Part shown: positions 1-55,394 of the stretch, piece by piece
How the letters are laid out: every line of letters starts with the position of its first letter
Numbering within the stretch: the first letter of the stretch is position 1
IMG/VR virus record: IMGVR_UViG_3300033486_000002
Span: 1 to 55,394 of that record
DNA length: 55,394 bases
Source of the DNA: a virus
Lineage: Duplodnaviria; Caudoviricetes
Direction: 5' to 3' (one strand)
Made by a program: the position numbers and the translations under genes
The notes under the pieces: generated by a model
Database searches by the model: none
Seen by the model: only the letters and a program-made list of their open reading frames with translations
What the model was told of the DNA's origin: nothing

Positions 1-127
1 CGCGATCCGCCTCGGCACGGGCCGCCCGCTTCTCCATCTCAGCGAGGGCACGCACAACGGCTTCCCATGACGAGATGATGCCCATACCGAGTTCGCGCGC
101 TGCGCCAAGCGCCCTCATCTCCTCGTC
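1..127. repeat. Terminal direct repeat, left copy (127 bp); probable circular-assembly overlap
   Basis: Bases 1-127 are identical to 55268-55394; 127 is a common assembler k-mer size; a minus-strand ORF runs in frame across the junction. Confidence 0.95.
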
Positions 128-223
128 TTCCATTCGGTCGCACTCGATACGGTAGGCGCAGCTATCCCACGCGGAGCACTTCAAGGGTTCTCCGGCTTGC
201 GGGTCGCGCGGGTCGTCGCTCAT
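1..223 (-). CDS. 5' part of a hypothetical phage protein spanning the circular junction (continues to stop at 55119)
   Basis: ATG at 223 (MSDDPRDPQAGEPLKCSAWDSCAYRIECDRMEDEE) is in frame with MRALGAARELGMG of ORF 55119..55385. Confidence 0.65.
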   Translation of the reverse strand, partial: MSDDPRDPQAGEPLKCSAWDSCAYRIECDRMEDEEMRALGAARELGMGIISSWEAVVRALAEMEKRAARAEADR

Positions 224-280
224 CGGTCAGCCCTCCCGGTTGCTAGTTGTCGCCAAGCGTCGGCGACAGTATGGACACCC

Positions 281-709
281 TTACTCGGCGGTTTGCCACA
301 ACAGGCGCCCGTAGTCTTCGTCGCCGAGGAGCCGACGCAGCGCCGTAGCCGAGCGTCCACAAGCGCGGTAGACCTTCTCGGCTTTCCGGCTGTCCGTGTC
401 GTAGCCGTACTCCGAGCAGAAGTCCGCGAAGTCGCGGGCGTTCTCGTAGCCGCTCGCATCGCTCGCCAAGCAGGACAGCACGTCGTCAATCTCGGGCTCC
501 TTGCCCGCGTGCACGCTGCCCATACTGTACCAGAACGTGTAGGCTGGCCGTCCCTTGAGGATCAGGCGGCAGCGGAAGTGATAGGCGTCGGGCCATTCGG
601 CTAGCCGTGCGGCGCCTGGGGTGTCCTCGCTGGCCGTGAGCCGTAGCCCAAGCCGCGCGGCGAAAGCGTGATACGTCTCACGCTCAGGGGTTGCGGTGTC
701 CTGCGTCAT
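281..709 (-). CDS. Hypothetical early phage protein, 142 aa
   Basis: Protein-like composition; strong RBS GAGGAG upstream of ATG. Confidence 0.8.
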   Translation of the reverse strand: MTQDTATPERETYHAFAARLGLRLTASEDTPGAARLAEWPDAYHFRCRLILKGRPAYTFWYSMGSVHAGKEPEIDDVLSCLASDASGYENARDFADFCSEYGYDTDSRKAEKVYRACGRSATALRRLLGDEDYGRLLWQTAE

Positions 710-791
710 CTTTGCTCCTCTGTTCGAGTGAACCTAGAACCTACTACGCCTTGCCGGGGTAGCGCCCGGCTCGCCTGCGCCTACGCCAGCG

Positions 792-1028
792 TCACGCGCC
801 CGGCTCCCGCGCGGCACGGTGGGCGGCTAGCGCGGCCCGGATGCGGTCGTAATGCCAAGCCGTGTCAAACGGGACCTGCGTCGGGTTCGCTTCGTTCCGC
901 AAGCGCCCGCCATAGGTCGCGTCACTCTCGGTATTGAGGGCGCTTTCCAGCGCCTCGGCGAGCGCGTCCGATAGCGCACGCTCGCGGGCTAGGGCTTCGT
1001 CAATGATGTCGCGCTCGGTCTTCGTCAC
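792..1028 (-). CDS. Hypothetical early protein, 78 aa
   Basis: RBS GAGGGGGAG before GTG; helical composition. Confidence 0.65.
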   Translation of the reverse strand: MTKTERDIIDEALARERALSDALAEALESALNTESDATYGGRLRNEANPTQVPFDTAWHYDRIRAALAAHRAAREPGA

Positions 1029-1050
1029 GTCTCCCCCTCGGTGTGTGTCA

Positions 1051-1090
1051 GGCCCCGCGCGGGAGTCGAACCCGCGAACGCCTACGGGGC
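1051..1090 (-). ncRNA. tRNA-minihelix-like structure (outer stem plus T-arm with UUCGACU loop)
   Basis: Minus strand reads GCCCCG-UAGGCGUU-CGCGGG-UUCGACU-CCCGCG-CGGGGC-C; intergenic; no D or anticodon arm. Confidence 0.45.
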
Positions 1091-1097
1091 GGTACGG

Positions 1098-1304
1098 CTA
1101 GCGGTCGTAGTCGCTTTCGGGCGCACCGTCCAGCGCGTCGTAGCGCCGCGCCCACTTATCGAGCGTGCGGCGTCCGCGAGGCGACTCGCTGAACTCGTGC
1201 GGCTGGGTGCCCCGGTCTAGGGCCAGTTCGCCCTCGAACGGGCGGCCTTCGGCGCGTGCCATCCTGCGCGCCCTGCGAATCTCTCCCTTAGTCATCCTCA
1301 CCAC
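1098..1304 (-). CDS. Hypothetical early protein, ~65-68 aa
   Basis: ORF with GGAG/GAGG upstream; same operon direction as neighbours. Confidence 0.6.
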   Translation of the reverse strand: MVRMTKGEIRRARRMARAEGRPFEGELALDRGTQPHEFSESPRGRRTLDKWARRYDALDGAPESDYDR

Positions 1305-1373
1305 TCCGGTTGTGTGTCAGGTCCGGTCGGGGCCGCGACGCCCCCGCGCCAACATCGCGCACCGGACGGACGG

Positions 1374-1511
1374 CTAACGCTCCCGTTCGATCCGTGCCGA
1401 CAGCGGCATCGGGCGGCGCTGCGTCAGCTTGTCGTACAGCCGTTGCGACAGCACCAACTTGGGTAGTTCGGGCGCGGGAGCCTGCTGCGGCGGGGTGGAC
1501 GTGTCGATCAT
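1374..1511 (-). CDS. Small protein (45 aa), possible ribbon-helix-helix DNA-binding protein
   Basis: Hand-translated MIDTSTPPQQAPAPELPKLVLSQRLYDKLTQRRPMPLSARIERER; GGAG RBS; first ORF after the sigma54-like promoter; fold is a guess from the strand-LS-xx-LY-xx-L pattern. Confidence 0.4.
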   Translation of the reverse strand: MIDTSTPPQQAPAPELPKLVLSQRLYDKLTQRRPMPLSARIERER

Positions 1512-1546
1512 CGTTCGGGCTCCGGTGAGGGATGCCCCTCTCTACC

Positions 1547-1561
1547 GCAACGCCCGTGCCA
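1547..1561 (-). promoter_or_regulatory. Sigma54 (-24/-12)-type promoter for the leftward early genes
   Basis: Minus strand TGGCACG-GGCG-TTGC matches TGGCACG-N4-TTGC with exact spacing, in an intergenic region 35 nt upstream of an ATG. Confidence 0.6.
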
Positions 1562-1676
1562 CGGCGCAAGTACTTGCGCCGCCTACGCTTGCCAATTCCG
1601 CACCCGGCGCGCACTCCCGCATTCCGCACGAAGTCTCGCAGAATACGAGTGCAAAGACTTGCATGCAAGAACTTGC
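1562..1676. promoter_or_regulatory. Three GCAANNACTTGC palindromic operator/enhancer-like sites
   Basis: Perfect 20-bp palindrome CGGCGCAAGTACTTGCGCCG at 1562-1581; GCAAAGACTTGC at 1651-1662; GCAAGAACTTGC at 1665-1676. Confidence 0.55.
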
Positions 1677-1936
1677 ACGATATCACGATGATATCACGTC
1701 CGCTCGCTACACCGCACCGCGCGTACCGCCTGCGCTGGCGACCGCGCTGCCGCTTGCGTACGCGGCGCCCGCCTGATGGGTACTCTTCCGGCGCCCGTGC
1801 TCGTGCCTACGCGCGTTGTCCACACAGGCGTGGGCGCTGGCTGGGCGTGATCGAGCGCTAATGTAGCTCGACGTGGGCGCAAGCGCGGGGGCGGAAGTGG
1901 CGTAAGTTGTTGGCGCGCGTGTGGTTAGCCCGAGCT

Positions 1937-1964
1937 ATGTCGTATAATGGAGATTATGTTAAGC
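1937..1964 (+). other. dif-like XerC/XerD recombination site (candidate attP or dimer-resolution site)
   Basis: ATGTCGTATAA-TGGAGA-TTATGTTAAGC has the 11-6-11 architecture; right arm matches the XerD arm TTATGTTAAAT at 9/11 and left arm resembles XerC arms; AT-rich island in a GC-rich region. Confidence 0.8.
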
Positions 1965-2388
1965 GCCTGGGGAGCCCCGCGCCAGCGACCGGCAGCCCCC
2001 CCGCGAGGCGACGACACATAAGCGTACTTTGCCGGGACCTGCGCGAGACGAAATCCGCGAGTTTCCACACGGTGGGCGTGCGCGGGAGCCTCGTACGCGA
2101 GCGCAAACGGGGCAAGGACGCGCGAACGGGGGTCAGGCGGTCCAGTGGCGGGTCGGGGGCGTTCGTGGCTCCTGGGGGCGTTTGCGGCGTTTCTGGGGGC
2201 ACACAGGGTCCTACGTCTTCGGCAATAGTGCGGCTAGCTTGGGTGTTGGCGTATGGCCCGTGCCCGGCTGGCGTATAGAACTCGCCGTGAATCCGTCGGG
2301 TCTTCGAGCAATGGCAACATTTCTCGTCCCACTGAGGCGGGTTCGAGGTGTAGACGATACCGCAATCGTGCCAGCAATGCTTGGGCAT
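1954..2388 (-). CDS. Cys/His-rich hypothetical protein (C-terminal extent doubtful)
   Basis: N-terminal HCWHDC...KCCHC; AGGAG RBS right after the initiator gene. Confidence 0.45.
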   Translation of the reverse strand: MPKHCWHDCGIVYTSNPPQWDEKCCHCSKTRRIHGEFYTPAGHGPYANTQASRTIAEDVGPCVPPETPQTPPGATNAPDPPLDRLTPVRASLPRLRSRTRLPRTPTVWKLADFVSRRSRQSTLMCRRLAGGLPVAGAGLPRRLT

Positions 2389-2396
2389 GGTTGCTC

Positions 2397-3245
2397 CTAG
2401 AACGGATCGGGCGTTTTGGGTGTCTCGTGGGCGATAATGTCGCCGATGGAGACCACGGGTGGGGCATCGGCGGCTGTTTCGGTGGCGATGTCCCAGACGA
2501 AGCGGTCGCCGGACTTCGTGCCACGGAGTGCGCGGAGGGTGAACTTGGCGTGGGGCTTGATCCAGTCGAGGTCGCCGTGGTCGGCGGCGGTGCGGAGGCC
2601 GGTGATGGCGTCGGCGATCTCGGCTTCCGGGAGGCCACGGGAGAGCCAGTGTTTGAGGATGGTCATGTCACGGGCGGGGTTGTAGCCTGCGGGTGGCTGG
2701 CCGAGGTAGGCGTCTTTGCGAACGGCGACCATGAGCCGGGACGCGGCGAGGTGTAGCTGGTTAGGGGAGAGGGTTTGTCGGGATACTGCTGTTTCGGGCG
2801 GCTGTGTCGAAATGACACGGCGAGCATTTTCGCCGGTTACGTTAGTAACCGAACTCCTGACTAAAGACTCCTGACTAAAGACTCCCTTCGCGAAGGTTTC
2901 GCGAGGCGTTCGCGAGAGAGTCGAGAGGAATGGCTTGGATGGGTGGTCTATCTTCTGGTGTTTCCTGAAGTTAGTGATGCGCCCGATTACGCCGTCCGGG
3001 GTGTCAAACGCCTCTAATACCCCAATTTGGATTAGGGTATCGAGTTCGGCCACCAGATCGGCCTCCGCGAGCCCCTCGTCGTGCGGATAGATGGACCCCA
3101 GAAGCTGCCTCGGATTGGCCCGGAAGTACCCTTCGTCGTCGGCCTGGGTGAGCAAGAGGAGGAACGTGTAGCGTATGTTTCGCGAGACCCTCGCGAGCCC
3201 CTTGTCGTGGGGTAGTTCGGGCTTCAACGTGCGGATTCTGGGCAT
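2397..3245 (-). CDS. Phage replication initiator / replisome organiser (lambda O-like architecture)
   Basis: N-terminus MPRIRTLKPE...ADDEGYF...NFRKHQKIDHPS is typical of phage initiator N-domains; GGAGGG RBS before ATG 3245; iteron-like repeats in the linker. Confidence 0.75.
   Translation of the reverse strand: MPRIRTLKPELPHDKGLARVSRNIRYTFLLLLTQADDEGYFRANPRQLLGSIYPHDEGLAEADLVAELDTLIQIGVLEAFDTPDGVIGRITNFRKHQKIDHPSKPFLSTLSRTPRETFAKGVFSQESLVRSSVTNVTGENARRVISTQPPETAVSRQTLSPNQLHLAASRLMVAVRKDAYLGQPPAGYNPARDMTILKHWLSRGLPEAEIADAITGLRTAADHGDLDWIKPHAKFTLRALRGTKSGDRFVWDIATETAADAPPVVSIGDIIAHETPKTPDPF
2834..2928. repeat. Putative replication origin inside the initiator gene
   Basis: Hairpin CGGTTAC-GTTA-GTAACCG (2834-2851); tandem 14-mer ACTCCTGACTAAAG x2.4 (2853-2885); TTCGCGA at 11-bp period (2887, 2898, 2909, degenerate 2920). 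Confidence 0.6.
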
Positions 3246-3413
3246 TGCGGCCCTCCAGCTAGTTCGGCCCGGTCCCCACCTGGGGAACCCTGCGCCCGGT
3301 ACACGCAGGCACAGGCAGGTGGGGAACACGGGCCGACGGCATTGCAGTCGCCAGCGGTTCCCGCGCCGACGCCTTCAACTTACGTGCACCGAACGCCAGC
3401 GCGCAAGTAGGCG

Positions 3414-3791
3414 TTAGCCGTATAGTTCACGGTGCATCTCGCGTTCGTGGGCTGTTGCGCGGGCCTCATCAAACACCTGCGCCATTTCCTTTTTGAAATC
3501 GAACTCGTCCATCTCGTATAAGAAGGGTCCACGTTCACAGGAAAGTTGCCGGATTGCGGCGAGGATACAGGCGGGGCAGTTGTGGGCGGCGACGCGGCAC
3601 GCATTCAGGCCCCCGGTGTAGAGGGCGCGGGCAAGCGTGGCGATTGGCGCCTGCTCCTCCTCAAGGAAGGCGCAGAGGCGGCACACGCGGTTAGGGTTCA
3701 TGGTGCAATGTAGTTCGTGAGCCGCCAAGGTGCGGCCACCGGACCGATTGCAGAAGTCACAGTAGTAACGCCAGCGTTTGATACGCCTCAC
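3414..3791 (-). CDS. Cys-rich zinc-binding hypothetical protein
   Basis: YYCDFC, HELHC, CRLC and HNCPAC motifs; probable GTG start coupled to the upstream stop. Confidence 0.65.
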   Translation of the reverse strand: MRRIKRWRYYCDFCNRSGGRTLAAHELHCTMNPNRVCRLCAFLEEEQAPIATLARALYTGGLNACRVAAHNCPACILAAIRQLSCERGPFLYEMDEFDFKKEMAQVFDEARATAHEREMHRELYG

Positions 3792-4105
3792 GTTCTCCTC
3801 CGCAAGTAGGCGACGCCGCAGTTGGGGCACGTTCGCGCGGCGCCCGGTGTGTCGCACAGCAGGCAGCGCGGCCCCGGCGGCCAGGAGCGTACGCGCAGGA
3901 CTTCGGGACGACGGTGCGGGACGCCGGGGCGGGGTCTGCGGGGGGCTTCGTTGTAGCAGAGCCAGCACCAGCGATGGTAGTGCGTCACGCCGTCAGCATC
4001 GACGTGCGTGGGGTGCGCGCGGGAAGGATCGGGCTTCCGCGCCCACGGCGTCCCGCATCGCTCGCACGCGCGAGGACGAACGCGCGTCCATACCTTGACC
4101 GGCAC
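3788..4105 (-). CDS. Zinc-finger hypothetical protein
   Basis: Four CxxC pairs (CERC, CWLC, CLLC, CPNC). Confidence 0.55.
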   Translation of the reverse strand: MPVKVWTRVRPRACERCGTPWARKPDPSRAHPTHVDADGVTHYHRWCWLCYNEAPRRPRPGVPHRRPEVLRVRSWPPGPRCLLCDTPGAARTCPNCGVAYLRRRT

Positions 4106-4498
4106 CTACGACTTCGGCGCTTCCGGCGGCTTGTCCACCATCCCGCGCCCGGCCCACGCGGAGATGACCGCGAGCGCTCCGGCGCCAGCGTCATGCGCCG
4201 CCGTGGCGAGCGCCTCCGCCATCGCGCGGTGCGCCGACTCCGACAACTCCATGCGCATGTGTGCCTCTCGCAGGTTGGCCTCCTGCGCCTTGCATCGGGC
4301 CTGCCAAGATGAGTAGGCAACCGTCAAGCCCGTCGCCGGGGTCACGTAGAACCCGAGGCCGCTGTCCTTCGGTCTCGGTTCGTAGTTGTGCTCCAAGCCG
4401 TACTCTAACTGGCGCAGTTTGCCTTCCAACTCTGCGATGCGCCGCTTGAGTTCGGTCGGCGTCGGCGGCTTCCGCTTCACTACCTTCTTCTTGGTCAC
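4106..4498 (-). CDS. Hypothetical protein, 130 aa
   Basis: Coupled to wecB stop (GTGA overlap); N-terminal coiled coil. Confidence 0.6.
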   Translation of the reverse strand: MTKKKVVKRKPPTPTELKRRIAELEGKLRQLEYGLEHNYEPRPKDSGLGFYVTPATGLTVAYSSWQARCKAQEANLREAHMRMELSESAHRAMAEALATAAHDAGAGALAVISAWAGRGMVDKPPEAPKS

Positions 4499-5592
4499 CG
4501 TAGCATCTCCTCTATCGCGTTACACGATTGGACTGCCGCACTCCCGTCACCAAACACCTGCGACGGGCGCTCGCTCAATTCCCCGGCCAGTGCGCTCCGC
4601 AGCGCCGTCGCCACCCCGTCCGCCGTCCGGCCCGCCAGCAGCGCGTGCCCCGCCGCGATGGCCTCCGGCCTCTCCGTCTTGTCGCGGGCAATCACGCACG
4701 GCACGCCCAGCGTCGCTGCCTCCTCGATCACCCCACCGCTGTCCGTCACCACCGCCCGCGCGTACGCCAGCGTACGGATGAATCTCGGGTAGGCCCACGG
4801 CTCCTCGACCACGATGTTCCCGCCGTCCATCCGCCGCTTCGCCTGCCGCTCGTGCCAGCGTTCCGCAACCGCCTGCACCGCTGGCGCCGGGTGCGCGGGC
4901 CAGCGGAACAGGAGCCCGCGAGGTCCGCAATGCTCTGCGGCCACCGCACTTACGCCCTCCATTATGTCACGCAACTTGCTGTCCCACGACTCCCTGCGGT
5001 GTAGGGTGATGATCACCGTCGGCGCCCGCAGGCACCTCGGAATATACCGCACCTCCAGCGCCCGCAGGGCGTCAACCACCGTGTTCCCTACTAATAGACT
5101 ACCGGCCACCAACCCTTCGTCGTGTAGCGCCTTGAGCGCTGTAGGCGTTGGCGCCAGCCGCAACCTCGCCCATGTGTCCAGCCGCACGCGGTACTTTTCC
5201 TCCGGCCAAGGGTCCAGGATGTCATGCGTCCTGAGCCCCGCCTCCAGATGCACGAGCGGCCAGCCCATCGCGTGCGCCCACATCCCGCCCGCGTACGCGC
5301 TCGCCGTGTCGCCCTGCACTAAGACAACGTGCTCGGGATGCTCGTACACCCACGACTGGAGCCGTTCGACCACGGCATCCACGTAGGCGTCGGGGTCCCC
5401 GAAGTTGGCGACGCCCAGGTACTCGGGCTGGAACTCCTGCGGGAACCCCGTGTCGTCGAATAGGCGTTTGTGTTGGCCCGTAACGACGACAGTGACATTC
5501 CACTTGCGTCGCGTGGCCTCTCGGATTACCGGGGCCGTTTTGATTGCCTCTGGGCGACATCCCAAAACAATCAATAACGGCCTCATAACCAT
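4495..5592 (-). CDS. wecB: UDP-N-acetylglucosamine 2-epimerase (non-hydrolysing WecB type)
   Basis: Signature motifs GCRPEAIK, TGQH, LVQGDT, HLEAGLRT..DPWPEE, GNTVVDAL, TLHRRES, TDSGGVIEEA, TERPEA, FGDG. Confidence 0.93.
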   Translation of the reverse strand: MVMRPLLIVLGCRPEAIKTAPVIREATRRKWNVTVVVTGQHKRLFDDTGFPQEFQPEYLGVANFGDPDAYVDAVVERLQSWVYEHPEHVVLVQGDTASAYAGGMWAHAMGWPLVHLEAGLRTHDILDPWPEEKYRVRLDTWARLRLAPTPTALKALHDEGLVAGSLLVGNTVVDALRALEVRYIPRCLRAPTVIITLHRRESWDSKLRDIMEGVSAVAAEHCGPRGLLFRWPAHPAPAVQAVAERWHERQAKRRMDGGNIVVEEPWAYPRFIRTLAYARAVVTDSGGVIEEAATLGVPCVIARDKTERPEAIAAGHALLAGRTADGVATALRSALAGELSERPSQVFGDGSAAVQSCNAIEEMLR

Positions 5593-5660
5593 TCCCGTCT
5601 GAGGTTGTCGTTGCGGAGCACGTCCTCGTCAGTCATCGACATTACGGAGTAGGTTGCCAT
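5583..5660 (-). CDS. 25-aa leader ORF upstream of and overlapping wecB
   Basis: MATYSVMSMTDEDVLRNDNLRREWL; ATG lies 6 nt after the -10 box of the conserved promoter (leaderless). Confidence 0.45.
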   Translation of the reverse strand: MATYSVMSMTDEDVLRNDNLRREWL

Positions 5661-5666
5661 GCGCCT

Positions 5667-5698
5667 ACGGTAGTCCGCGCACGCCGCTCGCGCAAGAG
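5667..5698 (-). promoter_or_regulatory. Conserved phage promoter copy 1 (drives wecB operon)
   Basis: CTC-TTGCGC-N17(...GCGTGCGCGGAC)-TACCGT. Confidence 0.7.
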
Positions 5699-5703
5699 GC
5701 CGC

Positions 5704-5732
5704 TTGACGAGCGCGCGTGCGCGCCCTACCTT
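5704..5732 (+). promoter_or_regulatory. Sigma70-like promoter for the packaging/late operon
   Basis: TTGACG-N17 (contains GCGTGCGCG)-TACCTT; in-frame GTG at 5740, 7 nt downstream. Confidence 0.6.
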
Positions 5733-5739
5733 GGCACCT

Positions 5740-6318
5740 GTGACGAAGCCGCTCCCGCCCGTGCCCATCACCCAGCCGTACGACAACGCGCCCGGCGTGA
5801 TGCCAACCAAGAGCGTCCAGCACGGCGTCCGTCCGGCGCCACTCTCCCACGCCGAACGACGCTGCAACGAAATCTGGCTCCGCGTCGAAGGCACTCGCAT
5901 CGAGAAGGTCAACTTCATCCAGAAGGAACTCAACAGCCGCTACGGCGTTCAGTGGACCCCGCAACAGGTGATGGACTGCCTGTTCGACAAGCGCGCGTCC
6001 CGTATGTACCGGCAGGCCCTGCGCGCCAAGGGTCGCGCCCTCGCGCTCAAGAGCCTCCAGAAAGAGGTCCCCAAGGTCGTTGAGGACTACAAATGGGCGC
6101 GCGAGACCGCACGCGCCGAGGGCGACTACCGCGTCACCCACGATCAGGCCGTTGACCATCTCGACCGTCTCGGCGTCACACTCAAGAGGGAACAGGCGCC
6201 CGTGCAGTTGCAGGCCATCATCCTGCGCGGCAAGAACTTCGACGCCGCCACGCTGGATGTCCCGACACCCGCCATCGAAGCGGCGGAAATCATACCCGAG
6301 GAGGACGCGCCCGCGTGA
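5740..6318 (+). CDS. Putative terminase small subunit
   Basis: First gene of the late operon upstream of terL; helical ~190 aa; assigned by position only. Confidence 0.45.
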   Translation: MTKPLPPVPITQPYDNAPGVMPTKSVQHGVRPAPLSHAERRCNEIWLRVEGTRIEKVNFIQKELNSRYGVQWTPQQVMDCLFDKRASRMYRQALRAKGRALALKSLQKEVPKVVEDYKWARETARAEGDYRVTHDQAVDHLDRLGVTLKREQAPVQLQAIILRGKNFDAATLDVPTPAIEAAEIIPEEDAPA

Positions 6319-6866
6319 CCGCATCGCTCGACCGACCACTCATCACGCCACCGCTCGATAGCATCGCCACCGATACCGAGGCGCTGTACCTCGTCAGCCA
6401 GATGTGTCTCTACGAGCGCGCGTACATCGCCGTCGAGGCAGGCACCTACAAGGGCCACGGCACGCTCCTACTGGCCTCCGCGCTCCGTGCGGCGGGCGTC
6501 AACGGGCACCTGTGGACCGCCGACCCCGTCGATTGCGGCGTGGACGAGTACCTCGCCAAGAACGACCTCACCGCGTTCGCCACCTACTTCAATGGTGACT
6601 ACCTCGACATGTTGAAGGTGGTCCCCAAACCCATCGACTTCGCCTTTATCGACGCGAGCGATCACGCCCCGGACTCCGACCGCCTCATGCGCGTCCACCA
6701 CCTTGTCGTCACCATCCCGCTCATGCGCCCCGGCGGCATCGTGTGCCTCCACGACACGGGCGGCCTGCGCGGCGACTGGGCGGGCCGCGAACTCATCCGC
6801 AACATGGGTGGCCTCAACCTCCGTGGCCCGCGTGGTCTCACCGTGCTCCAGATACGTGATGCCTGA
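6315..6866 (+). CDS. Class I SAM-dependent methyltransferase (Methyltransf_24-like)
   Basis: VEAGTYKGHG motif I, DFAFIDASDH, MRPGGIVCLHD. Confidence 0.85.
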   Translation: MTASLDRPLITPPLDSIATDTEALYLVSQMCLYERAYIAVEAGTYKGHGTLLLASALRAAGVNGHLWTADPVDCGVDEYLAKNDLTAFATYFNGDYLDMLKVVPKPIDFAFIDASDHAPDSDRLMRVHHLVVTIPLMRPGGIVCLHDTGGLRGDWAGRELIRNMGGLNLRGPRGLTVLQIRDA

Positions 6867-6877
6867 AAGGACTCAAA

Positions 6878-7174
6878 GTGCAATTCTACCAAATGGGAAT
6901 CGAGGAGATAACGGGCGTTGCCAACGACGCCAGGCAACTCGTCATCGGATGTTTGTTGAACCAGGGCGTAATCTCGCCAGAGGCTGCCGAATGGGCGGGG
7001 CGCCATGTCGGGGTTATTTGTTTTCGACCCGGCTTCTGGGGCAGGCTGTGGGACAAACTGGTGGGCATCAAGAAGGACGAGGACGGGTTCAGGTTGAGAG
7101 TGATGACCGAGATTCCGTGGGCACAACACACGGCAGTCGCCAAGGACACGGGAGAACCGCCGTCGGATGCCTGA
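6878..7174 (+). CDS. Hypothetical protein, 98 aa
   Basis: Fills the gap, overlaps the terL start; AAGGA RBS. Confidence 0.55.
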   Translation: MQFYQMGIEEITGVANDARQLVIGCLLNQGVISPEAAEWAGRHVGVICFRPGFWGRLWDKLVGIKKDEDGFRLRVMTEIPWAQHTAVAKDTGEPPSDA

Positions 7175-8897
7175 ATCGCTGAAGCTCGTTCCCGGTAGCG
7201 AACGCTGGAAGGCGCTACGCCAGCGTGCGCTCACCGACCTGTTCTGGCTCAATGACGTGGTTCTCGGCTACGGGTCCGTTGTGCCGATGACTATGAAGGC
7301 GCACCTCCTGATGTGTCGGTTCGCGGAATCCCGCACGGGCCACCCCGCGCTCGACGGCGCGTACTACCGTCTCATTACGGTCCCGCGTGAGGTTGGCAAG
7401 AGCACTTTGGTCACGCGCGGGCACGCGATTCAGCTTGCGCTCGCGCATCCCGGCATCAGCATCCTCATCGCCAACGAACGGGAAAAACAGGCGGTCGGCT
7501 TCCTGTCGGAGATCAAGGCGCACTTCGAGAGCAACGAGTTCCTGCGCGCCCTGTTCCCCGAGCGGGTGCCGCCCGACTTCCGGCAGACGCAATGGAGTGA
7601 GACGGCCGCGACGCTTCCCCGCCCCACCGCGCGCCCGGAGCCGACGTTTCTCGCCACGGGTGTCGGCGCCGCCATCACGGGACTCCATCCTGACCATGCG
7701 TTCGTGGACGACATGATCTCTGACGAGGCAATGGAGAACGCGCGGGCGGGCTCCTTCCTGCTGGTGGAGAAGGCCAACCGCTGGTGCAACCAGTTGGTGC
7801 CCATTATCACCCGTGGTAAGCCGTATTGCGGCATCACCTTCATCGGGACGATGTGGTGGTACGGGGACTCTTACGAGCACATCGAGAAGGCGTTCGGCTA
7901 CGAGGAGGAGCCGCGCCCGTTCAGCCTCGCGTTCCGCGACGACGCCGGAGGGGAACACCGTATATCTCTTACGCGTGGGATTGGCAACCACATCACCAGC
8001 GGCGTGTACCGGAGGGGCGACCTCGCGGTGTTCCGCCGCAGCATCATCGAGGACGGCACGAGTTTCTTCCCCGAGCATTGGCCCGACGATGAACTAGCGA
8101 AGTTCCGGGTCCGCGACTCCGTGCTATTCGCCGCCAACATGATGAACAGTCCGGCAGACGAGATCACCGCCAGTTTCAAGGCCGACTGGCTGCGCTACTA
8201 CAACCGCCCGCACGAGGACACGCTGGAGTTCTCCGACGGCACCCGCACGCACTACGTTCAGGTGCGTGACCTCGACTGCGTGATGAGTGTGGACCCCGCG
8301 TTCACCGAACGGGCGACCGACTCCAGCCGCGCGGCGGTCGTGGTGACCGGCAGCACCGCGAACGGCAAGCGGTTCGTTCTGGAGGCCATCGCGCGCCGCC
8401 TCGCCGCCGACTCGCTGGTGGACCTCATCGTCACCACGGCCCTACGCTACAAGCCGCGCAAGTTGCTGGTGGAGAAGGTGGCGCAACAGGCGGCGTTCAT
8501 CGCGCTGCTCAAGCACGCGCTGGCGAAAGTCAATTCCACGTCCACCGTGGAGGAGGTGCATCCCGCCGGTCGCCAGAAGGACGTGCGGATTCTCCAACTG
8601 GAGCCATACTTCCAACGCGGCGACATCCTGCTCCACGGGAGCCAGCACGACGCGCTGGAGGAGTACCGCGAGTTCCCGCGCGGGCGGAACAAGGACCTAC
8701 TGGATGCGCTGGCCTACCAGCCGGAGTTCTGGCTCAAGCCGCAGGACGGCACGCTCTCGTTCACGGCGACCGCGCAGGAACGCATAGCGAAGGAAATGGA
8801 GATACTCTCTCAGCGGCTCGGGAAACCCGTCGGCCCCGTGCCGCACCGCGCCCGCGACGCCGGGCGCATCAGAGCCGACGGCAGCCGGAGGTGGTAG
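7167..8897 (+). CDS. terL: Terminase large subunit
   Basis: Walker A PREVGKST, ITGLHPDHAFVDD Walker B region, FIGT coupling motif, RNase H-like SVDPA and DLLDALAY. Confidence 0.92.
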   Translation: MPESLKLVPGSERWKALRQRALTDLFWLNDVVLGYGSVVPMTMKAHLLMCRFAESRTGHPALDGAYYRLITVPREVGKSTLVTRGHAIQLALAHPGISILIANEREKQAVGFLSEIKAHFESNEFLRALFPERVPPDFRQTQWSETAATLPRPTARPEPTFLATGVGAAITGLHPDHAFVDDMISDEAMENARAGSFLLVEKANRWCNQLVPIITRGKPYCGITFIGTMWWYGDSYEHIEKAFGYEEEPRPFSLAFRDDAGGEHRISLTRGIGNHITSGVYRRGDLAVFRRSIIEDGTSFFPEHWPDDELAKFRVRDSVLFAANMMNSPADEITASFKADWLRYYNRPHEDTLEFSDGTRTHYVQVRDLDCVMSVDPAFTERATDSSRAAVVVTGSTANGKRFVLEAIARRLAADSLVDLIVTTALRYKPRKLLVEKVAQQAAFIALLKHALAKVNSTSTVEEVHPAGRQKDVRILQLEPYFQRGDILLHGSQHDALEEYREFPRGRNKDLLDALAYQPEFWLKPQDGTLSFTATAQERIAKEMEILSQRLGKPVGPVPHRARDAGRIRADGSRRW

Positions 8898-8898
8898 T

Positions 8899-9048
8899 AT
8901 GCCGCTCACCAAGAAGGGACAGAAAATCAAGCGCGAGATGGTCAAGCAGTACGGCAAGGAGAAGGGCGAGGAAGTGTTCTACCGTTCGGAGAACAAGGGC
9001 ACCATCAGCGGTGTCCACAAAGGCGGCAAGCGGCGCGGTCGCGGTTGA
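8899..9048 (+). CDS. Small basic phage protein (49 aa)
   Basis: Hand-translated MPLTKKGQKIKREMVKQYGKEKGEEVFYRSENKGTISGVHKGGKRRGRG; GGAGGT RBS; below the ORF-track cutoff. Confidence 0.75.
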   Translation: MPLTKKGQKIKREMVKQYGKEKGEEVFYRSENKGTISGVHKGGKRRGRG

Positions 9049-9074
9049 CACGCACGCACGACTGCGCGTACGTT
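9045..9074 (+). promoter_or_regulatory. Possible sigma70-like promoter upstream of the portal region
   Basis: TTGACA-N18-TACGTT. Confidence 0.4.
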
Positions 9075-9177
9075 AGATGCGTACGCCGCGTTGCGGGGCG
9101 GCCCGCGTGACGACGCCCGCACGGCTAGGCCGCCTCCCACTGGCGGCTATCCCGTCCCACGCGTTCCCGGAGGACGT

Positions 9178-9420
9178 ATGCCCGAGCGATTCGACCCCCT
9201 CATGCAAATCAATGAAGCGAAAAACGTCGGCTCCAGCACGGGCGGCGTCACCTCGTCAACGCCCGGCAAGGGGAAAGCCAGCATCCCCCAAGCCTTCGAC
9301 TCCACGGCCAATACCGGCACCACCACCAGCGTCAAAGGCTCCGATAGCCCGACGCAATCGTATACCGGGCAGGGCCGACACCCCGCCGGAGTCCAGACGT
9401 TCAACCCCGCCTCCGTCTGA
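9178..9420 (+). CDS. Small Ser/Thr/Gly-rich protein, 80 aa
   Basis: GGAGG RBS before ATG 9178; low-complexity S/T-rich sequence. Confidence 0.65.
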   Translation: MPERFDPLMQINEAKNVGSSTGGVTSSTPGKGKASIPQAFDSTANTGTTTSVKGSDSPTQSYTGQGRHPAGVQTFNPASV

Positions 9421-9496
9421 CGAACCCTGTGGCTGGCACTTCTGGGACAACCCGAGCACCCGCGATGCCGATACCGTGTAGGATAGGAGGTGCGCC

Positions 9497-11440
9497 GTGC
9501 CCGAGCCCGTGAAGTGGGGGCCACGCCGGGAACAGGAGTTCGTGGAGTGGCTCTGCACGGACTTCACCAACGCCCTCGGCGCACGTTCCTCGCTCGAAAC
9601 CGCATGGTCCGAATGGCTGGACGACTACCGAGCCCCGGAATCCACCGAACTCAAACACTTCCCGTTCGAGGGCGCCTCGAACCGCACCGTGCCCGTGACG
9701 GCGATCAATGTGGACCCGCTGGTTGCACGGTTCATGACCACGTTCCACGCGCCACCGAACCTGTGGACCCTTCAGGCGTTGAACGAGCGGTGGGTCGATA
9801 TCGCCAAGCCGCTACAGGACTATCTCCAGTACCTCGATTCCCACGTCCTGCGGATGTGGGATGTGGACTACCGCGCGTGCCTCGAACTCATCAAGCTCGG
9901 CACCGCCATCTACAAGCACGGCTGGCTGTTCGAGCGGCGCCCGTCATGGGTCTACGGTCCCGACGGGCGACTGGTGCGCGGCACCAAGGTCGTCTCCCGC
10001 CCGTTCGTTGATCACGTCAAACTCCCCGACTTCGTTATCCCGCCCGCGTACTACGCCATCCAGCCCGACGACCAGGGCGGGGCGCCGTGGGTCGGGGAAC
10101 GCCACCAACTCAGGCTTGATCAGTTCCTTGCTCGCGCGAAGGGGCAGGACCCGTTCCTGCCGAACTACGACGCGGCGGCGGTGGAGAAGGTCAAGAAGTT
10201 CTACGAGACCAAACGCGACACCGTGCAGGCGAAGGTCGATACACTGGAGGACTACGCCCCCGTTCGGCACGAGAAGATCGACCTGTACGAAGTCCACGCG
10301 CGGTTCGATTGCTCCGGCACCGGGAACGTGGATGACATCGTCGCCATTGTCCACGTCGATAGCCGCACGCTCCTACGGGCGACGCTAAACTACTACGCGC
10401 ACGGCGAGCGGCCCTACGAGGTGGCGCGGTACTTCCGCTCGGACGGGTTCTACGGCATCGGCGTCTGCGAACAGAGCGAGATGTTCCAAGGCGAGATAAG
10501 CGACCTGAGCAACTTCCATCACGACAACGTGATGCTCAGGAACAGCCTGACGCTCGGCATCAAGCAGGGAGCGAACTTCCTGCCCGGCGAGCCCATCTAT
10601 CCCGGCAAGGCGTTCGTCCTCGACAACCCGCAGACCGATATCCGGGAACTCAAGTGGGGTGAGGCGAGCCAGACCACGCCGCAGTTGCTCCAGTTGTATC
10701 AGGCGATGGGCGAGCGGCGCACGGGACTCTCCGATATCCAGTTCGGCTCCATCCAGCAACTCCCCAGCCGCACACCCGCGACGACGATGATGTCGCTGTT
10801 GCAGGAGGGCAACCGCCGGTTCGACCTCTCGCTCAAGGACATGAGGACCGACTGCCTTGCGCGTATCGGCCTGCGCACGTTGCAGAACCTCCAGCAGTTC
10901 GCGGCCAACCCCGCGCAGAACCCCGACGGCCAACGGTTCCTGGCGCTCGCCATCCAGACGCTCGGGAGCCCCGAGGGCGAGGCGGTGGCGTCGGTACTCA
11001 ACATGCCGCTGGAGGACGTGGGCAGCGGCATCGGTGTCAGCCTCACCGCGACGAGCGGGATGGTGAACAAGGAGATAGAGAAGCAGTCCTTCCTCGCGCT
11101 GGTGCAACTACAGGTGCAGTTGGGCCAGCAGTTCATCCAACTCGCGCAGATAGCCGCCAACCCGCAAGTCGTGCAGATGATGCCCGCGCTGGCGCAAGTG
11201 GCGACCCAGGTGGCGCAAGGATTCACCGAACTCCAACGTCGGCTACTGGAGCAGTATGACATCCGCAACCCTGAAGAGATTCTGGTTGACGCTTCGGTCC
11301 TGCAATCCGCTGCGCAAACCATCGCCGCAGGCAACCTCATTGCCCCTGGGGCTTACGGGGGAGCAGGTGCAGGCCCTCCGGGCGCTGACGCTGGCGCCGG
11401 GATGGGCGGTCTACCTACTGGCTTTGGAGCGGCTGGCTGA
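9497..11440 (+). CDS. Portal protein (podovirus-type)
   Basis: 647 aa after terL; PFEGASN, FYGIGV, ERRTG...TAT-like motifs; Q-rich C-terminal barrel; AGGAGGT RBS. Confidence 0.88.
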   Translation: MPEPVKWGPRREQEFVEWLCTDFTNALGARSSLETAWSEWLDDYRAPESTELKHFPFEGASNRTVPVTAINVDPLVARFMTTFHAPPNLWTLQALNERWVDIAKPLQDYLQYLDSHVLRMWDVDYRACLELIKLGTAIYKHGWLFERRPSWVYGPDGRLVRGTKVVSRPFVDHVKLPDFVIPPAYYAIQPDDQGGAPWVGERHQLRLDQFLARAKGQDPFLPNYDAAAVEKVKKFYETKRDTVQAKVDTLEDYAPVRHEKIDLYEVHARFDCSGTGNVDDIVAIVHVDSRTLLRATLNYYAHGERPYEVARYFRSDGFYGIGVCEQSEMFQGEISDLSNFHHDNVMLRNSLTLGIKQGANFLPGEPIYPGKAFVLDNPQTDIRELKWGEASQTTPQLLQLYQAMGERRTGLSDIQFGSIQQLPSRTPATTMMSLLQEGNRRFDLSLKDMRTDCLARIGLRTLQNLQQFAANPAQNPDGQRFLALAIQTLGSPEGEAVASVLNMPLEDVGSGIGVSLTATSGMVNKEIEKQSFLALVQLQVQLGQQFIQLAQIAANPQVVQMMPALAQVATQVAQGFTELQRRLLEQYDIRNPEEILVDASVLQSAAQTIAAGNLIAPGAYGGAGAGPPGADAGAGMGGLPTGFGAAG

Positions 11441-11663
11441 AATCCACGGACTGGAACTCATGCGGCTTGACACCACGGGCGAGCGCACGGCGCAGCTACG
11501 TGGACATCTCGCGGCCTATTTAGAGATGGGTCGCGTCATCGAGGAGATCGTCTCCGCAACAGAGAGGTTGGCGAATGCCGAACGAGAACGGGTCCAGCGC
11601 GCAAACGTCGCCGGACGGCGGCGCGACGCACTCCACTACGCAACTCCCTACCGGCCCGACTGA
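11256..11663 (+). CDS. Small helical protein between portal and scaffold (start uncertain)
   Basis: L..L...PGW...L...LRG pattern in the position usually seen after podovirus portals; overlaps both neighbours. Confidence 0.55.
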   Translation: MTSATLKRFWLTLRSCNPLRKPSPQATSLPLGLTGEQVQALRALTLAPGWAVYLLALERLAEIHGLELMRLDTTGERTAQLRGHLAAYLEMGRVIEEIVSATERLANAERERVQRANVAGRRRDALHYATPYRPD

Positions 11664-12441
11664 GTATCGGTACGCCGCTGGCGCTGGCGTGCCCGAGTGG
11701 GCCGTCGGCAAGACGGCAGCCGAGGTGCTCGGCCTCGCCGTCAAGCAGAACGAGATCATCGCGGGGATGCCTACCGCGCCCAAGCCGGAGCCCGCGCAGA
11801 CGGGTGACAAGCCGTGGCAGCAGTACACGCCGCCTACGCAGGGCGCCGCCGCGATGCCCACGGACGACGAGTGGGTCGCCACGCCGCAGAAGGCGTTCGA
11901 GAAGGCGCTGGAGGCCAACGTCCAGCAACGGTTCGCACCGATGCTGGGAGAGATGGCCGCAGGGCTCGCGTCCAGCGCACGCGCGCAGGCCGCAACGACG
12001 TGGACCAAGGAGTTCAGCAAGTACGGTCCCGAGATCGACGCCGAGGTCGTCAAGGTGCCCGTCGGCCAGCGCACGGTTGACTTGTACCGCTACGCCGTGG
12101 ATATTGTTCGTGGTAGGCACGTGTCGGAACTAGCGGAGGAACTGGCGCAGCAGAAGCTCGCCGGACTCCCCGGCGCCGAACGCGCCACGGGTGGGGCGAT
12201 GAGTGGTGCGCCCGTTGCGGGCGCAATCGACTGGACCAAGTTGCCGCCCGGCATTGCGAAGAAGTGGCGGGACGCCGGGATCACGGAGGCTACCATCCGC
12301 GAAGACTGCGCGAAGTGGGGCATGACACAGGAGAAGTTCCTAGAGATGACGATGAACAACCAGTTCATCTCCGAGACACCGGACGGCGGCTGGTCGGTGG
12401 GCCGCGACCTCCTCAAGATTCCGACCGGAGGCTGGCAATGA
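11575..12441 (+). CDS. Putative capsid scaffolding protein
   Basis: Position between portal and capsid; disordered N-terminus, helical core, small C-terminal helical domain. Confidence 0.6.
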   Translation: MPNENGSSAQTSPDGGATHSTTQLPTGPTEYRYAAGAGVPEWAVGKTAAEVLGLAVKQNEIIAGMPTAPKPEPAQTGDKPWQQYTPPTQGAAAMPTDDEWVATPQKAFEKALEANVQQRFAPMLGEMAAGLASSARAQAATTWTKEFSKYGPEIDAEVVKVPVGQRTVDLYRYAVDIVRGRHVSELAEELAQQKLAGLPGAERATGGAMSGAPVAGAIDWTKLPPGIAKKWRDAGITEATIREDCAKWGMTQEKFLEMTMNNQFISETPDGGWSVGRDLLKIPTGGWQ

Positions 12442-12980
12442 AGGTCCCGCTGATCCGCACCGACACCCGAGCCCACTTGGGCGAGGCGCAGGAGAAGCCG
12501 GAGTTCGCGGACCCCGCCTTGGCGCGTGGCGACCTTACCTACGTGCCCGGCTGGTCGGACCTCCGCAGGCAGCGGGACGCCGACGTACGCGAGGGCCGCA
12601 AACCAGCGCCGCTCCCCTACCGGCTGCAACTGGTCCGGGTACGGAACTCGATGGGCCTTCCCGATGGTCAGGGTGCCGCCTCTTGGCGCGCACAGGGCTA
12701 CCAGGAAGTGAAGGTGAATGAGATGAAGGAGTTGGGAATCGCTATGCCAATCGGTGGCATGGCGTCCGCAGACGGTTTCGTGGACGTAGGCGATCTCCGA
12801 CTCTTTGCGTGCGATGCGCAACGCGCCGCACAAAACGAGCAGAACTGGCGTCGCGCCACGGACGAAGTTCAGGCGACTGACCGTGCCCCCGCACTTGAAG
12901 CCGAGGGCCGGAAGCACGCCTCCCCGACATTTGTCGAGGGAACCTACAGCGACGCCGGATCGGACGACCCAGACAGCTAA
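12438..12980 (+). CDS. Head-module hypothetical protein (MKVPLIRTD...)
   Basis: ATGA coupling to the scaffold stop; GGAGG RBS. Confidence 0.65.
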   Translation: MKVPLIRTDTRAHLGEAQEKPEFADPALARGDLTYVPGWSDLRRQRDADVREGRKPAPLPYRLQLVRVRNSMGLPDGQGAASWRAQGYQEVKVNEMKELGIAMPIGGMASADGFVDVGDLRLFACDAQRAAQNEQNWRRATDEVQATDRAPALEAEGRKHASPTFVEGTYSDAGSDDPDS

Positions 12981-13022
12981 GTCCTGCCCGGCGCGCGGAA
13001 CCTTTCCCACACGGAGGAGTGA

Positions 13023-13484
13023 ATGGGAACTGGCTTCCGCCCCTATCGCGGCCCCTGGCGCTACCGGCACTATGACACCACGTCTACTGCCACGTTCCGC
13101 CAGTGGTGCCCCGTCTCCCTGAGTAGCGTTCATCTGCTCAAGGAGTTCGGCACCGCAGCCGCGAACGAAAAACTTCTCGGTATCGCATGTCACAACTCGG
13201 CGGACAGCTTCCCGAGCGGCGAGGTTATGGTCGCCATTCCGGGGTTCGGCGCGAGTGCCATCGCCAAGGTGCAGACCGGCGTGGCCGCGTCCAGTCTGTC
13301 CGTCGGGCTCGCATACGACATGGAGAAGTCGGGCAACAACCTGCGTATCGACGTGGACAGCACGACCTCTGCCTGCGTCATGATCCAGGGTAAGATCGAC
13401 TCCACCACATCGGAGATCGAGGTCGTGTTCTGTGACAACGTGCTGCTCTACCCGCCGCTCCAGAACGTGGCGGATGGCTACTAA
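13023..13484 (+). CDS. Putative capsid cement/decoration protein
   Basis: 153-aa beta-rich ORF immediately before the MCP; GGAGGAG RBS. Confidence 0.55.
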   Translation: MGTGFRPYRGPWRYRHYDTTSTATFRQWCPVSLSSVHLLKEFGTAAANEKLLGIACHNSADSFPSGEVMVAIPGFGASAIAKVQTGVAASSLSVGLAYDMEKSGNNLRIDVDSTTSACVMIQGKIDSTTSEIEVVFCDNVLLYPPLQNVADGY

Positions 13485-13502
13485 CAGAAAGGAGCTTGCG
13501 CA

Positions 13503-14405
13503 ATGACGATTACCAGGGCGCAGTTCCAGGAACTGTTGGAGCCCAAACTCCGCAACATCTGGAACGACGGCCTCAAGACGTGGGAGCTTCTCTACCCGCG
13601 TTTCATGAACATCGGAAGCTCGAAGAAGGCGCAGGAAACCGATTTCCAGATGACCGGGCTCGGCGACGTTGCGACCATCTCCGAGGGCAACGATGTGATG
13701 TACGGCGACCCCATCAAGGGGTCCACGAAGGTCTACACGCACGCCACGACGGGTCTCGGCTACAAGATCACCGACGAAATGATCCGTCACGAACTGTACG
13801 GGCAGATGGCGAAGATGGAACGGTCTCTCATGCGGTCGATCATCCACAAGCAAGAGGTCGATGCGCACTCCGTTCTGAACAACGCCTTCTCCACCTCGTA
13901 CGTCGGCTTCAGTTCCGGGGAGTCGCTGTGCAGCACCTCGCACGCGCGGCTTGACGGCGGCACGGCGCAGGCCAACCGGCCCTCGACGGACGCCGACCTC
14001 GGGGTCACCTCACTCCAGAACGCGCTGATCCAGTTCCGGCTCTGGAAGGACGAGCGCGGCCATCCGGTCGTCGCCATCCCGCGCCTACTCATCATCTACC
14101 CGAACGACATCATGACCGCTCGGGAGCTTCTGGGCAGCGCGCAGAAGCCGGGTACGGCGAACAACGACGTGAACGCGATCCGCGAGGAGGGCATCACCTA
14201 CATGGTGACGCCGTACCTGACGGACACGGACTCGTGGTTCCTGATCGGCGGGGAGCACGACCTGAACTACATCTGGGACCTCCGTCCTGAACTGACGATG
14301 GACACGGACTTCGATTCCAAGGTGGTCAAGCGGATGGCGCGGCAGGCGTACTCCTACGGCTTCGGCGCGTGGTACAACGTGTACGGCACCAGCGGCGCCG
14401 GGTAA
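13503..14405 (+). CDS. Major capsid protein (Mu gpT-like, HK97 fold)
   Basis: MTITRAQFQELLEPKL start, ISEG, GLGYKITDEMI, LNNAF, GESLCSTSH, PYLTDTDSWFL; strong RBS AAAGGAG. Confidence 0.88.
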   Translation: MTITRAQFQELLEPKLRNIWNDGLKTWELLYPRFMNIGSSKKAQETDFQMTGLGDVATISEGNDVMYGDPIKGSTKVYTHATTGLGYKITDEMIRHELYGQMAKMERSLMRSIIHKQEVDAHSVLNNAFSTSYVGFSSGESLCSTSHARLDGGTAQANRPSTDADLGVTSLQNALIQFRLWKDERGHPVVAIPRLLIIYPNDIMTARELLGSAQKPGTANNDVNAIREEGITYMVTPYLTDTDSWFLIGGEHDLNYIWDLRPELTMDTDFDSKVVKRMARQAYSYGFGAWYNVYGTSGAG

Positions 14406-14419
14406 CGAACTGAACTGAC

Positions 14420-14447
14420 GTGGGGGTCGGGACATCCCGGCCCCCAC
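14420..14447 (+). terminator. GC-rich hairpin after the MCP (partial terminator or mRNA stabiliser)
   Basis: GTGGGGGTCGGGA-CA-TCCCGGCCCCCAC; only a short U tract follows. Confidence 0.45.
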
Positions 14448-14463
14448 TTCGGAGGAAACCTCC

Positions 14464-16611
14464 ATGACGGTGAACACCGAAGCACTAGACGATGGCAAGT
14501 TCGTGACGATGTCGTCCCTCAGCATCGTCGCTTCTCGTGCCACCGTCCAGACACAGGACCTTGTCGTGACGGGGAACATCACCGCCGCTTCGGGGTCCGA
14601 CCTCTCCATTTCCGAAGTGGACCTCAACAGCGGACTCGCGGTGGACCCCTCGCTCGGCTTCTCGTCCGAGAAGTCGCTGGGTCTCTACCGCAGCGGCACC
14701 AGCACCATCGCGATGAGTTACGGCCAGTTCCGCGTGGACGACGGCCTCGCGGTCCTGCCGGGACTCGCCATCGAGTCCGAACAGTCCTTGGGCCTCTACC
14801 GCTCCGGCGCAAGCCGACTGGCGCTGGCCTATGGCTCGCTCGACCTCCCGGATGGCACGGGCATCCGACCCTCGTTCTGCGAGCGGTCGGAGATTTCTCT
14901 CGGTCTCTACCGCAGCGGGACCAGCCTGCTCGCGTTGACTTACGGCTCGCTGGACCTCCCCGACGGCACGGCGATCCGGCCCTCGTTCTGCGAGCGGTCG
15001 GAGATTTCCCTCGGGCTCTACCGCTCGGGCGCGTCCACCTTGGCGATGAGTTACGGCCAGTTCCGTGTGGATGATGGGTCCGCGATCCTGCCGGGTCTCT
15101 GCGTCGAGTCCGAGCAGTCGCTCGGCCTCTATCGGTCCGGCACGTCCACTCTCGCCATGTCGTATGGGCAGTTCAGGGTGGATGACGGCACGGCGGTCCT
15201 GCCGAGCCTCGGGTTCGAGTCCGAGACCTCGCTGGGCCTCTACCGTTCGACCACCTCGACCCTCGCGGTCAGTTACGGCACGGTGAGCCTCGCGGCAGTC
15301 AGCGACTTCGTCGTCGGTGATGGTGGCGCGGCGCATCCCTACATCGCGCCCACCAGCGACCCGAGGATGGGCTTCTACCGCTCTGCGGCCAGCGTGACCA
15401 AGCTCTCCTGTGGCACGTTCGACCTCACGGCGGCCAACAGCGCCACGCTTCCTGACGGCGCGGCGACCAACCCCTCGTTCGGGTTCGCGTCCGACCCGCG
15501 CGTCGGTCTGTACCGGAGCGCGGCCTCGACGGCGAAGTTGACCGGCGGGGTACTGGACCTCACCGCCGCTACTGCGCCGGTTCTCGTGCCCGACGGTGGC
15601 GCGACCGCTCCATACGTTGCGCCCTCCAGCGACCCGAGGGTAGGCTGGTATCGGTCGGCCGCCAGCACTACGAAGTTGACCGGCGGCAACCTCGACCTCA
15701 CGGGTGCGACACAGGCATGGGTGCCGGATGGCACGGCGATTCTGCCGCAGCCCGCGTACTCGTCCGAGAAGTCCCTCGGGCTCTATCGCTCCGGGACATC
15801 CTGCCTCGCCATGAGTTACGGGCAGTTCCGGGTCGATGACGGCTCGGCGGTACTCCCGTCGCTCTGTTTCGAGTCGGAAAACAGCCTCGGACTGTACCGC
15901 TCTGGCAACTCCGCTGTTGCCATGAGTTACGGGCAGTTCCGGGTCGATGACGGTTCGGCGGTGCTCCCGTCGCTGTGCTTCGAGTCGGAGAACAGTCTCG
16001 GCTTCTACCGCTCGGCCAACTCCACGGTCGCCATGAGCTACGGCTCGTTCATCGGGTCGAACATCTCGACTTCGGTGATGTGGGTGACCCAGGCGTTCAA
16101 TGTGTCCGGTGTGACGCAGTACCACGCCGACTACATCGCCTGCGCCGACGGCAGCGCGGTCTCTCCGCCCTATCGGTTCGCGTCCGAGGCTTCGCTCGGG
16201 TTCTACCGTTCGGCGGCGAGCAACATCATCCAGTCCTACGGCACCTTCAGCGCCGTCAAGCTGGTGGGCACCAGCGAGGTTTCCGCTGCGGCCATCACCT
16301 CCTCGGGCGCACTCCAGTTGCGCGACGGCACCACGCTCCTACCGGGCTTCGGGTTCTACTCCGAGGCGTCGCTCGGGTTCTACCGGAAGGGCACGGGGCA
16401 GATTTCGCTCGCGCAGTCGGACTGCACGATCTGGGGCAACTTCGCCTCCATCCGCACGCTGGCGGCGTCCAGCAGCACGGCGGTCATCACGGAGCAGGGC
16501 GGCATCACGTTCTCGGTTCTTTCGGCTACGGTGAACGGCGCGGAAATCGCGTTCCGTTCCGGTAACACGGTCTACCACTTCTACTCGGGCAAGTCCAACG
16601 AGCAGGTGTAG
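14464..16611 (+). CDS. Repeat-rich fibre protein (head-fibre candidate), 14 repeats
   Basis: Fourteen DG.A..P...SE.SLG(L/F)YRS units, mostly 37 aa (111-bp DNA period), three longer SDPR variants; Ser-rich. Confidence 0.75.
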   Translation: MTVNTEALDDGKFVTMSSLSIVASRATVQTQDLVVTGNITAASGSDLSISEVDLNSGLAVDPSLGFSSEKSLGLYRSGTSTIAMSYGQFRVDDGLAVLPGLAIESEQSLGLYRSGASRLALAYGSLDLPDGTGIRPSFCERSEISLGLYRSGTSLLALTYGSLDLPDGTAIRPSFCERSEISLGLYRSGASTLAMSYGQFRVDDGSAILPGLCVESEQSLGLYRSGTSTLAMSYGQFRVDDGTAVLPSLGFESETSLGLYRSTTSTLAVSYGTVSLAAVSDFVVGDGGAAHPYIAPTSDPRMGFYRSAASVTKLSCGTFDLTAANSATLPDGAATNPSFGFASDPRVGLYRSAASTAKLTGGVLDLTAATAPVLVPDGGATAPYVAPSSDPRVGWYRSAASTTKLTGGNLDLTGATQAWVPDGTAILPQPAYSSEKSLGLYRSGTSCLAMSYGQFRVDDGSAVLPSLCFESENSLGLYRSGNSAVAMSYGQFRVDDGSAVLPSLCFESENSLGFYRSANSTVAMSYGSFIGSNISTSVMWVTQAFNVSGVTQYHADYIACADGSAVSPPYRFASEASLGFYRSAASNIIQSYGTFSAVKLVGTSEVSAAAITSSGALQLRDGTTLLPGFGFYSEASLGFYRKGTGQISLAQSDCTIWGNFASIRTLAASSSTAVITEQGGITFSVLSATVNGAEIAFRSGNTVYHFYSGKSNEQV

Positions 16612-16620
16612 GGAGGGCGT

Positions 16621-16950
16621 ATGTGGCTGCATCAGTATAGCCCAGCCGTAAACGCCTACCGGGGCGTCGCCGAGAGCGGTGTCACCAGCGCGACGTGGTT
16701 CACGGGGGACGCGGAGGTCGTGACGTGGTCCTTGATGACCTCGTCTGGCACCGCGTCCCGCTGGACCCTGTCGGGGTCGATGGACGACGGGTTCCGAACG
16801 GCCATCAACGCCTCGTCTTGGTTCACGCTTGCCGTGGCGAGCGCACAGGGCTTTTACTCCGTGGACACCATCCCACGGTGGGCGCGGTTCCAGCGCACGC
16901 CGTCCGCATCCAGTTCCACCGTCATGCTCGGCTTCCGGGTAGGGGGATAA
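16621..16950 (+). CDS. Small beta-rich virion protein
   Basis: 109 aa, S/T/W-rich, GGAGG RBS, within the structural block. Confidence 0.65.
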   Translation: MWLHQYSPAVNAYRGVAESGVTSATWFTGDAEVVTWSLMTSSGTASRWTLSGSMDDGFRTAINASSWFTLAVASAQGFYSVDTIPRWARFQRTPSASSSTVMLGFRVGG

Positions 16951-16951
16951 C

Positions 16952-17587
16952 ATGCCCCTTCTTACTCTCCAGACCTTGATGTCGGAGGCCACCGCGCTCG
17001 TGGGGGGCCGCTTGGACATGACGGCTTCCCAGGTCTCCCTCTACGTCAACATGGCGCAGTTGGAGGTCGCACGGGCGCTACCGCACGGGGAGATGGAGGA
17101 GACGGTTTACCTCTCCGTCACGACATCGATTGCGACGACGAGCGCCCTTCCGCCTGATTTTGACGAACCCATGTCCATCTCACGCCTGAGCGCGTTCGAT
17201 ACGTTCAGCCACATGAACCTGACGCGGGTGAGCATCGGAGAGGTGGACGACGCCAGCGATTCGGCCGGTACGGGCACCGGCTCGCCGACACGGTACGCGC
17301 TCCACGAGCAGGACATCTGGCTCTACCCTATGCCCTCCAGCGCGCTGTCGCTCAGGTTGCGCTACCGCCGGGTGCCGACCGACATGACCGCCCTCACGGC
17401 GATGCCGAGTCTGCACACGAGGTATCATCCCGCCATCCTCTACAAGACGGCGGAGAACCTCGCCATGCGGGCGGTGGACCCCCAGTTGGCGGCGTACTAC
17501 CGGAACACGTACATCAGTTTCATGCAGGCGACGCCGAGTACGCAGGAGGTCCGGGGGCGCTCGGAGCGCCAGAACACGGAACGCTAG
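16952..17587 (+). CDS. Putative head-tail adaptor, copy 1
   Basis: LP.DF, GSPTRY, IWLYPMP, LRYRR, YHPAIL motifs typical of podovirus adaptors. Confidence 0.7.
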   Translation: MPLLTLQTLMSEATALVGGRLDMTASQVSLYVNMAQLEVARALPHGEMEETVYLSVTTSIATTSALPPDFDEPMSISRLSAFDTFSHMNLTRVSIGEVDDASDSAGTGTGSPTRYALHEQDIWLYPMPSSALSLRLRYRRVPTDMTALTAMPSLHTRYHPAILYKTAENLAMRAVDPQLAAYYRNTYISFMQATPSTQEVRGRSERQNTER

Positions 17588-18229
17588 ATGACGTGGCAAC
17601 TGCAAGACCTTCTCTCTGAGGCGACGACCATCGCTGGTACGCCACCGGGACTACCCACGTCCCGCGTGTCGCAACTGGCGAATCAGGCCATCCGCGGCAT
17701 CGCTGCGCGGTTGCCGCACCCCGAACTGGAGGAGGTGGCGACGGGTTCCACGGTCACCTCCTCCAACGAGGCCACACTTCCCTCGGACTGCGAAGCCATC
17801 CTCTGCCTCTCGTTCGATACCGACGTGGCGGGTGTCGGCGGGCGTGTCATCCGGCAAGCGGCACCGTGGGAACTGGACGCCGTGAGCGACGGGACAGAGC
17901 AGGGTATCCCGCGCATGTACATCTCGTGGCAGACGTGGCTGGAGTTCTACCCCTCGCCCGACAGCGCGTACAGCCTGCTCCTGCGATACCGCAAGCGCGT
18001 GAGCGACATCACCAGCCTCACCGCGCGGGCGAGCCTCGACACGCGGTACGATCAGGCGGTACTACTCAAGACGGTGGAGTACCTGCACCTGAGGAAGGGC
18101 GAATACGACAAGGTGGCGTTGGCGCGTGAGATGTACGAACGGGAGTTGAAGCAGATACCGAACTGGTACGCCGTGCGCCAGCAGAACCGCACCGGGATGG
18201 GACTCCGCTACCAGAGCGAGGAGGACTGA
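17588..18229 (+). CDS. Putative head-tail adaptor, paralogous copy 2
   Basis: LPSDC, GIPRMY, LEFYPSPD, LRYRK, LDTRYDQAVLLK align by eye with the preceding ORF. Confidence 0.7.
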   Translation: MTWQLQDLLSEATTIAGTPPGLPTSRVSQLANQAIRGIAARLPHPELEEVATGSTVTSSNEATLPSDCEAILCLSFDTDVAGVGGRVIRQAAPWELDAVSDGTEQGIPRMYISWQTWLEFYPSPDSAYSLLLRYRKRVSDITSLTARASLDTRYDQAVLLKTVEYLHLRKGEYDKVALAREMYERELKQIPNWYAVRQQNRTGMGLRYQSEED

Positions 18230-18639
18230 TGTCGGCCACGTTCAGCAAGTTCTCCGTGCTGGTACAGGACCTCGGACGCGGTTACCACAACTGGTCCACG
18301 GACTCGCTCAAGGTACACCTCACCAACGCGACCCCGAGCCCGAACAACACCGCCTACGGCACGCCTGCGGACCTGAGCACCAGTGGGGGTTACACGGCGG
18401 GCGGAACGGCGATCATCAATTCGTGGACGCGCGAGGCCAGCGTGGCGACGCTCTCGGGGTCCGACGTGTCATGGGGCGCGACGGGCGTCATCGGCCCGTT
18501 CCGCTACGCGGTGCTCTACAACTCATCCACCACCACCAAGTCGCTCATCGGCTACTGGGACTACGGTGCCGCGCTCTCGCTTAATACCGGCGAGACGTTC
18601 ACCGTGGACTTCGGAACCTCGGTACTGACCCTGGCCTGA
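18229..18639 (+). CDS. Virion structural protein
   Basis: ATFSKF...LKVHLTN...GGYTAGG...GPFRYAVLYN...LIGYWDYG...GETFTVDF, a widespread phage structural family pattern. Confidence 0.75.
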   Translation: MSATFSKFSVLVQDLGRGYHNWSTDSLKVHLTNATPSPNNTAYGTPADLSTSGGYTAGGTAIINSWTREASVATLSGSDVSWGATGVIGPFRYAVLYNSSTTTKSLIGYWDYGAALSLNTGETFTVDFGTSVLTLA

Positions 18640-18646
18640 TACCTAC

Positions 18647-20377
18647 GTGGCACCATCTCGGCACGTCTACTGTACGCCGTCCACCGCCCACGTCGTGTTG
18701 AACCGACTATCGGCGCCGAAGACGGTAACGATGACCCTGTATGCAACCGGCATCGGGCCTGGAGTAGAGGCGTTGAACAGGGCTCAGGTCTCCGGGGCCG
18801 TAGACAACGTCACGCTTACCAGCACCCCCGCAGACGGCGCAGAGATAAACATGGGTTTCGGACCCTATAATGGCCTTGTGGGCGTGGACCCGGAGCCGAT
18901 GATTACGCTTTCGGCCACACTCACGGTGGACGATCCGGGGGAGGAGGTCGGCGAGGGCATGTTCCTCGTCTGGCCCTTTGGCCCGATATACGTTCGTGGC
19001 GCGAGTGAAGACCAACTCATCTACGATACGTTTGTTGACGCCGACGGGACGTTGTTGGATGACCACACTCCCGATACTCAACCAGTGGGTGGTGTGGCGG
19101 GCTGGATGGGGTCCGCGTGCAACAACAATGGGTCCGTAGACAGTGCCTACGGGTCGGCGTTCGTCATTGGGGGCAACAGCGGCAACCGCTACGCGGGACG
19201 GCTCTACAGCGGGCTCAATGACGACTACTGTGTCTATGCGGACATCCGCCGAGAGGGTAGCGGGGTCGGGGACCGGGAACTCGGCATTAGTATCCGCAAC
19301 TCGCAGGTGACGGGGGTGGTGGATACCGCCGTTGACACGCTGCGGTTTTACGAGGAGTACAACAGCGCCACCACCGCCAACCTGACGTGGTCACAGGTGT
19401 CGAACCTACTCTCGGGCGGCGGCGACGGCTCGACACTAACGTCGCAGGTGGGGTTCACGTCGGTCGCGTGGGCGCAATGGGGAATCAAGCGCCTACTGAT
19501 GCACGTCAGCGGGGCCACGGTGCGCCTCTACAGCGGCGACAGCGCGGGTGCGGGAAACTATACGCTCCACAAGACGTTCAGCCTCACGACGGCGTGGAAC
19601 GACGCCAGTCACCAGTATTGCGGCCTCACGTACACGCACTTGGATCAAGGGGCGGGATTCGCGCTGTTCGGGTCCAGCCAGATAAGCCTCGGCATCTCTC
19701 CCTCGGGCCAGAGCGCGGTCTGTGTGACGGGGTACTCGGACAGTACTGGCACGGTGACCGGCGTCGGTAGCGTCTTCCATATCCCGCTTGGGTTCCCGGT
19801 CTCCGACCTTACCAGCACCACGTCCTATGTGGACGGGACCGGATGGCTGGAGGTGTCGATGGTCACCACCACCAGTCCAACGGACGTAACGATGGTCTGC
19901 AACGCTGCGAGCGCTACGACGGGCGTGCAGCGGGCGGTGGTGACGTTTGACTCCCCGGACACGGATAATGTGGCACAGGATATGCTCGTCAGTTTTCTCG
20001 TCACGACCGGAGTGAACAACGGGACGGCGGAGATCGTCGGTGCCCCCGCGAGCCTACTCAAGAGTAGTATGATCTCGGTCGCCGCAACGGGCTACGAGGT
20101 CACGGGGTCCGAGGCGACGGTCCTACGTTACGCCGCCATTGACGCGGCGAGCGGCGAGATGGGGGCCACGCTGGCTGATGTCACACTGGCGAAAGGGCAC
20201 GTCTGGGGAGTGGGCGGAACACGGTGCGCGCTCGCGGGAGCCCGGACAATGCTACTGCTGAATGGATGGGGCAAGCCCGATGCGGCGGGTGACTCCGACT
20301 GGACTGAGGGCGCTGACCCCGATGCGACGACGTGGACGAGCGAGTGGCGGCCCCGCGCCAAACTGCCGACACCGTGA
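18647..20377 (+). CDS. Beta-rich virion/receptor-binding-like protein
   Basis: 576 aa, S/T/G-rich; DTFVDADGTLLDDHTPD lectin-like segment; structural context. Confidence 0.6.
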   Translation: MAPSRHVYCTPSTAHVVLNRLSAPKTVTMTLYATGIGPGVEALNRAQVSGAVDNVTLTSTPADGAEINMGFGPYNGLVGVDPEPMITLSATLTVDDPGEEVGEGMFLVWPFGPIYVRGASEDQLIYDTFVDADGTLLDDHTPDTQPVGGVAGWMGSACNNNGSVDSAYGSAFVIGGNSGNRYAGRLYSGLNDDYCVYADIRREGSGVGDRELGISIRNSQVTGVVDTAVDTLRFYEEYNSATTANLTWSQVSNLLSGGGDGSTLTSQVGFTSVAWAQWGIKRLLMHVSGATVRLYSGDSAGAGNYTLHKTFSLTTAWNDASHQYCGLTYTHLDQGAGFALFGSSQISLGISPSGQSAVCVTGYSDSTGTVTGVGSVFHIPLGFPVSDLTSTTSYVDGTGWLEVSMVTTTSPTDVTMVCNAASATTGVQRAVVTFDSPDTDNVAQDMLVSFLVTTGVNNGTAEIVGAPASLLKSSMISVAATGYEVTGSEATVLRYAAIDAASGEMGATLADVTLAKGHVWGVGGTRCALAGARTMLLLNGWGKPDAAGDSDWTEGADPDATTWTSEWRPRAKLPTP

Positions 20378-22260
20378 AGTTGCCCGTAGTCGCCGCCTGT
20401 CTGGTGCGGAACGAGGCCGACCGCTACTGGGCAAAAGTACTCAACCACCTGAGTAAACAGGTGGATGGCATCGTGGTAGTGGATGATCACTCTACGGACG
20501 CCACGCCCGCGATTACGGACGCCTGCCCCGCCGTAATCAAGCACATTCGGCTAACGGACGAGCCGATGTGGGGAAAAGAGGCTCCGGTACGGCAACTACT
20601 GTGGGAGGCGGCGAGTGAACACGGACGCTGGGTGCTGGTCAACGACGCGGACCAACTGCTGGTCGGTGACGTGCGCGCCCTCTGCCGGACCACGGAACAC
20701 AACTCCTGGGCCTTTGTCCTGTACGACCTCTGGGGCGACCGGAACCATTATCGTGACGATGCGTTCTGGTGCGCCCATCATCATCACCGGCCCTGGTTGT
20801 TCCGTCCTGATCGAGTGCCTGACGGCTGGCGAGCAGAATGGGCGGGCCGTGGCGTGCATTGCGGTCACGCCCCGAGCAACTTCCCGCTCTCGTGCGGCAT
20901 TGCGCCGTCTGAGAGTTTTCATTGGCTCCATCTGGGCTACGTTACTGCGGCTGACCGCGAAGCGAAACTAACCCGTTACCGTTCCGTAGGAGGCCAGTTG
21001 ACCGAGCAAGAGCGCGCCCACGCCGAGAGCATCGCCGACGTGAGTCCCGTGGTGCGCATCCTTCCGTCCGAGAAACCCATCCGTGTCCTCGTCGGCACAT
21101 CGGTACGCAAACGGCTGGACGTGCTGCGTCCGCACCTCGACACATTGGCGTGGCAGGACCTCCCGCCCAAGGTGCAGGTGGACTACTGTTTCGTACCGGA
21201 TTTCGAGGACCAGACCGATCCCGCGTGCCTTTACCTCCAGCAATGGACGGCAGAGCACAAGGGCGTTCTCCTACAGGGGATGCCGCCGACACCGAACGAC
21301 TTCCGCGATAGTGGCGACGTGACGCACCAATGGACCGCGACGGCGATGACCCGCGTGGGACAGAACAAGAACCGCATCCTGCGCCACGGGGTCCAGAACC
21401 ATTACGACTACATCTGGCTCGTGGATAGCGACCTTCTGCTGGACCAGTACGTGCTGCGGAGCCTGCTCGACTGCCGTCAGGCCATCGTGAGCGCCGTCTA
21501 CTGGACGCGGTGGAACAAGCCGGGGATGCACTCCGCGCCGCAGGTGTGGCTCAAGCACGTCTACGAACCGTTCCAGTCCGGGGGCACGGCGCGTGGCCTT
21601 ACCGAACGTGAGTTCCGCCAGAAACTCGTGTCCCGGAATCTGACACAGGTCTGGGGTCTCGGGGCCTGCACCCTGATTCGGCGCGACGTAGTGGAGAAGG
21701 GTGTCGGGTTCCATCGGTTCCCTGGCCTGCCGGGTGGCGGGCTCTGGGACGGGGAGGACCGCCACTTCTGTACTTGGGCGGAGCACCTACACGTCCGCAT
21801 GGCGGCAGACCCCTGGCCCGACATCTTCCACGTCTATCACGACGACGACACCGCCCGTATCGGGGAGATGAAACAGCGATTCAGTGAGGGACGTGGCTAC
21901 CACCCGGAACTCGGGGACCTCGTGAGCCTACGCCTGAGCCCGCTGGAGGAACCCGGTGGCCTGAGCGAGATGGTGCGGTGCCGCCTCGGGGACGGGACGC
22001 TGATGCCCGACATCGAGGGTGCGGTGACGAAGATGGCGCGTGGCGACGTGCGGATTGTCCGCGTGCAGTTCCCCGCGCACTACCCGCTGGACGGCCTGCG
22101 CAACCGCGCGCGGCTGATTGAGGTCGTGCTTTGCGACCACAAGCAGAACGGCTGGCCCCCTGTGCTGGAGGATGAGATGTACGTAACGCCCACGGGCGCG
22201 CACGTTGATGCAACGGCGCTGGCGCCGGAACAGGAAGCTCTGATGGCGGAGGACGCATGA
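20374..22260 (+). CDS. Double family-2 glycosyltransferase with C-terminal trigger-factor-type FKBP-like domain
   Basis: GT domain 1: VRNEA, VVDDHSTDAT, NDAD, HLGY. GT domain 2: WLVDSD, GACTLIRRDV, GEDRHFC. C-terminal LGDGTLMPDIEGAV...VQFPAHY. Confidence 0.85.
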   Translation: MKLPVVAACLVRNEADRYWAKVLNHLSKQVDGIVVVDDHSTDATPAITDACPAVIKHIRLTDEPMWGKEAPVRQLLWEAASEHGRWVLVNDADQLLVGDVRALCRTTEHNSWAFVLYDLWGDRNHYRDDAFWCAHHHHRPWLFRPDRVPDGWRAEWAGRGVHCGHAPSNFPLSCGIAPSESFHWLHLGYVTAADREAKLTRYRSVGGQLTEQERAHAESIADVSPVVRILPSEKPIRVLVGTSVRKRLDVLRPHLDTLAWQDLPPKVQVDYCFVPDFEDQTDPACLYLQQWTAEHKGVLLQGMPPTPNDFRDSGDVTHQWTATAMTRVGQNKNRILRHGVQNHYDYIWLVDSDLLLDQYVLRSLLDCRQAIVSAVYWTRWNKPGMHSAPQVWLKHVYEPFQSGGTARGLTEREFRQKLVSRNLTQVWGLGACTLIRRDVVEKGVGFHRFPGLPGGGLWDGEDRHFCTWAEHLHVRMAADPWPDIFHVYHDDDTARIGEMKQRFSEGRGYHPELGDLVSLRLSPLEEPGGLSEMVRCRLGDGTLMPDIEGAVTKMARGDVRIVRVQFPAHYPLDGLRNRARLIEVVLCDHKQNGWPPVLEDEMYVTPTGAHVDATALAPEQEALMAEDA

Positions 22261-22481
22261 ACGAATGGCCGAAGTGGCGTGAGACGCCAGCGGGCGTCAG
22301 TAGTAACCGCTTTCTTGTGGTACAAACCAGCGACGGCACCGTGGCAATGTCGCCTAATATGGTGGCGAACTGGCTATACCAAGCCGACATTTGTTATGAC
22401 GACGCCCTGGTGGGACATGGAGCGATGGCGCAATACCTTGCGGACACCCGTGGACCCCATTGGTCAAGTAGCCTCACATGA
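22257..22481 (+). CDS. Small hypothetical protein, 74 aa
   Basis: ATGA-coupled on both sides. Confidence 0.5.
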   Translation: MNEWPKWRETPAGVSSNRFLVVQTSDGTVAMSPNMVANWLYQADICYDDALVGHGAMAQYLADTRGPHWSSSLT

Positions 22482-23329
22482 GCGAGCCCATCAAGATTCC
22501 TGCCGGTATGGCCTGTGTCACGACCTACGGAGAGATTCAGCACGAGACGGTGGCGGCGCTGCTGGAGTGCCGGTCGCACTCGGAGAAGCACGGCCTCACG
22601 TCGGTCGCGTGGGAGTTCGTGAGCGGGACGCTGGTGGACCGCGCGCGGAATCAGGCGGTCGCCAAGATGATGCAGCATCCCGGCAAACTGCAATGGCTGT
22701 GCTTCATCGACGGCGACTGTGTGTTCCCGCCCGATGCGCTGATGCGGCTACTGGCCTACGCATACCACGAGAACCCGGTGGCGGACATCGTGGGCGCCTA
22801 CAACCCCCTGAGAGGGGAACCCTACTTGCCGACCATCGACACGGGTACGGGAACGTGGGAGAACCACTACCCCGGCAGCGGGCCGCTGGAGGTGATGCGC
22901 ACGGGGTCCGCGTTCGTGGTGGTCAAGCGTCACGTATACGAGCGCGTGGAGGGGCCGTGGTACGGGACGCGGCATCCCTTGCGGCCAATCGACATCCTCG
23001 CGGAACTGGACAACTACGCGAACCAGAAGTTCGATGGCCGGAATCCCTTGGTGGCGACGCCGGAGTGGCAGAGCCTGCTGGAGTGCGCCCGCAGTGAGCC
23101 CAGCACCTACCGCCCGCCGGACCCCACGGCGTTCGTGGGTGAGGACAGTAACTTTTGCGATAAGGCGAGGTTCTACGAGAGGGCGAAAGGCCAAGGGTTC
23201 CGCATCTTCGTCCACACGGACATCGTGTGCGGGCACGTTGACAAGAGGATCGTCACTTGGCGGGACCACAAGGCGTCGATAGACAAGTCGGCGGAGCGGG
23301 TGAGACTCCTGTGCGGGGTGATGCGATGA
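22478..23329 (+). CDS. Family-2 (GT-A) glycosyltransferase
   Basis: VDRARN, FIDGD (DxD), TGSAFVVVKR, GEDSNFC, DIVCGH. Confidence 0.85.
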   Translation: MSEPIKIPAGMACVTTYGEIQHETVAALLECRSHSEKHGLTSVAWEFVSGTLVDRARNQAVAKMMQHPGKLQWLCFIDGDCVFPPDALMRLLAYAYHENPVADIVGAYNPLRGEPYLPTIDTGTGTWENHYPGSGPLEVMRTGSAFVVVKRHVYERVEGPWYGTRHPLRPIDILAELDNYANQKFDGRNPLVATPEWQSLLECARSEPSTYRPPDPTAFVGEDSNFCDKARFYERAKGQGFRIFVHTDIVCGHVDKRIVTWRDHKASIDKSAERVRLLCGVMR

Positions 23330-23514
23330 CGAGGCGCGATGTGCTGGCGACTCCGGTGCGCACGGAGTTCGATTATGGCGATCTGGAGAAGGTCGCCAAG
23401 CGGATGTACGACCTGTTCGTGGAGCATTCGGCGGCGGAGACTCTTGTTTGGGAGGACGGGTACAACCGTGCGCGCGTACTGCGCGAGGCCGTCGAGAGCG
23501 TCGCGGGATACTAG
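23326..23514 (+). CDS. Small hypothetical protein (MTRRDVLATP...)
   Basis: ATGA coupling to the GT stop. Confidence 0.5.
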   Translation: MTRRDVLATPVRTEFDYGDLEKVAKRMYDLFVEHSAAETLVWEDGYNRARVLREAVESVAGY

Positions 23515-23730
23515 CGGCCCGTGGCCCAAACAGACGCCGATACGGTGTGGCGTGTGTTCCGGGCGCTGCGCGCACACGGGCCGGAGCGTGGAACGCTATC
23601 TCGTGGCGTCGAGCGCCAGCGCGGCGATGTGCCTGAACTGCGGCACCAACTGGCTCTGGCTCCCGCCAACGCCGACGGGTTTGCGGGGCTACCCCTAGCG
23701 GACTAGGTTTCAAGGGACCGGGAGGGTGCA

Positions 23731-24315
23731 ATGCCGACCATCGGGTGGGACGAGAACGCGCCAGCGGACGCCGACGCCGCCTCCAGCGGTGACGACGCCA
23801 TCCGTAGCCTGAAGACCAACCTCTCCGGTGGTCTCGGGACCTCCATGTACTGGCCCGGCACGGCGGGGGGTTCCGCCGCCAGCGCGGGGGAGATGAAACT
23901 CGGGGCGGCGCGCACATTCTACGCCGCCGAGAGCGCGGTCAGCAAGGCGCAGGACGGCCAACTGATGTATACCAGCGACAAGAGCCGCCTCTGGTACGTC
24001 GGCACCACGGGGCCAGTGCTGGTGGGCGGGCAGTTCTGTGTCGCCAGCGCGGTCAACCCTGGCGCGGGCGCGCGGTGGCAACTCGACAGCGGCGTGACGT
24101 TTAGCGGGGGATGGGTGCCGTTCAACGTGACCTACGGTGTGGCGCCCAAGGTCACGGTATCGCTGGACACCACGCTGTCCAAGGGCGCGCTGAGTTGCGT
24201 CACGGGTGTCGGCACAACGGGCTTCTACTGTTCCGCATACAACGCGGAGAACGTGCTCTACGCCGCATCCGCGTACAGTGTGCGCTGGATGTCGCTCGGC
24301 ACCGTGGCGATCTAG
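23731..24315 (+). CDS. Short tail-fibre-like protein with possible H-type-lectin-like C-terminus, copy 1
   Basis: N-terminal WDENAP...GDDAIRSLK; C-terminal FNVTYGVAPKVTVS...TTGF...WMSLG. Confidence 0.65.
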   Translation: MPTIGWDENAPADADAASSGDDAIRSLKTNLSGGLGTSMYWPGTAGGSAASAGEMKLGAARTFYAAESAVSKAQDGQLMYTSDKSRLWYVGTTGPVLVGGQFCVASAVNPGAGARWQLDSGVTFSGGWVPFNVTYGVAPKVTVSLDTTLSKGALSCVTGVGTTGFYCSAYNAENVLYAASAYSVRWMSLGTVAI

Positions 24316-24318
24316 GCC

Positions 24319-24927
24319 ATGCCCATCACCTGGGACGAATCGCTTCCCGGCGACGGCGACTACCTGAGTCAAGGCGCGGACTCCATCCGCACGCTCAAAC
24401 GGGAGTTCGCCGAGGGCATCGTGCCCGCGATGTACTGGCCGGGGAGTGGTGGCGGGTCGGCGGCCAGTGCGGGCGAGATGAAGCTCGGCACCTTCAAGAC
24501 GCACTACGAGGTGCGGAGCGGTCTTAGTGTCGGGGCGCGGAACGGGTCGCTGTTGTTCGCGTCCGACACGTCCGAGTGCTACATGATACAGACCAGCGTG
24601 GACAGTCTGCCCGTGCTCCACGGCTACGCAATCGAGCATCCGCGCAGCGCGGTGAGTACCGTCTACTGGGTCGTGTCCAGCGGGACGGGGTCCACGGCGG
24701 AGGACAAGTCCTTCGGCGTGACCTACAAGGGCCGCCCGCTGATTACCACCAGTTGGGTCACCACTCTGACGACACCGGAGTATCCAATCGCCATCACGGT
24801 CGGCGCGGTGACGACGACGCAGTTCACGCCCTCGGGCTGGAGCATCATCGACGTGCCAGCCGTGGACTGGGTGCAGGAGATGGCGCAGTTGTTCCACTGG
24901 ATTTCGATTGGGACGGTGGACGTATGA
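24319..24927 (+). CDS. Short tail-fibre-like protein, paralogous copy 2
   Basis: Shares MYWPG..GGSAASAGEMKLG and W(M/I)S(L/I)GTV with copy 1. Confidence 0.65.
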   Translation: MPITWDESLPGDGDYLSQGADSIRTLKREFAEGIVPAMYWPGSGGGSAASAGEMKLGTFKTHYEVRSGLSVGARNGSLLFASDTSECYMIQTSVDSLPVLHGYAIEHPRSAVSTVYWVVSSGTGSTAEDKSFGVTYKGRPLITTSWVTTLTTPEYPIAITVGAVTTTQFTPSGWSIIDVPAVDWVQEMAQLFHWISIGTVDV

Positions 24928-26726
24928 GCCCCAAGACGCCGTTCGGCACACCCATTGAGATACCGCCTCCGGCCAAGAAGGAACGGGTTGCGCCAGGGAA
25001 GCGCGGTTTCGGACTGGAGATTGACCCGTCACAGGCACCGCCCAAGAAGCAATCGGCCACTCAGACGAAGCGTTCATTCGGGCTGGAGGTGGACCCTGCG
25101 CAGGCTCCGCCCAAGCGTGAGCGGCCCGCGCCATCGTTCGCGCCGAAGCCTATCCAGCCCATTGATGTCGCGCCGCCGTCGTCCACCCTGATGACGTTCA
25201 AGACGGTGGCTCTGGGCCTGATGGAGAACGTCCCCGCGCCCAACCTCCCGGCGGGCGCCACGCCAGAGGCGCAGAACGTGTTGGCGCGCGAGGGCGTGCT
25301 GGAGCCGCGCTACCGGCTGGCGAAAGTGGGTAGCGGGTCCTCGCTCTGTGACGACGTGCTGGCGATGGGCGAGATGGTGAACACCGCCGGTACGCGATAT
25401 CCTTTTGCTATCAGTGCCGCGACGATGTCGTACTACTCGGGTTCCGTGTGGACCTTCGGGTCCTACTTTGCCAACGGCGTGAACGACCCGCCCTCGGCGG
25501 CGGACACCGTCTACATCGACGCGGTGCAGATTTACGAGCCGGTCTCCGACGACAACGCCATCGCGTGGGTCAACGGCACGGACCAGTGTTTCGTCGCCAG
25601 CGGGTACACGAAGGGGTTCTCCAGCCTGACGAACGCGCCCATCGCCAAGACCATCGCGGTGTTCGACAACCGCGTGGTCTGGGGCAACATCACCAGCGGG
25701 GGTACGACCTACCCGCAACGCATCCAGTACAGCGAGAAATGGAACCCGTCGATCACCACGGCCCCGACCGGGGGGTTCGAGGACGAGACGGACGCGCGCG
25801 GCGCGCTGCTCAGGCTCATCTCCGACGGCGACCGGGTGCTGGCGTACTTCGAGCACGAACTCTGGTACGGCTATGCGGTGGACTACCCGTTCAACCTGAC
25901 GTTCCTACCGCTGGACCGGAGCACCGGCTGTTCGGGCGCGTGGGCCGTGTGCCAGACGCCGAAGGGTGTGTTCCACCTCGGGTCCGACTACATGCCCTAC
26001 ATCACCCCGCGCGGAGGACTGCCGCAGGCCGTGGGGCAGGCGGTATGGAAGACGTTGCGCGAGGACATCGACTACCCGACGCGCGCCCACGCGGAGTACA
26101 ACCCCCAGACGGGCGAGGTGGTGCTCTGCTACGCGCATCAGGGCGGCACCGGGCGGCCCAAGCGGGCGCTGACGTTCGACATCAATACAGGCGTATGGAC
26201 GCCGCAGACGTTCGATGTCGCCATCACCCGGCTCGGGGTGGGCGACTACACGTCCAGTTCGGTGACGTGGGGCGGGCTGGTGGGGACGTGGGCGCAACAG
26301 ACGAAGACATGGAGCCAGTTGGGCGGCACCGCCAGCGCGCGGGTACTCTACGCGGGCACATCCACCGGCACCATCGCGGCGTTCACCTCGGACGCCACGA
26401 ACGACCTCGGGACCGCCGTGGAGACCAAGTATCTCGCGGTGGTGCCGAACGAGGACCCGGCGCGGAAGATGTACGTGCGCGAGGTGCGGCTGGACTACCG
26501 CGCGGCCAGCGCATCGAGCCTCACGCTCAAGATGTCCGGCGACTTCGGTACGACGTGGCAGTCGGAGGTCGGCGTGGCGTTGCCGACCGCGCCCACGAGC
26601 GCGCAGACGACCGTGTGGGTCGGTGCGGAGGCGATCTATCCCACCATCCTGTTCCAGCACGACCAGGGGCACCGCTTCGCCATCCAGCGGGCCATCGCGG
26701 TCGTGACACCGACGGGCCGTGGCTGA
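24924..26726 (+). CDS. Tail nozzle/stabilisation protein (P22 gp10-like beta-propeller)
   Basis: ATG 24924; WVNGTD, FDNRVVWGN, RIQYS, beta-rich repeats, TW...TW...TW segment; position before the fibre. Confidence 0.7.
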   Translation: MSPKTPFGTPIEIPPPAKKERVAPGKRGFGLEIDPSQAPPKKQSATQTKRSFGLEVDPAQAPPKRERPAPSFAPKPIQPIDVAPPSSTLMTFKTVALGLMENVPAPNLPAGATPEAQNVLAREGVLEPRYRLAKVGSGSSLCDDVLAMGEMVNTAGTRYPFAISAATMSYYSGSVWTFGSYFANGVNDPPSAADTVYIDAVQIYEPVSDDNAIAWVNGTDQCFVASGYTKGFSSLTNAPIAKTIAVFDNRVVWGNITSGGTTYPQRIQYSEKWNPSITTAPTGGFEDETDARGALLRLISDGDRVLAYFEHELWYGYAVDYPFNLTFLPLDRSTGCSGAWAVCQTPKGVFHLGSDYMPYITPRGGLPQAVGQAVWKTLREDIDYPTRAHAEYNPQTGEVVLCYAHQGGTGRPKRALTFDINTGVWTPQTFDVAITRLGVGDYTSSSVTWGGLVGTWAQQTKTWSQLGGTASARVLYAGTSTGTIAAFTSDATNDLGTAVETKYLAVVPNEDPARKMYVREVRLDYRAASASSLTLKMSGDFGTTWQSEVGVALPTAPTSAQTTVWVGAEAIYPTILFQHDQGHRFAIQRAIAVVTPTGRG

Positions 26727-28839
26727 CCGTAGGCCGTCCGTGCGCGTGGGGCTCCCGCCTTCGACCCTGACGGGCGAGGCGTGGAAATGGGCGCGCAAGG
26801 TCAGCGAGGCGCTGAACGGCATCCCGAAGTTCTCCTACACCAGCTACGCCGACCCGAACAGTAACGTGAGCGGCGGCGCTGGCGACGTGCTCATCAATCT
26901 GGTGAGCAACGCCAGCGTGAGCCGTATGTGGATAAAGCAGACCGACACGGCGGCTACCACGGGTTGGGTAGAGTCCACGACGAGCGGTGCGGGCACCAGC
27001 GCGGTGAATAGCGTATCGGGCACGGCGAACCGGATAACGGTGAGTCCCACGACGGGCGCGTGCGTGGTGGACATCTCGTCTGGCTATGCAGGCCAAACGA
27101 GTATCACGACCCTCGGGACGATTGCGAGCGGGACGTGGCAGGGCACGAGCATCGCCACCGCGTACACGGTGGCGCAGGCAACGTCGGTGAACGGTACGGC
27201 CAATCGTATCACCGCGAGCGGTAGTTCGAGCGCCCCGGTACTGGATATCGCCTCGACGTACACGGGACAGGCGAGCATCAGCGTCGTGAGTAGCGTACAG
27301 GCGAGCATCACCACGGCGGCGAACCTCGTGGCCGTGGGCGCACTCGACTCGGGCAGCATCGTCAGCACGTTCGGCGCGATAGACATTGGGGCCGATGCGC
27401 TGACGGCGGGTTACGTCGTGTTGTCAAGCGACAATCCGGTACGGATGTCCGGTAGCGGGGCCGACGTGTATATGGCGCTCGCCTCGACGGCGGCAGGCGG
27501 GCGTCAGTACAACATCGCAACTGGCGCGACAGCGAGCGGCAATATCCCCGGTGCGGGATTCTACATCTACGACTTCACGGGAAGCGCGGTGCGTTTCGGC
27601 ATCACCGCTGCGGGTATCCCTATCCACTACGGCGCGGTGGACGGCGAGCATCTGCGGTTCGCGTACAACGCGGACGCTACCTACTACAACTACATCCACT
27701 CGACGTTCAACGGTGGGGCAGACGCCGACAACTACCTCGCCCTGTTCGTGGGTACGGCGGCGAAGGGTCACAACGAAGTCCTGCGCGTTCGGGGCGACAA
27801 GGCGACACTACTTGCGGGCGCGCTCACGCTCGGCGCTGTCGCGGGCACGGGCACGGGGGCGCTGTACTGCGGCGCGCTCACCGCGACGACGGGCCACTTC
27901 TCGGGCACGAACGCCTACAACGCGGCGACTCCGAATCTGCTCGTACACGATGACGCGAATCGCACGACGGGACTGTGGGGTAGCCACATCTGCCGGATGG
28001 ATGGGGACGTAGATGACCTCGGGGTAGGGATTAACTACCTCGGCTACAACGGTGGAACGACGCGCTTCCGCGACTTCGACGTGTTCAACGGAAAGAGCGT
28101 CAAGATTGTCGCCGTCACCGGGAGTACCGGCGCGCTGACCCTTGGCTCCGTGGCGGGCACGGGCACGGGGGCGCTGTACTGCGGTGCCCTCACCGCGACG
28201 ACGGGCCACTTCGACGGCCTGCTCACCGCTGACCTCGGGCTCACCGTCACCTCCGGACAAACCCTCACCGTCACCGGCTGCACCATCACCGGCCTCACAG
28301 CCGCCAGCGTCGGCGCGGGGACGTTCCCGGCAGGGGCGTTCACGTTCGGGGGCGACGTTACCATAAGCAAGTCGCTCACCAACGATGTTATTCGCTACAC
28401 GCTCAATGGCGGGGCGGGCTATATAGACTTTGGGCTGCTGGGGCCGTCGTACTCAACCTCCGGGGCTTTCGTTGCAGACTCTGCGGGGTTCTATACCTCG
28501 GGATTGTCGGGTGGAATCAACTTCTACACGGCCAACTCGGGCGACATCGTTTTCTGGTATGGTAGCGGAAACGGAACCGAGGGATTTCGTTTCAGCGGGA
28601 CCACGGGAGCAATTACCACGGGCCTCTCGTTGCTTGTAGGAACGTCTTTAACCGTGACGCAGGGGTTTGGATGCAACAGCAAGGCCGCACAGACAGCCTA
28701 CGCCAGCGGCGGCGCGGCACCGGCAGGCGGGACCGGCGCGACTGAGGGTGCTTACGATACGGCGGCACACCGTGACGCGCTCATAACGCTGGTCAACAAC
28801 ATTCGCGCGGCGCTCGTTGCCAACGGGATTATGTCCTGA
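26719..28839 (+). CDS. Tail fibre / receptor-binding protein
   Basis: 706 aa, G/T/A-rich; SITTLGTI.SGTWQGT motif; duplicated 27-aa hinge; helical C-terminal end. Confidence 0.75.
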   Translation: MADRRPSVRVGLPPSTLTGEAWKWARKVSEALNGIPKFSYTSYADPNSNVSGGAGDVLINLVSNASVSRMWIKQTDTAATTGWVESTTSGAGTSAVNSVSGTANRITVSPTTGACVVDISSGYAGQTSITTLGTIASGTWQGTSIATAYTVAQATSVNGTANRITASGSSSAPVLDIASTYTGQASISVVSSVQASITTAANLVAVGALDSGSIVSTFGAIDIGADALTAGYVVLSSDNPVRMSGSGADVYMALASTAAGGRQYNIATGATASGNIPGAGFYIYDFTGSAVRFGITAAGIPIHYGAVDGEHLRFAYNADATYYNYIHSTFNGGADADNYLALFVGTAAKGHNEVLRVRGDKATLLAGALTLGAVAGTGTGALYCGALTATTGHFSGTNAYNAATPNLLVHDDANRTTGLWGSHICRMDGDVDDLGVGINYLGYNGGTTRFRDFDVFNGKSVKIVAVTGSTGALTLGSVAGTGTGALYCGALTATTGHFDGLLTADLGLTVTSGQTLTVTGCTITGLTAASVGAGTFPAGAFTFGGDVTISKSLTNDVIRYTLNGGAGYIDFGLLGPSYSTSGAFVADSAGFYTSGLSGGINFYTANSGDIVFWYGSGNGTEGFRFSGTTGAITTGLSLLVGTSLTVTQGFGCNSKAAQTAYASGGAAPAGGTGATEGAYDTAAHRDALITLVNNIRAALVANGIMS

Positions 28840-29015
28840 TGCGCTGGCTATTCCTACTCTTGCTCGCCGCCTGTGCGGCGCCGACGGAACCCGACCGCTC
28901 GTGTGAGATGACGCAGGAGTTGGTGATGCGTGACGGGCGTGTGGCTTATGTGACGGCATACTACACCGTTTGTCCTGACACTACACAAGGAGACCTGACG
29001 TGGCGGAGACCGTAG
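28839..29015 (+). CDS. Small lipoprotein (58 aa)
   Basis: Hand-translated MRWLFLLLLAAC-AAPTEPDRSCEMTQELVMRDGRVAYVTAYYTVCPDTTQGDLTWRRP; lipobox LAAC; TGATG coupling to the fibre gene. Confidence 0.65.
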   Translation: MRWLFLLLLAACAAPTEPDRSCEMTQELVMRDGRVAYVTAYYTVCPDTTQGDLTWRRP

Positions 29016-29221
29016 CGGTGATGCAGCAGACGCTGGAGTTGACGCTGGCCGAGCGGCAGGCGCTCGCGCCCGTGGTGCAGGCAACGCTCATCGCGCAGCA
29101 GCGGGCGAGCGACGTGGGCGCCGGTATCCTCGCCGCACGAGGCATCACGGGGCCGCACCAGATGGAACTGTCCCAGGACCTCAAGACGATGACCATTCGA
29201 CCGGCGCCGGTCGCCGGGTAG
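29000..29221 (+). CDS. Small hypothetical protein
   Basis: AAGGAG RBS, 73 aa. Confidence 0.6.
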   Translation: MAETVAVMQQTLELTLAERQALAPVVQATLIAQQRASDVGAGILAARGITGPHQMELSQDLKTMTIRPAPVAG

Positions 29222-29237
29222 AAGGACGGGCCGAACG

Positions 29238-29462
29238 ATGACGGAGAGGCTGAACGGTTGGCTCAAGGTGATCTGCGTCGCGGTGCCGCTTCTCGTCGCG
29301 GCCTTCATAGGCTGGGGTGCGCTGAACGCCCGTGTCAGTACACTTGAGACCGCGCAGGTGGGTAAGGCGGATGCCGAGGTGGTCAATGTGCAGTACGAGG
29401 CCATCCTGCGCGAACTCAGGACGATGAACGCGCGGCTGGAACGGCTGGAGGCCCGGCGATGA
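29238..29462 (+). CDS. Single-TM membrane protein, holin/lysis-associated
   Basis: Hydrophobic VICVAVPLLVAAFIGWGAL followed by coiled coil; upstream of the endolysin. Confidence 0.6.
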   Translation: MTERLNGWLKVICVAVPLLVAAFIGWGALNARVSTLETAQVGKADAEVVNVQYEAILRELRTMNARLERLEARR

Positions 29463-29680
29463 AACTCTCCGAGGTCCCGACCACGAACCTGCGGGTCGTC
29501 GTCACCCTCGGCATCTGCATTGCCACGGCGGCGGTCTACCTCGGCTACGCCCTAGCGCGGCTGTGGTTCGTGGCCGCGAAGGCGTGGAGTCCGAGCGAGG
29601 TCTGGCTCCTGTGGCTGGCAACGATGAGCGGCATAGACGCGGCCCAGTTCTGGGCCAAACGGAAGACCCACGTACCATAG
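29459..29680 (+). CDS. Putative holin (two TM segments)
   Basis: Two hydrophobic stretches, basic C-terminus, directly before the endolysin. Confidence 0.6.
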   Translation: MKLSEVPTTNLRVVVTLGICIATAAVYLGYALARLWFVAAKAWSPSEVWLLWLATMSGIDAAQFWAKRKTHVP

Positions 29681-29689
29681 GATACCCGA

Positions 29690-30124
29690 ATGAACCTGTC
29701 GGATCATTTCGCGTTGGACGAACTCTGTCGGACGGCGCAACGGGACCGGAACGTTCCCGGCCCGGAACAGAAGAAGAACCTCCGTAGGCTCGCGCAAACG
29801 GCCCTAGAACCGCTCCGTGCCCTATGGGGGCACCCTATCAGGGTCACCAGTGGGTTCAGGTGTCCAAGGGTCAATGAGGCGGTTGGCGGCGCACCCACGA
29901 GCGCGCACCTCGACGGTCGGGCGGCGGACACCGTCCCGCTCGGACTGGCGCTGGATGCGGCATTCGAGCAGGCCCGTAAAAGTACGGTGCCCTACGACCA
30001 ACTGATTCTGGAGCCCGGCTGGGTACACGTCGCCATCGCGCGTGAGGAGCAGGCGCCGCGCCGTCAGGCGCTGGTGGCGGAGAAGGTGGCCGGGAAGATG
30101 GTGTACCGCAGGGTGGAGGGCTGA
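29690..30124 (+). CDS. Endolysin, peptidase M15A family
   Basis: LSDHF..DEL, TSGFRC..VNEAVGG...SAHLDGRAAD, WVHVA zinc ligands. Confidence 0.9.
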   Translation: MNLSDHFALDELCRTAQRDRNVPGPEQKKNLRRLAQTALEPLRALWGHPIRVTSGFRCPRVNEAVGGAPTSAHLDGRAADTVPLGLALDAAFEQARKSTVPYDQLILEPGWVHVAIAREEQAPRRQALVAEKVAGKMVYRRVEG

Positions 30125-30156
30125 CTCTTGACGCCGCCGCGTGCGCGGACTACCGT
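30125..30156 (+). promoter_or_regulatory. Conserved phage promoter copy 2 (drives the sugar-modification cluster)
   Basis: CTC-TTGACG-N17(...GCGTGCGCGGAC)-TACCGT; GTG 6 nt downstream at 30163. Confidence 0.75.
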
Positions 30157-30162
30157 GGGACG

Positions 30163-30558
30163 GTGATCGTACAGTTCGCCGCTGACGTGCCGCCGCCTTC
30201 GCGGCGCCTGATTCGCCAGACGGCGAATCGTCTCTCGCGCAAATGGGGGTTCACGGACTACGAACTCCACGTTGACCTCAAGACCGACGACAAGACAATG
30301 GCTGAGATAGAGCGCCATGTCTCCAGCCGTATCCTGAATCTCCATCTCTCCGCCAACCGCCTTGACCCCGAGATGCTGCGCCGCGACCTGTTCCACGAGT
30401 TCTGGCACGTCGCCACTTGGCGGCTCGCGGACTGGCTGGAGACCGTGCTGGCGCTGCTGAGTAAGCGCAGGCGCAGGCAGATAGAATCGGACATCCGCCG
30501 CGAGTTCGAGGCGGCGCACGAGGACGCAGTCCAACTCTGGCTCAAGGAACTGACGTGA
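30163..30558 (+). CDS. HExxH zinc-metalloprotease-like protein
   Basis: LFHEFWHV motif and a distal HE. Confidence 0.6.
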   Translation: MIVQFAADVPPPSRRLIRQTANRLSRKWGFTDYELHVDLKTDDKTMAEIERHVSSRILNLHLSANRLDPEMLRRDLFHEFWHVATWRLADWLETVLALLSKRRRRQIESDIRREFEAAHEDAVQLWLKELT

Positions 30559-31757
30559 AGTTCTCCGTCGTCATCAATACCATTGCGCTCGCCCCCGACG
30601 CCGACCGCGTGTCATCCGGTGGGCGTCCCTATGCCGAACGGGCGTGGCTCCTACGGAACGTCATCCTCCCGTGGTACGCGAGCCTCAAGGTGTTCGACCG
30701 CGTCATCGTTGCGGGCGAGTGGGAGGAGGGACCGCACCATACCTACGTTCCCTGCCCGCAGGTGCGCCACGACGTAAGCGATGCCCTCGCCGCGCGTGAT
30801 GCCGGGGTGGCCGCGCTCGCCGACGGCGCCGATGAGGACTGGGTCCTGTTCCAGCACGACGACCACTTGTGGTCGCCCGCCAACCCCGACCCCCGCGACC
30901 TGCCCGCCGACCAAGCAGTCATCTCGCCCTCGCGGCTCTGCCGCTCGCGCAATCCGCTTGGCGAGGCGCTGAACGACGGCCACGAGGGCGGTTACATCAA
31001 TGGGCACGCGGTCCTGATGCGCCTCGGCGCAGTACGCAAGGTGCCGTGGGTCACCGCCGCTCCGGTGTTCACCTGGGACAAGGAGTACACCAGGGCACTG
31101 CGCGCGGCGGGGTACGCCCCGGCCTACACGCGCGACCTCGTGGTCTGGGACATGGAACGCGACGCGCAGCCGTGGGAACAATCGTTCCCATACAACTACC
31201 TGCGAGCCGCCGACCACGGGGCGCTGGAGTCCTACCGTTCGGGTAGTACGGAGCCGTGGACGGCGGACGTGGTGGTCGCCATCGCCCGTGCGATCCACGC
31301 CAGCGTCGTCGTGGAGACCGGCACATTCGAGGGCAAGACTACGATGGCCCTCTGGGACGGGATGCGGGACCAGAACAACCTCTGCGAACTCCACACCGTC
31401 GAAAGCGACAAGACGCGCCTGCACGCCGCCCATGCCGCTATCGGGGCGCACATGGAGGCGCATCCCGGCTCTTCGCAGTGCGTGGTCGCCTGCCACGGGA
31501 TGGATGCACTGGAGTACCTGACGGGACTACCAGAGGGGCAGGCGGACCTCGTCTTCGTTGACGACGACCACGGCAAACAGCACGTCCGGCGCGAGGTGGT
31601 CGCCGCCTTGCGGGCCTTGCGCCCGCGCGGCGTACTCTGTCTGCACGATGTCTGCGGCAGCTTCGACCTCGCGGCGGTCGTGCGTGAGCACGGCGGCGTG
31701 GTACTGGACTTCCCGCGTCTCCACACATCTGGCGGTCTCGGGGTAATCGTCAAATGA
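30555..31757 (+). CDS. GT-A-like domain fused to a class I SAM methyltransferase
   Basis: N-terminal FSVVINT...ARDAG...WVLFQHDD; C-terminal VETGTFEG, DLVFVDDDH, LRPRGVLCLHD. Confidence 0.8.
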   Translation: MKFSVVINTIALAPDADRVSSGGRPYAERAWLLRNVILPWYASLKVFDRVIVAGEWEEGPHHTYVPCPQVRHDVSDALAARDAGVAALADGADEDWVLFQHDDHLWSPANPDPRDLPADQAVISPSRLCRSRNPLGEALNDGHEGGYINGHAVLMRLGAVRKVPWVTAAPVFTWDKEYTRALRAAGYAPAYTRDLVVWDMERDAQPWEQSFPYNYLRAADHGALESYRSGSTEPWTADVVVAIARAIHASVVVETGTFEGKTTMALWDGMRDQNNLCELHTVESDKTRLHAAHAAIGAHMEAHPGSSQCVVACHGMDALEYLTGLPEGQADLVFVDDDHGKQHVRREVVAALRALRPRGVLCLHDVCGSFDLAAVVREHGGVVLDFPRLHTSGGLGVIVK

Positions 31758-32419
31758 GCTTCAACTGCGTGCTCTGCACCATCGCACTCGGCGCCGACGG
31801 ACGCGAGGTCAAGAAGTCGTTCCAAGGGCTCCCCATCGTCGGGGCGCCGTATGGGATGCGGGGTTGGGTACTGCGTACGCTCATCCTCCCGTGGCTCGGC
31901 AGTATGGGCGTGTTCGAGCAAATCGTGGTATCGGGCGAGTGGGAGGACGGCCCTCACTACAAATACGTTCCGGTCCCGCCCGTGTACCACAACATCGGCG
32001 ACCTCTTTATCCAGCGACAGGCGGCGTTCGATGCCCTCGCGGGTACGGACCCCAACGACTGGGTGCTGTACCTGAACGATGACACCATTTGGGACGCCGC
32101 GAATCGTGTGCCCTCGCCGCTGGAGAGTGCAGGCGTGCTGTCGCCCTCGCGGTGGACGCGGGGCCGCTACCCGAGGGGCGAGCGGCTGAACGACGGGAGC
32201 CGTGCCCGCTCACCGTGGAACGACGACGACTACGTGAACCTCCACGGGGTGTTAGTCAAGCGCGGGGTCACCAAGCGCCTGCCGTGGACGACGTTGCCGC
32301 CGGTACCGCAGATGGACGTGGCGCTCACGACCGCGCTACGGGATGCCGACATCCCGTGGCGGTACGCGCCGGACCTCCGGGTGTGGGACGTGGAAATCTT
32401 CGGGGAGCCGTGGAAATGA
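31754..32419 (+). CDS. Stand-alone paralog of the GT-A-like domain of the preceding gene
   Basis: Shared ILPW, GEWE.GPH..YVP, WVL...DD..W, GE.LNDG, VWD(M/V)E...PW. Confidence 0.75.
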   Translation: MSFNCVLCTIALGADGREVKKSFQGLPIVGAPYGMRGWVLRTLILPWLGSMGVFEQIVVSGEWEDGPHYKYVPVPPVYHNIGDLFIQRQAAFDALAGTDPNDWVLYLNDDTIWDAANRVPSPLESAGVLSPSRWTRGRYPRGERLNDGSRARSPWNDDDYVNLHGVLVKRGVTKRLPWTTLPPVPQMDVALTTALRDADIPWRYAPDLRVWDVEIFGEPWK

Positions 32420-33336
32420 CCGTACTCCTTACTGGTGCGGCGGGATTCATCGGCAAGTACGTCGCGTTCAAGCTCGCGGAATCCGGTGTGCCCATCATCG
32501 GGCTGGATTCCCTTGAGCCACGGGTACACCGGACGCCGCCCGTCATCCCGCTCGGCGTGGAGTTCCACGTCGGCCACGTCGGTATCTGCCCGCTGGACCT
32601 CATCGAACGCTCGGATGTGGTGATCCATCTCGCCGCGCAGGTGGGTGTGGCCGATAGTATGACCGACCCCCTGCGCTACGTCGTCCAGAACACGATGGAG
32701 ACCGCGCAGTTTCTCGCCCTATTGGAGAAGGCGGCCACCGTCAAGCGTATCGTCGTTGCGAGCAGTATGAGCGTCTACGGCGAGGGCGGGCTGGACGTGC
32801 GGGAGAGCGAGCCCTGCGTGCCGCAGAGCGTCTACGGCCAGACGAAGTACGACCAGGAGCGGCTGGTGCGTATGTGGGGCGAACAGCACAAGGTCCCCGC
32901 CGTCGCGCTCCGGTTCTTCAACGTCTACGGGCCGGGACAGGCGCTCCACAACCCGTACACGGGTGTACTCGCCAACTTCGCCAACCGCCTGCTGCACGAC
33001 GAGTCGCCCATCATCTACGAGGACGGACTCCAGATACGGGACTGGATTTACGCCGACGACGTTGCGGACGCCGTGTGCATCGCCGCAATGGAGGACACGC
33101 CCGCCCGTACGTACAACATCTCGACCGGCAGACAGACGACCCTGTTGGACGCCGCGCGGATGCTGACGGAAGCGATGGGCAAGCACCTCACGCCAATCGT
33201 TACAGGCACCAAGCGGCCCGGTGACGTGCGCCATTGCTCCGGCGATCCCAAACTCGCGTACTACAAGCTCCGGTGGGCGGCGAAGACGCCGCTAGAGGAA
33301 GGGCTGAAGGCGTATGCCGATTCTCTGCCCAAGTGA
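32416..33336 (+). CDS. NAD-dependent nucleotide-sugar epimerase/dehydratase 1
   Basis: TGAAGFIG, HLAAQVGV, SSMSVYG, YGQTK, LRFFNVYGPGQ. Confidence 0.92.
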   Translation: MTVLLTGAAGFIGKYVAFKLAESGVPIIGLDSLEPRVHRTPPVIPLGVEFHVGHVGICPLDLIERSDVVIHLAAQVGVADSMTDPLRYVVQNTMETAQFLALLEKAATVKRIVVASSMSVYGEGGLDVRESEPCVPQSVYGQTKYDQERLVRMWGEQHKVPAVALRFFNVYGPGQALHNPYTGVLANFANRLLHDESPIIYEDGLQIRDWIYADDVADAVCIAAMEDTPARTYNISTGRQTTLLDAARMLTEAMGKHLTPIVTGTKRPGDVRHCSGDPKLAYYKLRWAAKTPLEEGLKAYADSLPK

Positions 33337-34294
33337 ACTGAAGGGCGCTCGCGTCTTCATTACCGGCGGCGCGGGGTTCCTCGCCGCGAACGTGGTCGAG
33401 GCGCTGGTCGAAGACTGCGAGATCGTCGCGCTCGACAATCTGCGCCGCAACTCCGCAGCCTACGCACCGTGGCGCAACCACCGGCACTACGACCTCGTTC
33501 ACGGCGATGTGCTGGATGTGGGGACCGTACGTATCTGCGCGCTGGGCGCGGACTACATACTCCACATGGCGGCTATCGCCGGACTCCCGACCGTGGTCTT
33601 CAACCCTGGACTGGTGTTGCGGACCAACATGGTCGGCACGATGAACGTGCTGGATGCCGTACGGCGCGAGGCGCCGAAGTGTCGGCGGTTCATCGACTTC
33701 TCCACGAGCGAAGTCTACGGGCCGATGGTGTTCCGCGCCCACGAGGACGGGATGACCAGCGTCGGGAGCCTGTACGAGCCGCGCTGGTTCTACGCCGTGA
33801 GCAAACTCGCCAGCGAGTTCCTGACCCGCGCCGCGTACGTGGAGGGTGCGCTACCGACGCTCAGTATCCGCCCGTTCAATATCTACGGCCCCTACCAGAC
33901 CGGCGAGGGGTGCGTACGCAACTTCGTCACGGCGGCGCGGACGGGGCGCCCGCTGGTGGTCCACGGCCACGGGGACCAGATACGCTCATGGTGTTACGTG
34001 GACGACATGACCCGCGCGATCCTCGCTGCGATGACGCACCCGGATGCCGTGGGCCACGTGTTCAACGTCGGCAACCCGCGCGCCACCACGAGTACGCTGG
34101 AACTGGCGAATGCCGTCATCCGTCTCACGGGTTCGACCTCGAAAATTGAGTACCAGGAGATCGAATATCCAGACGTGGAGGTTCGTGTCCCGAGCATCAA
34201 GGCGGCCACCGAACACCTGGGGTTTCACCCGCTGGTGAATCTGGAGGACGGACTGAAACAGACCATCGCGTGGTGGGAGGGAAAGGATGTATAA
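33314..34294 (+). CDS. NAD-dependent nucleotide-sugar epimerase/dehydratase/decarboxylase 2
   Basis: TGGAGFL, STSEVYG, PRWFYAVSK, IRPFNIYGP, FNVGNP (UDP-GlcA decarboxylase/ArnA-like pattern). Confidence 0.92.
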   Translation: MPILCPSELKGARVFITGGAGFLAANVVEALVEDCEIVALDNLRRNSAAYAPWRNHRHYDLVHGDVLDVGTVRICALGADYILHMAAIAGLPTVVFNPGLVLRTNMVGTMNVLDAVRREAPKCRRFIDFSTSEVYGPMVFRAHEDGMTSVGSLYEPRWFYAVSKLASEFLTRAAYVEGALPTLSIRPFNIYGPYQTGEGCVRNFVTAARTGRPLVVHGHGDQIRSWCYVDDMTRAILAAMTHPDAVGHVFNVGNPRATTSTLELANAVIRLTGSTSKIEYQEIEYPDVEVRVPSIKAATEHLGFHPLVNLEDGLKQTIAWWEGKDV

Positions 34295-35012
34295 GCAACT
34301 GTTCTTCGACCGCGACCGATTCCTCGCGTTCATCCGCACCCTGCCGGACACAGGACACACCCAGAACCAGGTGTTCCACGTCCCCGAGCCCGTGGCGATA
34401 ATGACGCACGACGACCACTTCGACGCCGAGATGTTCGACTGGGAGCGGGCGCACGGCTACGAGGCGACGTGGTTCCTGCTGAGTGACGAGATCGGCTGGC
34501 TCGGCAAGGCGCTGGCGTGTAACGCCGACATCCAGCTTCACCAGAGTATGGAGCGACCGGACCACATCATCGACCAGATAGGCGAGTTCGTCGGCAAGGT
34601 CGGCAAGCCGCCGACCGCCAACCGCAACCACCGCGCCTTCGTCCGCGCGCCGCATCTCGACCTCACCAACCTGTCGATGAACGGCATCAGGGTCGATTCG
34701 ACGCTCCAGTACGGGCACGACCCCTACAGGATATGCGTGCAGGGGCGGCTCGTCCCCTGCTGGGAACTCCCGTTCCAAGTGGTGGACGTGGGGTTCGTGG
34801 ACGCCACACAATATTGCCATCCAGTCTACAACCTTGCGCCTATGGAGACGCTGTTCGAGAAGGAGCGCACGCCCATCGTGGGCCTGTTCCACCCCTATCT
34901 CAAGGCGCATACCCGCTGGCAGGACTTCTTCGCCTTGGCGGAGAAGTACGACTACACGGTGATGACGGTGAGCCAGTTCTACGAGAAGTATCTCAGGGGG
35001 GCGCCGTGCTGA
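34287..35012 (+). CDS. Polysaccharide-deacetylase-like protein
   Basis: IMTHDDH, ATWFL, IQLH, RNH, DST, LFHP as in carbohydrate-esterase-4-like/WbmS-like proteins. Confidence 0.65.
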   Translation: MYKQLFFDRDRFLAFIRTLPDTGHTQNQVFHVPEPVAIMTHDDHFDAEMFDWERAHGYEATWFLLSDEIGWLGKALACNADIQLHQSMERPDHIIDQIGEFVGKVGKPPTANRNHRAFVRAPHLDLTNLSMNGIRVDSTLQYGHDPYRICVQGRLVPCWELPFQVVDVGFVDATQYCHPVYNLAPMETLFEKERTPIVGLFHPYLKAHTRWQDFFALAEKYDYTVMTVSQFYEKYLRGAPC

Positions 35013-35722
35013 ACTGGCGCGAGAGCCCGTGGGACGCGGCGGTACTCGGCTACCCCACGAACGAACTGCTGTGTTTCGCGGGCGCGGCGGACCTCACGGA
35101 GTTCGAGGAGGAGTGCCGCGCTAGGGGCGTGGGGTTCACGTCCTGCCGTCTCGACGCGGGCGACTTCGACCGGCACCAACTCCTGCGTGACGCGGGTTAC
35201 GTGCAGGTGGGCACCTATCTCGACGTGGAACTCCCGCGCAAGAAGGCCGACGCCCGCGTGACGGAGGCGGTACTACCGAACGGGATGTGGCTCCGGGACG
35301 GGTGGCCGACGTGGGGTTCATGGGACACCGATATCCCGATCATCCGCGACATGGTGCGGGACTACGAGTTCGGCCCGTTCTTTGACGACCACCGCATCCC
35401 CCGTGAGGCCGCGCACCGGCGGATGATGAACCGCGTGGTGGCGCTTTTCGAGGAGATGCCGGTGCTGGTATGCACCGACGGCGTCGGCGTCGTGGCGTGG
35501 ATGGCCGTGCGTGGAGGCCGCGAACTCGTGCTCGGCGGCGTGAGCCGCGCCATCCGTGGGCGCGTGTTCTGGGCGGCCATCACGCGGCGGCTGTTCGAGC
35601 GCGGCGCGGACTACGTGTGGGCACCCATCAGCGCCACGAACCTCGGCGTGATGAACGTATACGCCGCCCTAGGGTTCCGATTCACGGGTTGCCAGTTACA
35701 GTTCCACCGTCACCGCCGTTAG
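35006..35722 (+). CDS. GNAT acetyltransferase, WecD (TDP-fucosamine acetyltransferase)-like
   Basis: PWD...G start, F.DD.RIP, ISATN....VY..LGF C-terminal GNAT motif; GTG 35006. Confidence 0.7.
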   Translation: MLNWRESPWDAAVLGYPTNELLCFAGAADLTEFEEECRARGVGFTSCRLDAGDFDRHQLLRDAGYVQVGTYLDVELPRKKADARVTEAVLPNGMWLRDGWPTWGSWDTDIPIIRDMVRDYEFGPFFDDHRIPREAAHRRMMNRVVALFEEMPVLVCTDGVGVVAWMAVRGGRELVLGGVSRAIRGRVFWAAITRRLFERGADYVWAPISATNLGVMNVYAALGFRFTGCQLQFHRHRR

Positions 35723-35730
35723 GGGGACCG

Positions 35731-35967
35731 ATGCCGACCCAAGAGGAGTTGGCGGGCGTACTGTGGGCCACCGCGCTCGACCGTGTGGCGATGGTGACAC
35801 ACGACGAGGAAGCGGATGCCATCATCACATACTCAACCGGAAGGTATGCCGGTTCGCCTTTCAACCGGGAGGCGTTGCGTGATGCGCTCCAACGCACGGC
35901 GCACGAGCGCCACGGACAGGAATATGGGGCGCAGGCGAAGATGCTGCTGGAGGCGATGGCGCCGTGA
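35731..35967 (+). CDS. Small hypothetical protein (MPTQEEL...)
   Basis: AGGGGGA RBS; GTGA coupling to the next gene. Confidence 0.55.
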   Translation: MPTQEELAGVLWATALDRVAMVTHDEEADAIITYSTGRYAGSPFNREALRDALQRTAHERHGQEYGAQAKMLLEAMAP

Positions 35968-36905
35968 AGGTTCTCGTCACGGGCGCGTCCGGGTTCCTGG
36001 GGCGCAATCTGTTGCAGGCGTTGCCCATCGACTGGCCGTTCCGGGCGCTGAACGGACGCGCGGCGTGCGACCTCGCGGACGCTACTGTCCATAACGTGCG
36101 TGTGGCCGGGACGACGGACGTGCAGGAGTTGGCGAAGGAGGGGCCGTGGGATGTCGTCTTCCACCTCGCCGCCCGCGTGGACGTGGCCGCCTCGCTCCTC
36201 GCGCCGGACCTCGATGCCCGTGACAACGCGTTCGCTACACTTAACGTCTGTCGCTACGTTAGATGTAAACACCTTATCTACCTGTCCACGGGCGCGGTGT
36301 ACGAAGGGCAGTACGGAGTCGCGGACCAGACGAAGGCGTTGGCGCCGAGTGTACCCTACGCCATACATAAGCTCGTGGGAGAGCATTATGCCCGTGCCGC
36401 CGTACACCGCTGGCACACGGCCGAACGGGCGACCATCGTGCGGTTCTTCGGTGCCTACGGGCCGTGGGAGCCGACGCACAAGCTCATCTACCGACTCGTC
36501 CGCTCGTTCGGCGTAGAAGGCAAGACGGCGTTCGGGCTCGTGGGCGACGGGAACAACTACATCGACGCGATGTGGGCGCCGGACGCCGCCGCCGCGCTGG
36601 TACGCATCGCGCGGGACACGGTGTCCCGCCCGGACGTGTGGACCGTGGACCTCGCGGGCGGGGAGCCGATGCTGGTCACCGACTTCGCCATCTTGGTTAG
36701 TCGCCTACTAGCGGGCCGGGAGCCGGAGTTGTCATACTTCGGTGAGGCCAGCGAGGCGCACCGATTCGCTGCGGACGTGATGCCATTCCGGGCGGCGCTC
36801 GACTGGTGGCCCGCGATGCCGCTCAGACAGGGGCTCGTGGCCTACCGGGACCTCATGCTGGCGAACGCGAAGGAACCCGCGAAAGGAATGGCGGGCGATG
36901 CCTAA
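35964..36905 (+). CDS. NAD-dependent nucleotide-sugar epimerase/dehydratase 3
   Basis: TGASGFLG, FHLAA, STGAVY, YAIHK, RFFGAYGP. Confidence 0.9.
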   Translation: MKVLVTGASGFLGRNLLQALPIDWPFRALNGRAACDLADATVHNVRVAGTTDVQELAKEGPWDVVFHLAARVDVAASLLAPDLDARDNAFATLNVCRYVRCKHLIYLSTGAVYEGQYGVADQTKALAPSVPYAIHKLVGEHYARAAVHRWHTAERATIVRFFGAYGPWEPTHKLIYRLVRSFGVEGKTAFGLVGDGNNYIDAMWAPDAAAALVRIARDTVSRPDVWTVDLAGGEPMLVTDFAILVSRLLAGREPELSYFGEASEAHRFAADVMPFRAALDWWPAMPLRQGLVAYRDLMLANAKEPAKGMAGDA

Positions 36906-37731
36906 CTATCTCGTGGCTGCGGTCGCCGATATCCACGGTGGGTCGTCGCTGGCCCCGTGCCCGGCCGAGGGTGCGCGACTGGCCGACGGCCACAAGGTCC
37001 TGCCGGGCAAGCACCAACGCTGGCTGTGGGGCAAGTGGGTCGGATTCTGGGACGCGACCCGTGCGTGGCGGCAGGAACTCCAAGCCCAACTGGTGCTGGT
37101 GATCGTCGGTGACGCCGCCGACGGGCCGGGGCACCACGGCACCACGCAGCAGATGTCCAACGAGCCGAACGCGCACAAGTACATCGTGGAACGTATCTTC
37201 TCCGTGCCCCGCGCGCTGCACCCCAAGGCGACGTATATGGTGCGCGGGACGGCGGCGCACTCCGGCGGCGAGAGCGCGCCATACGAGGAGGACCTCGCGC
37301 AGCAACTCCGTTGCGTGCGGGATACCAAGACGGGGCTCTGGTCCCGGTGGCATCTGCGGCTGGAGTTGAACGGCGTGCTGTTCGATTTCCAGCACCACGG
37401 GCGGATGGGCACGAGGCCGCACACGCGGCAGAACGTGATGTCCCTGCTGGCGCACCAGATATGGATGGAGCACCGTCTGCGGAACAAGCGTGCGCCGGAC
37501 GTGGCGTTCCGCGCGCACCAGCACCAGTTCGGTGATTCGTTCGACGCCTTCCCCACGCGCGTCATCCAGTTGCCCCCGTGGCAACTCAAGACTTCCTACG
37601 CTCACGCCAAGGTTCCGGAAACCATACAGGACATCGGAGGTGTGCTGTGCGCCGTGTACCCCGACGGCCAGTACGAGATGCGGAAGGTTCTCTACGAACC
37701 CGATTTGCCCCCGGTGGAGAGGCTCGGATGA
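36898..37731 (+). CDS. Calcineurin-like metallophosphoesterase
   Basis: DIH, GDAADG, GTAAH, HHG and AHQH motifs. Confidence 0.78.
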   Translation: MPNYLVAAVADIHGGSSLAPCPAEGARLADGHKVLPGKHQRWLWGKWVGFWDATRAWRQELQAQLVLVIVGDAADGPGHHGTTQQMSNEPNAHKYIVERIFSVPRALHPKATYMVRGTAAHSGGESAPYEEDLAQQLRCVRDTKTGLWSRWHLRLELNGVLFDFQHHGRMGTRPHTRQNVMSLLAHQIWMEHRLRNKRAPDVAFRAHQHQFGDSFDAFPTRVIQLPPWQLKTSYAHAKVPETIQDIGGVLCAVYPDGQYEMRKVLYEPDLPPVERLG

Positions 37732-37961
37732 CGCAGGATGAAATGCTGGCGGCCATTCGCAAGGTCGTGGGCCAGGAGCAGAACGACCCCGGCATGAGCG
37801 CACGCCAGTATGCGGAGGCCGAGGGTATCTCGGTGGATGCGGCGCGATTGCGTTTGGAGCGCAAGGTGGAACTCGGCCTGCTTATCAAGGGTTATGCGCC
37901 GGTCATGCAGGTGACGGGCCGCATGGTCAGGACGCCGGTCTACCGGCCAGCGGGAACGTAG
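37728..37961 (+). CDS. Small winged-helix-like protein
   Basis: MSARQYAEAEGISVDAARLRL...GLL...VY pattern. Confidence 0.55.
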   Translation: MTQDEMLAAIRKVVGQEQNDPGMSARQYAEAEGISVDAARLRLERKVELGLLIKGYAPVMQVTGRMVRTPVYRPAGT

Positions 37962-38767
37962 TGGCTGAGTACTTCGCGGTGCCGCTAACGCTGACACCCA
38001 TCCCGAAGGTGTCCTACATCCTCACCCGCACGAGCGAGCACGACGGCTGGTTCAGCGATTTCCAGAAGGGGCGCCGCGAGATCGTGGCGGCGCTGCTCAC
38101 GGACCCCGCGAACGTCATCTTCGAGGTGTGGCGCACCAGCGACGCGGAGGCGGGGAGCCAGCCGGTGGGGCTGGTGGTGTTCACTGACATCACGCCGTAC
38201 GTGAACGCGGAGTTCCACCCCATCTTCTTCGATGGCAAGCTGGCGAATGCATTGGGTAAGCGGAACCTGTTGCTCTCGCTGTTGCTCTGGGCATTCCAGA
38301 ACCTCGCGGTGGAGCGCATCAGCATCGAGATACCGGAGTTCGCGGGTCCGCTGATCCACTACGCCCGCAAGAAGCTCGGCTTCCGTTTCGAGGCCGAGGG
38401 TCGTATGATTACTAGGTGGACCAAGGTCTCTCGGCGTAGGTCTGAGAGGGTCCAGGAGACGCCCACGGCGGCGCAGGCCGCGTTGGGCAGCCGCAAACAT
38501 CGCATCGTGCGCTATCGCGGCGAGTGGCACGACCTCATCCTACTGAGCGTGACACGCGGGGAGTTCGCGGATTTCCTCGCCGCCACGTACAGCCACGGAG
38601 GCGCGAGCGATGGGCGGATTCTTCAAGAAGCCGCAGCCGTACCAAGCGGTCCCGAAGGACCTACAGGGGTTCCGGGCGGGGCAGGTGGGTCAGGCCCAGA
38701 ACTGGATGAGCCAGTTGGCGGGCCTGGGCCAGCAGCCGACGGACCTCCAGCGACTACCGGCGGGTAG
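37961..38767 (+). CDS. GNAT-fold protein preceding the ejection proteins
   Basis: KLGFRFE...G.WHD...L RimJ/RimL-like motif; position matches T7 gp13/P22 gp14. Confidence 0.65.
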   Translation: MAEYFAVPLTLTPIPKVSYILTRTSEHDGWFSDFQKGRREIVAALLTDPANVIFEVWRTSDAEAGSQPVGLVVFTDITPYVNAEFHPIFFDGKLANALGKRNLLLSLLLWAFQNLAVERISIEIPEFAGPLIHYARKKLGFRFEAEGRMITRWTKVSRRRSERVQETPTAAQAALGSRKHRIVRYRGEWHDLILLSVTRGEFADFLAATYSHGGASDGRILQEAAAVPSGPEGPTGVPGGAGGSGPELDEPVGGPGPAADGPPATTGG

Positions 38768-39425
38768 TTACCTCACTCAGTTTCTCAACGCGAATCCAGA
38801 ACAGCAGGCGCTGACGCAGGCGATGCCTGCGCTGTTGGCGCAGCTATCCGGCGTGCCGGGCTCCGACGTGCTGGACCCCTTGCGGGCCATCAGTGGTCGG
38901 AACCTTGAGGACTCTCTGACGCAGATGCGCGCTGGCGTGCCCAACCGGATGAGCAGCGCCGCGTTGTGGCAGGAGGGGGCCACGCGGCAGCGGAGCGCGC
39001 AGGACTTCAACCTGCTTGCCTCGCAGATAATGGAGCAAGGCCGTGCGCGCCAGATACAGGCGGCGCAGATGCTCGGCGTCCTGAGTGGGCAGGCGGGAAT
39101 GAACCCGTTCCAGCGCGCGATGGGTGCGGGCCAGTTGGGGCTACAGGCGCAGGGGCAGCAGATGCAGGCGCTGATGAGCCTGTTGGCCCCGATGATGGGC
39201 GCGGCGTACGGCGGGCCGATGATACAGGGCACGAGCGGGTTCGAGAACTTGCTGGCGGGCGTGCAGACGGCGGCCCCGTTCGTGGGGGCGCCGGTCACGG
39301 GTGGCGCATCGCTTGCGTTCGCGGGCAAGGGGGCTACGAAGGGCGGTGGCGATATGCCGATGGCCCCCAAGGGGGGGATGCAACTACCGTGGTGGATGAT
39401 GCTACCGCAGACGCAATGGGGCTAG
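38610..39425 (+). CDS. Putative DNA ejection/internal virion protein (small)
   Basis: MGGFFK start, Q/G/A-rich, hydrophobic APVTGGASLA segment. Confidence 0.65.
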   Translation: MGGFFKKPQPYQAVPKDLQGFRAGQVGQAQNWMSQLAGLGQQPTDLQRLPAGSYLTQFLNANPEQQALTQAMPALLAQLSGVPGSDVLDPLRAISGRNLEDSLTQMRAGVPNRMSSAALWQEGATRQRSAQDFNLLASQIMEQGRARQIQAAQMLGVLSGQAGMNPFQRAMGAGQLGLQAQGQQMQALMSLLAPMMGAAYGGPMIQGTSGFENLLAGVQTAAPFVGAPVTGGASLAFAGKGATKGGGDMPMAPKGGMQLPWWMMLPQTQWG

Positions 39426-39428
39426 ATA

Positions 39429-40370
39429 ATGACCATCCCTCTGATTCAGCAGCCGGGGCCGTTCCAGCAGTTGCAGGCGACGGTGGAGGCCATCCAGCAG
39501 CAACGCCAGCAGCGGCAGGCGCAGGCGCTGGCGGCACTCGCGCAGCAGACGCAAATCCAGCAGCAACAGGGCGAGATAGCGATGCAGCCCGCGCGGCGCG
39601 AGGCGATGGAAGCTGGTACCGCGCAGACACGGGCCGAGACCAACCGCGCGCAGCAGACGTTCGACCGTGAGCAAGAGGATGCGCGGGCCGTGACTAACGC
39701 CGTGGCGCTCGTACGTGGCGCACGACCCGACGCACCGGACTACGACCAGCGGATGTCCGCCGCGCTCGCCACGCTACGCCGCCCCGAGCAGATCATCAAG
39801 TTCCGGGATGCCGTACAGGCGGAGACGCAGGCTGCTACGGTGGCGCAGGCGGCGCAGGATGCACGCGAGAAGGCGGCGCTCGAACGTCAGCAGCGCGTGC
39901 TCCAGCGCCAGCGGCTCACGGGACTCACGGCAATGGTCGAAAGCGATCCCGCGTACCGACGGTTGTGGCAGGAATTGGGCGATCCGGCGGTAGCGGAGTA
40001 CCGCATCGCGCAGTTGCGGGCAGCGACGGCGGGCCGCGAAGGCAACAATCAGGCGGCGATGGCGCAGCGGCAACTCATCATTGACGCCATCAATGGTGCA
40101 CGGACGGCGTGGCAGGACCAGATGAAAGCCTACAACGAGGGAGGGGGCCGGGCGGCGTACTACTACTATGACCGCGACGGCAACCTCCGCCAGCACGACC
40201 CGCGTACCGCACCCGAAGGCGCGGCGCGGCCTATGCCGCGCGAGTCGATGTTCCGCGCGGCGGCGTACCAGCAGATTGCAACCGACCTCGGCATCACACC
40301 GCAGGCGGTCGCCACGCTGATGCGACAGTTGCTCATCCCTACTACGGGGACACCCGCGCGCAGGCGCTGA
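39429..40370 (+). CDS. Putative DNA ejection/internal virion protein (medium)
   Basis: Q/A-rich helical, 313 aa, between the small and large ejection candidates. Confidence 0.6.
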   Translation: MTIPLIQQPGPFQQLQATVEAIQQQRQQRQAQALAALAQQTQIQQQQGEIAMQPARREAMEAGTAQTRAETNRAQQTFDREQEDARAVTNAVALVRGARPDAPDYDQRMSAALATLRRPEQIIKFRDAVQAETQAATVAQAAQDAREKAALERQQRVLQRQRLTGLTAMVESDPAYRRLWQELGDPAVAEYRIAQLRAATAGREGNNQAAMAQRQLIIDAINGARTAWQDQMKAYNEGGGRAAYYYYDRDGNLRQHDPRTAPEGAARPMPRESMFRAAAYQQIATDLGITPQAVATLMRQLLIPTTGTPARRR

Positions 40371-43300
40371 TGACCGCACCGCGTATCCCGTCCACGGCCA
40401 CGCAGGACTGGTTGCGTCTGCCGCCGCCAATGGCGCAGGACGTGACTTTGACGGCACAGACCCCACCTCCGCCTTCGCTTCCTCGTTCCATTGGAGCGGC
40501 CCCGCCGGAACCGCTTCCTCGTTCCCTTAATGCGTCCTTCCAAGAAATCGAGGCGGCACAGCATCGTCCATATGTCCTTCGAGGACTACGCGACCTCGGG
40601 GCGCTGATGGGCGATGCCGCCGTCAAGACGAGTGCGGCCCGGGAACGGGCGGTTGAGGCAGTCTATGCACAACGACCCGGTGCCGAGGGGGCCTTTGGCC
40701 GCTTCGTACAAGAATCAATTCCATTCGTTCCCGCCATAGCGGCGGCAGAGATGGTGCTTCCCGCCACTATAGGTACTGGATTCATCGCTCGCGCACTCCG
40801 TACGGGGGCGTCGTTTGGGCTTGCTGGCGGAGGGTTGGCTGCCGCAGAGGGTGGGACGCCAAGCGAGATAGCACGATCTGCCGCCCTCAATGCCGCAATG
40901 GGTGTTGGAATGGCAGGGGCGGGTCGGTTGACGAGTCGTGTCTTGTCAGGCTGGGAACGTGCGGCACTCGCGCGGCAGCAACTCCGGGAGGACGTGCAAC
41001 GCGCGCTCGGGAACGAGGCTGGTGTGCCGATGGCGGCGCTACCGGAGCCGAGCCCGCAGTACCTCACCGCGCGTGCAGCAGAGGGTGGGAACCTGCCCGA
41101 GGGGTGGTTCAGGCCGCTTTCGAGCCTCGAACGCCAAACCACGCCGGAGGCGGCAATCGCACATCCCACGGCGCTACGGGACGCAGCGGGCAACCCGATT
41201 CCAGGGACAGAGGTTCCCGCCTCTTCGACCCCAGCGGCGATTGAGACACCGTTCGGGCTCCAGCCCGGCTACATCCCCTCGTCACTGATGGTCGGGATGG
41301 CACGCACGGGCATCGGGGCACTGATGGGTGCGCCCGTGGGTGCCACGCTCGCGCCACCGGGCGAGAAGGGGCGCGGTGCGGTGGCTGGCGCGTTCATCGG
41401 CGCGGCGGTTCTCGGCCCCGGTGGCGAGGCGGCGATGCGAGCGCAGGCGCGGAGCCTCACACGAGCGGCGGAGACCGCGCTACGCGATCCCGCCGTGATG
41501 GCGGTGGACCGCACGATAGACCACACGGGCTCCCTCGCGCGCCGCATCCGCCGGGCGGCGAATCCGATAGATTGGGAACGCGCGTACCAGCAGGTGGCGA
41601 ACGATCTCTACCCACTGGAGCGTCCGGGATTCGAGGCAACAGAGGCCGGGCGTCTGCGGCCGAGCCAGAACCCGGCTTATGTTGTCCAGCGGTTCAAGGC
41701 CTCGGACGAGACCGTCCGACGCGCCGTCTACCACGGCATCCCGGACCCCCTAGATGTGCGCGCCACGGTGGGGCCGTCCTATGAGTGGATGGTGGAGCCC
41801 CTTGGCCGCGACCCCGCGATGGTGCGTGCGGCGGACGACTTCATCAAGGCCACACGGGACCTCGGGCGCGGCGGCGCGCGGGGCACGCCGGAGTACCTGG
41901 CCTCGCTACCCGATGCGGTGAACCGGCTGGGCCAAGTGCCGGAGTTACAGGAGTTCATCCGCCGCGCCGACCAGTACGTGAACGGGCTCCGGTCCTACGC
42001 GCTGCGGTCGGGGCTATGGAATCCTCGGCAGGTTGACGCCCTCGTCAACAGCGACGCCATTTGGATGCCCTACAAACGCATCATCGGTGACGTGTTCGGC
42101 GTGCCGTATGGGGGGCTGCGGTCCAGCGGGCGGCTGGCGAACGTGACACCCGGCATCCTGCGGTTTAAGGGCGGTACAGAACCCATCGAGAGCCCGTTGC
42201 GGTCGCTGCTGGAGTACACGGACCTCATCATCCGGCGGGCGGATAGGTACCGCGTCGGTGCGGCGGTGTTCGATTTCCACCGTGCCGTGCCGGAGATGGA
42301 GTTGCTGACGCCGTTCGAGAAGCCGAAGCTCGCGGCACCGACAGCCACCGCGCCGCTGATGCTGGAGCCCGAGGCGGCGGAGGCGTTGGGCGACCTTCGC
42401 GTGGAGATAGAGAGTCCCCACAACCCCGAAATCTGGCGCAACGTGCAGACCGGCGTGGACGAGGCCGGGCAACCCGTATGGGGACGGGAGTACGCGCGCG
42501 TCAACTACCCGCGCTACTGGCAGGCGCTCCTGAATCTGCGGCCCAACGACATCACGGCGTTCGGGCGGTTGCTCAACGTGACGCTCGGCACCGCGCGCAC
42601 GATCTTCACGGCCACCACCACGGGACTCAACCCCCGGTTCGGGATGGCCTACAACCCTATCCGCGACGTGATGCAGGCCAGCGGCCAGATGCCCGCGCAA
42701 CCCACCGGGGTTCTGGGCGGCATCACCGGCTGGCTCTCCGGCTACGGCGGCGCAATCAACCAAGCAGTAGGTGGCGGCACTCCAGCCACTAGCGCGCTGG
42801 AGGCTGGGCTTGGCGGCGCGTCCTATTTCGAGCATCCCATCGGCGTCGGTGCCGTCGCTCGCCGCCTGATCCCGTCGGGTCGGGCGCAGAAGGGGCTGGC
42901 CGCCGTTGCGCGCATTATCGGCAGGCCGATTACCGCGCTGGAGCGGATGGGTACTATCTCTGACCGGGGACCACGCTACGCCACGGCAGAATCCGCCATG
43001 CGGTCGGTACAGGGTAGGGTGGATCGGAGGGAGTGGACGCCGGAGGACCAGTGGCTCTACGGCATCGCGGCGGGGCGTACGTCAACCATCGACTTCTGGA
43101 ACAAGCCGGGCGCGCGGAGTCTCGCGTGGCTCCGCAAGTACGTACCATTCCTCGGACCCGCGCTCCAGGGGCCGTTCCGCACGCTGGACGCGATACGCAC
43201 CAACCCTAGGGGCGTGATTGAGTACGGTGCGCTGGCATCCCTGTTCGGGGTACTGGAGTGGACGTTACACAACCGTAACGATGCTGTGCGGACGCGGGTG

Positions 43301-44248
43301 GACGACCGCGATCCGAACGAGCGCGCGTCGTTCGCGCTCCTGCCGTTCGGCAGTACGGGCGGGATGATGGTGCGGGTGCCGATGCAGCAGGACATCAACG
43401 TCGTGCGTGCGCTGACGCTGGCGGGGCTGGAGCACTTTGCGGACGAGAACCCCGACGCAGCGCGCGTCTTCGGGCAGTCGGTGCTGCGGATGATGCCGCC
43501 CGGTGTATCGGAGAGCCTAGAACTCGGGATGCCGGTGCCCCCGATACCCGGCGTGCTACAGGTCGCGGAGAACGCCGTCAACCGTCGGAGCTTCGGTGGT
43601 GCGCCCGTGGTGCCGGAGTCGATGATGCGTCTGCCGCCGGAACTCAGGCGGCGGGAGACGACGGCCCGCACGTTCGACGTGCTGGCGAGTGCGCTACGGG
43701 TACTGCCGGGGATGGATCAGTTGTCACCGCTACAGGTGGAGAACGTGGCGCGCGGCATCTTCTCTGCGGCTACACCAATGATAACGGGCGTACTCGAACC
43801 GCTGGCCGCGCAGATTGCCGGGGAACAGGCAGTACACATCCCGAGCAGGATGAACCTGTCGGTTACCGGCTTGGTGGCGCGGCAACCGGCTGGGCGCACG
43901 GCGGCGGAGGGCCGCTACTACCGGATGCGGTCCAAGATAGAGCAGGCGTCGGGCGCGTACCGCGAGGCGCTGGAGCGTGGCGACCCGGACGCCATCCGTA
44001 GGTCGGAGCGACTAGCCGACCTGATGGCTGATGTGCGGTGGATCGACCGGGAGGTGGCCGGTTACCGGGACGAGTACGACGCCGTCGTGGAACTGGCGGG
44101 CCGAAACCGTATCACGCCACAGGACGCGCGGTGGCGGATTGACAGGCTGACGCTGGAGCGCCAGCGGTTCATGCGGGCGGAGGAGGTTCGCCTGCGCCGT
44201 GATTTTGAGCGCGCCACCAAGCATACGCCGAGTCGTAGCCGTCGCTGA
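40370..44248 (+). CDS. Large internal virion/ejection protein, C-terminus resembling LPD38-type domains
   Basis: 1292 aa, last late gene; NPIRD, PFL, N.SF.G.P(V/I)VP, SPLQVEN..RG motifs. Confidence 0.7.
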   Translation: MTAPRIPSTATQDWLRLPPPMAQDVTLTAQTPPPPSLPRSIGAAPPEPLPRSLNASFQEIEAAQHRPYVLRGLRDLGALMGDAAVKTSAARERAVEAVYAQRPGAEGAFGRFVQESIPFVPAIAAAEMVLPATIGTGFIARALRTGASFGLAGGGLAAAEGGTPSEIARSAALNAAMGVGMAGAGRLTSRVLSGWERAALARQQLREDVQRALGNEAGVPMAALPEPSPQYLTARAAEGGNLPEGWFRPLSSLERQTTPEAAIAHPTALRDAAGNPIPGTEVPASSTPAAIETPFGLQPGYIPSSLMVGMARTGIGALMGAPVGATLAPPGEKGRGAVAGAFIGAAVLGPGGEAAMRAQARSLTRAAETALRDPAVMAVDRTIDHTGSLARRIRRAANPIDWERAYQQVANDLYPLERPGFEATEAGRLRPSQNPAYVVQRFKASDETVRRAVYHGIPDPLDVRATVGPSYEWMVEPLGRDPAMVRAADDFIKATRDLGRGGARGTPEYLASLPDAVNRLGQVPELQEFIRRADQYVNGLRSYALRSGLWNPRQVDALVNSDAIWMPYKRIIGDVFGVPYGGLRSSGRLANVTPGILRFKGGTEPIESPLRSLLEYTDLIIRRADRYRVGAAVFDFHRAVPEMELLTPFEKPKLAAPTATAPLMLEPEAAEALGDLRVEIESPHNPEIWRNVQTGVDEAGQPVWGREYARVNYPRYWQALLNLRPNDITAFGRLLNVTLGTARTIFTATTTGLNPRFGMAYNPIRDVMQASGQMPAQPTGVLGGITGWLSGYGGAINQAVGGGTPATSALEAGLGGASYFEHPIGVGAVARRLIPSGRAQKGLAAVARIIGRPITALERMGTISDRGPRYATAESAMRSVQGRVDRREWTPEDQWLYGIAAGRTSTIDFWNKPGARSLAWLRKYVPFLGPALQGPFRTLDAIRTNPRGVIEYGALASLFGVLEWTLHNRNDAVRTRVDDRDPNERASFALLPFGSTGGMMVRVPMQQDINVVRALTLAGLEHFADENPDAARVFGQSVLRMMPPGVSESLELGMPVPPIPGVLQVAENAVNRRSFGGAPVVPESMMRLPPELRRRETTARTFDVLASALRVLPGMDQLSPLQVENVARGIFSAATPMITGVLEPLAAQIAGEQAVHIPSRMNLSVTGLVARQPAGRTAAEGRYYRMRSKIEQASGAYREALERGDPDAIRRSERLADLMADVRWIDREVAGYRDEYDAVVELAGRNRITPQDARWRIDRLTLERQRFMRAEEVRLRRDFERATKHTPSRSRR

Positions 44249-44320
44249 ACGCCACAACCTCCAGCCGGGCGCGCTGCACGTAGTTGAGCCGCCTGTGCCA
44301 GAACCAGTAGCGAATCCACT

Positions 44321-44597
44321 TCACGGTACGCTCACGCGGTACTCGTAGAGGCCGGGCACGTCGCGCACGCGGCGGCGCTCGACGCGGTAGTGGTACGGGA
44401 ACTTGCGGAGGTCACGTAGTCGCGCGCTCGCTCCGGGCTCCGACGCGCCGCAGGCGTGGGCCACGTCTGCGATGGTGCGCCACTCGCCGTCAAGCATCAG
44501 CGCACGCACGCGTGCGGTCTGCGTGGCGATGCGCGCGGTGTCCTCGCGTGGTATCGGACAGCCGGTGTCGAACAGGTCAGGTTGCGGTGCGGACACG
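44321..44597 (-). CDS. Small winged-helix protein (start uncertain)
   Basis: MLDGEWRT...SEPGASARLRDLRK...GLYEYR. Confidence 0.7.
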
Positions 44598-44852
44598 GAT
44601 GACCCATACGAGGCCGCAGTTGAGGCAGACGCCGTTGCGCGTACGGTAGCCGCAGGCGCAGGCGCGGCCCGTGGGCCACGGTGGGGTAGGGTACCGTTTG
44701 CGCATCGTACGGGCGCGGCATACGTGGTCGCGGGCGCGGCGTGCGCGGCAGTCGCGGCACCGCGACTCGTGGCCGTCGGGATTGTCGGCCTTGGGACCGA
44801 ATGCACGGAGCGGGCGGACGCGTCCGCAGTCGGCGCACGGCTTGCGGCTCAC
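44577..44852 (-). CDS. Zinc-finger protein
   Basis: CADC..F...DG..SRCRDC followed by CACG...CLNC. Confidence 0.55.
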   Translation of the reverse strand: MSRKPCADCGRVRPLRAFGPKADNPDGHESRCRDCRARRARDHVCRARTMRKRYPTPPWPTGRACACGYRTRNGVCLNCGLVWVIRVRTAT

Positions 44853-45553
44853 CGGCTGGCCTCCTCGGGCCACTCCTGCCGCCATAGGTCGTCCGGGATA
44901 CGCCCCTGCTGGCCGGGCCGGGCGACGCTGTCCTGCTTGACCCAGACGGGCACCCCCGCGCGGTCGCACTCGTCCACCAGCAGGCGGAGCCAGTCGAGTT
45001 CCATCGGCCGATGCTTCGGCCCGGACTCGCCCCCGATGACCACCCAACCGAGCAGCGCCAGCCACTCGGGTCGCAGCGTCACGCGAGCGATGAGCGGCTC
45101 GCAGGAGAGCCAGAGCACGCCGCCAGGGGCTACGCGGTGCGTCAGGAGCGCGGGCACGCGCGCCGTGGCGTGCTGGTCCTCGACCGATACGCCGAGCCAG
45201 ACGTTCGGCGGCGCGATCCAGTCAACCGGGATGCCCCACGGCCGCTTGGTCACGATCTGGTACGTGTGCTGCGGTGCGCGGGCCATCACGTCCAACGCTT
45301 CGTCGCGCCAGTTGTCGGCGTGCGGATGCCAGAAGTCCGACCACGAGCAGACGAACACCTTGCGCGGCTCCTTCCAGCGCAGGGGTGCCGTGAACGTCGC
45401 TTCGCTCGCCCGCACCACGACGCCGGGGTCCTCGCCGTAGCGCCGCTGATCCCGGTACATATAGCAGTTGGCGCACCCCGCGCTGACCTTCGTGCAGCCG
45501 CGCCAGGGATTGTAGGTGGCGTCGGTCCAGGCGATCCCGGTGCGGCTACCCAC
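44849..45553 (-). CDS. Phage Gp37/Gp68 (DUF5131) radical-SAM-like protein
   Basis: IAWTDATYNPWRGCTKVSAGCANCY, FVCSWSD, TKRP, WLGVSVE, SCEPL, WVVIGGESG, KQ. Confidence 0.9.
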   Translation of the reverse strand: MGSRTGIAWTDATYNPWRGCTKVSAGCANCYMYRDQRRYGEDPGVVVRASEATFTAPLRWKEPRKVFVCSWSDFWHPHADNWRDEALDVMARAPQHTYQIVTKRPWGIPVDWIAPPNVWLGVSVEDQHATARVPALLTHRVAPGGVLWLSCEPLIARVTLRPEWLALLGWVVIGGESGPKHRPMELDWLRLLVDECDRAGVPVWVKQDSVARPGQQGRIPDDLWRQEWPEEASR

Positions 45554-47125
45554 GGCTGGCCTCCTTCGACGCAAGCAACTTGCCTGCGACGGCCACGAGG
45601 TAAGATTCTCCATTCACGCAACTAACCGCCCCGAGCAACCTCGTAGGAGACCCGTCCTCGGTGCGCCCCCAGTGAATCCCGTGTCTGTGGTGGCAGCACG
45701 GACACTCAACGAGCCCGCCTTCTTCGGGGGCGAGGGGTAGCGGTTGGAGTTCATCGTTGCCGAAGGCGACGAAAGGAAGGTCAGCCACGGCTGGCCTCCT
45801 CGAAGGCGCGGGCGAAGGCGGCGTCACGGTCGCGCCATCCGTCGGGCGTCCGGGTGCGCTCGCAGTCCTGGTCCCACAGTTCGTCTGAGCGCCGTCCCGC
45901 CGCGATGCCCTTGGCGATGCGGGCGTCACGGGTGCAGTCGCAGGGGCGCGGCTCCGGTCCCCACGTTGTAAGCCCGGCCTGAATTGTCGGACGATAGACG
46001 CTCGCGCATCCGTTGTCGTGCGGCACTCCCGCTACGAGCGCGGCGAGGTCGGGCGCGTCAGGCACGGGGCGCCGCCTCGGTGGCGTCCGGCTTCTTCGTC
46101 TGGATGTGCAGGCTGATGGTGCCCTTCTTGTCGTCGATCCAGGTGAACCGCTCCAGCGGCAGGCGCGCCGTCTCGGTCTGGTGCAGGACGCCTTCGGCGG
46201 CGCGCACCATCTGCTCGGTCGTTCGGGCCACGTCCAGCATCGTGCGGAACTCCCGGAGACAAGCACCGAGGCGCTTCTTCGGGACCTTGAGGAAGTCGCC
46301 GACCGTGCGAATCTCGTAGGTCGGGGCTGGCGCGTCACTCATCGCGTCCTCCCTCTGTGCGCGCGGGCTCCACGTAGGCGTCCAGCGCGGCGCGCAACGT
46401 GGGCGTCTCTGGCATCCACCTTCCGCCGACCAAGAAGCCCGGGTTGTCGGGGTCGCCGCTCCGGTGGATGACTGAGGCTGGCGGCCGCAGCACCCGTTCG
46501 AGCTTGTCGAGCCGCGCGCTATCGCGCTCGCCCTCCTCGGCGCGGCGGAGCGCGGCGGCCAGCTCACCGTTGCGCTCTGCGAGCGTCGCGCACAGGTCAT
46601 TGCGGATGCCTACCAGTTCGTCACACTCCATGAGCGCGTCGTCGCGTTCGGCCTGAAGTACGTCGCAACAGCCTGCGAGCCGTGCCCGTTCCGTCTCGCC
46701 AGCGAGGAAGTCGCGCTCCCGACCCGCTATCTGGGCGTCGCGTTCGGCCCGCAGCGCGAGCAGGGCGGCGGCGGCGTCTCGGAAGGCGTCGGCGCGGACC
46801 CGGTCGATGTTGTAAACGTCCGGCCGCTCGCGGATGCGAAGGATGTGCTCCTGCTCCTGTAGCGCCGCCACCAGCGCGTCCAGCGGCTCGCGCGCAGCAC
46901 CGGGCGCGGTCACCGGGACGCCCGCTTTGGCAGACGCACGAAATGCCCGGCTTGGACCGTCGCTCCCCCACAATAGCCGCACGGATCGGGATACGTGTTC
47001 ACTGTCTGGTTCCCCCCGGCGTAGAAGTGCGCGGCCGTTACGCGATGGCCCGGACAGCGCGGCGTGATGCGGCATCGCACGCGGCATCGCACGCGGTCAC
47101 CCGGCATCAGCGGCTTGCGCTTCAC
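45546..47125 (-). other. Run of five small coupled hypothetical early genes (approx. 45546-45788, 45781-46065, 46058-46342, 46335-46913, 46910-47125)
   Basis: Overlapping start/stop codons with GGAGG-type RBSs; several are Cys-rich. Confidence 0.6.
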
Positions 47126-48018
47126 GTTCTCTCCCTTGCTCGCTCGCGGGCCGCGTCCCACAGTCGAGTCACGGCCTTCACTCCGTAGACTTTCCGGTAA
47201 CCACTCAAGGCGGCCCGTTCGGCGTCTGTGGCGCGGGCGAGAGAGCCAACGTCAAATCCGAGATATGCCGCGAGATATATGTCGTCGGCGTCATTCACCG
47301 ACACGAAGGCGTCTTCGGCAAACGCCTTCCATCGCGCCGCGTCCTCGTCGCTCGGCTCCGGCGCGACGGGGGCGACACGACGGGTCCAGGCGACGATGGA
47401 GTGCTTTCCGATGGCGGGGCAGCCGAGTGCCGCGTGGATCGCGTGTCGCACGATACCGGGCTCGAACTCGTCGGCCTGCTCGTGCCCTCCGCAGAACGGG
47501 CACGGCAGCAGCGCCTCGCTCGGCGCGGACGGCGGGGGAGCGGACGGCGCTACTGGCGTATGGACGAGCGGTGCGATGTACCGCTCAAACTGGTCCGCAT
47601 CCATGCTCTCGGATTCCACGTCTGGCGCGACCAACGGAATAGGGTTGGGGTCGTCCCGGGCCGTTCCGGCGTCTGGCAAGGGCACCTCCGTTGGTGACCC
47701 CGCGTCCACTTTCCCCTCCGTCCCCTGCGGCTCGGCGAGGCGAACCAGCACGGCGTCGGCATCAGCCAGCCAGTTGTTCTCCGACGGCTCGCGCCCGGCC
47801 CGCATCAGCAGCGGCGAGTAGAGGCCACGCAGCGCCCTCGCCAGCGCCTCCCGCTCGACGGGCCGCGTGAGCGCGGCCGCGGCACGAAGGTCGCGGGCCT
47901 GCCGGTACATCTCGTTCATCGCAGGCGTCTCGTTCACGCCGTCAGTCACGTAGTCGGTGAACGCGCGCTCGCAGGCATCGCAGAGCGCCGTCAGCCGTTC
48001 CGCCAGCGTCTCAGCCAT
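47122..48018 (-). CDS. Mosaic early protein with Lar-like zinc motif
   Basis: LLPCPFCGG...C...WTRR pattern of Lar-family restriction-alleviation domains. Confidence 0.55.
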   Translation of the reverse strand: MAETLAERLTALCDACERAFTDYVTDGVNETPAMNEMYRQARDLRAAAALTRPVEREALARALRGLYSPLLMRAGREPSENNWLADADAVLVRLAEPQGTEGKVDAGSPTEVPLPDAGTARDDPNPIPLVAPDVESESMDADQFERYIAPLVHTPVAPSAPPPSAPSEALLPCPFCGGHEQADEFEPGIVRHAIHAALGCPAIGKHSIVAWTRRVAPVAPEPSDEDAARWKAFAEDAFVSVNDADDIYLAAYLGFDVGSLARATDAERAALSGYRKVYGVKAVTRLWDAARERARERT

Positions 48019-50285
48019 CGGAGCCTTCCTTCTCGCGCAGCAGGGCGCGCAGACGACGACGGGCACGGGCTTCGTCGGCCTTCGCGAGTGGCAACGATCC
48101 CGCCGACCTCTGCAAGTCGAGAAGCAGCCGTCCGATGCGTGCCCGCGCCCCTGCGAGGTTCTCGACCTGGCGCATCACGCGCCGTACCCACGGGCCGTCA
48201 GCCATCGGAACCTCCCGTGGCGGTGCCGCCGCGAAGGACACGCGCCTTCGCGTGCTCGCCTGGCATCTTGTCCATCTCGCCTACCTCGGCGTAGAAGTCC
48301 GCCGCCGCGTCGCAGTCCTTCGCCAGCCGTTCCCGCTCGGCGCGCTCGGCGTCGGACAGGGTCAGCGCAGACGCAACCTCGCGGGCCGTCCGCATCAGGC
48401 GTTGCGCCGCCAAGTCCGCTTGGTCGAGCGTTGCGTTGTCGTAGGCCGCGCAGTCCTGTAGCAGCCGTTCCGCCAGCGTGGGCGCGCTCACTTCGCACCA
48501 CGGGCGAGGCGACAAAGGTAGGCGCGGAAGCGCCCCGGCTCGCCCGGTTCGTGCGACCAATGCGTGATGTCTGGCACTGTCGCCGCGCACACCTTCAGCA
48601 CGCCGCGACGCGCCGCGTACTCACCGAACGTCGGCGCCTCCGGCCCGAGTCGCAGCCACGCGAGGTAGATGTCGTCCAGCAGGTCGGCGTTCACGTTGCG
48701 CTTCGGCTTCTTCGGCTTCACTTGCACCTCTGCTCGGCGCGGTCGAGGCACGCATTCACGCCCGCCCAATTACCGTGTGCCGGTACGCGGCCGTAGGCCG
48801 TCTCAGCCAGCTCGGCCGCGTCCTCCAAGTCCTCACGCCAGACTACCACGCAGTAGCGCGGCAGAATCGCGCGAGCCAACCAGATGCGGAGATTCACTTG
48901 CCCTCCTTCGGCATCGCGTCCACGGCGGCGGCGAGCCTCTGCTCGGGTTCGTCGGTGAATGTGCCTGCGAAGTATTCCCGCCACGCCAGCGCCGCCGCGA
49001 CGACGGGCGCCTGCGCCGCAAGACGCGAGTTCGCCGCCCGGAGCGCCAACATGGCCCCGTCGATTTCGCTCTCTGCGTCCTCTAGGTCGCGCGCCAGAGA
49101 CTCAATCCCCCGCTCCGCCGCAGCGAGCGTTGCCATCGGCGTAGCCGCGCAGGCATAGAGTTCCACGCACAGGGCCTTGAGGTTCTCGGTGCGTTCGCGC
49201 AGGTCCGCGCGCAGGGCGTCAGTCATCGTCAACCTTCTTAGAGAACTTCGCTCCCCATTCCTCCGCGAAGGCCGTCGCGCGCCACGCAGGCACCAGAACG
49301 AATCGGACGAGCGCCCAGAGCGGCAAGGCGACCGGCCATACAGCGCCAAAAGCCAGAGCGTCGCAGTCTCCCCCACACGAGCACGGTCCCCATCGCTTCT
49401 TCGCCCAGCCGCGCACAGCCCGCGCCACGAAGACGTATCCCCAGATGAGGAGCGGGATAGCGGTTCCGAAAAGCCACATCTTGCTCATCGTTCCCCCAGC
49501 GCGGCGCTCGGGCCGCAGCGATCCCATGCCTTCTGCATCCGCACACGATCCAGCACACACTTGCGGCAGATTGGGCGGCCCTGCGAGAACGCAGCCACGG
49601 CACCTGCCTTCTGTTTACGGCAACTGGCGCAGACCCAGAGCCGACCTCGCTTCCGGACACTCACCGTTGAATCTCCCACGGGAAAACAGTCGGCGTGTTG
49701 GGGTATACGCATGACAGTTTCACACGTCCCCGTTCGTGTTCCGCTGCTCGCCGCGCCTCGTCGCGCTCGCGCTCCAGCCGCTCGACCTCGGCGGCCAGTG
49801 CGTCACCTGCGACCCGCAACTTGCAGATGTAGCACGGGCAACCATCCACCGGGTTCCAGGGCAACGCGCGCCACGCCGCCACGGCGTCGCTACGCGGAGG
49901 GGTCACGGGCACCTCGGACGGCCCGCTTGCGCCCTCCGTGTTACGCAGCGTGCCCATTTCGGGTACAATCGTGCCCACTTTGGGTACGGTCGGCTCAGTC
50001 ATCGAACTCTCCGGTCTCGTACATCGCCGCAATCAGACCCGCTGAGATGACCCGGCAGTCGTCACCCTCGCGTGTGAGGTCCCAGAAGAAGGCCCCGTCG
50101 TGGTCTGGACGAAATGTCCTTGCGGCCCGGAAACAGTCTTCCATTGATGGGGCCGCCGCGCAGAGGCCCAGAGGGCGCTGCGAAGTTGCCCCTACGAGTT
50201 CACCGTCGAACCCGACCTTGTCCTCGAAGTAGCGGGCAACTTCCCGCCACTTGGCCGCGTGCGCGGCCCGCTCACGCTTCGTCAT
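48011..50285 (-). other. Run of about nine small coupled hypothetical early genes, including a two-TM protein (49219-49488)
   Basis: Chain of GTGA/ATGA and 8-nt overlaps; no recognisable domains. Confidence 0.55.
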
Positions 50286-51016
50286 CGTGTGGCCTGGGGG
50301 TTGAGCCAGTCGTTCGCCTCGTAGACGGGTCGCAGGCTTTCCGGGGTCACCGTGCCGTCGAGGTACTGGAACAGGCGAACGGTGATAGCGGCCCGCGCAG
50401 CGGCCCGCGCAGCGGCCCGCGCAGCGGCCCCCGCAGCGTCCCACGCAGCGGCCCGCGCAGCGTCCCACGCAGCGGCCCGCGCAGCGTCCCGCGCAGCGTC
50501 CCACGCAGCGTCCCGCGCAGCGTCCCACGCAGCGGCCCGCGCAGCGTCCCCCGCAGCGTCCCCCGCAGCGGCCCGCGCAGCGGCCCCCGCAGCGTCCCAC
50601 GCAGCGTCCCGTTCCGTGTCCGTGGCGAGTCCGTACGCGTAGCGGCGTGCTGTCCGCACCGCATCCCACGGCCTGCGATCCTGCCCTCTCCAACGGAGTG
50701 CTAGCGCGCGTTCGGCCACGTCGCAGGCGAGTAGGCGTGCGGTCGTCTCGTTCCAGGTGGTGAGTTGCCGTGTGATTCGCGCCTCGCTCACCACCACCTT
50801 GTCGTCGCAGTCAAGCCGTTCGCCGCGCCATTCGGCCAGCCAGATTTCGGCCTTGAGCCAAGCCAGCAAGTCCTTGCGGCGGCAGAGATGGAAGCCGTGT
50901 TGACAGGCCACGAGCGGCGGGGTAACGGAATACCACTTACCGGGGGTCCACGTCAGCGACCCGCCGTTGCAGGAGCGCCGTCCCGTCCCGAGTACCTTGT
51001 ATAGTTGCTCAGTCAT
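50282..51016 (-). CDS. Phage protein with AA(W/R/G)(D/A) tetrapeptide repeat
   Basis: N-terminal YKVL...C..GFHLC...DKVV domain followed by about 18 four-residue repeats. Confidence 0.8.
   Translation of the reverse strand: MTEQLYKVLGTGRRSCNGGSLTWTPGKWYSVTPPLVACQHGFHLCRRKDLLAWLKAEIWLAEWRGERLDCDDKVVVSEARITRQLTTWNETTARLLACDVAERALALRWRGQDRRPWDAVRTARRYAYGLATDTERDAAWDAAGAAARAAAGDAAGDAARAAAWDAARDAAWDAARDAARAAAWDAARAAAWDAAGAAARAAARAAARAAITVRLFQYLDGTVTPESLRPVYEANDWLNPQATR
50387..50611. repeat. 12-bp tandem repeat array (~18-19 units)
   Basis: Unit GCAGCG(G/T)CCC(G/A/C)C read directly from the sequence. Confidence 0.92.
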
Positions 51017-51239
51017 CGCGCGCCTCCTCGAAGTCGAACCGCTCGCATACGTCGTTCACCACCGCCTCAACCACGAACGGAGCCACGCGATCTAACTCAG
51101 TCTCCGATGGCCCAGCGTCCTCATGCTTGTAGGCTCGCCGCAGCCCGTAGGCGACGCCGCTCTCGACGGCGTCCTCCAGCACGGGGTACGCTCGGGCGAC
51201 CATCGCGCCGCCACGCACGCGCGGCTTGCGGGCGGTCAT
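51009..51239 (-). CDS. Small hypothetical protein
   Basis: 76 aa, coupled to neighbours; AVE.GVAYG.RRAYKH pattern. Confidence 0.6.
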   Translation of the reverse strand: MTARKPRVRGGAMVARAYPVLEDAVESGVAYGLRRAYKHEDAGPSETELDRVAPFVVEAVVNDVCERFDFEEARDD

Positions 51240-51378
51240 CGTCCGAGCCAGTACGCGTAAGCCACCACTTCACTCGACAGCCAGAAGGCGAACACAACCC
51301 AGAAGAGTCGCACGATGTAATTCGTTACGGTGTCTAGCACGGTCGCCCATGCAACTAAGTCTTCGCGCATGTCTTCTC

Positions 51379-52020
51379 CTAGTAGCCGATGAGCTTGCCC
51401 TTGGCGATCAGCCGGGTGCCGAACAGGCTCCCGAGCATATGTCCCGCGTCGAGTGTGACGGTCGGCACCGGCTTGTCGCTGGCGATGGCGGCTTCCATCT
51501 CGTCGCCGCACTCCTTGATGGCGCGGCGGGTGGCCTTGAGTGCCCAATCCAACGACTCGTCGGCGGCGGCTTCCAGCGCCTTCACCTTGGCGTACTGCGT
51601 CAGTGCGGGCGCCTGCGCTGACGCGGCGGCGGGCGCGGACGCGGGTGTCTCGGGTAGCGCCTGCTCGTCGTCCGGCCAGCCGTGTTCGGGCGCCATCTCG
51701 GTCTTGCTGGTCTTCGCGCCCGCCTCCTGCTTGCGGACCACGACCCACCAAGACGCCCCCTTGTCGGGCGAACGGTAGGACTGCACGTCCGCGCCGTCAG
51801 GCCCCTTGCGCGTTTCGGGCGTCCAACCCGCGCGCACCAGGTCGGCGGCGAGGTCCACGGGCACGTAGATGCTGGCGAGGTCGGCGGGTGTCTTGCTCGT
51901 GCCCTTGACCTCGCCCTTGAGGCGCAGTTGCTCCCCGTACTGTCCGCTGACCACGTCCACGTAGACGGGGCGAATGGTAGCGGGCACGTTGGGGGCAAGC
52001 TTCACGACGACGGGCGGCAT
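51379..52020 (-). CDS. Hypothetical protein, possibly ssDNA-binding/recombination related
   Basis: GGAGG RBS before MPPVVVKL; beta-rich N-terminus with GQYGEQ, A/P linker; function is a guess. Confidence 0.45.
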   Translation of the reverse strand: MPPVVVKLAPNVPATIRPVYVDVVSGQYGEQLRLKGEVKGTSKTPADLASIYVPVDLAADLVRAGWTPETRKGPDGADVQSYRSPDKGASWWVVVRKQEAGAKTSKTEMAPEHGWPDDEQALPETPASAPAAASAQAPALTQYAKVKALEAAADESLDWALKATRRAIKECGDEMEAAIASDKPVPTVTLDAGHMLGSLFGTRLIAKGKLIGY

Positions 52021-52162
52021 TCGACCTCCATCATGTAAGCGTTCATTCCTTCCTCCATCACCTGCGCGCACGGCGCGCAGACATGCAGCGTCAGACACGA
52101 GCAGACCGCGTCGGCGCTATGGCAGTTCTCGCAGCACTCGCGGGTGTCAATCTCCTCGGGCA

Positions 52163-52714
52163 TCATCGTGCGATCTCCCAGAGCACGGCGCCCGCGAGCG
52201 CGCCGTATGCGAGTGTGCGTAGCGTGTGCGTGTGCGGTACGGCGGGTGCGGTCACTGCGCTAGTTGCGAGTCGGCGCCAGTCCGCTAACAGGCGCTCGTA
52301 GTCTTTGCGCCGCACCTCCGCGAGGGAATCCCGAGCGGCGCACTCGGCTACTAGGCTGTCCACGCGGGCCTGCGCGGTTGCCAACGTCGTCTCCAGCCCA
52401 TCCAGCAGGCGCTGGGCCGTCGTGTCCGGGACAAGGAGGCGCAGGGTGTCCACTTGTGCCGTCCCCGAGGAGATCGTGTGTCTCAGGGCATTCTGGAGCG
52501 CCTGAACGCGCTCGCCCCGGTGTGTCATCTCCTCTTCGAGTAGACTGTCTCGCGCCATTGCCCACGCGTAGCGGGCGTTCAGTAGTCGTACCGAGTCGGT
52601 AAGGACAGCCGACCGTTGCCGTATGGCGCGTGCCTCGCGCCCGCCAGCGCCGTAGGCCAGCACGCCGACCGCGAGCGCGAGGCACAGGCTGATGACCTCC
52701 TCTCGGTTAGTCAC
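52163..52714 (-). CDS. Membrane-anchored coiled-coil protein, spanin-like
   Basis: N-terminal TM, long heptad region, C-terminal hydrophobic LAYGALAGAVLW. Confidence 0.55.
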   Translation of the reverse strand: MTNREEVISLCLALAVGVLAYGAGGREARAIRQRSAVLTDSVRLLNARYAWAMARDSLLEEEMTHRGERVQALQNALRHTISSGTAQVDTLRLLVPDTTAQRLLDGLETTLATAQARVDSLVAECAARDSLAEVRRKDYERLLADWRRLATSAVTAPAVPHTHTLRTLAYGALAGAVLWEIAR

Positions 52715-53061
52715 TCGGGGGCTACCATGTCGAGCGTCACACCGACGGGCAGGTGCCACAGGTGGCGCTCCAAGAGGAACGCCAGCACTTCCCGGTATCC
52801 GCCGAGCACGTAGGGGGTGTGGCAGGCGGTGGTGAGGCTCTGAAAGACCTTCTGCGCGTCGGACTGCCTACCCCGGCGTGCCTTCGCCTCGACCCAGAAC
52901 GCCACGCCCTCCTCAGGGTGGAAGTATAGTCGGTCAGGAATGCCGGGGGTTTGGTTGCTCGCACGCGCCTGCGAGAAGTGGATCGACACGCATCCCGCCA
53001 TCGCGCACAGATTGTCGATGCGGGCGACGACCAGCTTCTCGGGGCTCCGGCGGTATCTCAT
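52711..53061 (-). CDS. VRR-NUC family (PD-(D/E)xK) nuclease
   Basis: GIPDR...FWVEAK...GRQSDAQKVF. Confidence 0.85.
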   Translation of the reverse strand: MRYRRSPEKLVVARIDNLCAMAGCVSIHFSQARASNQTPGIPDRLYFHPEEGVAFWVEAKARRGRQSDAQKVFQSLTTACHTPYVLGGYREVLAFLLERHLWHLPVGVTLDMVAPE

Positions 53062-53399
53062 TCGGGCCACTCCCCTAGCGTGAACGTGATGCCGAGGCGT
53101 CGGCACACGCGGTTGGCGGTACTTACGAGCGCCGCAACGTGCGCGTTCTCCATCCGCCGCCACTGCGCGTCGCCCATCCCGCAGTACTGTGCGGCTTGGG
53201 AGATGGTCCAGCCGCGCCGTTCGCGTTCGCTGGCGAGCGCATCGCCGAACGCTTGGACGACGTACCACCCGCTCGTGCCGCGTTTGCGGCGGTTGAGCGG
53301 GCGGCGTTGGCGCAGGAGCGACGGCGCTGGCGGGGCGCCTGAGGGTGCTACTGAGGTTCCGGTACTCTGTATCGAGCATCGGGGTGGCTCAGGGGGCAT
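53058..53399 (-). CDS. XRE-family helix-turn-helix regulator
   Basis: FGDALASERERRGWTISQAAQYCGM....WRRMEN...VCRRLG. Confidence 0.75.
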   Translation of the reverse strand: MPPEPPRCSIQSTGTSVAPSGAPPAPSLLRQRRPLNRRKRGTSGWYVVQAFGDALASERERRGWTISQAAQYCGMGDAQWRRMENAHVAALVSTANRVCRRLGITFTLGEWPE

Positions 53400-53464
53400 C
53401 ACCTCCTTGGGTTGAGGCCCCACCTCAGGCGCCGCGCCAAACGTCGGTACATAGGGGCGACGAC

Positions 53465-53746
53465 TCACGCGCGGAGCCTCGCCAGAACAGCATCCTCCGG
53501 CACAAGGTAGCACCCGTCGCCGAGTGCGCGCGGGGCCTCGCTCTTGGCCCACGCGGCTAGGAGTACCCAGTCGCCTACGGCCAGCCCCGGCACGCATCCG
53601 CTACCCACGGCCACGACTTCGGCCTGGTCCCGTGCCCAGCCGTCGCGCACGGTAGGCGGGATGACGATGTGCGGCGCCTCGGACGATGTCTCGTCCGTCT
53701 CGATGGGTCGGACGACTACGCGCTTGCCGAGCACGCGGTAGTTCAT
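53465..53746 (-). CDS. groES: GroES-like co-chaperonin
   Basis: RVLGKRVVVRP, IVIP, EVVAVGSG, VGDWVL, LVPEDAVLA. Confidence 0.85.
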   Translation of the reverse strand: MNYRVLGKRVVVRPIETDETSSEAPHIVIPPTVRDGWARDQAEVVAVGSGCVPGLAVGDWVLLAAWAKSEAPRALGDGCYLVPEDAVLARLRA

Positions 53747-53753
53747 ACCGCAC

Positions 53754-53785
53754 ACAGTAGTCCGCGCACGCGAGCGTGTCAAGAG
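53754..53785 (-). promoter_or_regulatory. Conserved phage promoter copy 3 (drives the groES operon)
   Basis: CTC-TTGACA-N17(...GCGTGCGCGGAC)-TACTGT; ATG 7 nt downstream. Confidence 0.75.
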
Positions 53786-54138
53786 GCTGGTCGCCAGCAC
53801 TGGCCCATGCCCATGTTGAGCCAGTCCTTCGCCGTGGTGTTCGTGTTCGCCCGCCAGCCAGCGGGGAGATGCTTGAACGGATCAGCCTGAATCGCCAACG
53901 TTAGCCGTAGTTCCTTGGCGAGTTCATCTGCGAGCGTCACGCCATCCGGCTTGTAGTGGAACGCGTCGTCAAGCACCTGAAACTCGACGGCCGGAAGACG
54001 CCAAGCCTTGCGGCGGTTGCTCCACTCAACTCTCCACGCCTTGCGCGGGCCGATGACCGCCCAATAGGTCGGGCGCGTACGGGGAACAGCCCTGCCGGTC
54101 CACTGGTCCCGGTCGAATCGTTTGAAGAACATCCCCAT
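53779..54138 (-). CDS. Hypothetical protein, Trp-rich
   Basis: 119 aa with AGGGGGA RBS. Confidence 0.55.
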   Translation of the reverse strand: MGMFFKRFDRDQWTGRAVPRTRPTYWAVIGPRKAWRVEWSNRRKAWRLPAVEFQVLDDAFHYKPDGVTLADELAKELRLTLAIQADPFKHLPAGWRANTNTTAKDWLNMGMGQCWRPAS

Positions 54139-54150
54139 CGTTCCCCCTAG

Positions 54151-54477
54151 CTAGTTGCCCGCTCGCAAGCTGGCGAGCGCGTAGTCCACGCGCAGGCGCA
54201 GGGACTCGGCGTCCGCGTGGAGGATGTCCCTCTGGTGTGCGGCCTCGACCGCGGCGTGCTCCGCCGCAAGGTAGTCGGTGTGCGTACGCGCGGCTTCGTC
54301 CGCCGCAGTAGCACTCCAGGGCTTGCCGGTGGCGGGATTGGGCTCACGGATCATGTCCGCGACGATGCGCGAGCGCGTCAGGCGGCGCTGCACGTCGGAC
54401 TCGGCGGCGCTCGCGCCCGCGTCGGCGGCGGCGTAGCGCGCGGCCTGTAGGTCGGCTATGAGTTGTTCGACTGACAC
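54151..54477 (-). CDS. Helical hypothetical protein
   Basis: GAGGAGG RBS; all-alpha pattern. Confidence 0.6.
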   Translation of the reverse strand: MSVEQLIADLQAARYAAADAGASAAESDVQRRLTRSRIVADMIREPNPATGKPWSATAADEAARTHTDYLAAEHAAVEAAHQRDILHADAESLRLRVDYALASLRAGN

Positions 54478-54789
54478 GGGTCCTCCTCGGTGTAGCGTTC
54501 GGCCCAGCGCGCGAAGAAACGTAGGGCGTCGGTGTAGTCGCCGCAGTCGGCGCGTAGCGCCCCGCCGCGCGCGGTCACGATGTAGCGTTCCCGCTCGTCG
54601 CCATTGGGGCGGCGTTCGACGCGCACGCGCAGGCTGACGGCGGGCTCAGTCACGGGCGTAGGCGCGGGCGAGCGAGGCCACCAGCCATGCGGGCGTGATG
54701 TAGCTGTCGCCCATGAGCCACCACAGCGCCAGCGTCCGCGTAATGCGCCCGCCGGGGTCGGCGTAGGCGACGGCGTAGGCGCTAGTCAT
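54456..54789 (-). other. Two small coupled hypothetical genes (54456-54653, 54646-54789)
   Basis: 8-nt overlaps with neighbours. Confidence 0.45.
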
Positions 54790-55117
54790 CGGTCCCCCTG
54801 GCCTTGGCGAGCGCGGCGCGCACGGTCGCAATCGTCGGCTCGGGCCCGCTCGGGCCACGGTTCGGGTCGGTTAGTTCGCCTAGCGCCGCTTGGCACGCGG
54901 CGAGGAGGTCCGGCGCGGACGCTATCAGGCGAGCGTTGGCGTCCAACTCCGCGTCTGTGTGTGCGCTCCGGTCTGTGCCCCCGCGCGTGAATGCCCCGGT
55001 GCGAAAGGGCGTGCGAATCGGCACGTAGCCCCCGTGCTTGCTGGCGACGTATAAGTCGCCCTCTAGTCCGTGCGTGACCCGCCACGGTCCCGGCGTGTGC
55101 TGCGCTTGCGGTGCCAT
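54782..55117 (-). CDS. Phage protein of the HTPGPW...ANARLIAxAPDLL type
   Basis: HTPGPWRV and ANARLIASAPDLLAAC motifs; GGAGGG RBS. Confidence 0.75.
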   Translation of the reverse strand: MAPQAQHTPGPWRVTHGLEGDLYVASKHGGYVPIRTPFRTGAFTRGGTDRSAHTDAELDANARLIASAPDLLAACQAALGELTDPNRGPSGPEPTIATVRAALAKARGTDD

Positions 55118-55118
55118 C

Positions 55119-55394
55119 TCAGCCCTCCCGTGCTTTGGAAATCGCGGCGTCGAGCAGTTCAAGCGCCGCCTTGCCGCCAGAAGGGCGCACGCAGTTGGCA
55201 AACGCATCGTCAGCGACCGCCTTACTCAGCCAACGCAGAGACTCCTTGGCCGCAGTCAAGAGCGCCGCGCGATCCGCCTCGGCACGGGCCGCCCGCTTCT
55301 CCATCTCAGCGAGGGCACGCACAACGGCTTCCCATGACGAGATGATGCCCATACCGAGTTCGCGCGCTGCGCCAAGCGCCCTCATCTCCTCGTC
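55119..55394 (-). CDS. 3' part of the junction-spanning hypothetical protein
   Basis: Continues from ATG at 223 via the 127-bp overlap. Confidence 0.65.
   Translation of the reverse strand, partial: DEEMRALGAARELGMGIISSWEAVVRALAEMEKRAARAEADRAALLTAAKESLRWLSKAVADDAFANCVRPSGGKAALELLDAAISKAREG
55268..55394. repeat. Terminal direct repeat, right copy (127 bp)
   Basis: Identical to 1-127. Confidence 0.95.

Follow-up and report, generated by a model that had tools for sequence, protein, structure and literature searches.

Both arms of a Gemmatimonadota chromosomal dif, around a private spacer, in tailed phages with no detected recombinase

Exploitation of the host Xer recombinases has been documented for plasmids, filamentous phages, double-jelly-roll phages, satellites, and genomic islands. 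The plasmid sites cer of ColE1 and psi of pSC101, as PMC5357621 describes them, lie on extrachromosomal replicons without a recombinase of their own; they keep arms like those of the host dif, have their own central region and flanking accessory DNA, adjoin replication functions, and recombine with each other rather than with the chromosome. The IMEXs, among them CTXphi, VGJphi, TLCphi, the gonococcal genetic island, and the dif-type double-jelly-roll vibriophages, also lack an integrase and carry a dif-like site for XerCD; these filamentous or double-jelly-roll phages, satellites, and islands are found integrated, flanked by two sites. In the account of PMC5357621, the central region of IMEX sites stays homologous to that of dif, one arm is often degenerate, and a repressor gene often adjoins the site, as rstR does beside attP in Vibrio IMEXs (PMC12715192, PMC5357621). 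Phage P1 encodes its own recombinase together with ParAB. Its Cre-lox cyclises terminally redundant DNA, and lox lies near pac. Cre-loxP is also described as the multimer-resolution system of P1 (PMC10999674). In the literature searched, with the supplements of PMC12715192 outside its scope, we found no case of a tailed phage with a host-Xer site.

The window analyzed here, meaning the whole stretch of DNA, comprises the 55,394 bp of an IMG/VR virus record that has a 127-bp terminal repeat. Because this repeat has the size of an assembler k-mer, the record is read as a circular assembly, and in all four site-bearing genomes are circular assemblies. At positions 1937-1964 on the plus strand, read directly, stands the 28-mer ATGTCGTATAA-TGGAGA-TTATGTTAAGC, which consists of a XerC-type arm (1937..1947), a phage-specific 6-bp central region or spacer (1948..1953), and a XerD-type arm (1954..1964). 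The first-pass annotation had described it as a dif site with a XerC arm, a 6-bp spacer, and a XerD arm, and the sequence bears this out, with an 11-bp arm on each side of the 6-bp central region and a partial dyad symmetry in the inner arm bases (ATAA/TTAT). The 28-mer forms a 29% G+C island in a genome that is ~66% G+C throughout. Its core, ATAA-N6-TTATGTNAA with up to one mismatch, occurs once in the window compared with 0.03 expected, and any core match at all was obtained in 3 of 100 shuffled windows. The 28-mer is real and not a product of chance.

Which bacteria carry a matching site? An arms-only search, with 22 specified bases and a free spacer, of one genome per species from 185,579 species gave five matches, all of them MAGs titled Gemmatimonas, Gemmatimonadales, or Gemmatimonadota. 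Each of the five genomes has exactly one copy, in flanks unrelated to the phage, and its left and right arms are identical to the XerC-type and XerD-type arms of the phage in 22 of 22 bases; the spacers are GATGTA, GAGATG, TATGTA, and, twice, GATATG. The phage carries both arms of the host dif exactly. In a sample of the phylum, 111 of 301 genomes match at up to three mismatches (108 with one copy and three with two), compared with none for the reversed-pattern control, and in one family 228 of 251 genomes match a 17-base core at up to one mismatch. Some of the genomes counted here are flagged as unpublished (G067 and G191 for the phylum sample; G067, G191, G332, G394, G437, and G466 in the 251-genome family sample); without them the counts are 109/299 and 222/245, and the conclusions do not depend on them.

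The location of the host site is also that expected of a terminus site. In G247, on a contig of 2.39 Mb, it is ~20-30 kb from the maximum of the cumulative GC skew, and the mean skew is +0.020 on its left (20 bins) and -0.020 on its right (10 bins; p=0.001). In the host genome G010, a gene 20 kb from dif codes for a XerD equivalog (352 bits against a cut-off of 330), and a XerC-best paralogue scores 320 bits, 15 below the cut-off of 335; two high-scoring Xer paralogues are present in five of five host genomes examined. Because the host site is single-copy, conserved in the family, near the GC-skew switch, and accompanied by encoded XerD and XerC, we identify it as the chromosomal dif of Gemmatimonadota. 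The search that the first-pass annotation had proposed, for a bacterial dif matching the 28-mer, thus produced one, and from it the host of the phage is predicted to be a member of the Gemmatimonadota.

Two further observations concern the host loci. In 27 of 35 host dif loci (L024-L028, L034-L063), a GTGGANAA motif follows the XerD arm at a distance of exactly 16 nt; one further locus has it at another nearby offset, and it is missing from most phage copies; this DnaA-box-like motif may make the chromosomal dif composite, as an accessory or loading site. Furthermore, contigs of two host genomes end at dif (G277:C7/C212 and G138:C70/C171; L139-L142), with overlaps of 141 and 127 nt to the next contig, and several viral contigs end <250 nt from their site. 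Assembly graphs seem to branch at these places, and population variation, physical DNA ends, or repeats could be the cause.

The arms are shared with the host, but the spacer is not. Phage spacers (TGGAGA, GGTGGA, CATGCA, TCTGCA, GGCACA, GCTGGA, TGGACA, and TGCCCA) each have at least three G+C among their six bases, whereas host spacers such as GATATG, GATGTA, TATGTA, and TAGATG are AT-rich. TGGAGA occurs at none of the 114 host places listed for the phylum sample and in none of the 150 matches listed from the 251-genome family search. A 23-mer that includes the phage spacer was found within one mismatch in none of 401 family genomes. Eleven of the 401 (10/400 without G332, which is flagged as unpublished) are two mismatches away; ten of these have the host spacers TAGATA, TAGACA, or TGTATA, and the remaining one is a mobile contig. 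Outside the window, TGGAGA was seen once, in the phage fragment L175, the only such contig in one metagenome scan. Compared with the five exact-arm hosts, from which the phage's own host may differ, the phage spacer shares at most one base per side. On the other hand, it shares all three bases on the XerD side (AGA) with hosts that have GATAGA, a spacer present in five genomes among the places listed, one of them with arms one mismatch from those of the phage, and it agrees in four of six bases with TGTATA, TAGATA, and TAGACA, the first of which shares TG on the XerC side. As judged from these sequences, the conservation of the arms around a freely varying spacer is the mark of selection for XerC/XerD binding, and host-type arms around a central region unlike that of the chromosomal dif are the pattern of the plasmid sites cer and psi.

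The core pattern is present in 57 IMG/VR contigs, 22 of which have a G+C content of at least 0.57; all 58 sites in them have a 6-bp gap, a length that the search pattern required. Two of these contigs belong to relatives of the window phage, and their terminases are 47-50% identical to its large terminase. G310 is a 47.4-kb circular genome with syntenic structural genes (29-56% amino-acid identity) and unrelated early genes; its site, with the spacer CATGCA, is 3.4 kb upstream of the terminase, in the gap that separates leftward early genes from rightward late genes. The 9.9-kb fragment L105 has an inverted site (spacer GGTGGA) beyond an epimerase gene. A portal-profile search of IMG/VR collected 22 related loci, eight of which have at least 5.4 kb upstream of the portal gene; four of the eight carry the site (L148, L154, L156, and L151, which is L105), and no site was found in L153, L155, L159, and the distant L165 (all incomplete records). 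In G310, L105, L148, L154, and L156, the site lies 5.5-7.6 kb upstream of the portal gene, and the portals are 42-56% identical. The first-pass annotation would have given up the Xer reading if related phages lacked the site; in fact, these five relatives keep it in position, despite unrelated flanks and early genes. The inner XerC-arm bases CGTATAA are kept in five of six family members and TTATGTTAAG of the XerD arm, with at most one change, in all six, while all six spacers are different.

A second group of phages with an SU10-type portal and a conserved large terminase (L084 and its near-identical kin, L085, L094, L090, L099, L101, L115, L118, L119, and the MAG contig G453:C441) carries the site just upstream of TerL. 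In both cases to which Pfam was applied, the gene immediately upstream of the site encodes an Sf6-type small terminase (TerS). The TerS proteins of this group, used as queries, found no homologue in the window. The orientation of the site relative to the terminase is uniform among all these contigs except in L105 and L175. The latter, a 1.6-kb contig, has its TGGAGA site at 109-136, with a different XerC arm and flanks unrelated to the window, 46 nt downstream of a DUF5681 small-terminase-like gene (182-751) whose score is at the cut-off. L084 and L091 contain, between terS and the dif-like site, three exact tandem copies of TGTGGATAAC and one variant, TGTGAGTAAC, 70-125 nt away on the XerC side; these repeats resemble perfect DnaA boxes. 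A drop in identity between L084 and L091 at the site, considered as a recombination breakpoint, proved to be an artefact of a 39-bp indel.

Other routes to relatives gave little. A near-identity search of window positions 1-6000 against cultured phages returned nothing, and the window portal had a single distant match (24.5% identity). The 19 loci collected through the replication gene are too distant and have no site in the stretches examined. A single-protein terminase search gave one distant locus, and a terminase search of the 301 Gemmatimonadota genomes gave relatives of 25-28% identity in 13 genomes. Three sequencing runs compared with the window yielded short, spurious pieces, none of them over the site, which weighs neither for nor against any reading.

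The phage sites have a flanking motif of their own. In the window, TAAGTTGTTG at 1903..1912 on the plus strand, 34 nt left of the start of the site, is a candidate accessory-protein site and the sole match to TAAGTYRTTG at up to one mismatch. Elsewhere the motif is found at -34 in G453, -33 in the L084 cluster, and -38 in G404, with further copies at +41 to +65. Within 120 nt of 21 non-redundant phage sites there are 11 exact matches compared with 0.07 expected, an enrichment whose significance is inflated because the motif was defined post hoc from four or five loci; the matches in L154, L091, L090, and L118 are independent of that definition. The remaining 336 kb contain five exact matches. 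TAAGTYRTTG was found in none of the host dif flanks, which have a different fixed motif, and it differs from the PepA/ArgR-type accessory sequence. We know of no Xer accessory factors in Gemmatimonadota.

The site lies in a gap of ~0.6-1.1 kb with leftward genes on both sides. Just to its right is the gene for a replication-initiation protein (2397..3329, minus strand; PHROG replication-initiator families, best E 1.7e-20), so that the expected location of the site, in a non-coding gap next to a replication gene, was confirmed. The match begins at residue 29, and the true start is likely near 3245. Relatives of this initiator are found in temperate phages such as Mx8 and also in plasmids. Between the two, an open frame of doubtful coding status (1954..2388, minus strand) has a Cys-rich stretch of ~45 residues at its beginning and its stop codon inside the XerD arm; it has no Pfam or PHROG match, its positional G+C is weak (0.61/0.62/0.72), and no homologue stands beside the sites of relatives. 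Just downstream of the rep gene, at 2101..2188, repeats of the GCGCAAACGGGG and GGGGGCGTTTGCGGC types, both direct and inverted and arranged in pairs, are candidate iterons or a candidate origin.

Within the gap, to the left of the site, a pair of adjacent TGCAA-N4-TTGCA palindromes (1650-1677) and a direct repeat, GATATCACG (1679-1698), are operator-like and probably are operators of the early region; comparable TGCAA..TTGCA palindromes adjoin the site of L105. The first-pass annotation had also placed an early promoter beside the site, but a sigma-70 consensus scan of 1200-2500 on both strands found no site and no -35/-10 pair. The DnaA-box-like TGTGGAYAA is not enriched in the window (nine matches compared with 9.4 expected), and a single TTGTCCACA is present at 1816-1824.

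On the right, the large terminase gene (7167..8897, plus strand; a weak match to the RNaseH domain of T7-type terminases) begins 5.2 kb downstream of the site and shares its orientation. It is followed by the gene for the SU10-type portal (9497..11440, plus strand; PF23899, E 4e-13), which served as the marker for collecting relatives. A UDP-GlcNAc 2-epimerase (4495-5592, minus strand; E 5e-62), which the window has in common with L105, and a family-2 glycosyltransferase of 642 aa (20332-22260, plus strand) may modify glycans of the cell surface or the virion. Most early genes of the window are without annotation; the leftward early region includes genes for a GroES-like co-chaperonin (Cpn10, E 5e-6; 53465-53800, minus strand) and a DUF5131 protein (44849-45613, minus strand).

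Does the phage encode a recombinase that could act on the site? The first-pass annotation had recognized none, and six-frame Pfam searches of the window agree: no tyrosine recombinase (PF00589), serine recombinase (PF00239), or rve transposase (PF00665) was found, even at E<=10. PF00589 was likewise absent from the window and 27 further records taken together, 26 of them site-bearing; six are at least 90% complete, and the circular G310 is rated 73% complete. The suggested profile scan for a missed integrase or ParA was also negative in the window and in the relatives searched: PF00239, ParB (ParB_N), AAA_31 ParA, and DUF3653 (XafT) had no match in the 12 records covered. A partition or accessory factor could be hidden among the unannotated early genes. 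As for regulators, a Cro/CI-type gene with an HTH_3 match of 68 bits stands 200 bp away from the site in G310, and the window has no clear CI-type repressor beyond a marginal HTH_3 match at 53079-53234 (22.9 bits against a cut-off of 23). In contrast to these site-bearing, integrase-less phages, G157:C14 (L170-L172), a circular 42.8-kb phage with an SU10-type portal binned in a Gemmatimonadota MAG, combines an integrase (89 bits) with the lack of a dif-like site. A related prophage, G141:C7, borders host dap genes; a 12/17 "relic" of the site upstream of its TerL is no better than chance by a rough estimate, and a tRNA-like fragment seen by eye at its border was not called by ARAGORN.

Taken together, the sequence comparisons identify the site as a putative mimic of the host dif under selection in recombinase-less tailed phages of Gemmatimonadota. 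Most likely, these phages borrow the host XerC and XerD to recombine their own DNA. In this proposal, the 28-mer would have been copied from a Gemmatimonadota chromosomal dif and kept by selection in a clade of tailed phages; XerC would bind 1937-1947 and XerD 1954-1964, and strands would be exchanged across the phage-specific TGGAGA. Since this spacer differs from those of the host, productive recombination would take place mainly between copies of the phage's own site, the partner being a second phage copy, and not with the chromosome. The purpose would be multimer resolution or cyclisation, and to a host-XerCD site with this specific role we assign an even chance. For multimer resolution, phage multimers would be converted to monomers during plasmid-like theta replication from the adjacent rep/ori. 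Alternatively, terminally redundant DNA would be circularised after injection, or concatemers would be processed, as in the case of P1 lox, a variant suggested by the tie of the site to terS and terL; cyclisation would require the site to lie inside the terminal redundancy. A factor bound at TAAGTYRTTG would control the reaction, in the manner of the accessory DNA of cer and psi.

Self-recombination is favored because the phage sites follow the plasmid pattern. Like the replicons of cer and psi (PMC5357621), the phage joins host-dif-like arms to its own central region and carries its site next to a replication gene; its flanking motif may be an accessory sequence. Its spacer is 6 bp long, as in dif and psi, compared with 8 bp in cer, and its flank is a 10-nt motif, compared with the ~180 bp of PepA/ArgR/ArcA sites at cer and psi. 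The replicon itself is different, a 55-kb tailed phage with a predicted Gemmatimonadota host, for which resolution is a prediction. The resemblance to P1 is looser. P1, which is maintained as a circle, likewise carries a recombination site, and the location between terS and terL in the second group can be compared with that of lox near pac. Unlike P1, the phage has no PF00589, PF00239, or ParA/ParB match and would use host enzymes; the site may work like Cre-lox, but it does not belong to that type, which has a phage-encoded recombinase.

Several observations do not sit easily with self-recombination. A purely lytic phage has no obvious need for multimer resolution, and the window site is ~3.7-5 kb from the packaging genes and does not adjoin them. 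The integrase-bearing G157:C14, which has no site, fits equally well with a site that replaces an integration function, and half of the eight informative portal loci have no site, though in incomplete records. The first-pass annotation had offered two functions, integration at the host dif or maintenance as a plasmid with dimer resolution. Of the two, a site that acts on phage DNA itself agrees better with conserved arms and a foreign spacer, but in the absence of a partition system and of a clear CI-type repressor, a stable plasmid prophage is unsupported; moreover, the link to packaging genes adds cyclisation or concatemer processing as a third variant that the annotation did not include.

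Could the site be an attP instead, and the phage a tailed IMEX that integrates at the host dif through the host XerCD and reaches lysogeny without an integrase? We consider this rather unlikely, although it is the main rival. One pair of strands would be exchanged where the spacers agree, and the junction would be resolved by replication or a resolvase; the AGA shared with GATAGA hosts on the XerD side, or the TG shared with TGTATA hosts on the XerC side, could allow such a step. The same reading would account for the 26 site-bearing records without an integrase beside an integrase-bearing relative without a site, and for a location at the edge of an operon, where the circle can be opened without damage to any gene. 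The HTH_3 gene 200 bp from the G310 site recalls rstR next to attP in the Vibrio IMEXs of PMC12715192, replication initiators like that of the window are common in temperate phages, and host MAG contigs sometimes break at dif, where population variation could cause the breaks. On the other hand, the five exact-arm hosts share at most one spacer base per side with the phage, none of the 401 family genomes comes within one mismatch of the phage 23-mer, and the search of 12 records for a XafT-like factor was negative. Furthermore, as PMC5357621 presents the known IMEXs, they keep central-region homology and tend to lose an arm, which is the reverse of the situation here.

The integrated form was also not found. 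No contig carries two sites in any of the 301 phylum or 251 family genomes, incomplete MAGs included; no related phage genes lie within 1.5-4 kb of the host dif at 35 loci; and no dif-flanked integrated copy was seen in these genomes and loci, the 57 IMG/VR contigs, or one metagenome spacer scan. The absence of lysogens is weak evidence because the hosts are represented by MAGs and by one genome per species. In every viral contig, the site is bordered on each side by phage DNA, and among 32 viral records with an end class, the only one classed as a provirus is unrelated. Hence, integration at dif through XerCD, as first proposed, has no direct support, and the related prophages with junctions at the site that the first-pass annotation had called for were not found in the genomes searched. 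Compared with the IMEXs, the phage shares the dif-like site and the lack of its own integrase, but it is tailed, has two perfect arms and a foreign spacer, and was not found integrated at dif between two flanking sites in the genomes searched.

Second matches were present in eight genomes: three overlaps, three mobile or phage contigs away from dif, and G411 and G438. The second copies in G277 and G138 are the assembler overlaps of 141 and 127 nt, which were verified, and that in G357 is a probable assembler overlap, judged from coordinates only. G404:C70 and G453:C441 are phage-like contigs and not at dif. In G079, the second dif-like site stands at the edge of an ~11-kb integrated element (G079:C1:957,000-968,100; L133, L134) that encodes a tyrosine integrase, a D5-type primase, and a Cro/CI HTH protein; its spacer, TAGGCA, recurs in the phage contig G453:C441. 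This site was rejected as a dif junction, as it has no partner within 60 kb on the left or 20 kb on the right and the element has its own integrase.

The site might also act as a decoy that binds XerCD without recombining phage DNA, so as to titrate or mislocalise the recombinases, block chromosome dimer resolution in the infected cell, or recruit FtsK. Perfect arms with a free spacer would suffice for pure binding, and many copies of the site would be present during replication, but neither the exact 6-bp spacing nor a single copy per genome would be necessary, and a decoy would not explain why the position of the site, and for the most part its orientation, is conserved with respect to the packaging genes; we know of no precedent and regard this as improbable. 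Least probable of all, and very unlikely, is a site without Xer function, whether a promoter -10 element (TATAAT is present inside the site at 1943-1948, in a regulatory gap), a terminase recognition site (in the second group the site is beside terS, where pac sites often occur), or passenger host DNA: nothing about a terminase or promoter site calls for identity with dif in 22 of 22 bases, phages with dissimilar flanks would not all retain a passenger fragment, and the promoter fails because no -35/-10 pair passes the consensus scan and TATAAT is lost in most relatives, wherever the spacer starts with a base other than T (GGTGGA, CATGCA, GGCACA, and others), while the arms persist.

The boldest proposal is the following, which we put forward tentatively and as somewhat doubtful. 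A clade of tailed phages of Gemmatimonadota would have dropped its own recombinase, and host dif arms, a private spacer, and a private motif would serve a step of the life cycle through the host XerCD; in its most extreme form, these would be the first tailed IMEXs, with lysogeny at dif and a motif-binding factor that sets directionality. If true, the dif module in two groups of tailed phages of 36-55 kb would extend the exploitation of Xer to the dominant class of viruses. It would also provide 22 bases from which the host of an uncultured phage clade could be predicted, in a soil and freshwater phylum that has received little study, and it would reveal a blind spot of lifestyle prediction based on integrases, by which such phages would be wrongly called virulent. 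The pattern of conserved arms and free spacer, together with the flanking motif, allows direct tests in cultured Gemmatimonas strains.

Follow-up and report, generated by a model that had tools for sequence, protein, structure and literature searches.

Peptide-binding domains recruit the acceptor in O-GlcNAc transferase and other TPR-bearing protein glycosyltransferases, and in UGGT and the collagen-modifying machinery of the endoplasmic reticulum (ER) glycosyltransferases act on non-native chains while PPIases control folding. Glycosylation of phage virions has been recognised only lately, and we know of no account of how the enzymes responsible select, within the bacterial cytoplasm, the proteins that they modify. 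The gene analysed here (P0001; 20374..22260, plus strand, as are all genes and domains below; 628 aa plus stop) lies in a window of 55,394 nt, the whole of the stretch taken from a Caudoviricetes record of IMG/VR. Its product begins with a glycosyltransferase family 2 (GT2) domain, continues with another domain of the GT-A type and ends in a stretch of about 115 aa of the trigger factor (TF) PPIase type.

P0001 resembles the TPR-bearing protein glycosyltransferases in combining a catalytic glycosyltransferase with a module of polypeptide-binding type, and its distant phage homologues (L012, L013) themselves bear TPR. The difference lies in the module, which in P0001 is a chaperone/PPIase domain; that of TF recognises unfolded, hydrophobic, proline-containing stretches as opposed to folded partners or defined motifs. 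With UGGT and the collagen machinery, P0001 would share the coupling of glycosylation to the recognition of a not-yet-folded protein, as we propose below. The sensor domain of UGGT is however thioredoxin-like and unrelated, and the setting of P0001 is cytoplasmic and viral. COLGALT1 is, like P0001, a protein of two GT-A domains, and its GT1 domain is the nearest solved sequence relative of GT domain 2; PMC12003778 describes the GT1 domain as non-catalytic, while in the phage domain the DxD and EDR motifs are retained. Among phages, glycosyltransferases of the mycobacteriophages Che8 and Rita are reported to glycosylate capsid proteins (Freeman et al. 2023, as cited in PMC11256854). The mycobacteriophage genes are placed near the right genome end, with no chaperone-type domain mentioned in the accessible text of PMC11256854, in contrast to the position of P0001 within the virion module, and the comparison gave no similarity beyond the GT2 fold among 50,697 phage records.

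The fusion gene and its two glycosyltransferase domains

The frame of P0001 is open from 20332 to 22260. We place the start at position 20374, where a GTG shares the sequence GTGA with the stop of the upstream gene; alternative GTG starts exist at 20332 and 20344, and the homologues begin 2-8 residues ahead of the motif VVAACL. The peptide from which an initial annotation had read a trigger-factor-type domain is present in the translation, G514 of GDLVSLRL being encoded at 21913 and K590 ending at 22143. A Pfam scan found neither Trigger_N nor Trigger_C in P0001, and no Trigger_N in the whole phage genome; as judged from these domain searches, P0001 is a piece of a trigger factor and not a whole one.

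GT domain 1 (residues 1-215; 20374..21018) is a GT2 domain of the GT-A fold and scores above the Pfam cut-offs of both PF13704 (33.1 bits, cut-off 27.5) and PF00535 (32.7 bits, cut-off 23.3). Its motifs are retained among the 21 full-length members of the family, D37 and D91xD93 in 21/21 and D38 in 20/21. The best solved relatives are peptide/protein GT2 enzymes, namely the ThuS-like 7msk, SunS and GmaR (E 4.8e-7 to 3.3e-6 in a PDB profile search), and the SunS model of NCBIfam also matches P0001 (E 0.0054). These matches to 7msk, SunS and GmaR span only the ~95 N-terminal residues that form the nucleotide-binding half and lie far under the family cut-offs, and acceptor specificity is not transferable from them.

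GT domain 2 (residues 236-490; 21079..21843) was provisionally assigned as Anp1-like and COLGALT1 GT1-like on profile matches and motifs. In P0001 it falls under the Pfam cut-off (PF13641, 24.1 bits vs 27), yet the Anp1 model matches 14 of the 33 family members (best E 5.6e-6), a search of PDB sequences with the family profile picks out the GT1 domain of COLGALT1 (E 1.2e-9), and both D351xD353 and E461-D462-R463 are invariant (33/33). The earlier description as two GT2 domains therefore holds for the first domain, and the second is better named a second GT-A domain. Both domains of P0001 retain their metal/nucleotide motifs. The TF-like domain is always partnered by GT domain 2; family members of ~415 aa consist of GT domain 2 and the C-terminal domain alone. 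Neither the likeness to COLGALT1 nor that to SunS/ThuS/GmaR is proof of a protein acceptor.

Trigger factor homology of the C-terminal domain

Beyond GT domain 2, a poorly conserved linker (residues 491-512; 21844..21909; mean pairwise identity 0.28 vs 0.43-0.51 for the domains of the family) corresponds in the alignments to the helix ahead of the TF PPIase domain. It is followed by the FKBP-like PPIase domain of TF type (residues 513-591; 21910..22146) and by a conserved C-terminal tail (residues 592-628; 22147..22257), whose PPVLEDEM aligns with the LPxLDDEF after the PPIase domain of TF. The tail is marked by P596 (32/33), E601 (33/33) and D612 (32/33), and is missing in L011, where the frame ends directly after the TF-like domain. 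The homologous stretch thus amounts to some 114 columns of the bacterial trigger factor (tig) head (E. coli ~148-249), from the pre-domain helix through the whole FKBP-type domain to the LPxLDDEF-like residues that open the following segment. Unlike TF, P0001 is without the ribosome-binding N domain and the C-terminal arm domain, is joined to an enzyme and is encoded by a phage.

The proposal of a trigger-factor-type FKBP domain at the C-terminus is borne out by the statistics of several sequence searches. With the last 136 aa as query against 1.84e9 proteins, phmmer retrieved the true TFs P0170 (E 2.9e-4) and P0174 (E 6.2e-4; both library-wide); BLASTP aligned P0174 at 41% identity across 73 aa and P0170 over 123 aa. 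The best NCBIfam model for the C-terminus is TIGR00115 (tig; E 3.1e-4), at a score of 16-20 bits vs a cut-off of 180. In a search of PDB sequences with the family profile, the top seven matches were all TFs (E 8.1e-5 to 5.7e-3), and other FKBPs began at E 0.33. The HHpred-type comparison that the initial annotation had called for gave the same answer, hhalign reaching 98.2% (E 6.1e-14, 114 columns) against an alignment of 23 TFs and 97.2% against P0174, compared with only 58% for a generic FKBP-bearing protein. One row of the TF alignment (L120) is a wrongly picked opposite-strand ORF of 14% identity with a long branch in the domain tree, on which the result does not depend. Pfam FKBP_C stays under its 21.1-bit cut-off in P0001 (17.0 bits, E 0.0076) and matches 17 of the 33 family members at E<=1 (best 0.0024). 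On the strength of these comparisons, the C-terminal ~115 aa of P0001 are homologous to the TF PPIase (FKBP-type) domain, far beyond chance.

Residues were mapped for the 33 family members in E. coli TF numbering, from the PDB profile and the TF alignments. PMC6166725 assigns the proline-binding cleft of TF to I195, P196, F217, P218, Y221 and H222, and reports a small effect of I195L, the backbone NH of position 195 being the catalytic centre. The phage domain keeps P196 (P545, 30/33), F217 (F566; F or Y in 33/33) and P218 (P567, 30/33), and mostly Y221 (Y570; Y or W in 21/33). Position 195 is M544 in P0001, L or M in the family (L in 21/33) and non-Pro in 32/33. The cleft positions remain hydrophobic throughout the family. 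Departures from TF concern His222, which is P571 in P0001 and Pro in 25/33, and the aromatic pocket F168, F177, F198 and F233, which is largely aliphatic: F168 is replaced by L (L521), F198 by I/L/V in 33/33 (I547) and F233 by I/L/M/V in 31/33 (I582), and the F177 loop is short, missing, changed or not alignable. The shortened loop noticed at first reading is real and belongs to a subset: in P0001 and its four nearest relatives, the stretch from the first strand to VRCRLG is ~10 residues shorter than in the rest of the family. Residues invariant in this family alone, such as R535, further set it apart from TF. Given the aliphatic pocket, the altered F177 loop and the change of His222 to Pro, client preference, and even binding, may differ from that of TF.

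Genomic setting and distribution

The P0001 gene is situated inside the virion/structural module, and 12 contigs of related phages show the same synteny. A third glycosyltransferase (P0002, 283 aa; 22478..23329; PF00535 24.7 bits, phrog_1574 E 4e-11) follows it there, as it does in L001-L011 and L014. An ORF between the two (22257-22481) belongs to no family, has no counterpart in the related loci and is probably not a gene. Immediately upstream and translationally coupled is P0003 (576 aa; 18647..20377; S+T 20%, G+A 22%), a candidate acceptor by inference, for which Pfam, PHROGs, NCBIfam and PDB gave no family; the slot it occupies is hypervariable among the related phages. Another putative acceptor is a repeat-rich virion protein of 715 aa (14464..16611) with ~15 repeats of 37 aa containing SLGLYRSG, a repeat also found in the gene directly upstream of the glycosyltransferase in L001, L002, L004 and L010. 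More speculatively, the virion structural protein p599 (24924..26726; phrog_3287) may be a client, its N-terminus of ~100 aa being Pro-rich; homologues of p599 likewise have Pro-rich N-termini, with an N-terminal motif FGxP(L/I). When P0002, P0003, p599, p706 and the 715-aa repeat protein were compared with PDB sequences, no match was returned, and no neighbour of P0001 belongs to a known family that would point to the acceptor. Promoter and terminator scans gave nothing above shuffles, and no tRNA was found in the phage DNA.

The TF-like domain is conserved about as well as the glycosyltransferase domains that it accompanies (0.43 vs 0.48-0.51 mean pairwise identity). Among 59 phmmer matches, 55 are proteins colinear over GT domain 2 and the TF-like domain, so the domain is seen in no other architecture. 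All 15 loci that bear it fall on one side of one branch of the GT domain 2 tree (support 100/99), a distribution suggestive of a single capture in one clade of ~50-kb phages. The domain tree, of 103 columns, places the phage clade at the end of a long stem (1.56 changes per column) and next to the metagenomic TF P0174, which had itself been selected by similarity. The distant phage homologues of the same glycosyltransferase pair (L012, L013) end in TPR repeats and a Neobacillus homologue adjoins a GT2-TPR gene, both of which lend substance to the analogy with TPR-recruited substrates drawn by the initial annotation; the cellular homologues in Bacillota are without the TF-like domain. That the fusion would be new was also correctly anticipated, since we found no description of a glycosyltransferase joined to a TF domain in the literature and it is absent from the 50,697 deposited phage records searched. 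The deposited phages yielded one weak glycosyltransferase-only protein match and no DNA match, and a listing of sequencing runs placed the P0001 gene in the probable source sample only, with no RNA run listed.

Proposed function and its alternatives

In TF, the head grips unfolded proteins at proline-containing stretches by means of a hydrophobic cleft. From the homology of the phage domain to this head, its confinement to one glycosyltransferase and its conservation, we infer, with confidence that is evenly divided, that it may serve as a client-holding module presenting unfolded virion proteins to the glycosyltransferase domains. In this mechanism, GT domain 2 would have acquired, once, a contiguous piece of TF made up of the pre-PPIase helix, the whole PPIase head and the first residues after it, and the head would do the same gripping job as in TF, released from the ribosome anchor. 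A virion protein that has still to fold, whether of fibre, decoration or tail, would be kept near the two glycosyltransferase active sites, such that sugars could be added before the acceptor folds or assembles, and the neighbouring third glycosyltransferase might then extend the glycan. Residual prolyl isomerase activity would be possible and not required. The broader scenario, in which a lineage of uncultured phages captured the client-binding head of a host TF and a chaperone-coupled glycosyltransferase now modifies unfolded virion proteins before folding, we advance somewhat more tentatively.

In line with a proline cleft that is largely kept, the TF-like domain could chiefly be an active prolyl isomerase, with which the phage itself speeds up those folding steps of fibre or tail proteins that are slow and limited by proline, its fusion to a glycosyltransferase merely coupling two steps of maturation. 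The non-Pro residue at position 195, read in light of the role given to it in PMC6166725, and the Pro-rich N-termini of p599 and its homologues are in keeping with this; the loss of His222 and the replacement or absence of four of the seven aromatic-pocket residues make it unlikely, if still the most serious competitor. Slightly less likely still, the domain may bind no client at all and be a structural module, docking on the procapsid, the tail or the third glycosyltransferase, forming an oligomer interface or stabilising GT domain 2 in cis. Such a role would agree with the long stem that separates the phage domains from TFs, with the family's own invariant residues and a conserved tail that has no known role, and with the constancy of the third glycosyltransferase as neighbour, but it leaves unaccounted for the family-wide hydrophobicity of the cleft and the peptide-binding TPR in the same C-terminal place of the distant homologues.

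GT2 and Anp1-like enzymes mostly make polysaccharides, which counts for an acceptor other than protein. P0001 might act on a lipid-linked sugar or on a glycan of the host envelope in the manner of GtrB, with the TF-like domain unrelated to the acceptor; a weak match among PHROGs, to GtrB-like O-antigen conversion (E 0.0054), and the cellular homologues in Bacillota, which lack the domain, speak in its favour. Set against the conserved place of the gene between structural genes of the virion module, the recurrence of peptide-binding modules (TF head, TPR) on the same core and the virion glycosylation by mycobacteriophage glycosyltransferases reported in PMC11256854, we consider this improbable. 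That the similarity to TF is a product of chance or composition and the C-terminus of another fold is already close to refuted. It could draw on the sub-threshold FKBP_C score and on a SpaA-repeat protein (P0143) whose score with the single sequence as query was better than that of the TFs (E 3.2e-10), but the TF match strengthens with profiles and the matches examined in genome scans were TF genes only. P0143 was rejected as a relative: its score is a repeat-inflated chance match to a 40-aa word occurring seven times, and is lost with the family profile (hhalign 0.08%).

The client-holding role, if correct, would have importance in giving a concrete and testable answer to the question of acceptor choice: a glycosyltransferase carrying a piece of the cell's first-line chaperone would recognise the unfolded state. 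Glycosylation linked to folding, known from the eukaryotic ER, would then have a viral counterpart in the cytoplasm, and a trigger-factor domain would for the first time be seen in use beyond the ribosome-bound chaperone. P0001 is in any case a rare instance of such a domain reused outside the chaperone, and the domain could serve as a portable handle for the glycosylation of unfolded substrates.

Judged by the pattern of genome matches to the domain, the donor or host may be of Gram-positive type, which would provide a pointer for an otherwise hostless phage group. In six-frame scans with the domain profile, 80 of 101 Bacillota genomes gave exactly one match each and 21 gave none; 24 of 101 Actinomycetota genomes were matched, and no match was obtained in the 101 Pseudomonadota genomes. 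The empty Pseudomonadota and Bacillota genomes weigh against the proposed reading. Two of the profile matches were examined by Pfam and are TFs, and in four further genomes the match is the sole FKBP_C site. A newer Pfam model, PF28537 (FKBP-like_TF), exists for the TF-type domain. The clusters of the Atlas nearest to residues 505-630 of the homologue P0007 (72% identical) are FKBP_C and FKBP-like_TF, at a score of 0.82 that lies below 0.9 and serves as a lead only. The discrimination of the profile is best seen in an Actinomycetes MAG (G001), where it matched the TF and not the two canonical FKBPs (Pfam 82 and 78 bits); among the other 100 Actinomycetota genomes, 23 gave exactly one match.

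Trigger factor homology of the C-terminal domain

The gene coding for the glycosyltransferase-trigger factor (GT-TF) protein P0001 (20374-22260, +) lies in a frame open from 20332 and is read from the GTG at 20374, which shares bases with the preceding gene's stop codon (GTGA) and agrees with the starts of homologues, giving a product of 628 aa. Residues 1-215 form a GT2 domain that exceeds the Pfam cut-offs and has D37-D38 and D91xD93 conserved in 20-21 of 21 full-length relatives; its matches to SunS, a ThuS-like enzyme and GmaR span only ~95 residues. Residues 236-490 constitute a second GT-A domain, with the best Pfam model (PF13641, 24.1 bits) below its cut-off of 27 bits. The Anp1 model matches this domain in 14 of 33 family members, and D351xD353 and E461-D462-R463 are invariant in all 33. 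Among PDB sequences, the family profile finds for this domain the GT1 domain of human COLGALT1 (E 1.2e-9), described as non-catalytic in PMC12003778.

Judged from its sequence, the C-terminal domain of P0001 is a captured piece of trigger factor (TF). The initial annotation had read a TF-type prolyl isomerase (PPIase) pattern by eye; the peptide is found where it was placed (G514 at 21913, K590 ending at 22143), and both the observation and the proposed homology prove correct, several independent sequence tests being in agreement. Queried by phmmer against a set of 1.84 billion representative proteins, the C-terminal 136 aa returned 59 matches at E<=0.001, 55 of them to proteins of this GT family with a colinear layout. 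The others comprise two real trigger factors, P0174 with Trigger_N, FKBP_C and Trigger_C (E 6.2e-4) and P0170 with FKBP_C and Trigger_C, so named by its source (E 2.9e-4), one FKBP-bearing flagellar-hook-like protein and one SpaA-repeat protein. By BLASTP, the C-terminus is 41% identical to P0174 over 73 aa and aligns with P0170 over 123 aa, extending beyond the PPIase domain. The top NCBIfam model for P0001 is TIGR00115 (tig; E 3.1e-4 with the C-terminus alone, model positions 169-230). When a profile (A3) built from 23 C-terminal sequences was compared with all PDB sequences, the top seven were trigger factors (E 8.1e-5 to 5.7e-3), and non-TF FKBPs appeared only from E 0.33. In hhalign, A3 scored 97.2% with P0174 and 98.2% (E 6.1e-14, 114 columns) with an alignment of 23 trigger factors, compared to 58% with a generic FKBP protein. 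The SpaA-repeat protein, which outscored the trigger factors in the single-sequence search (E 3.2e-10) by a match consisting of a 40-aa word that occurs seven times, was rejected; the family profile drops its match to 0.08%.

Six-frame scans with A3 gave one match apiece in 80 of 101 Bacillota genomes (best E 7.7e-15, open frames of 332-561 aa), matches in 24 of 101 Actinomycetota genomes, one being the phage-like contig itself, and none in 101 Pseudomonadota genomes. Both matches checked by Pfam were trigger factors, and in four further genomes the match coincided with the sole FKBP_C site. From an Actinomycetes MAG the profile selected TF and bypassed two canonical FKBPs (Pfam 82 and 78 bits). 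Pfam FKBP_C itself reaches 17.0 bits on P0001, under its threshold of 21.1, and touches only 17 of 33 family members. P0001 as a whole is outside the trigger factor family; its C-terminal part is a diverged PPIase domain of the TF type.

Extent and conservation of the captured piece

The alignment with TF begins in the pre-PPIase helix, takes in the whole domain and stops in the following LPxLDDEF-like segment (here PPVLEDEM); the ribosome-binding and arm domains of TF are absent. Residues were mapped in E. coli TF numbering from the ungapped 1W26 match of the A3-PDB search, checked against hhalign with 23 trigger factors, and their roles in TF were taken from PMC6166725. Across the 33 members compared, the proline cleft is largely conserved. 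P196 (P545 in P0001) and P218 (P567) are each retained in 30 members, F217 (F566) is aromatic in all 33, and Y221 (Y570) is Tyr or Trp in 21. I195 is represented by M544 and by Leu in 21 members; in PMC6166725, I195L is reported to have little effect, and mutation of His222, a position occupied by Pro in 25 members, to lower TF activity moderately. The aromatic pocket of TF has become aliphatic (F168, F198 and F233 being L521, I547 and I582). No alignment was possible for the F177 loop, and its shortening, as suspected from the first inspection, amounts to ~10 residues in the sub-clade of P0001. R535 is an invariant residue peculiar to the TF-like domain of the phage family. With a mean pairwise identity of 0.43, that domain is about as conserved as the GT domains (0.48-0.51; linker 0.28), and it is under purifying selection.

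Distribution and single capture

Of the 7,998 candidates scored, 219 belong to the GT-TF family at E<=0.001, in two size forms: proteins of ~620-650 aa with both GT domains, and proteins of ~415 aa with only GT domain 2 and the TF-like domain. Since the shorter form lacks GT domain 1, which in several related phages (L004, L006-L009, L011) is a separate upstream gene, it is GT domain 2 that constantly accompanies the TF-like domain. We fetched 115 loci (80 from IMG/VR, 35 from bacterial genome collections), of which 108 matched GT domain 2 at >=80% coverage; the seven with shorter matches were dropped. The TF-like domain was matched by tblastn in 13 loci and, together with L011 (domain read from the translation) and the window, is present in 15 rows. 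In a GT domain 2 tree of 106 rows, with the three longest branches (L069, L084, L017) left out, a branch supported at 100/99 separates these 15 from all other rows, which fits a single capture of the TF-like domain. The seemingly bacterial carriers L081 and L082 are short MAG contigs, probably of phage origin. The fusion was absent from the deposited phage genomes searched, and no description of it was found in the literature.

Cellular homologues, mainly from Bacillota, are without the TF-like domain and have the GT domains in reverse order. Two large phage contigs of 146 kb (L012, 8697-11174, 826 aa) and 90 kb (L013, 8633-11167, 845 aa) instead encode a homologous protein that joins GT2, Anp1-like GT, GT2 and TPR. 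On the Neobacillus cucumis chromosome (L083, 5947-13388), a 531-aa Anp1-like plus GT2 homologue adjoins a GT2, a GT2-TPR fusion and a 1104-aa coiled-coil protein; our guess is a surface-protein glycosylation cluster.

Virion-module setting and proposed function

The GT-TF gene sits within a structural block on the plus strand with large terminase (7167-8897), SU10-type portal (9497-11440), major capsid protein (13503-14405), a 715-aa protein (phrog_6005, 14464-16611) in which a 37-aa (111-nt) repeat centred on SLGLYRSG occurs ~15 times, tandem adaptor-like paralogues of 211 and 213 aa (16952-18229), tandem small fibre-like paralogues of 194 and 202 aa (23731-24927), the virion structural protein p599 (phrog_3287, 24924-26726) with a Pro-rich N-terminus of ~100 aa, and further virion proteins. 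Both paralogue pairs are conserved in related phages. The position of the GT-TF gene is kept in 12 related contigs (L001-L011, L014), downstream of capsid and adaptor genes and with a third GT (P0002; 22478-23329, +, 283 aa in the window) directly 3'; small fibre-like paralogues and a 600-aa virion protein (p599 in the window) follow in most of them. The gene immediately upstream is hypervariable, and the 37-aa repeat recurs in it in L001, L002, L004 and L010. The obvious candidates for the acceptor are these fibre-like proteins, along with the N-terminal Pro-rich stretch of the 600-aa protein; none is singled out.

According to PMC6166725, the TF head grips proline-aromatic motifs in hydrophobic stretches. 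Set beside the established TF homology, the restriction of the domain to this GT, its purifying selection and the virion-module context, the reading we infer is that the captured head would keep a still unfolded virion protein tethered to the GT domains, that the protein would be glycosylated prior to folding or assembly, and that the third GT would then extend the glycan; as a whole, this stands about an even chance of being right. The earlier suggestion that the domain binds peptide and recruits a protein acceptor is a reasonable hypothesis, to which the TPR-bearing homologues lend support. The head retains much of the proline cleft and mostly has Pro for His222, and a role chiefly as a foldase seems unlikely; a structural or docking module is slightly less probable again. 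The GT-domain likenesses are suggestive of protein-modifying relatives and leave the acceptor unfixed. A non-protein acceptor is improbable. Mere chance similarity to TF, given the concordant searches, is very hard to credit.

Protein-type GTs with a substrate-recruiting module are of a known kind, as is phage virion glycosylation; P0001 is distinct in that its module is a chaperone head. The interest of P0001 lies mainly there, for such a module points to the unfolded state as what is recognised, an idea that can be put directly to the test.

The window, 55,394 bases long, constitutes a complete virus record and is bounded by an exact 127-base terminal direct repeat (1-127 and 55268-55394), consistent with a complete genome. 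The Pro-rich N-terminus of p599 has FGLE(I/V)DPxQAPPK repeats, and its homologues in related phages start with an FGxP(L/I) motif. A 400-aa protein (30555-31757, +) with a C-terminal Methyltransf_24 domain, whose homologue in L010 lies directly 3' of the third GT, could methylate glycan or DNA. A 1292-aa large polyvalent protein with an LPD38 domain is encoded at 40370-44248 (+). An 84-nt direct repeat (27817-27900 and 28129-28212, 90% identity) lies inside a 706-aa Gly/Ala/Thr-rich fibre-like protein, and a 12-nt unit repeated 18.8 times (50387-50611) encodes a run of AARDAAWD-type 4-aa repeats within a minus-strand ORF (50282-51016, 244 aa).
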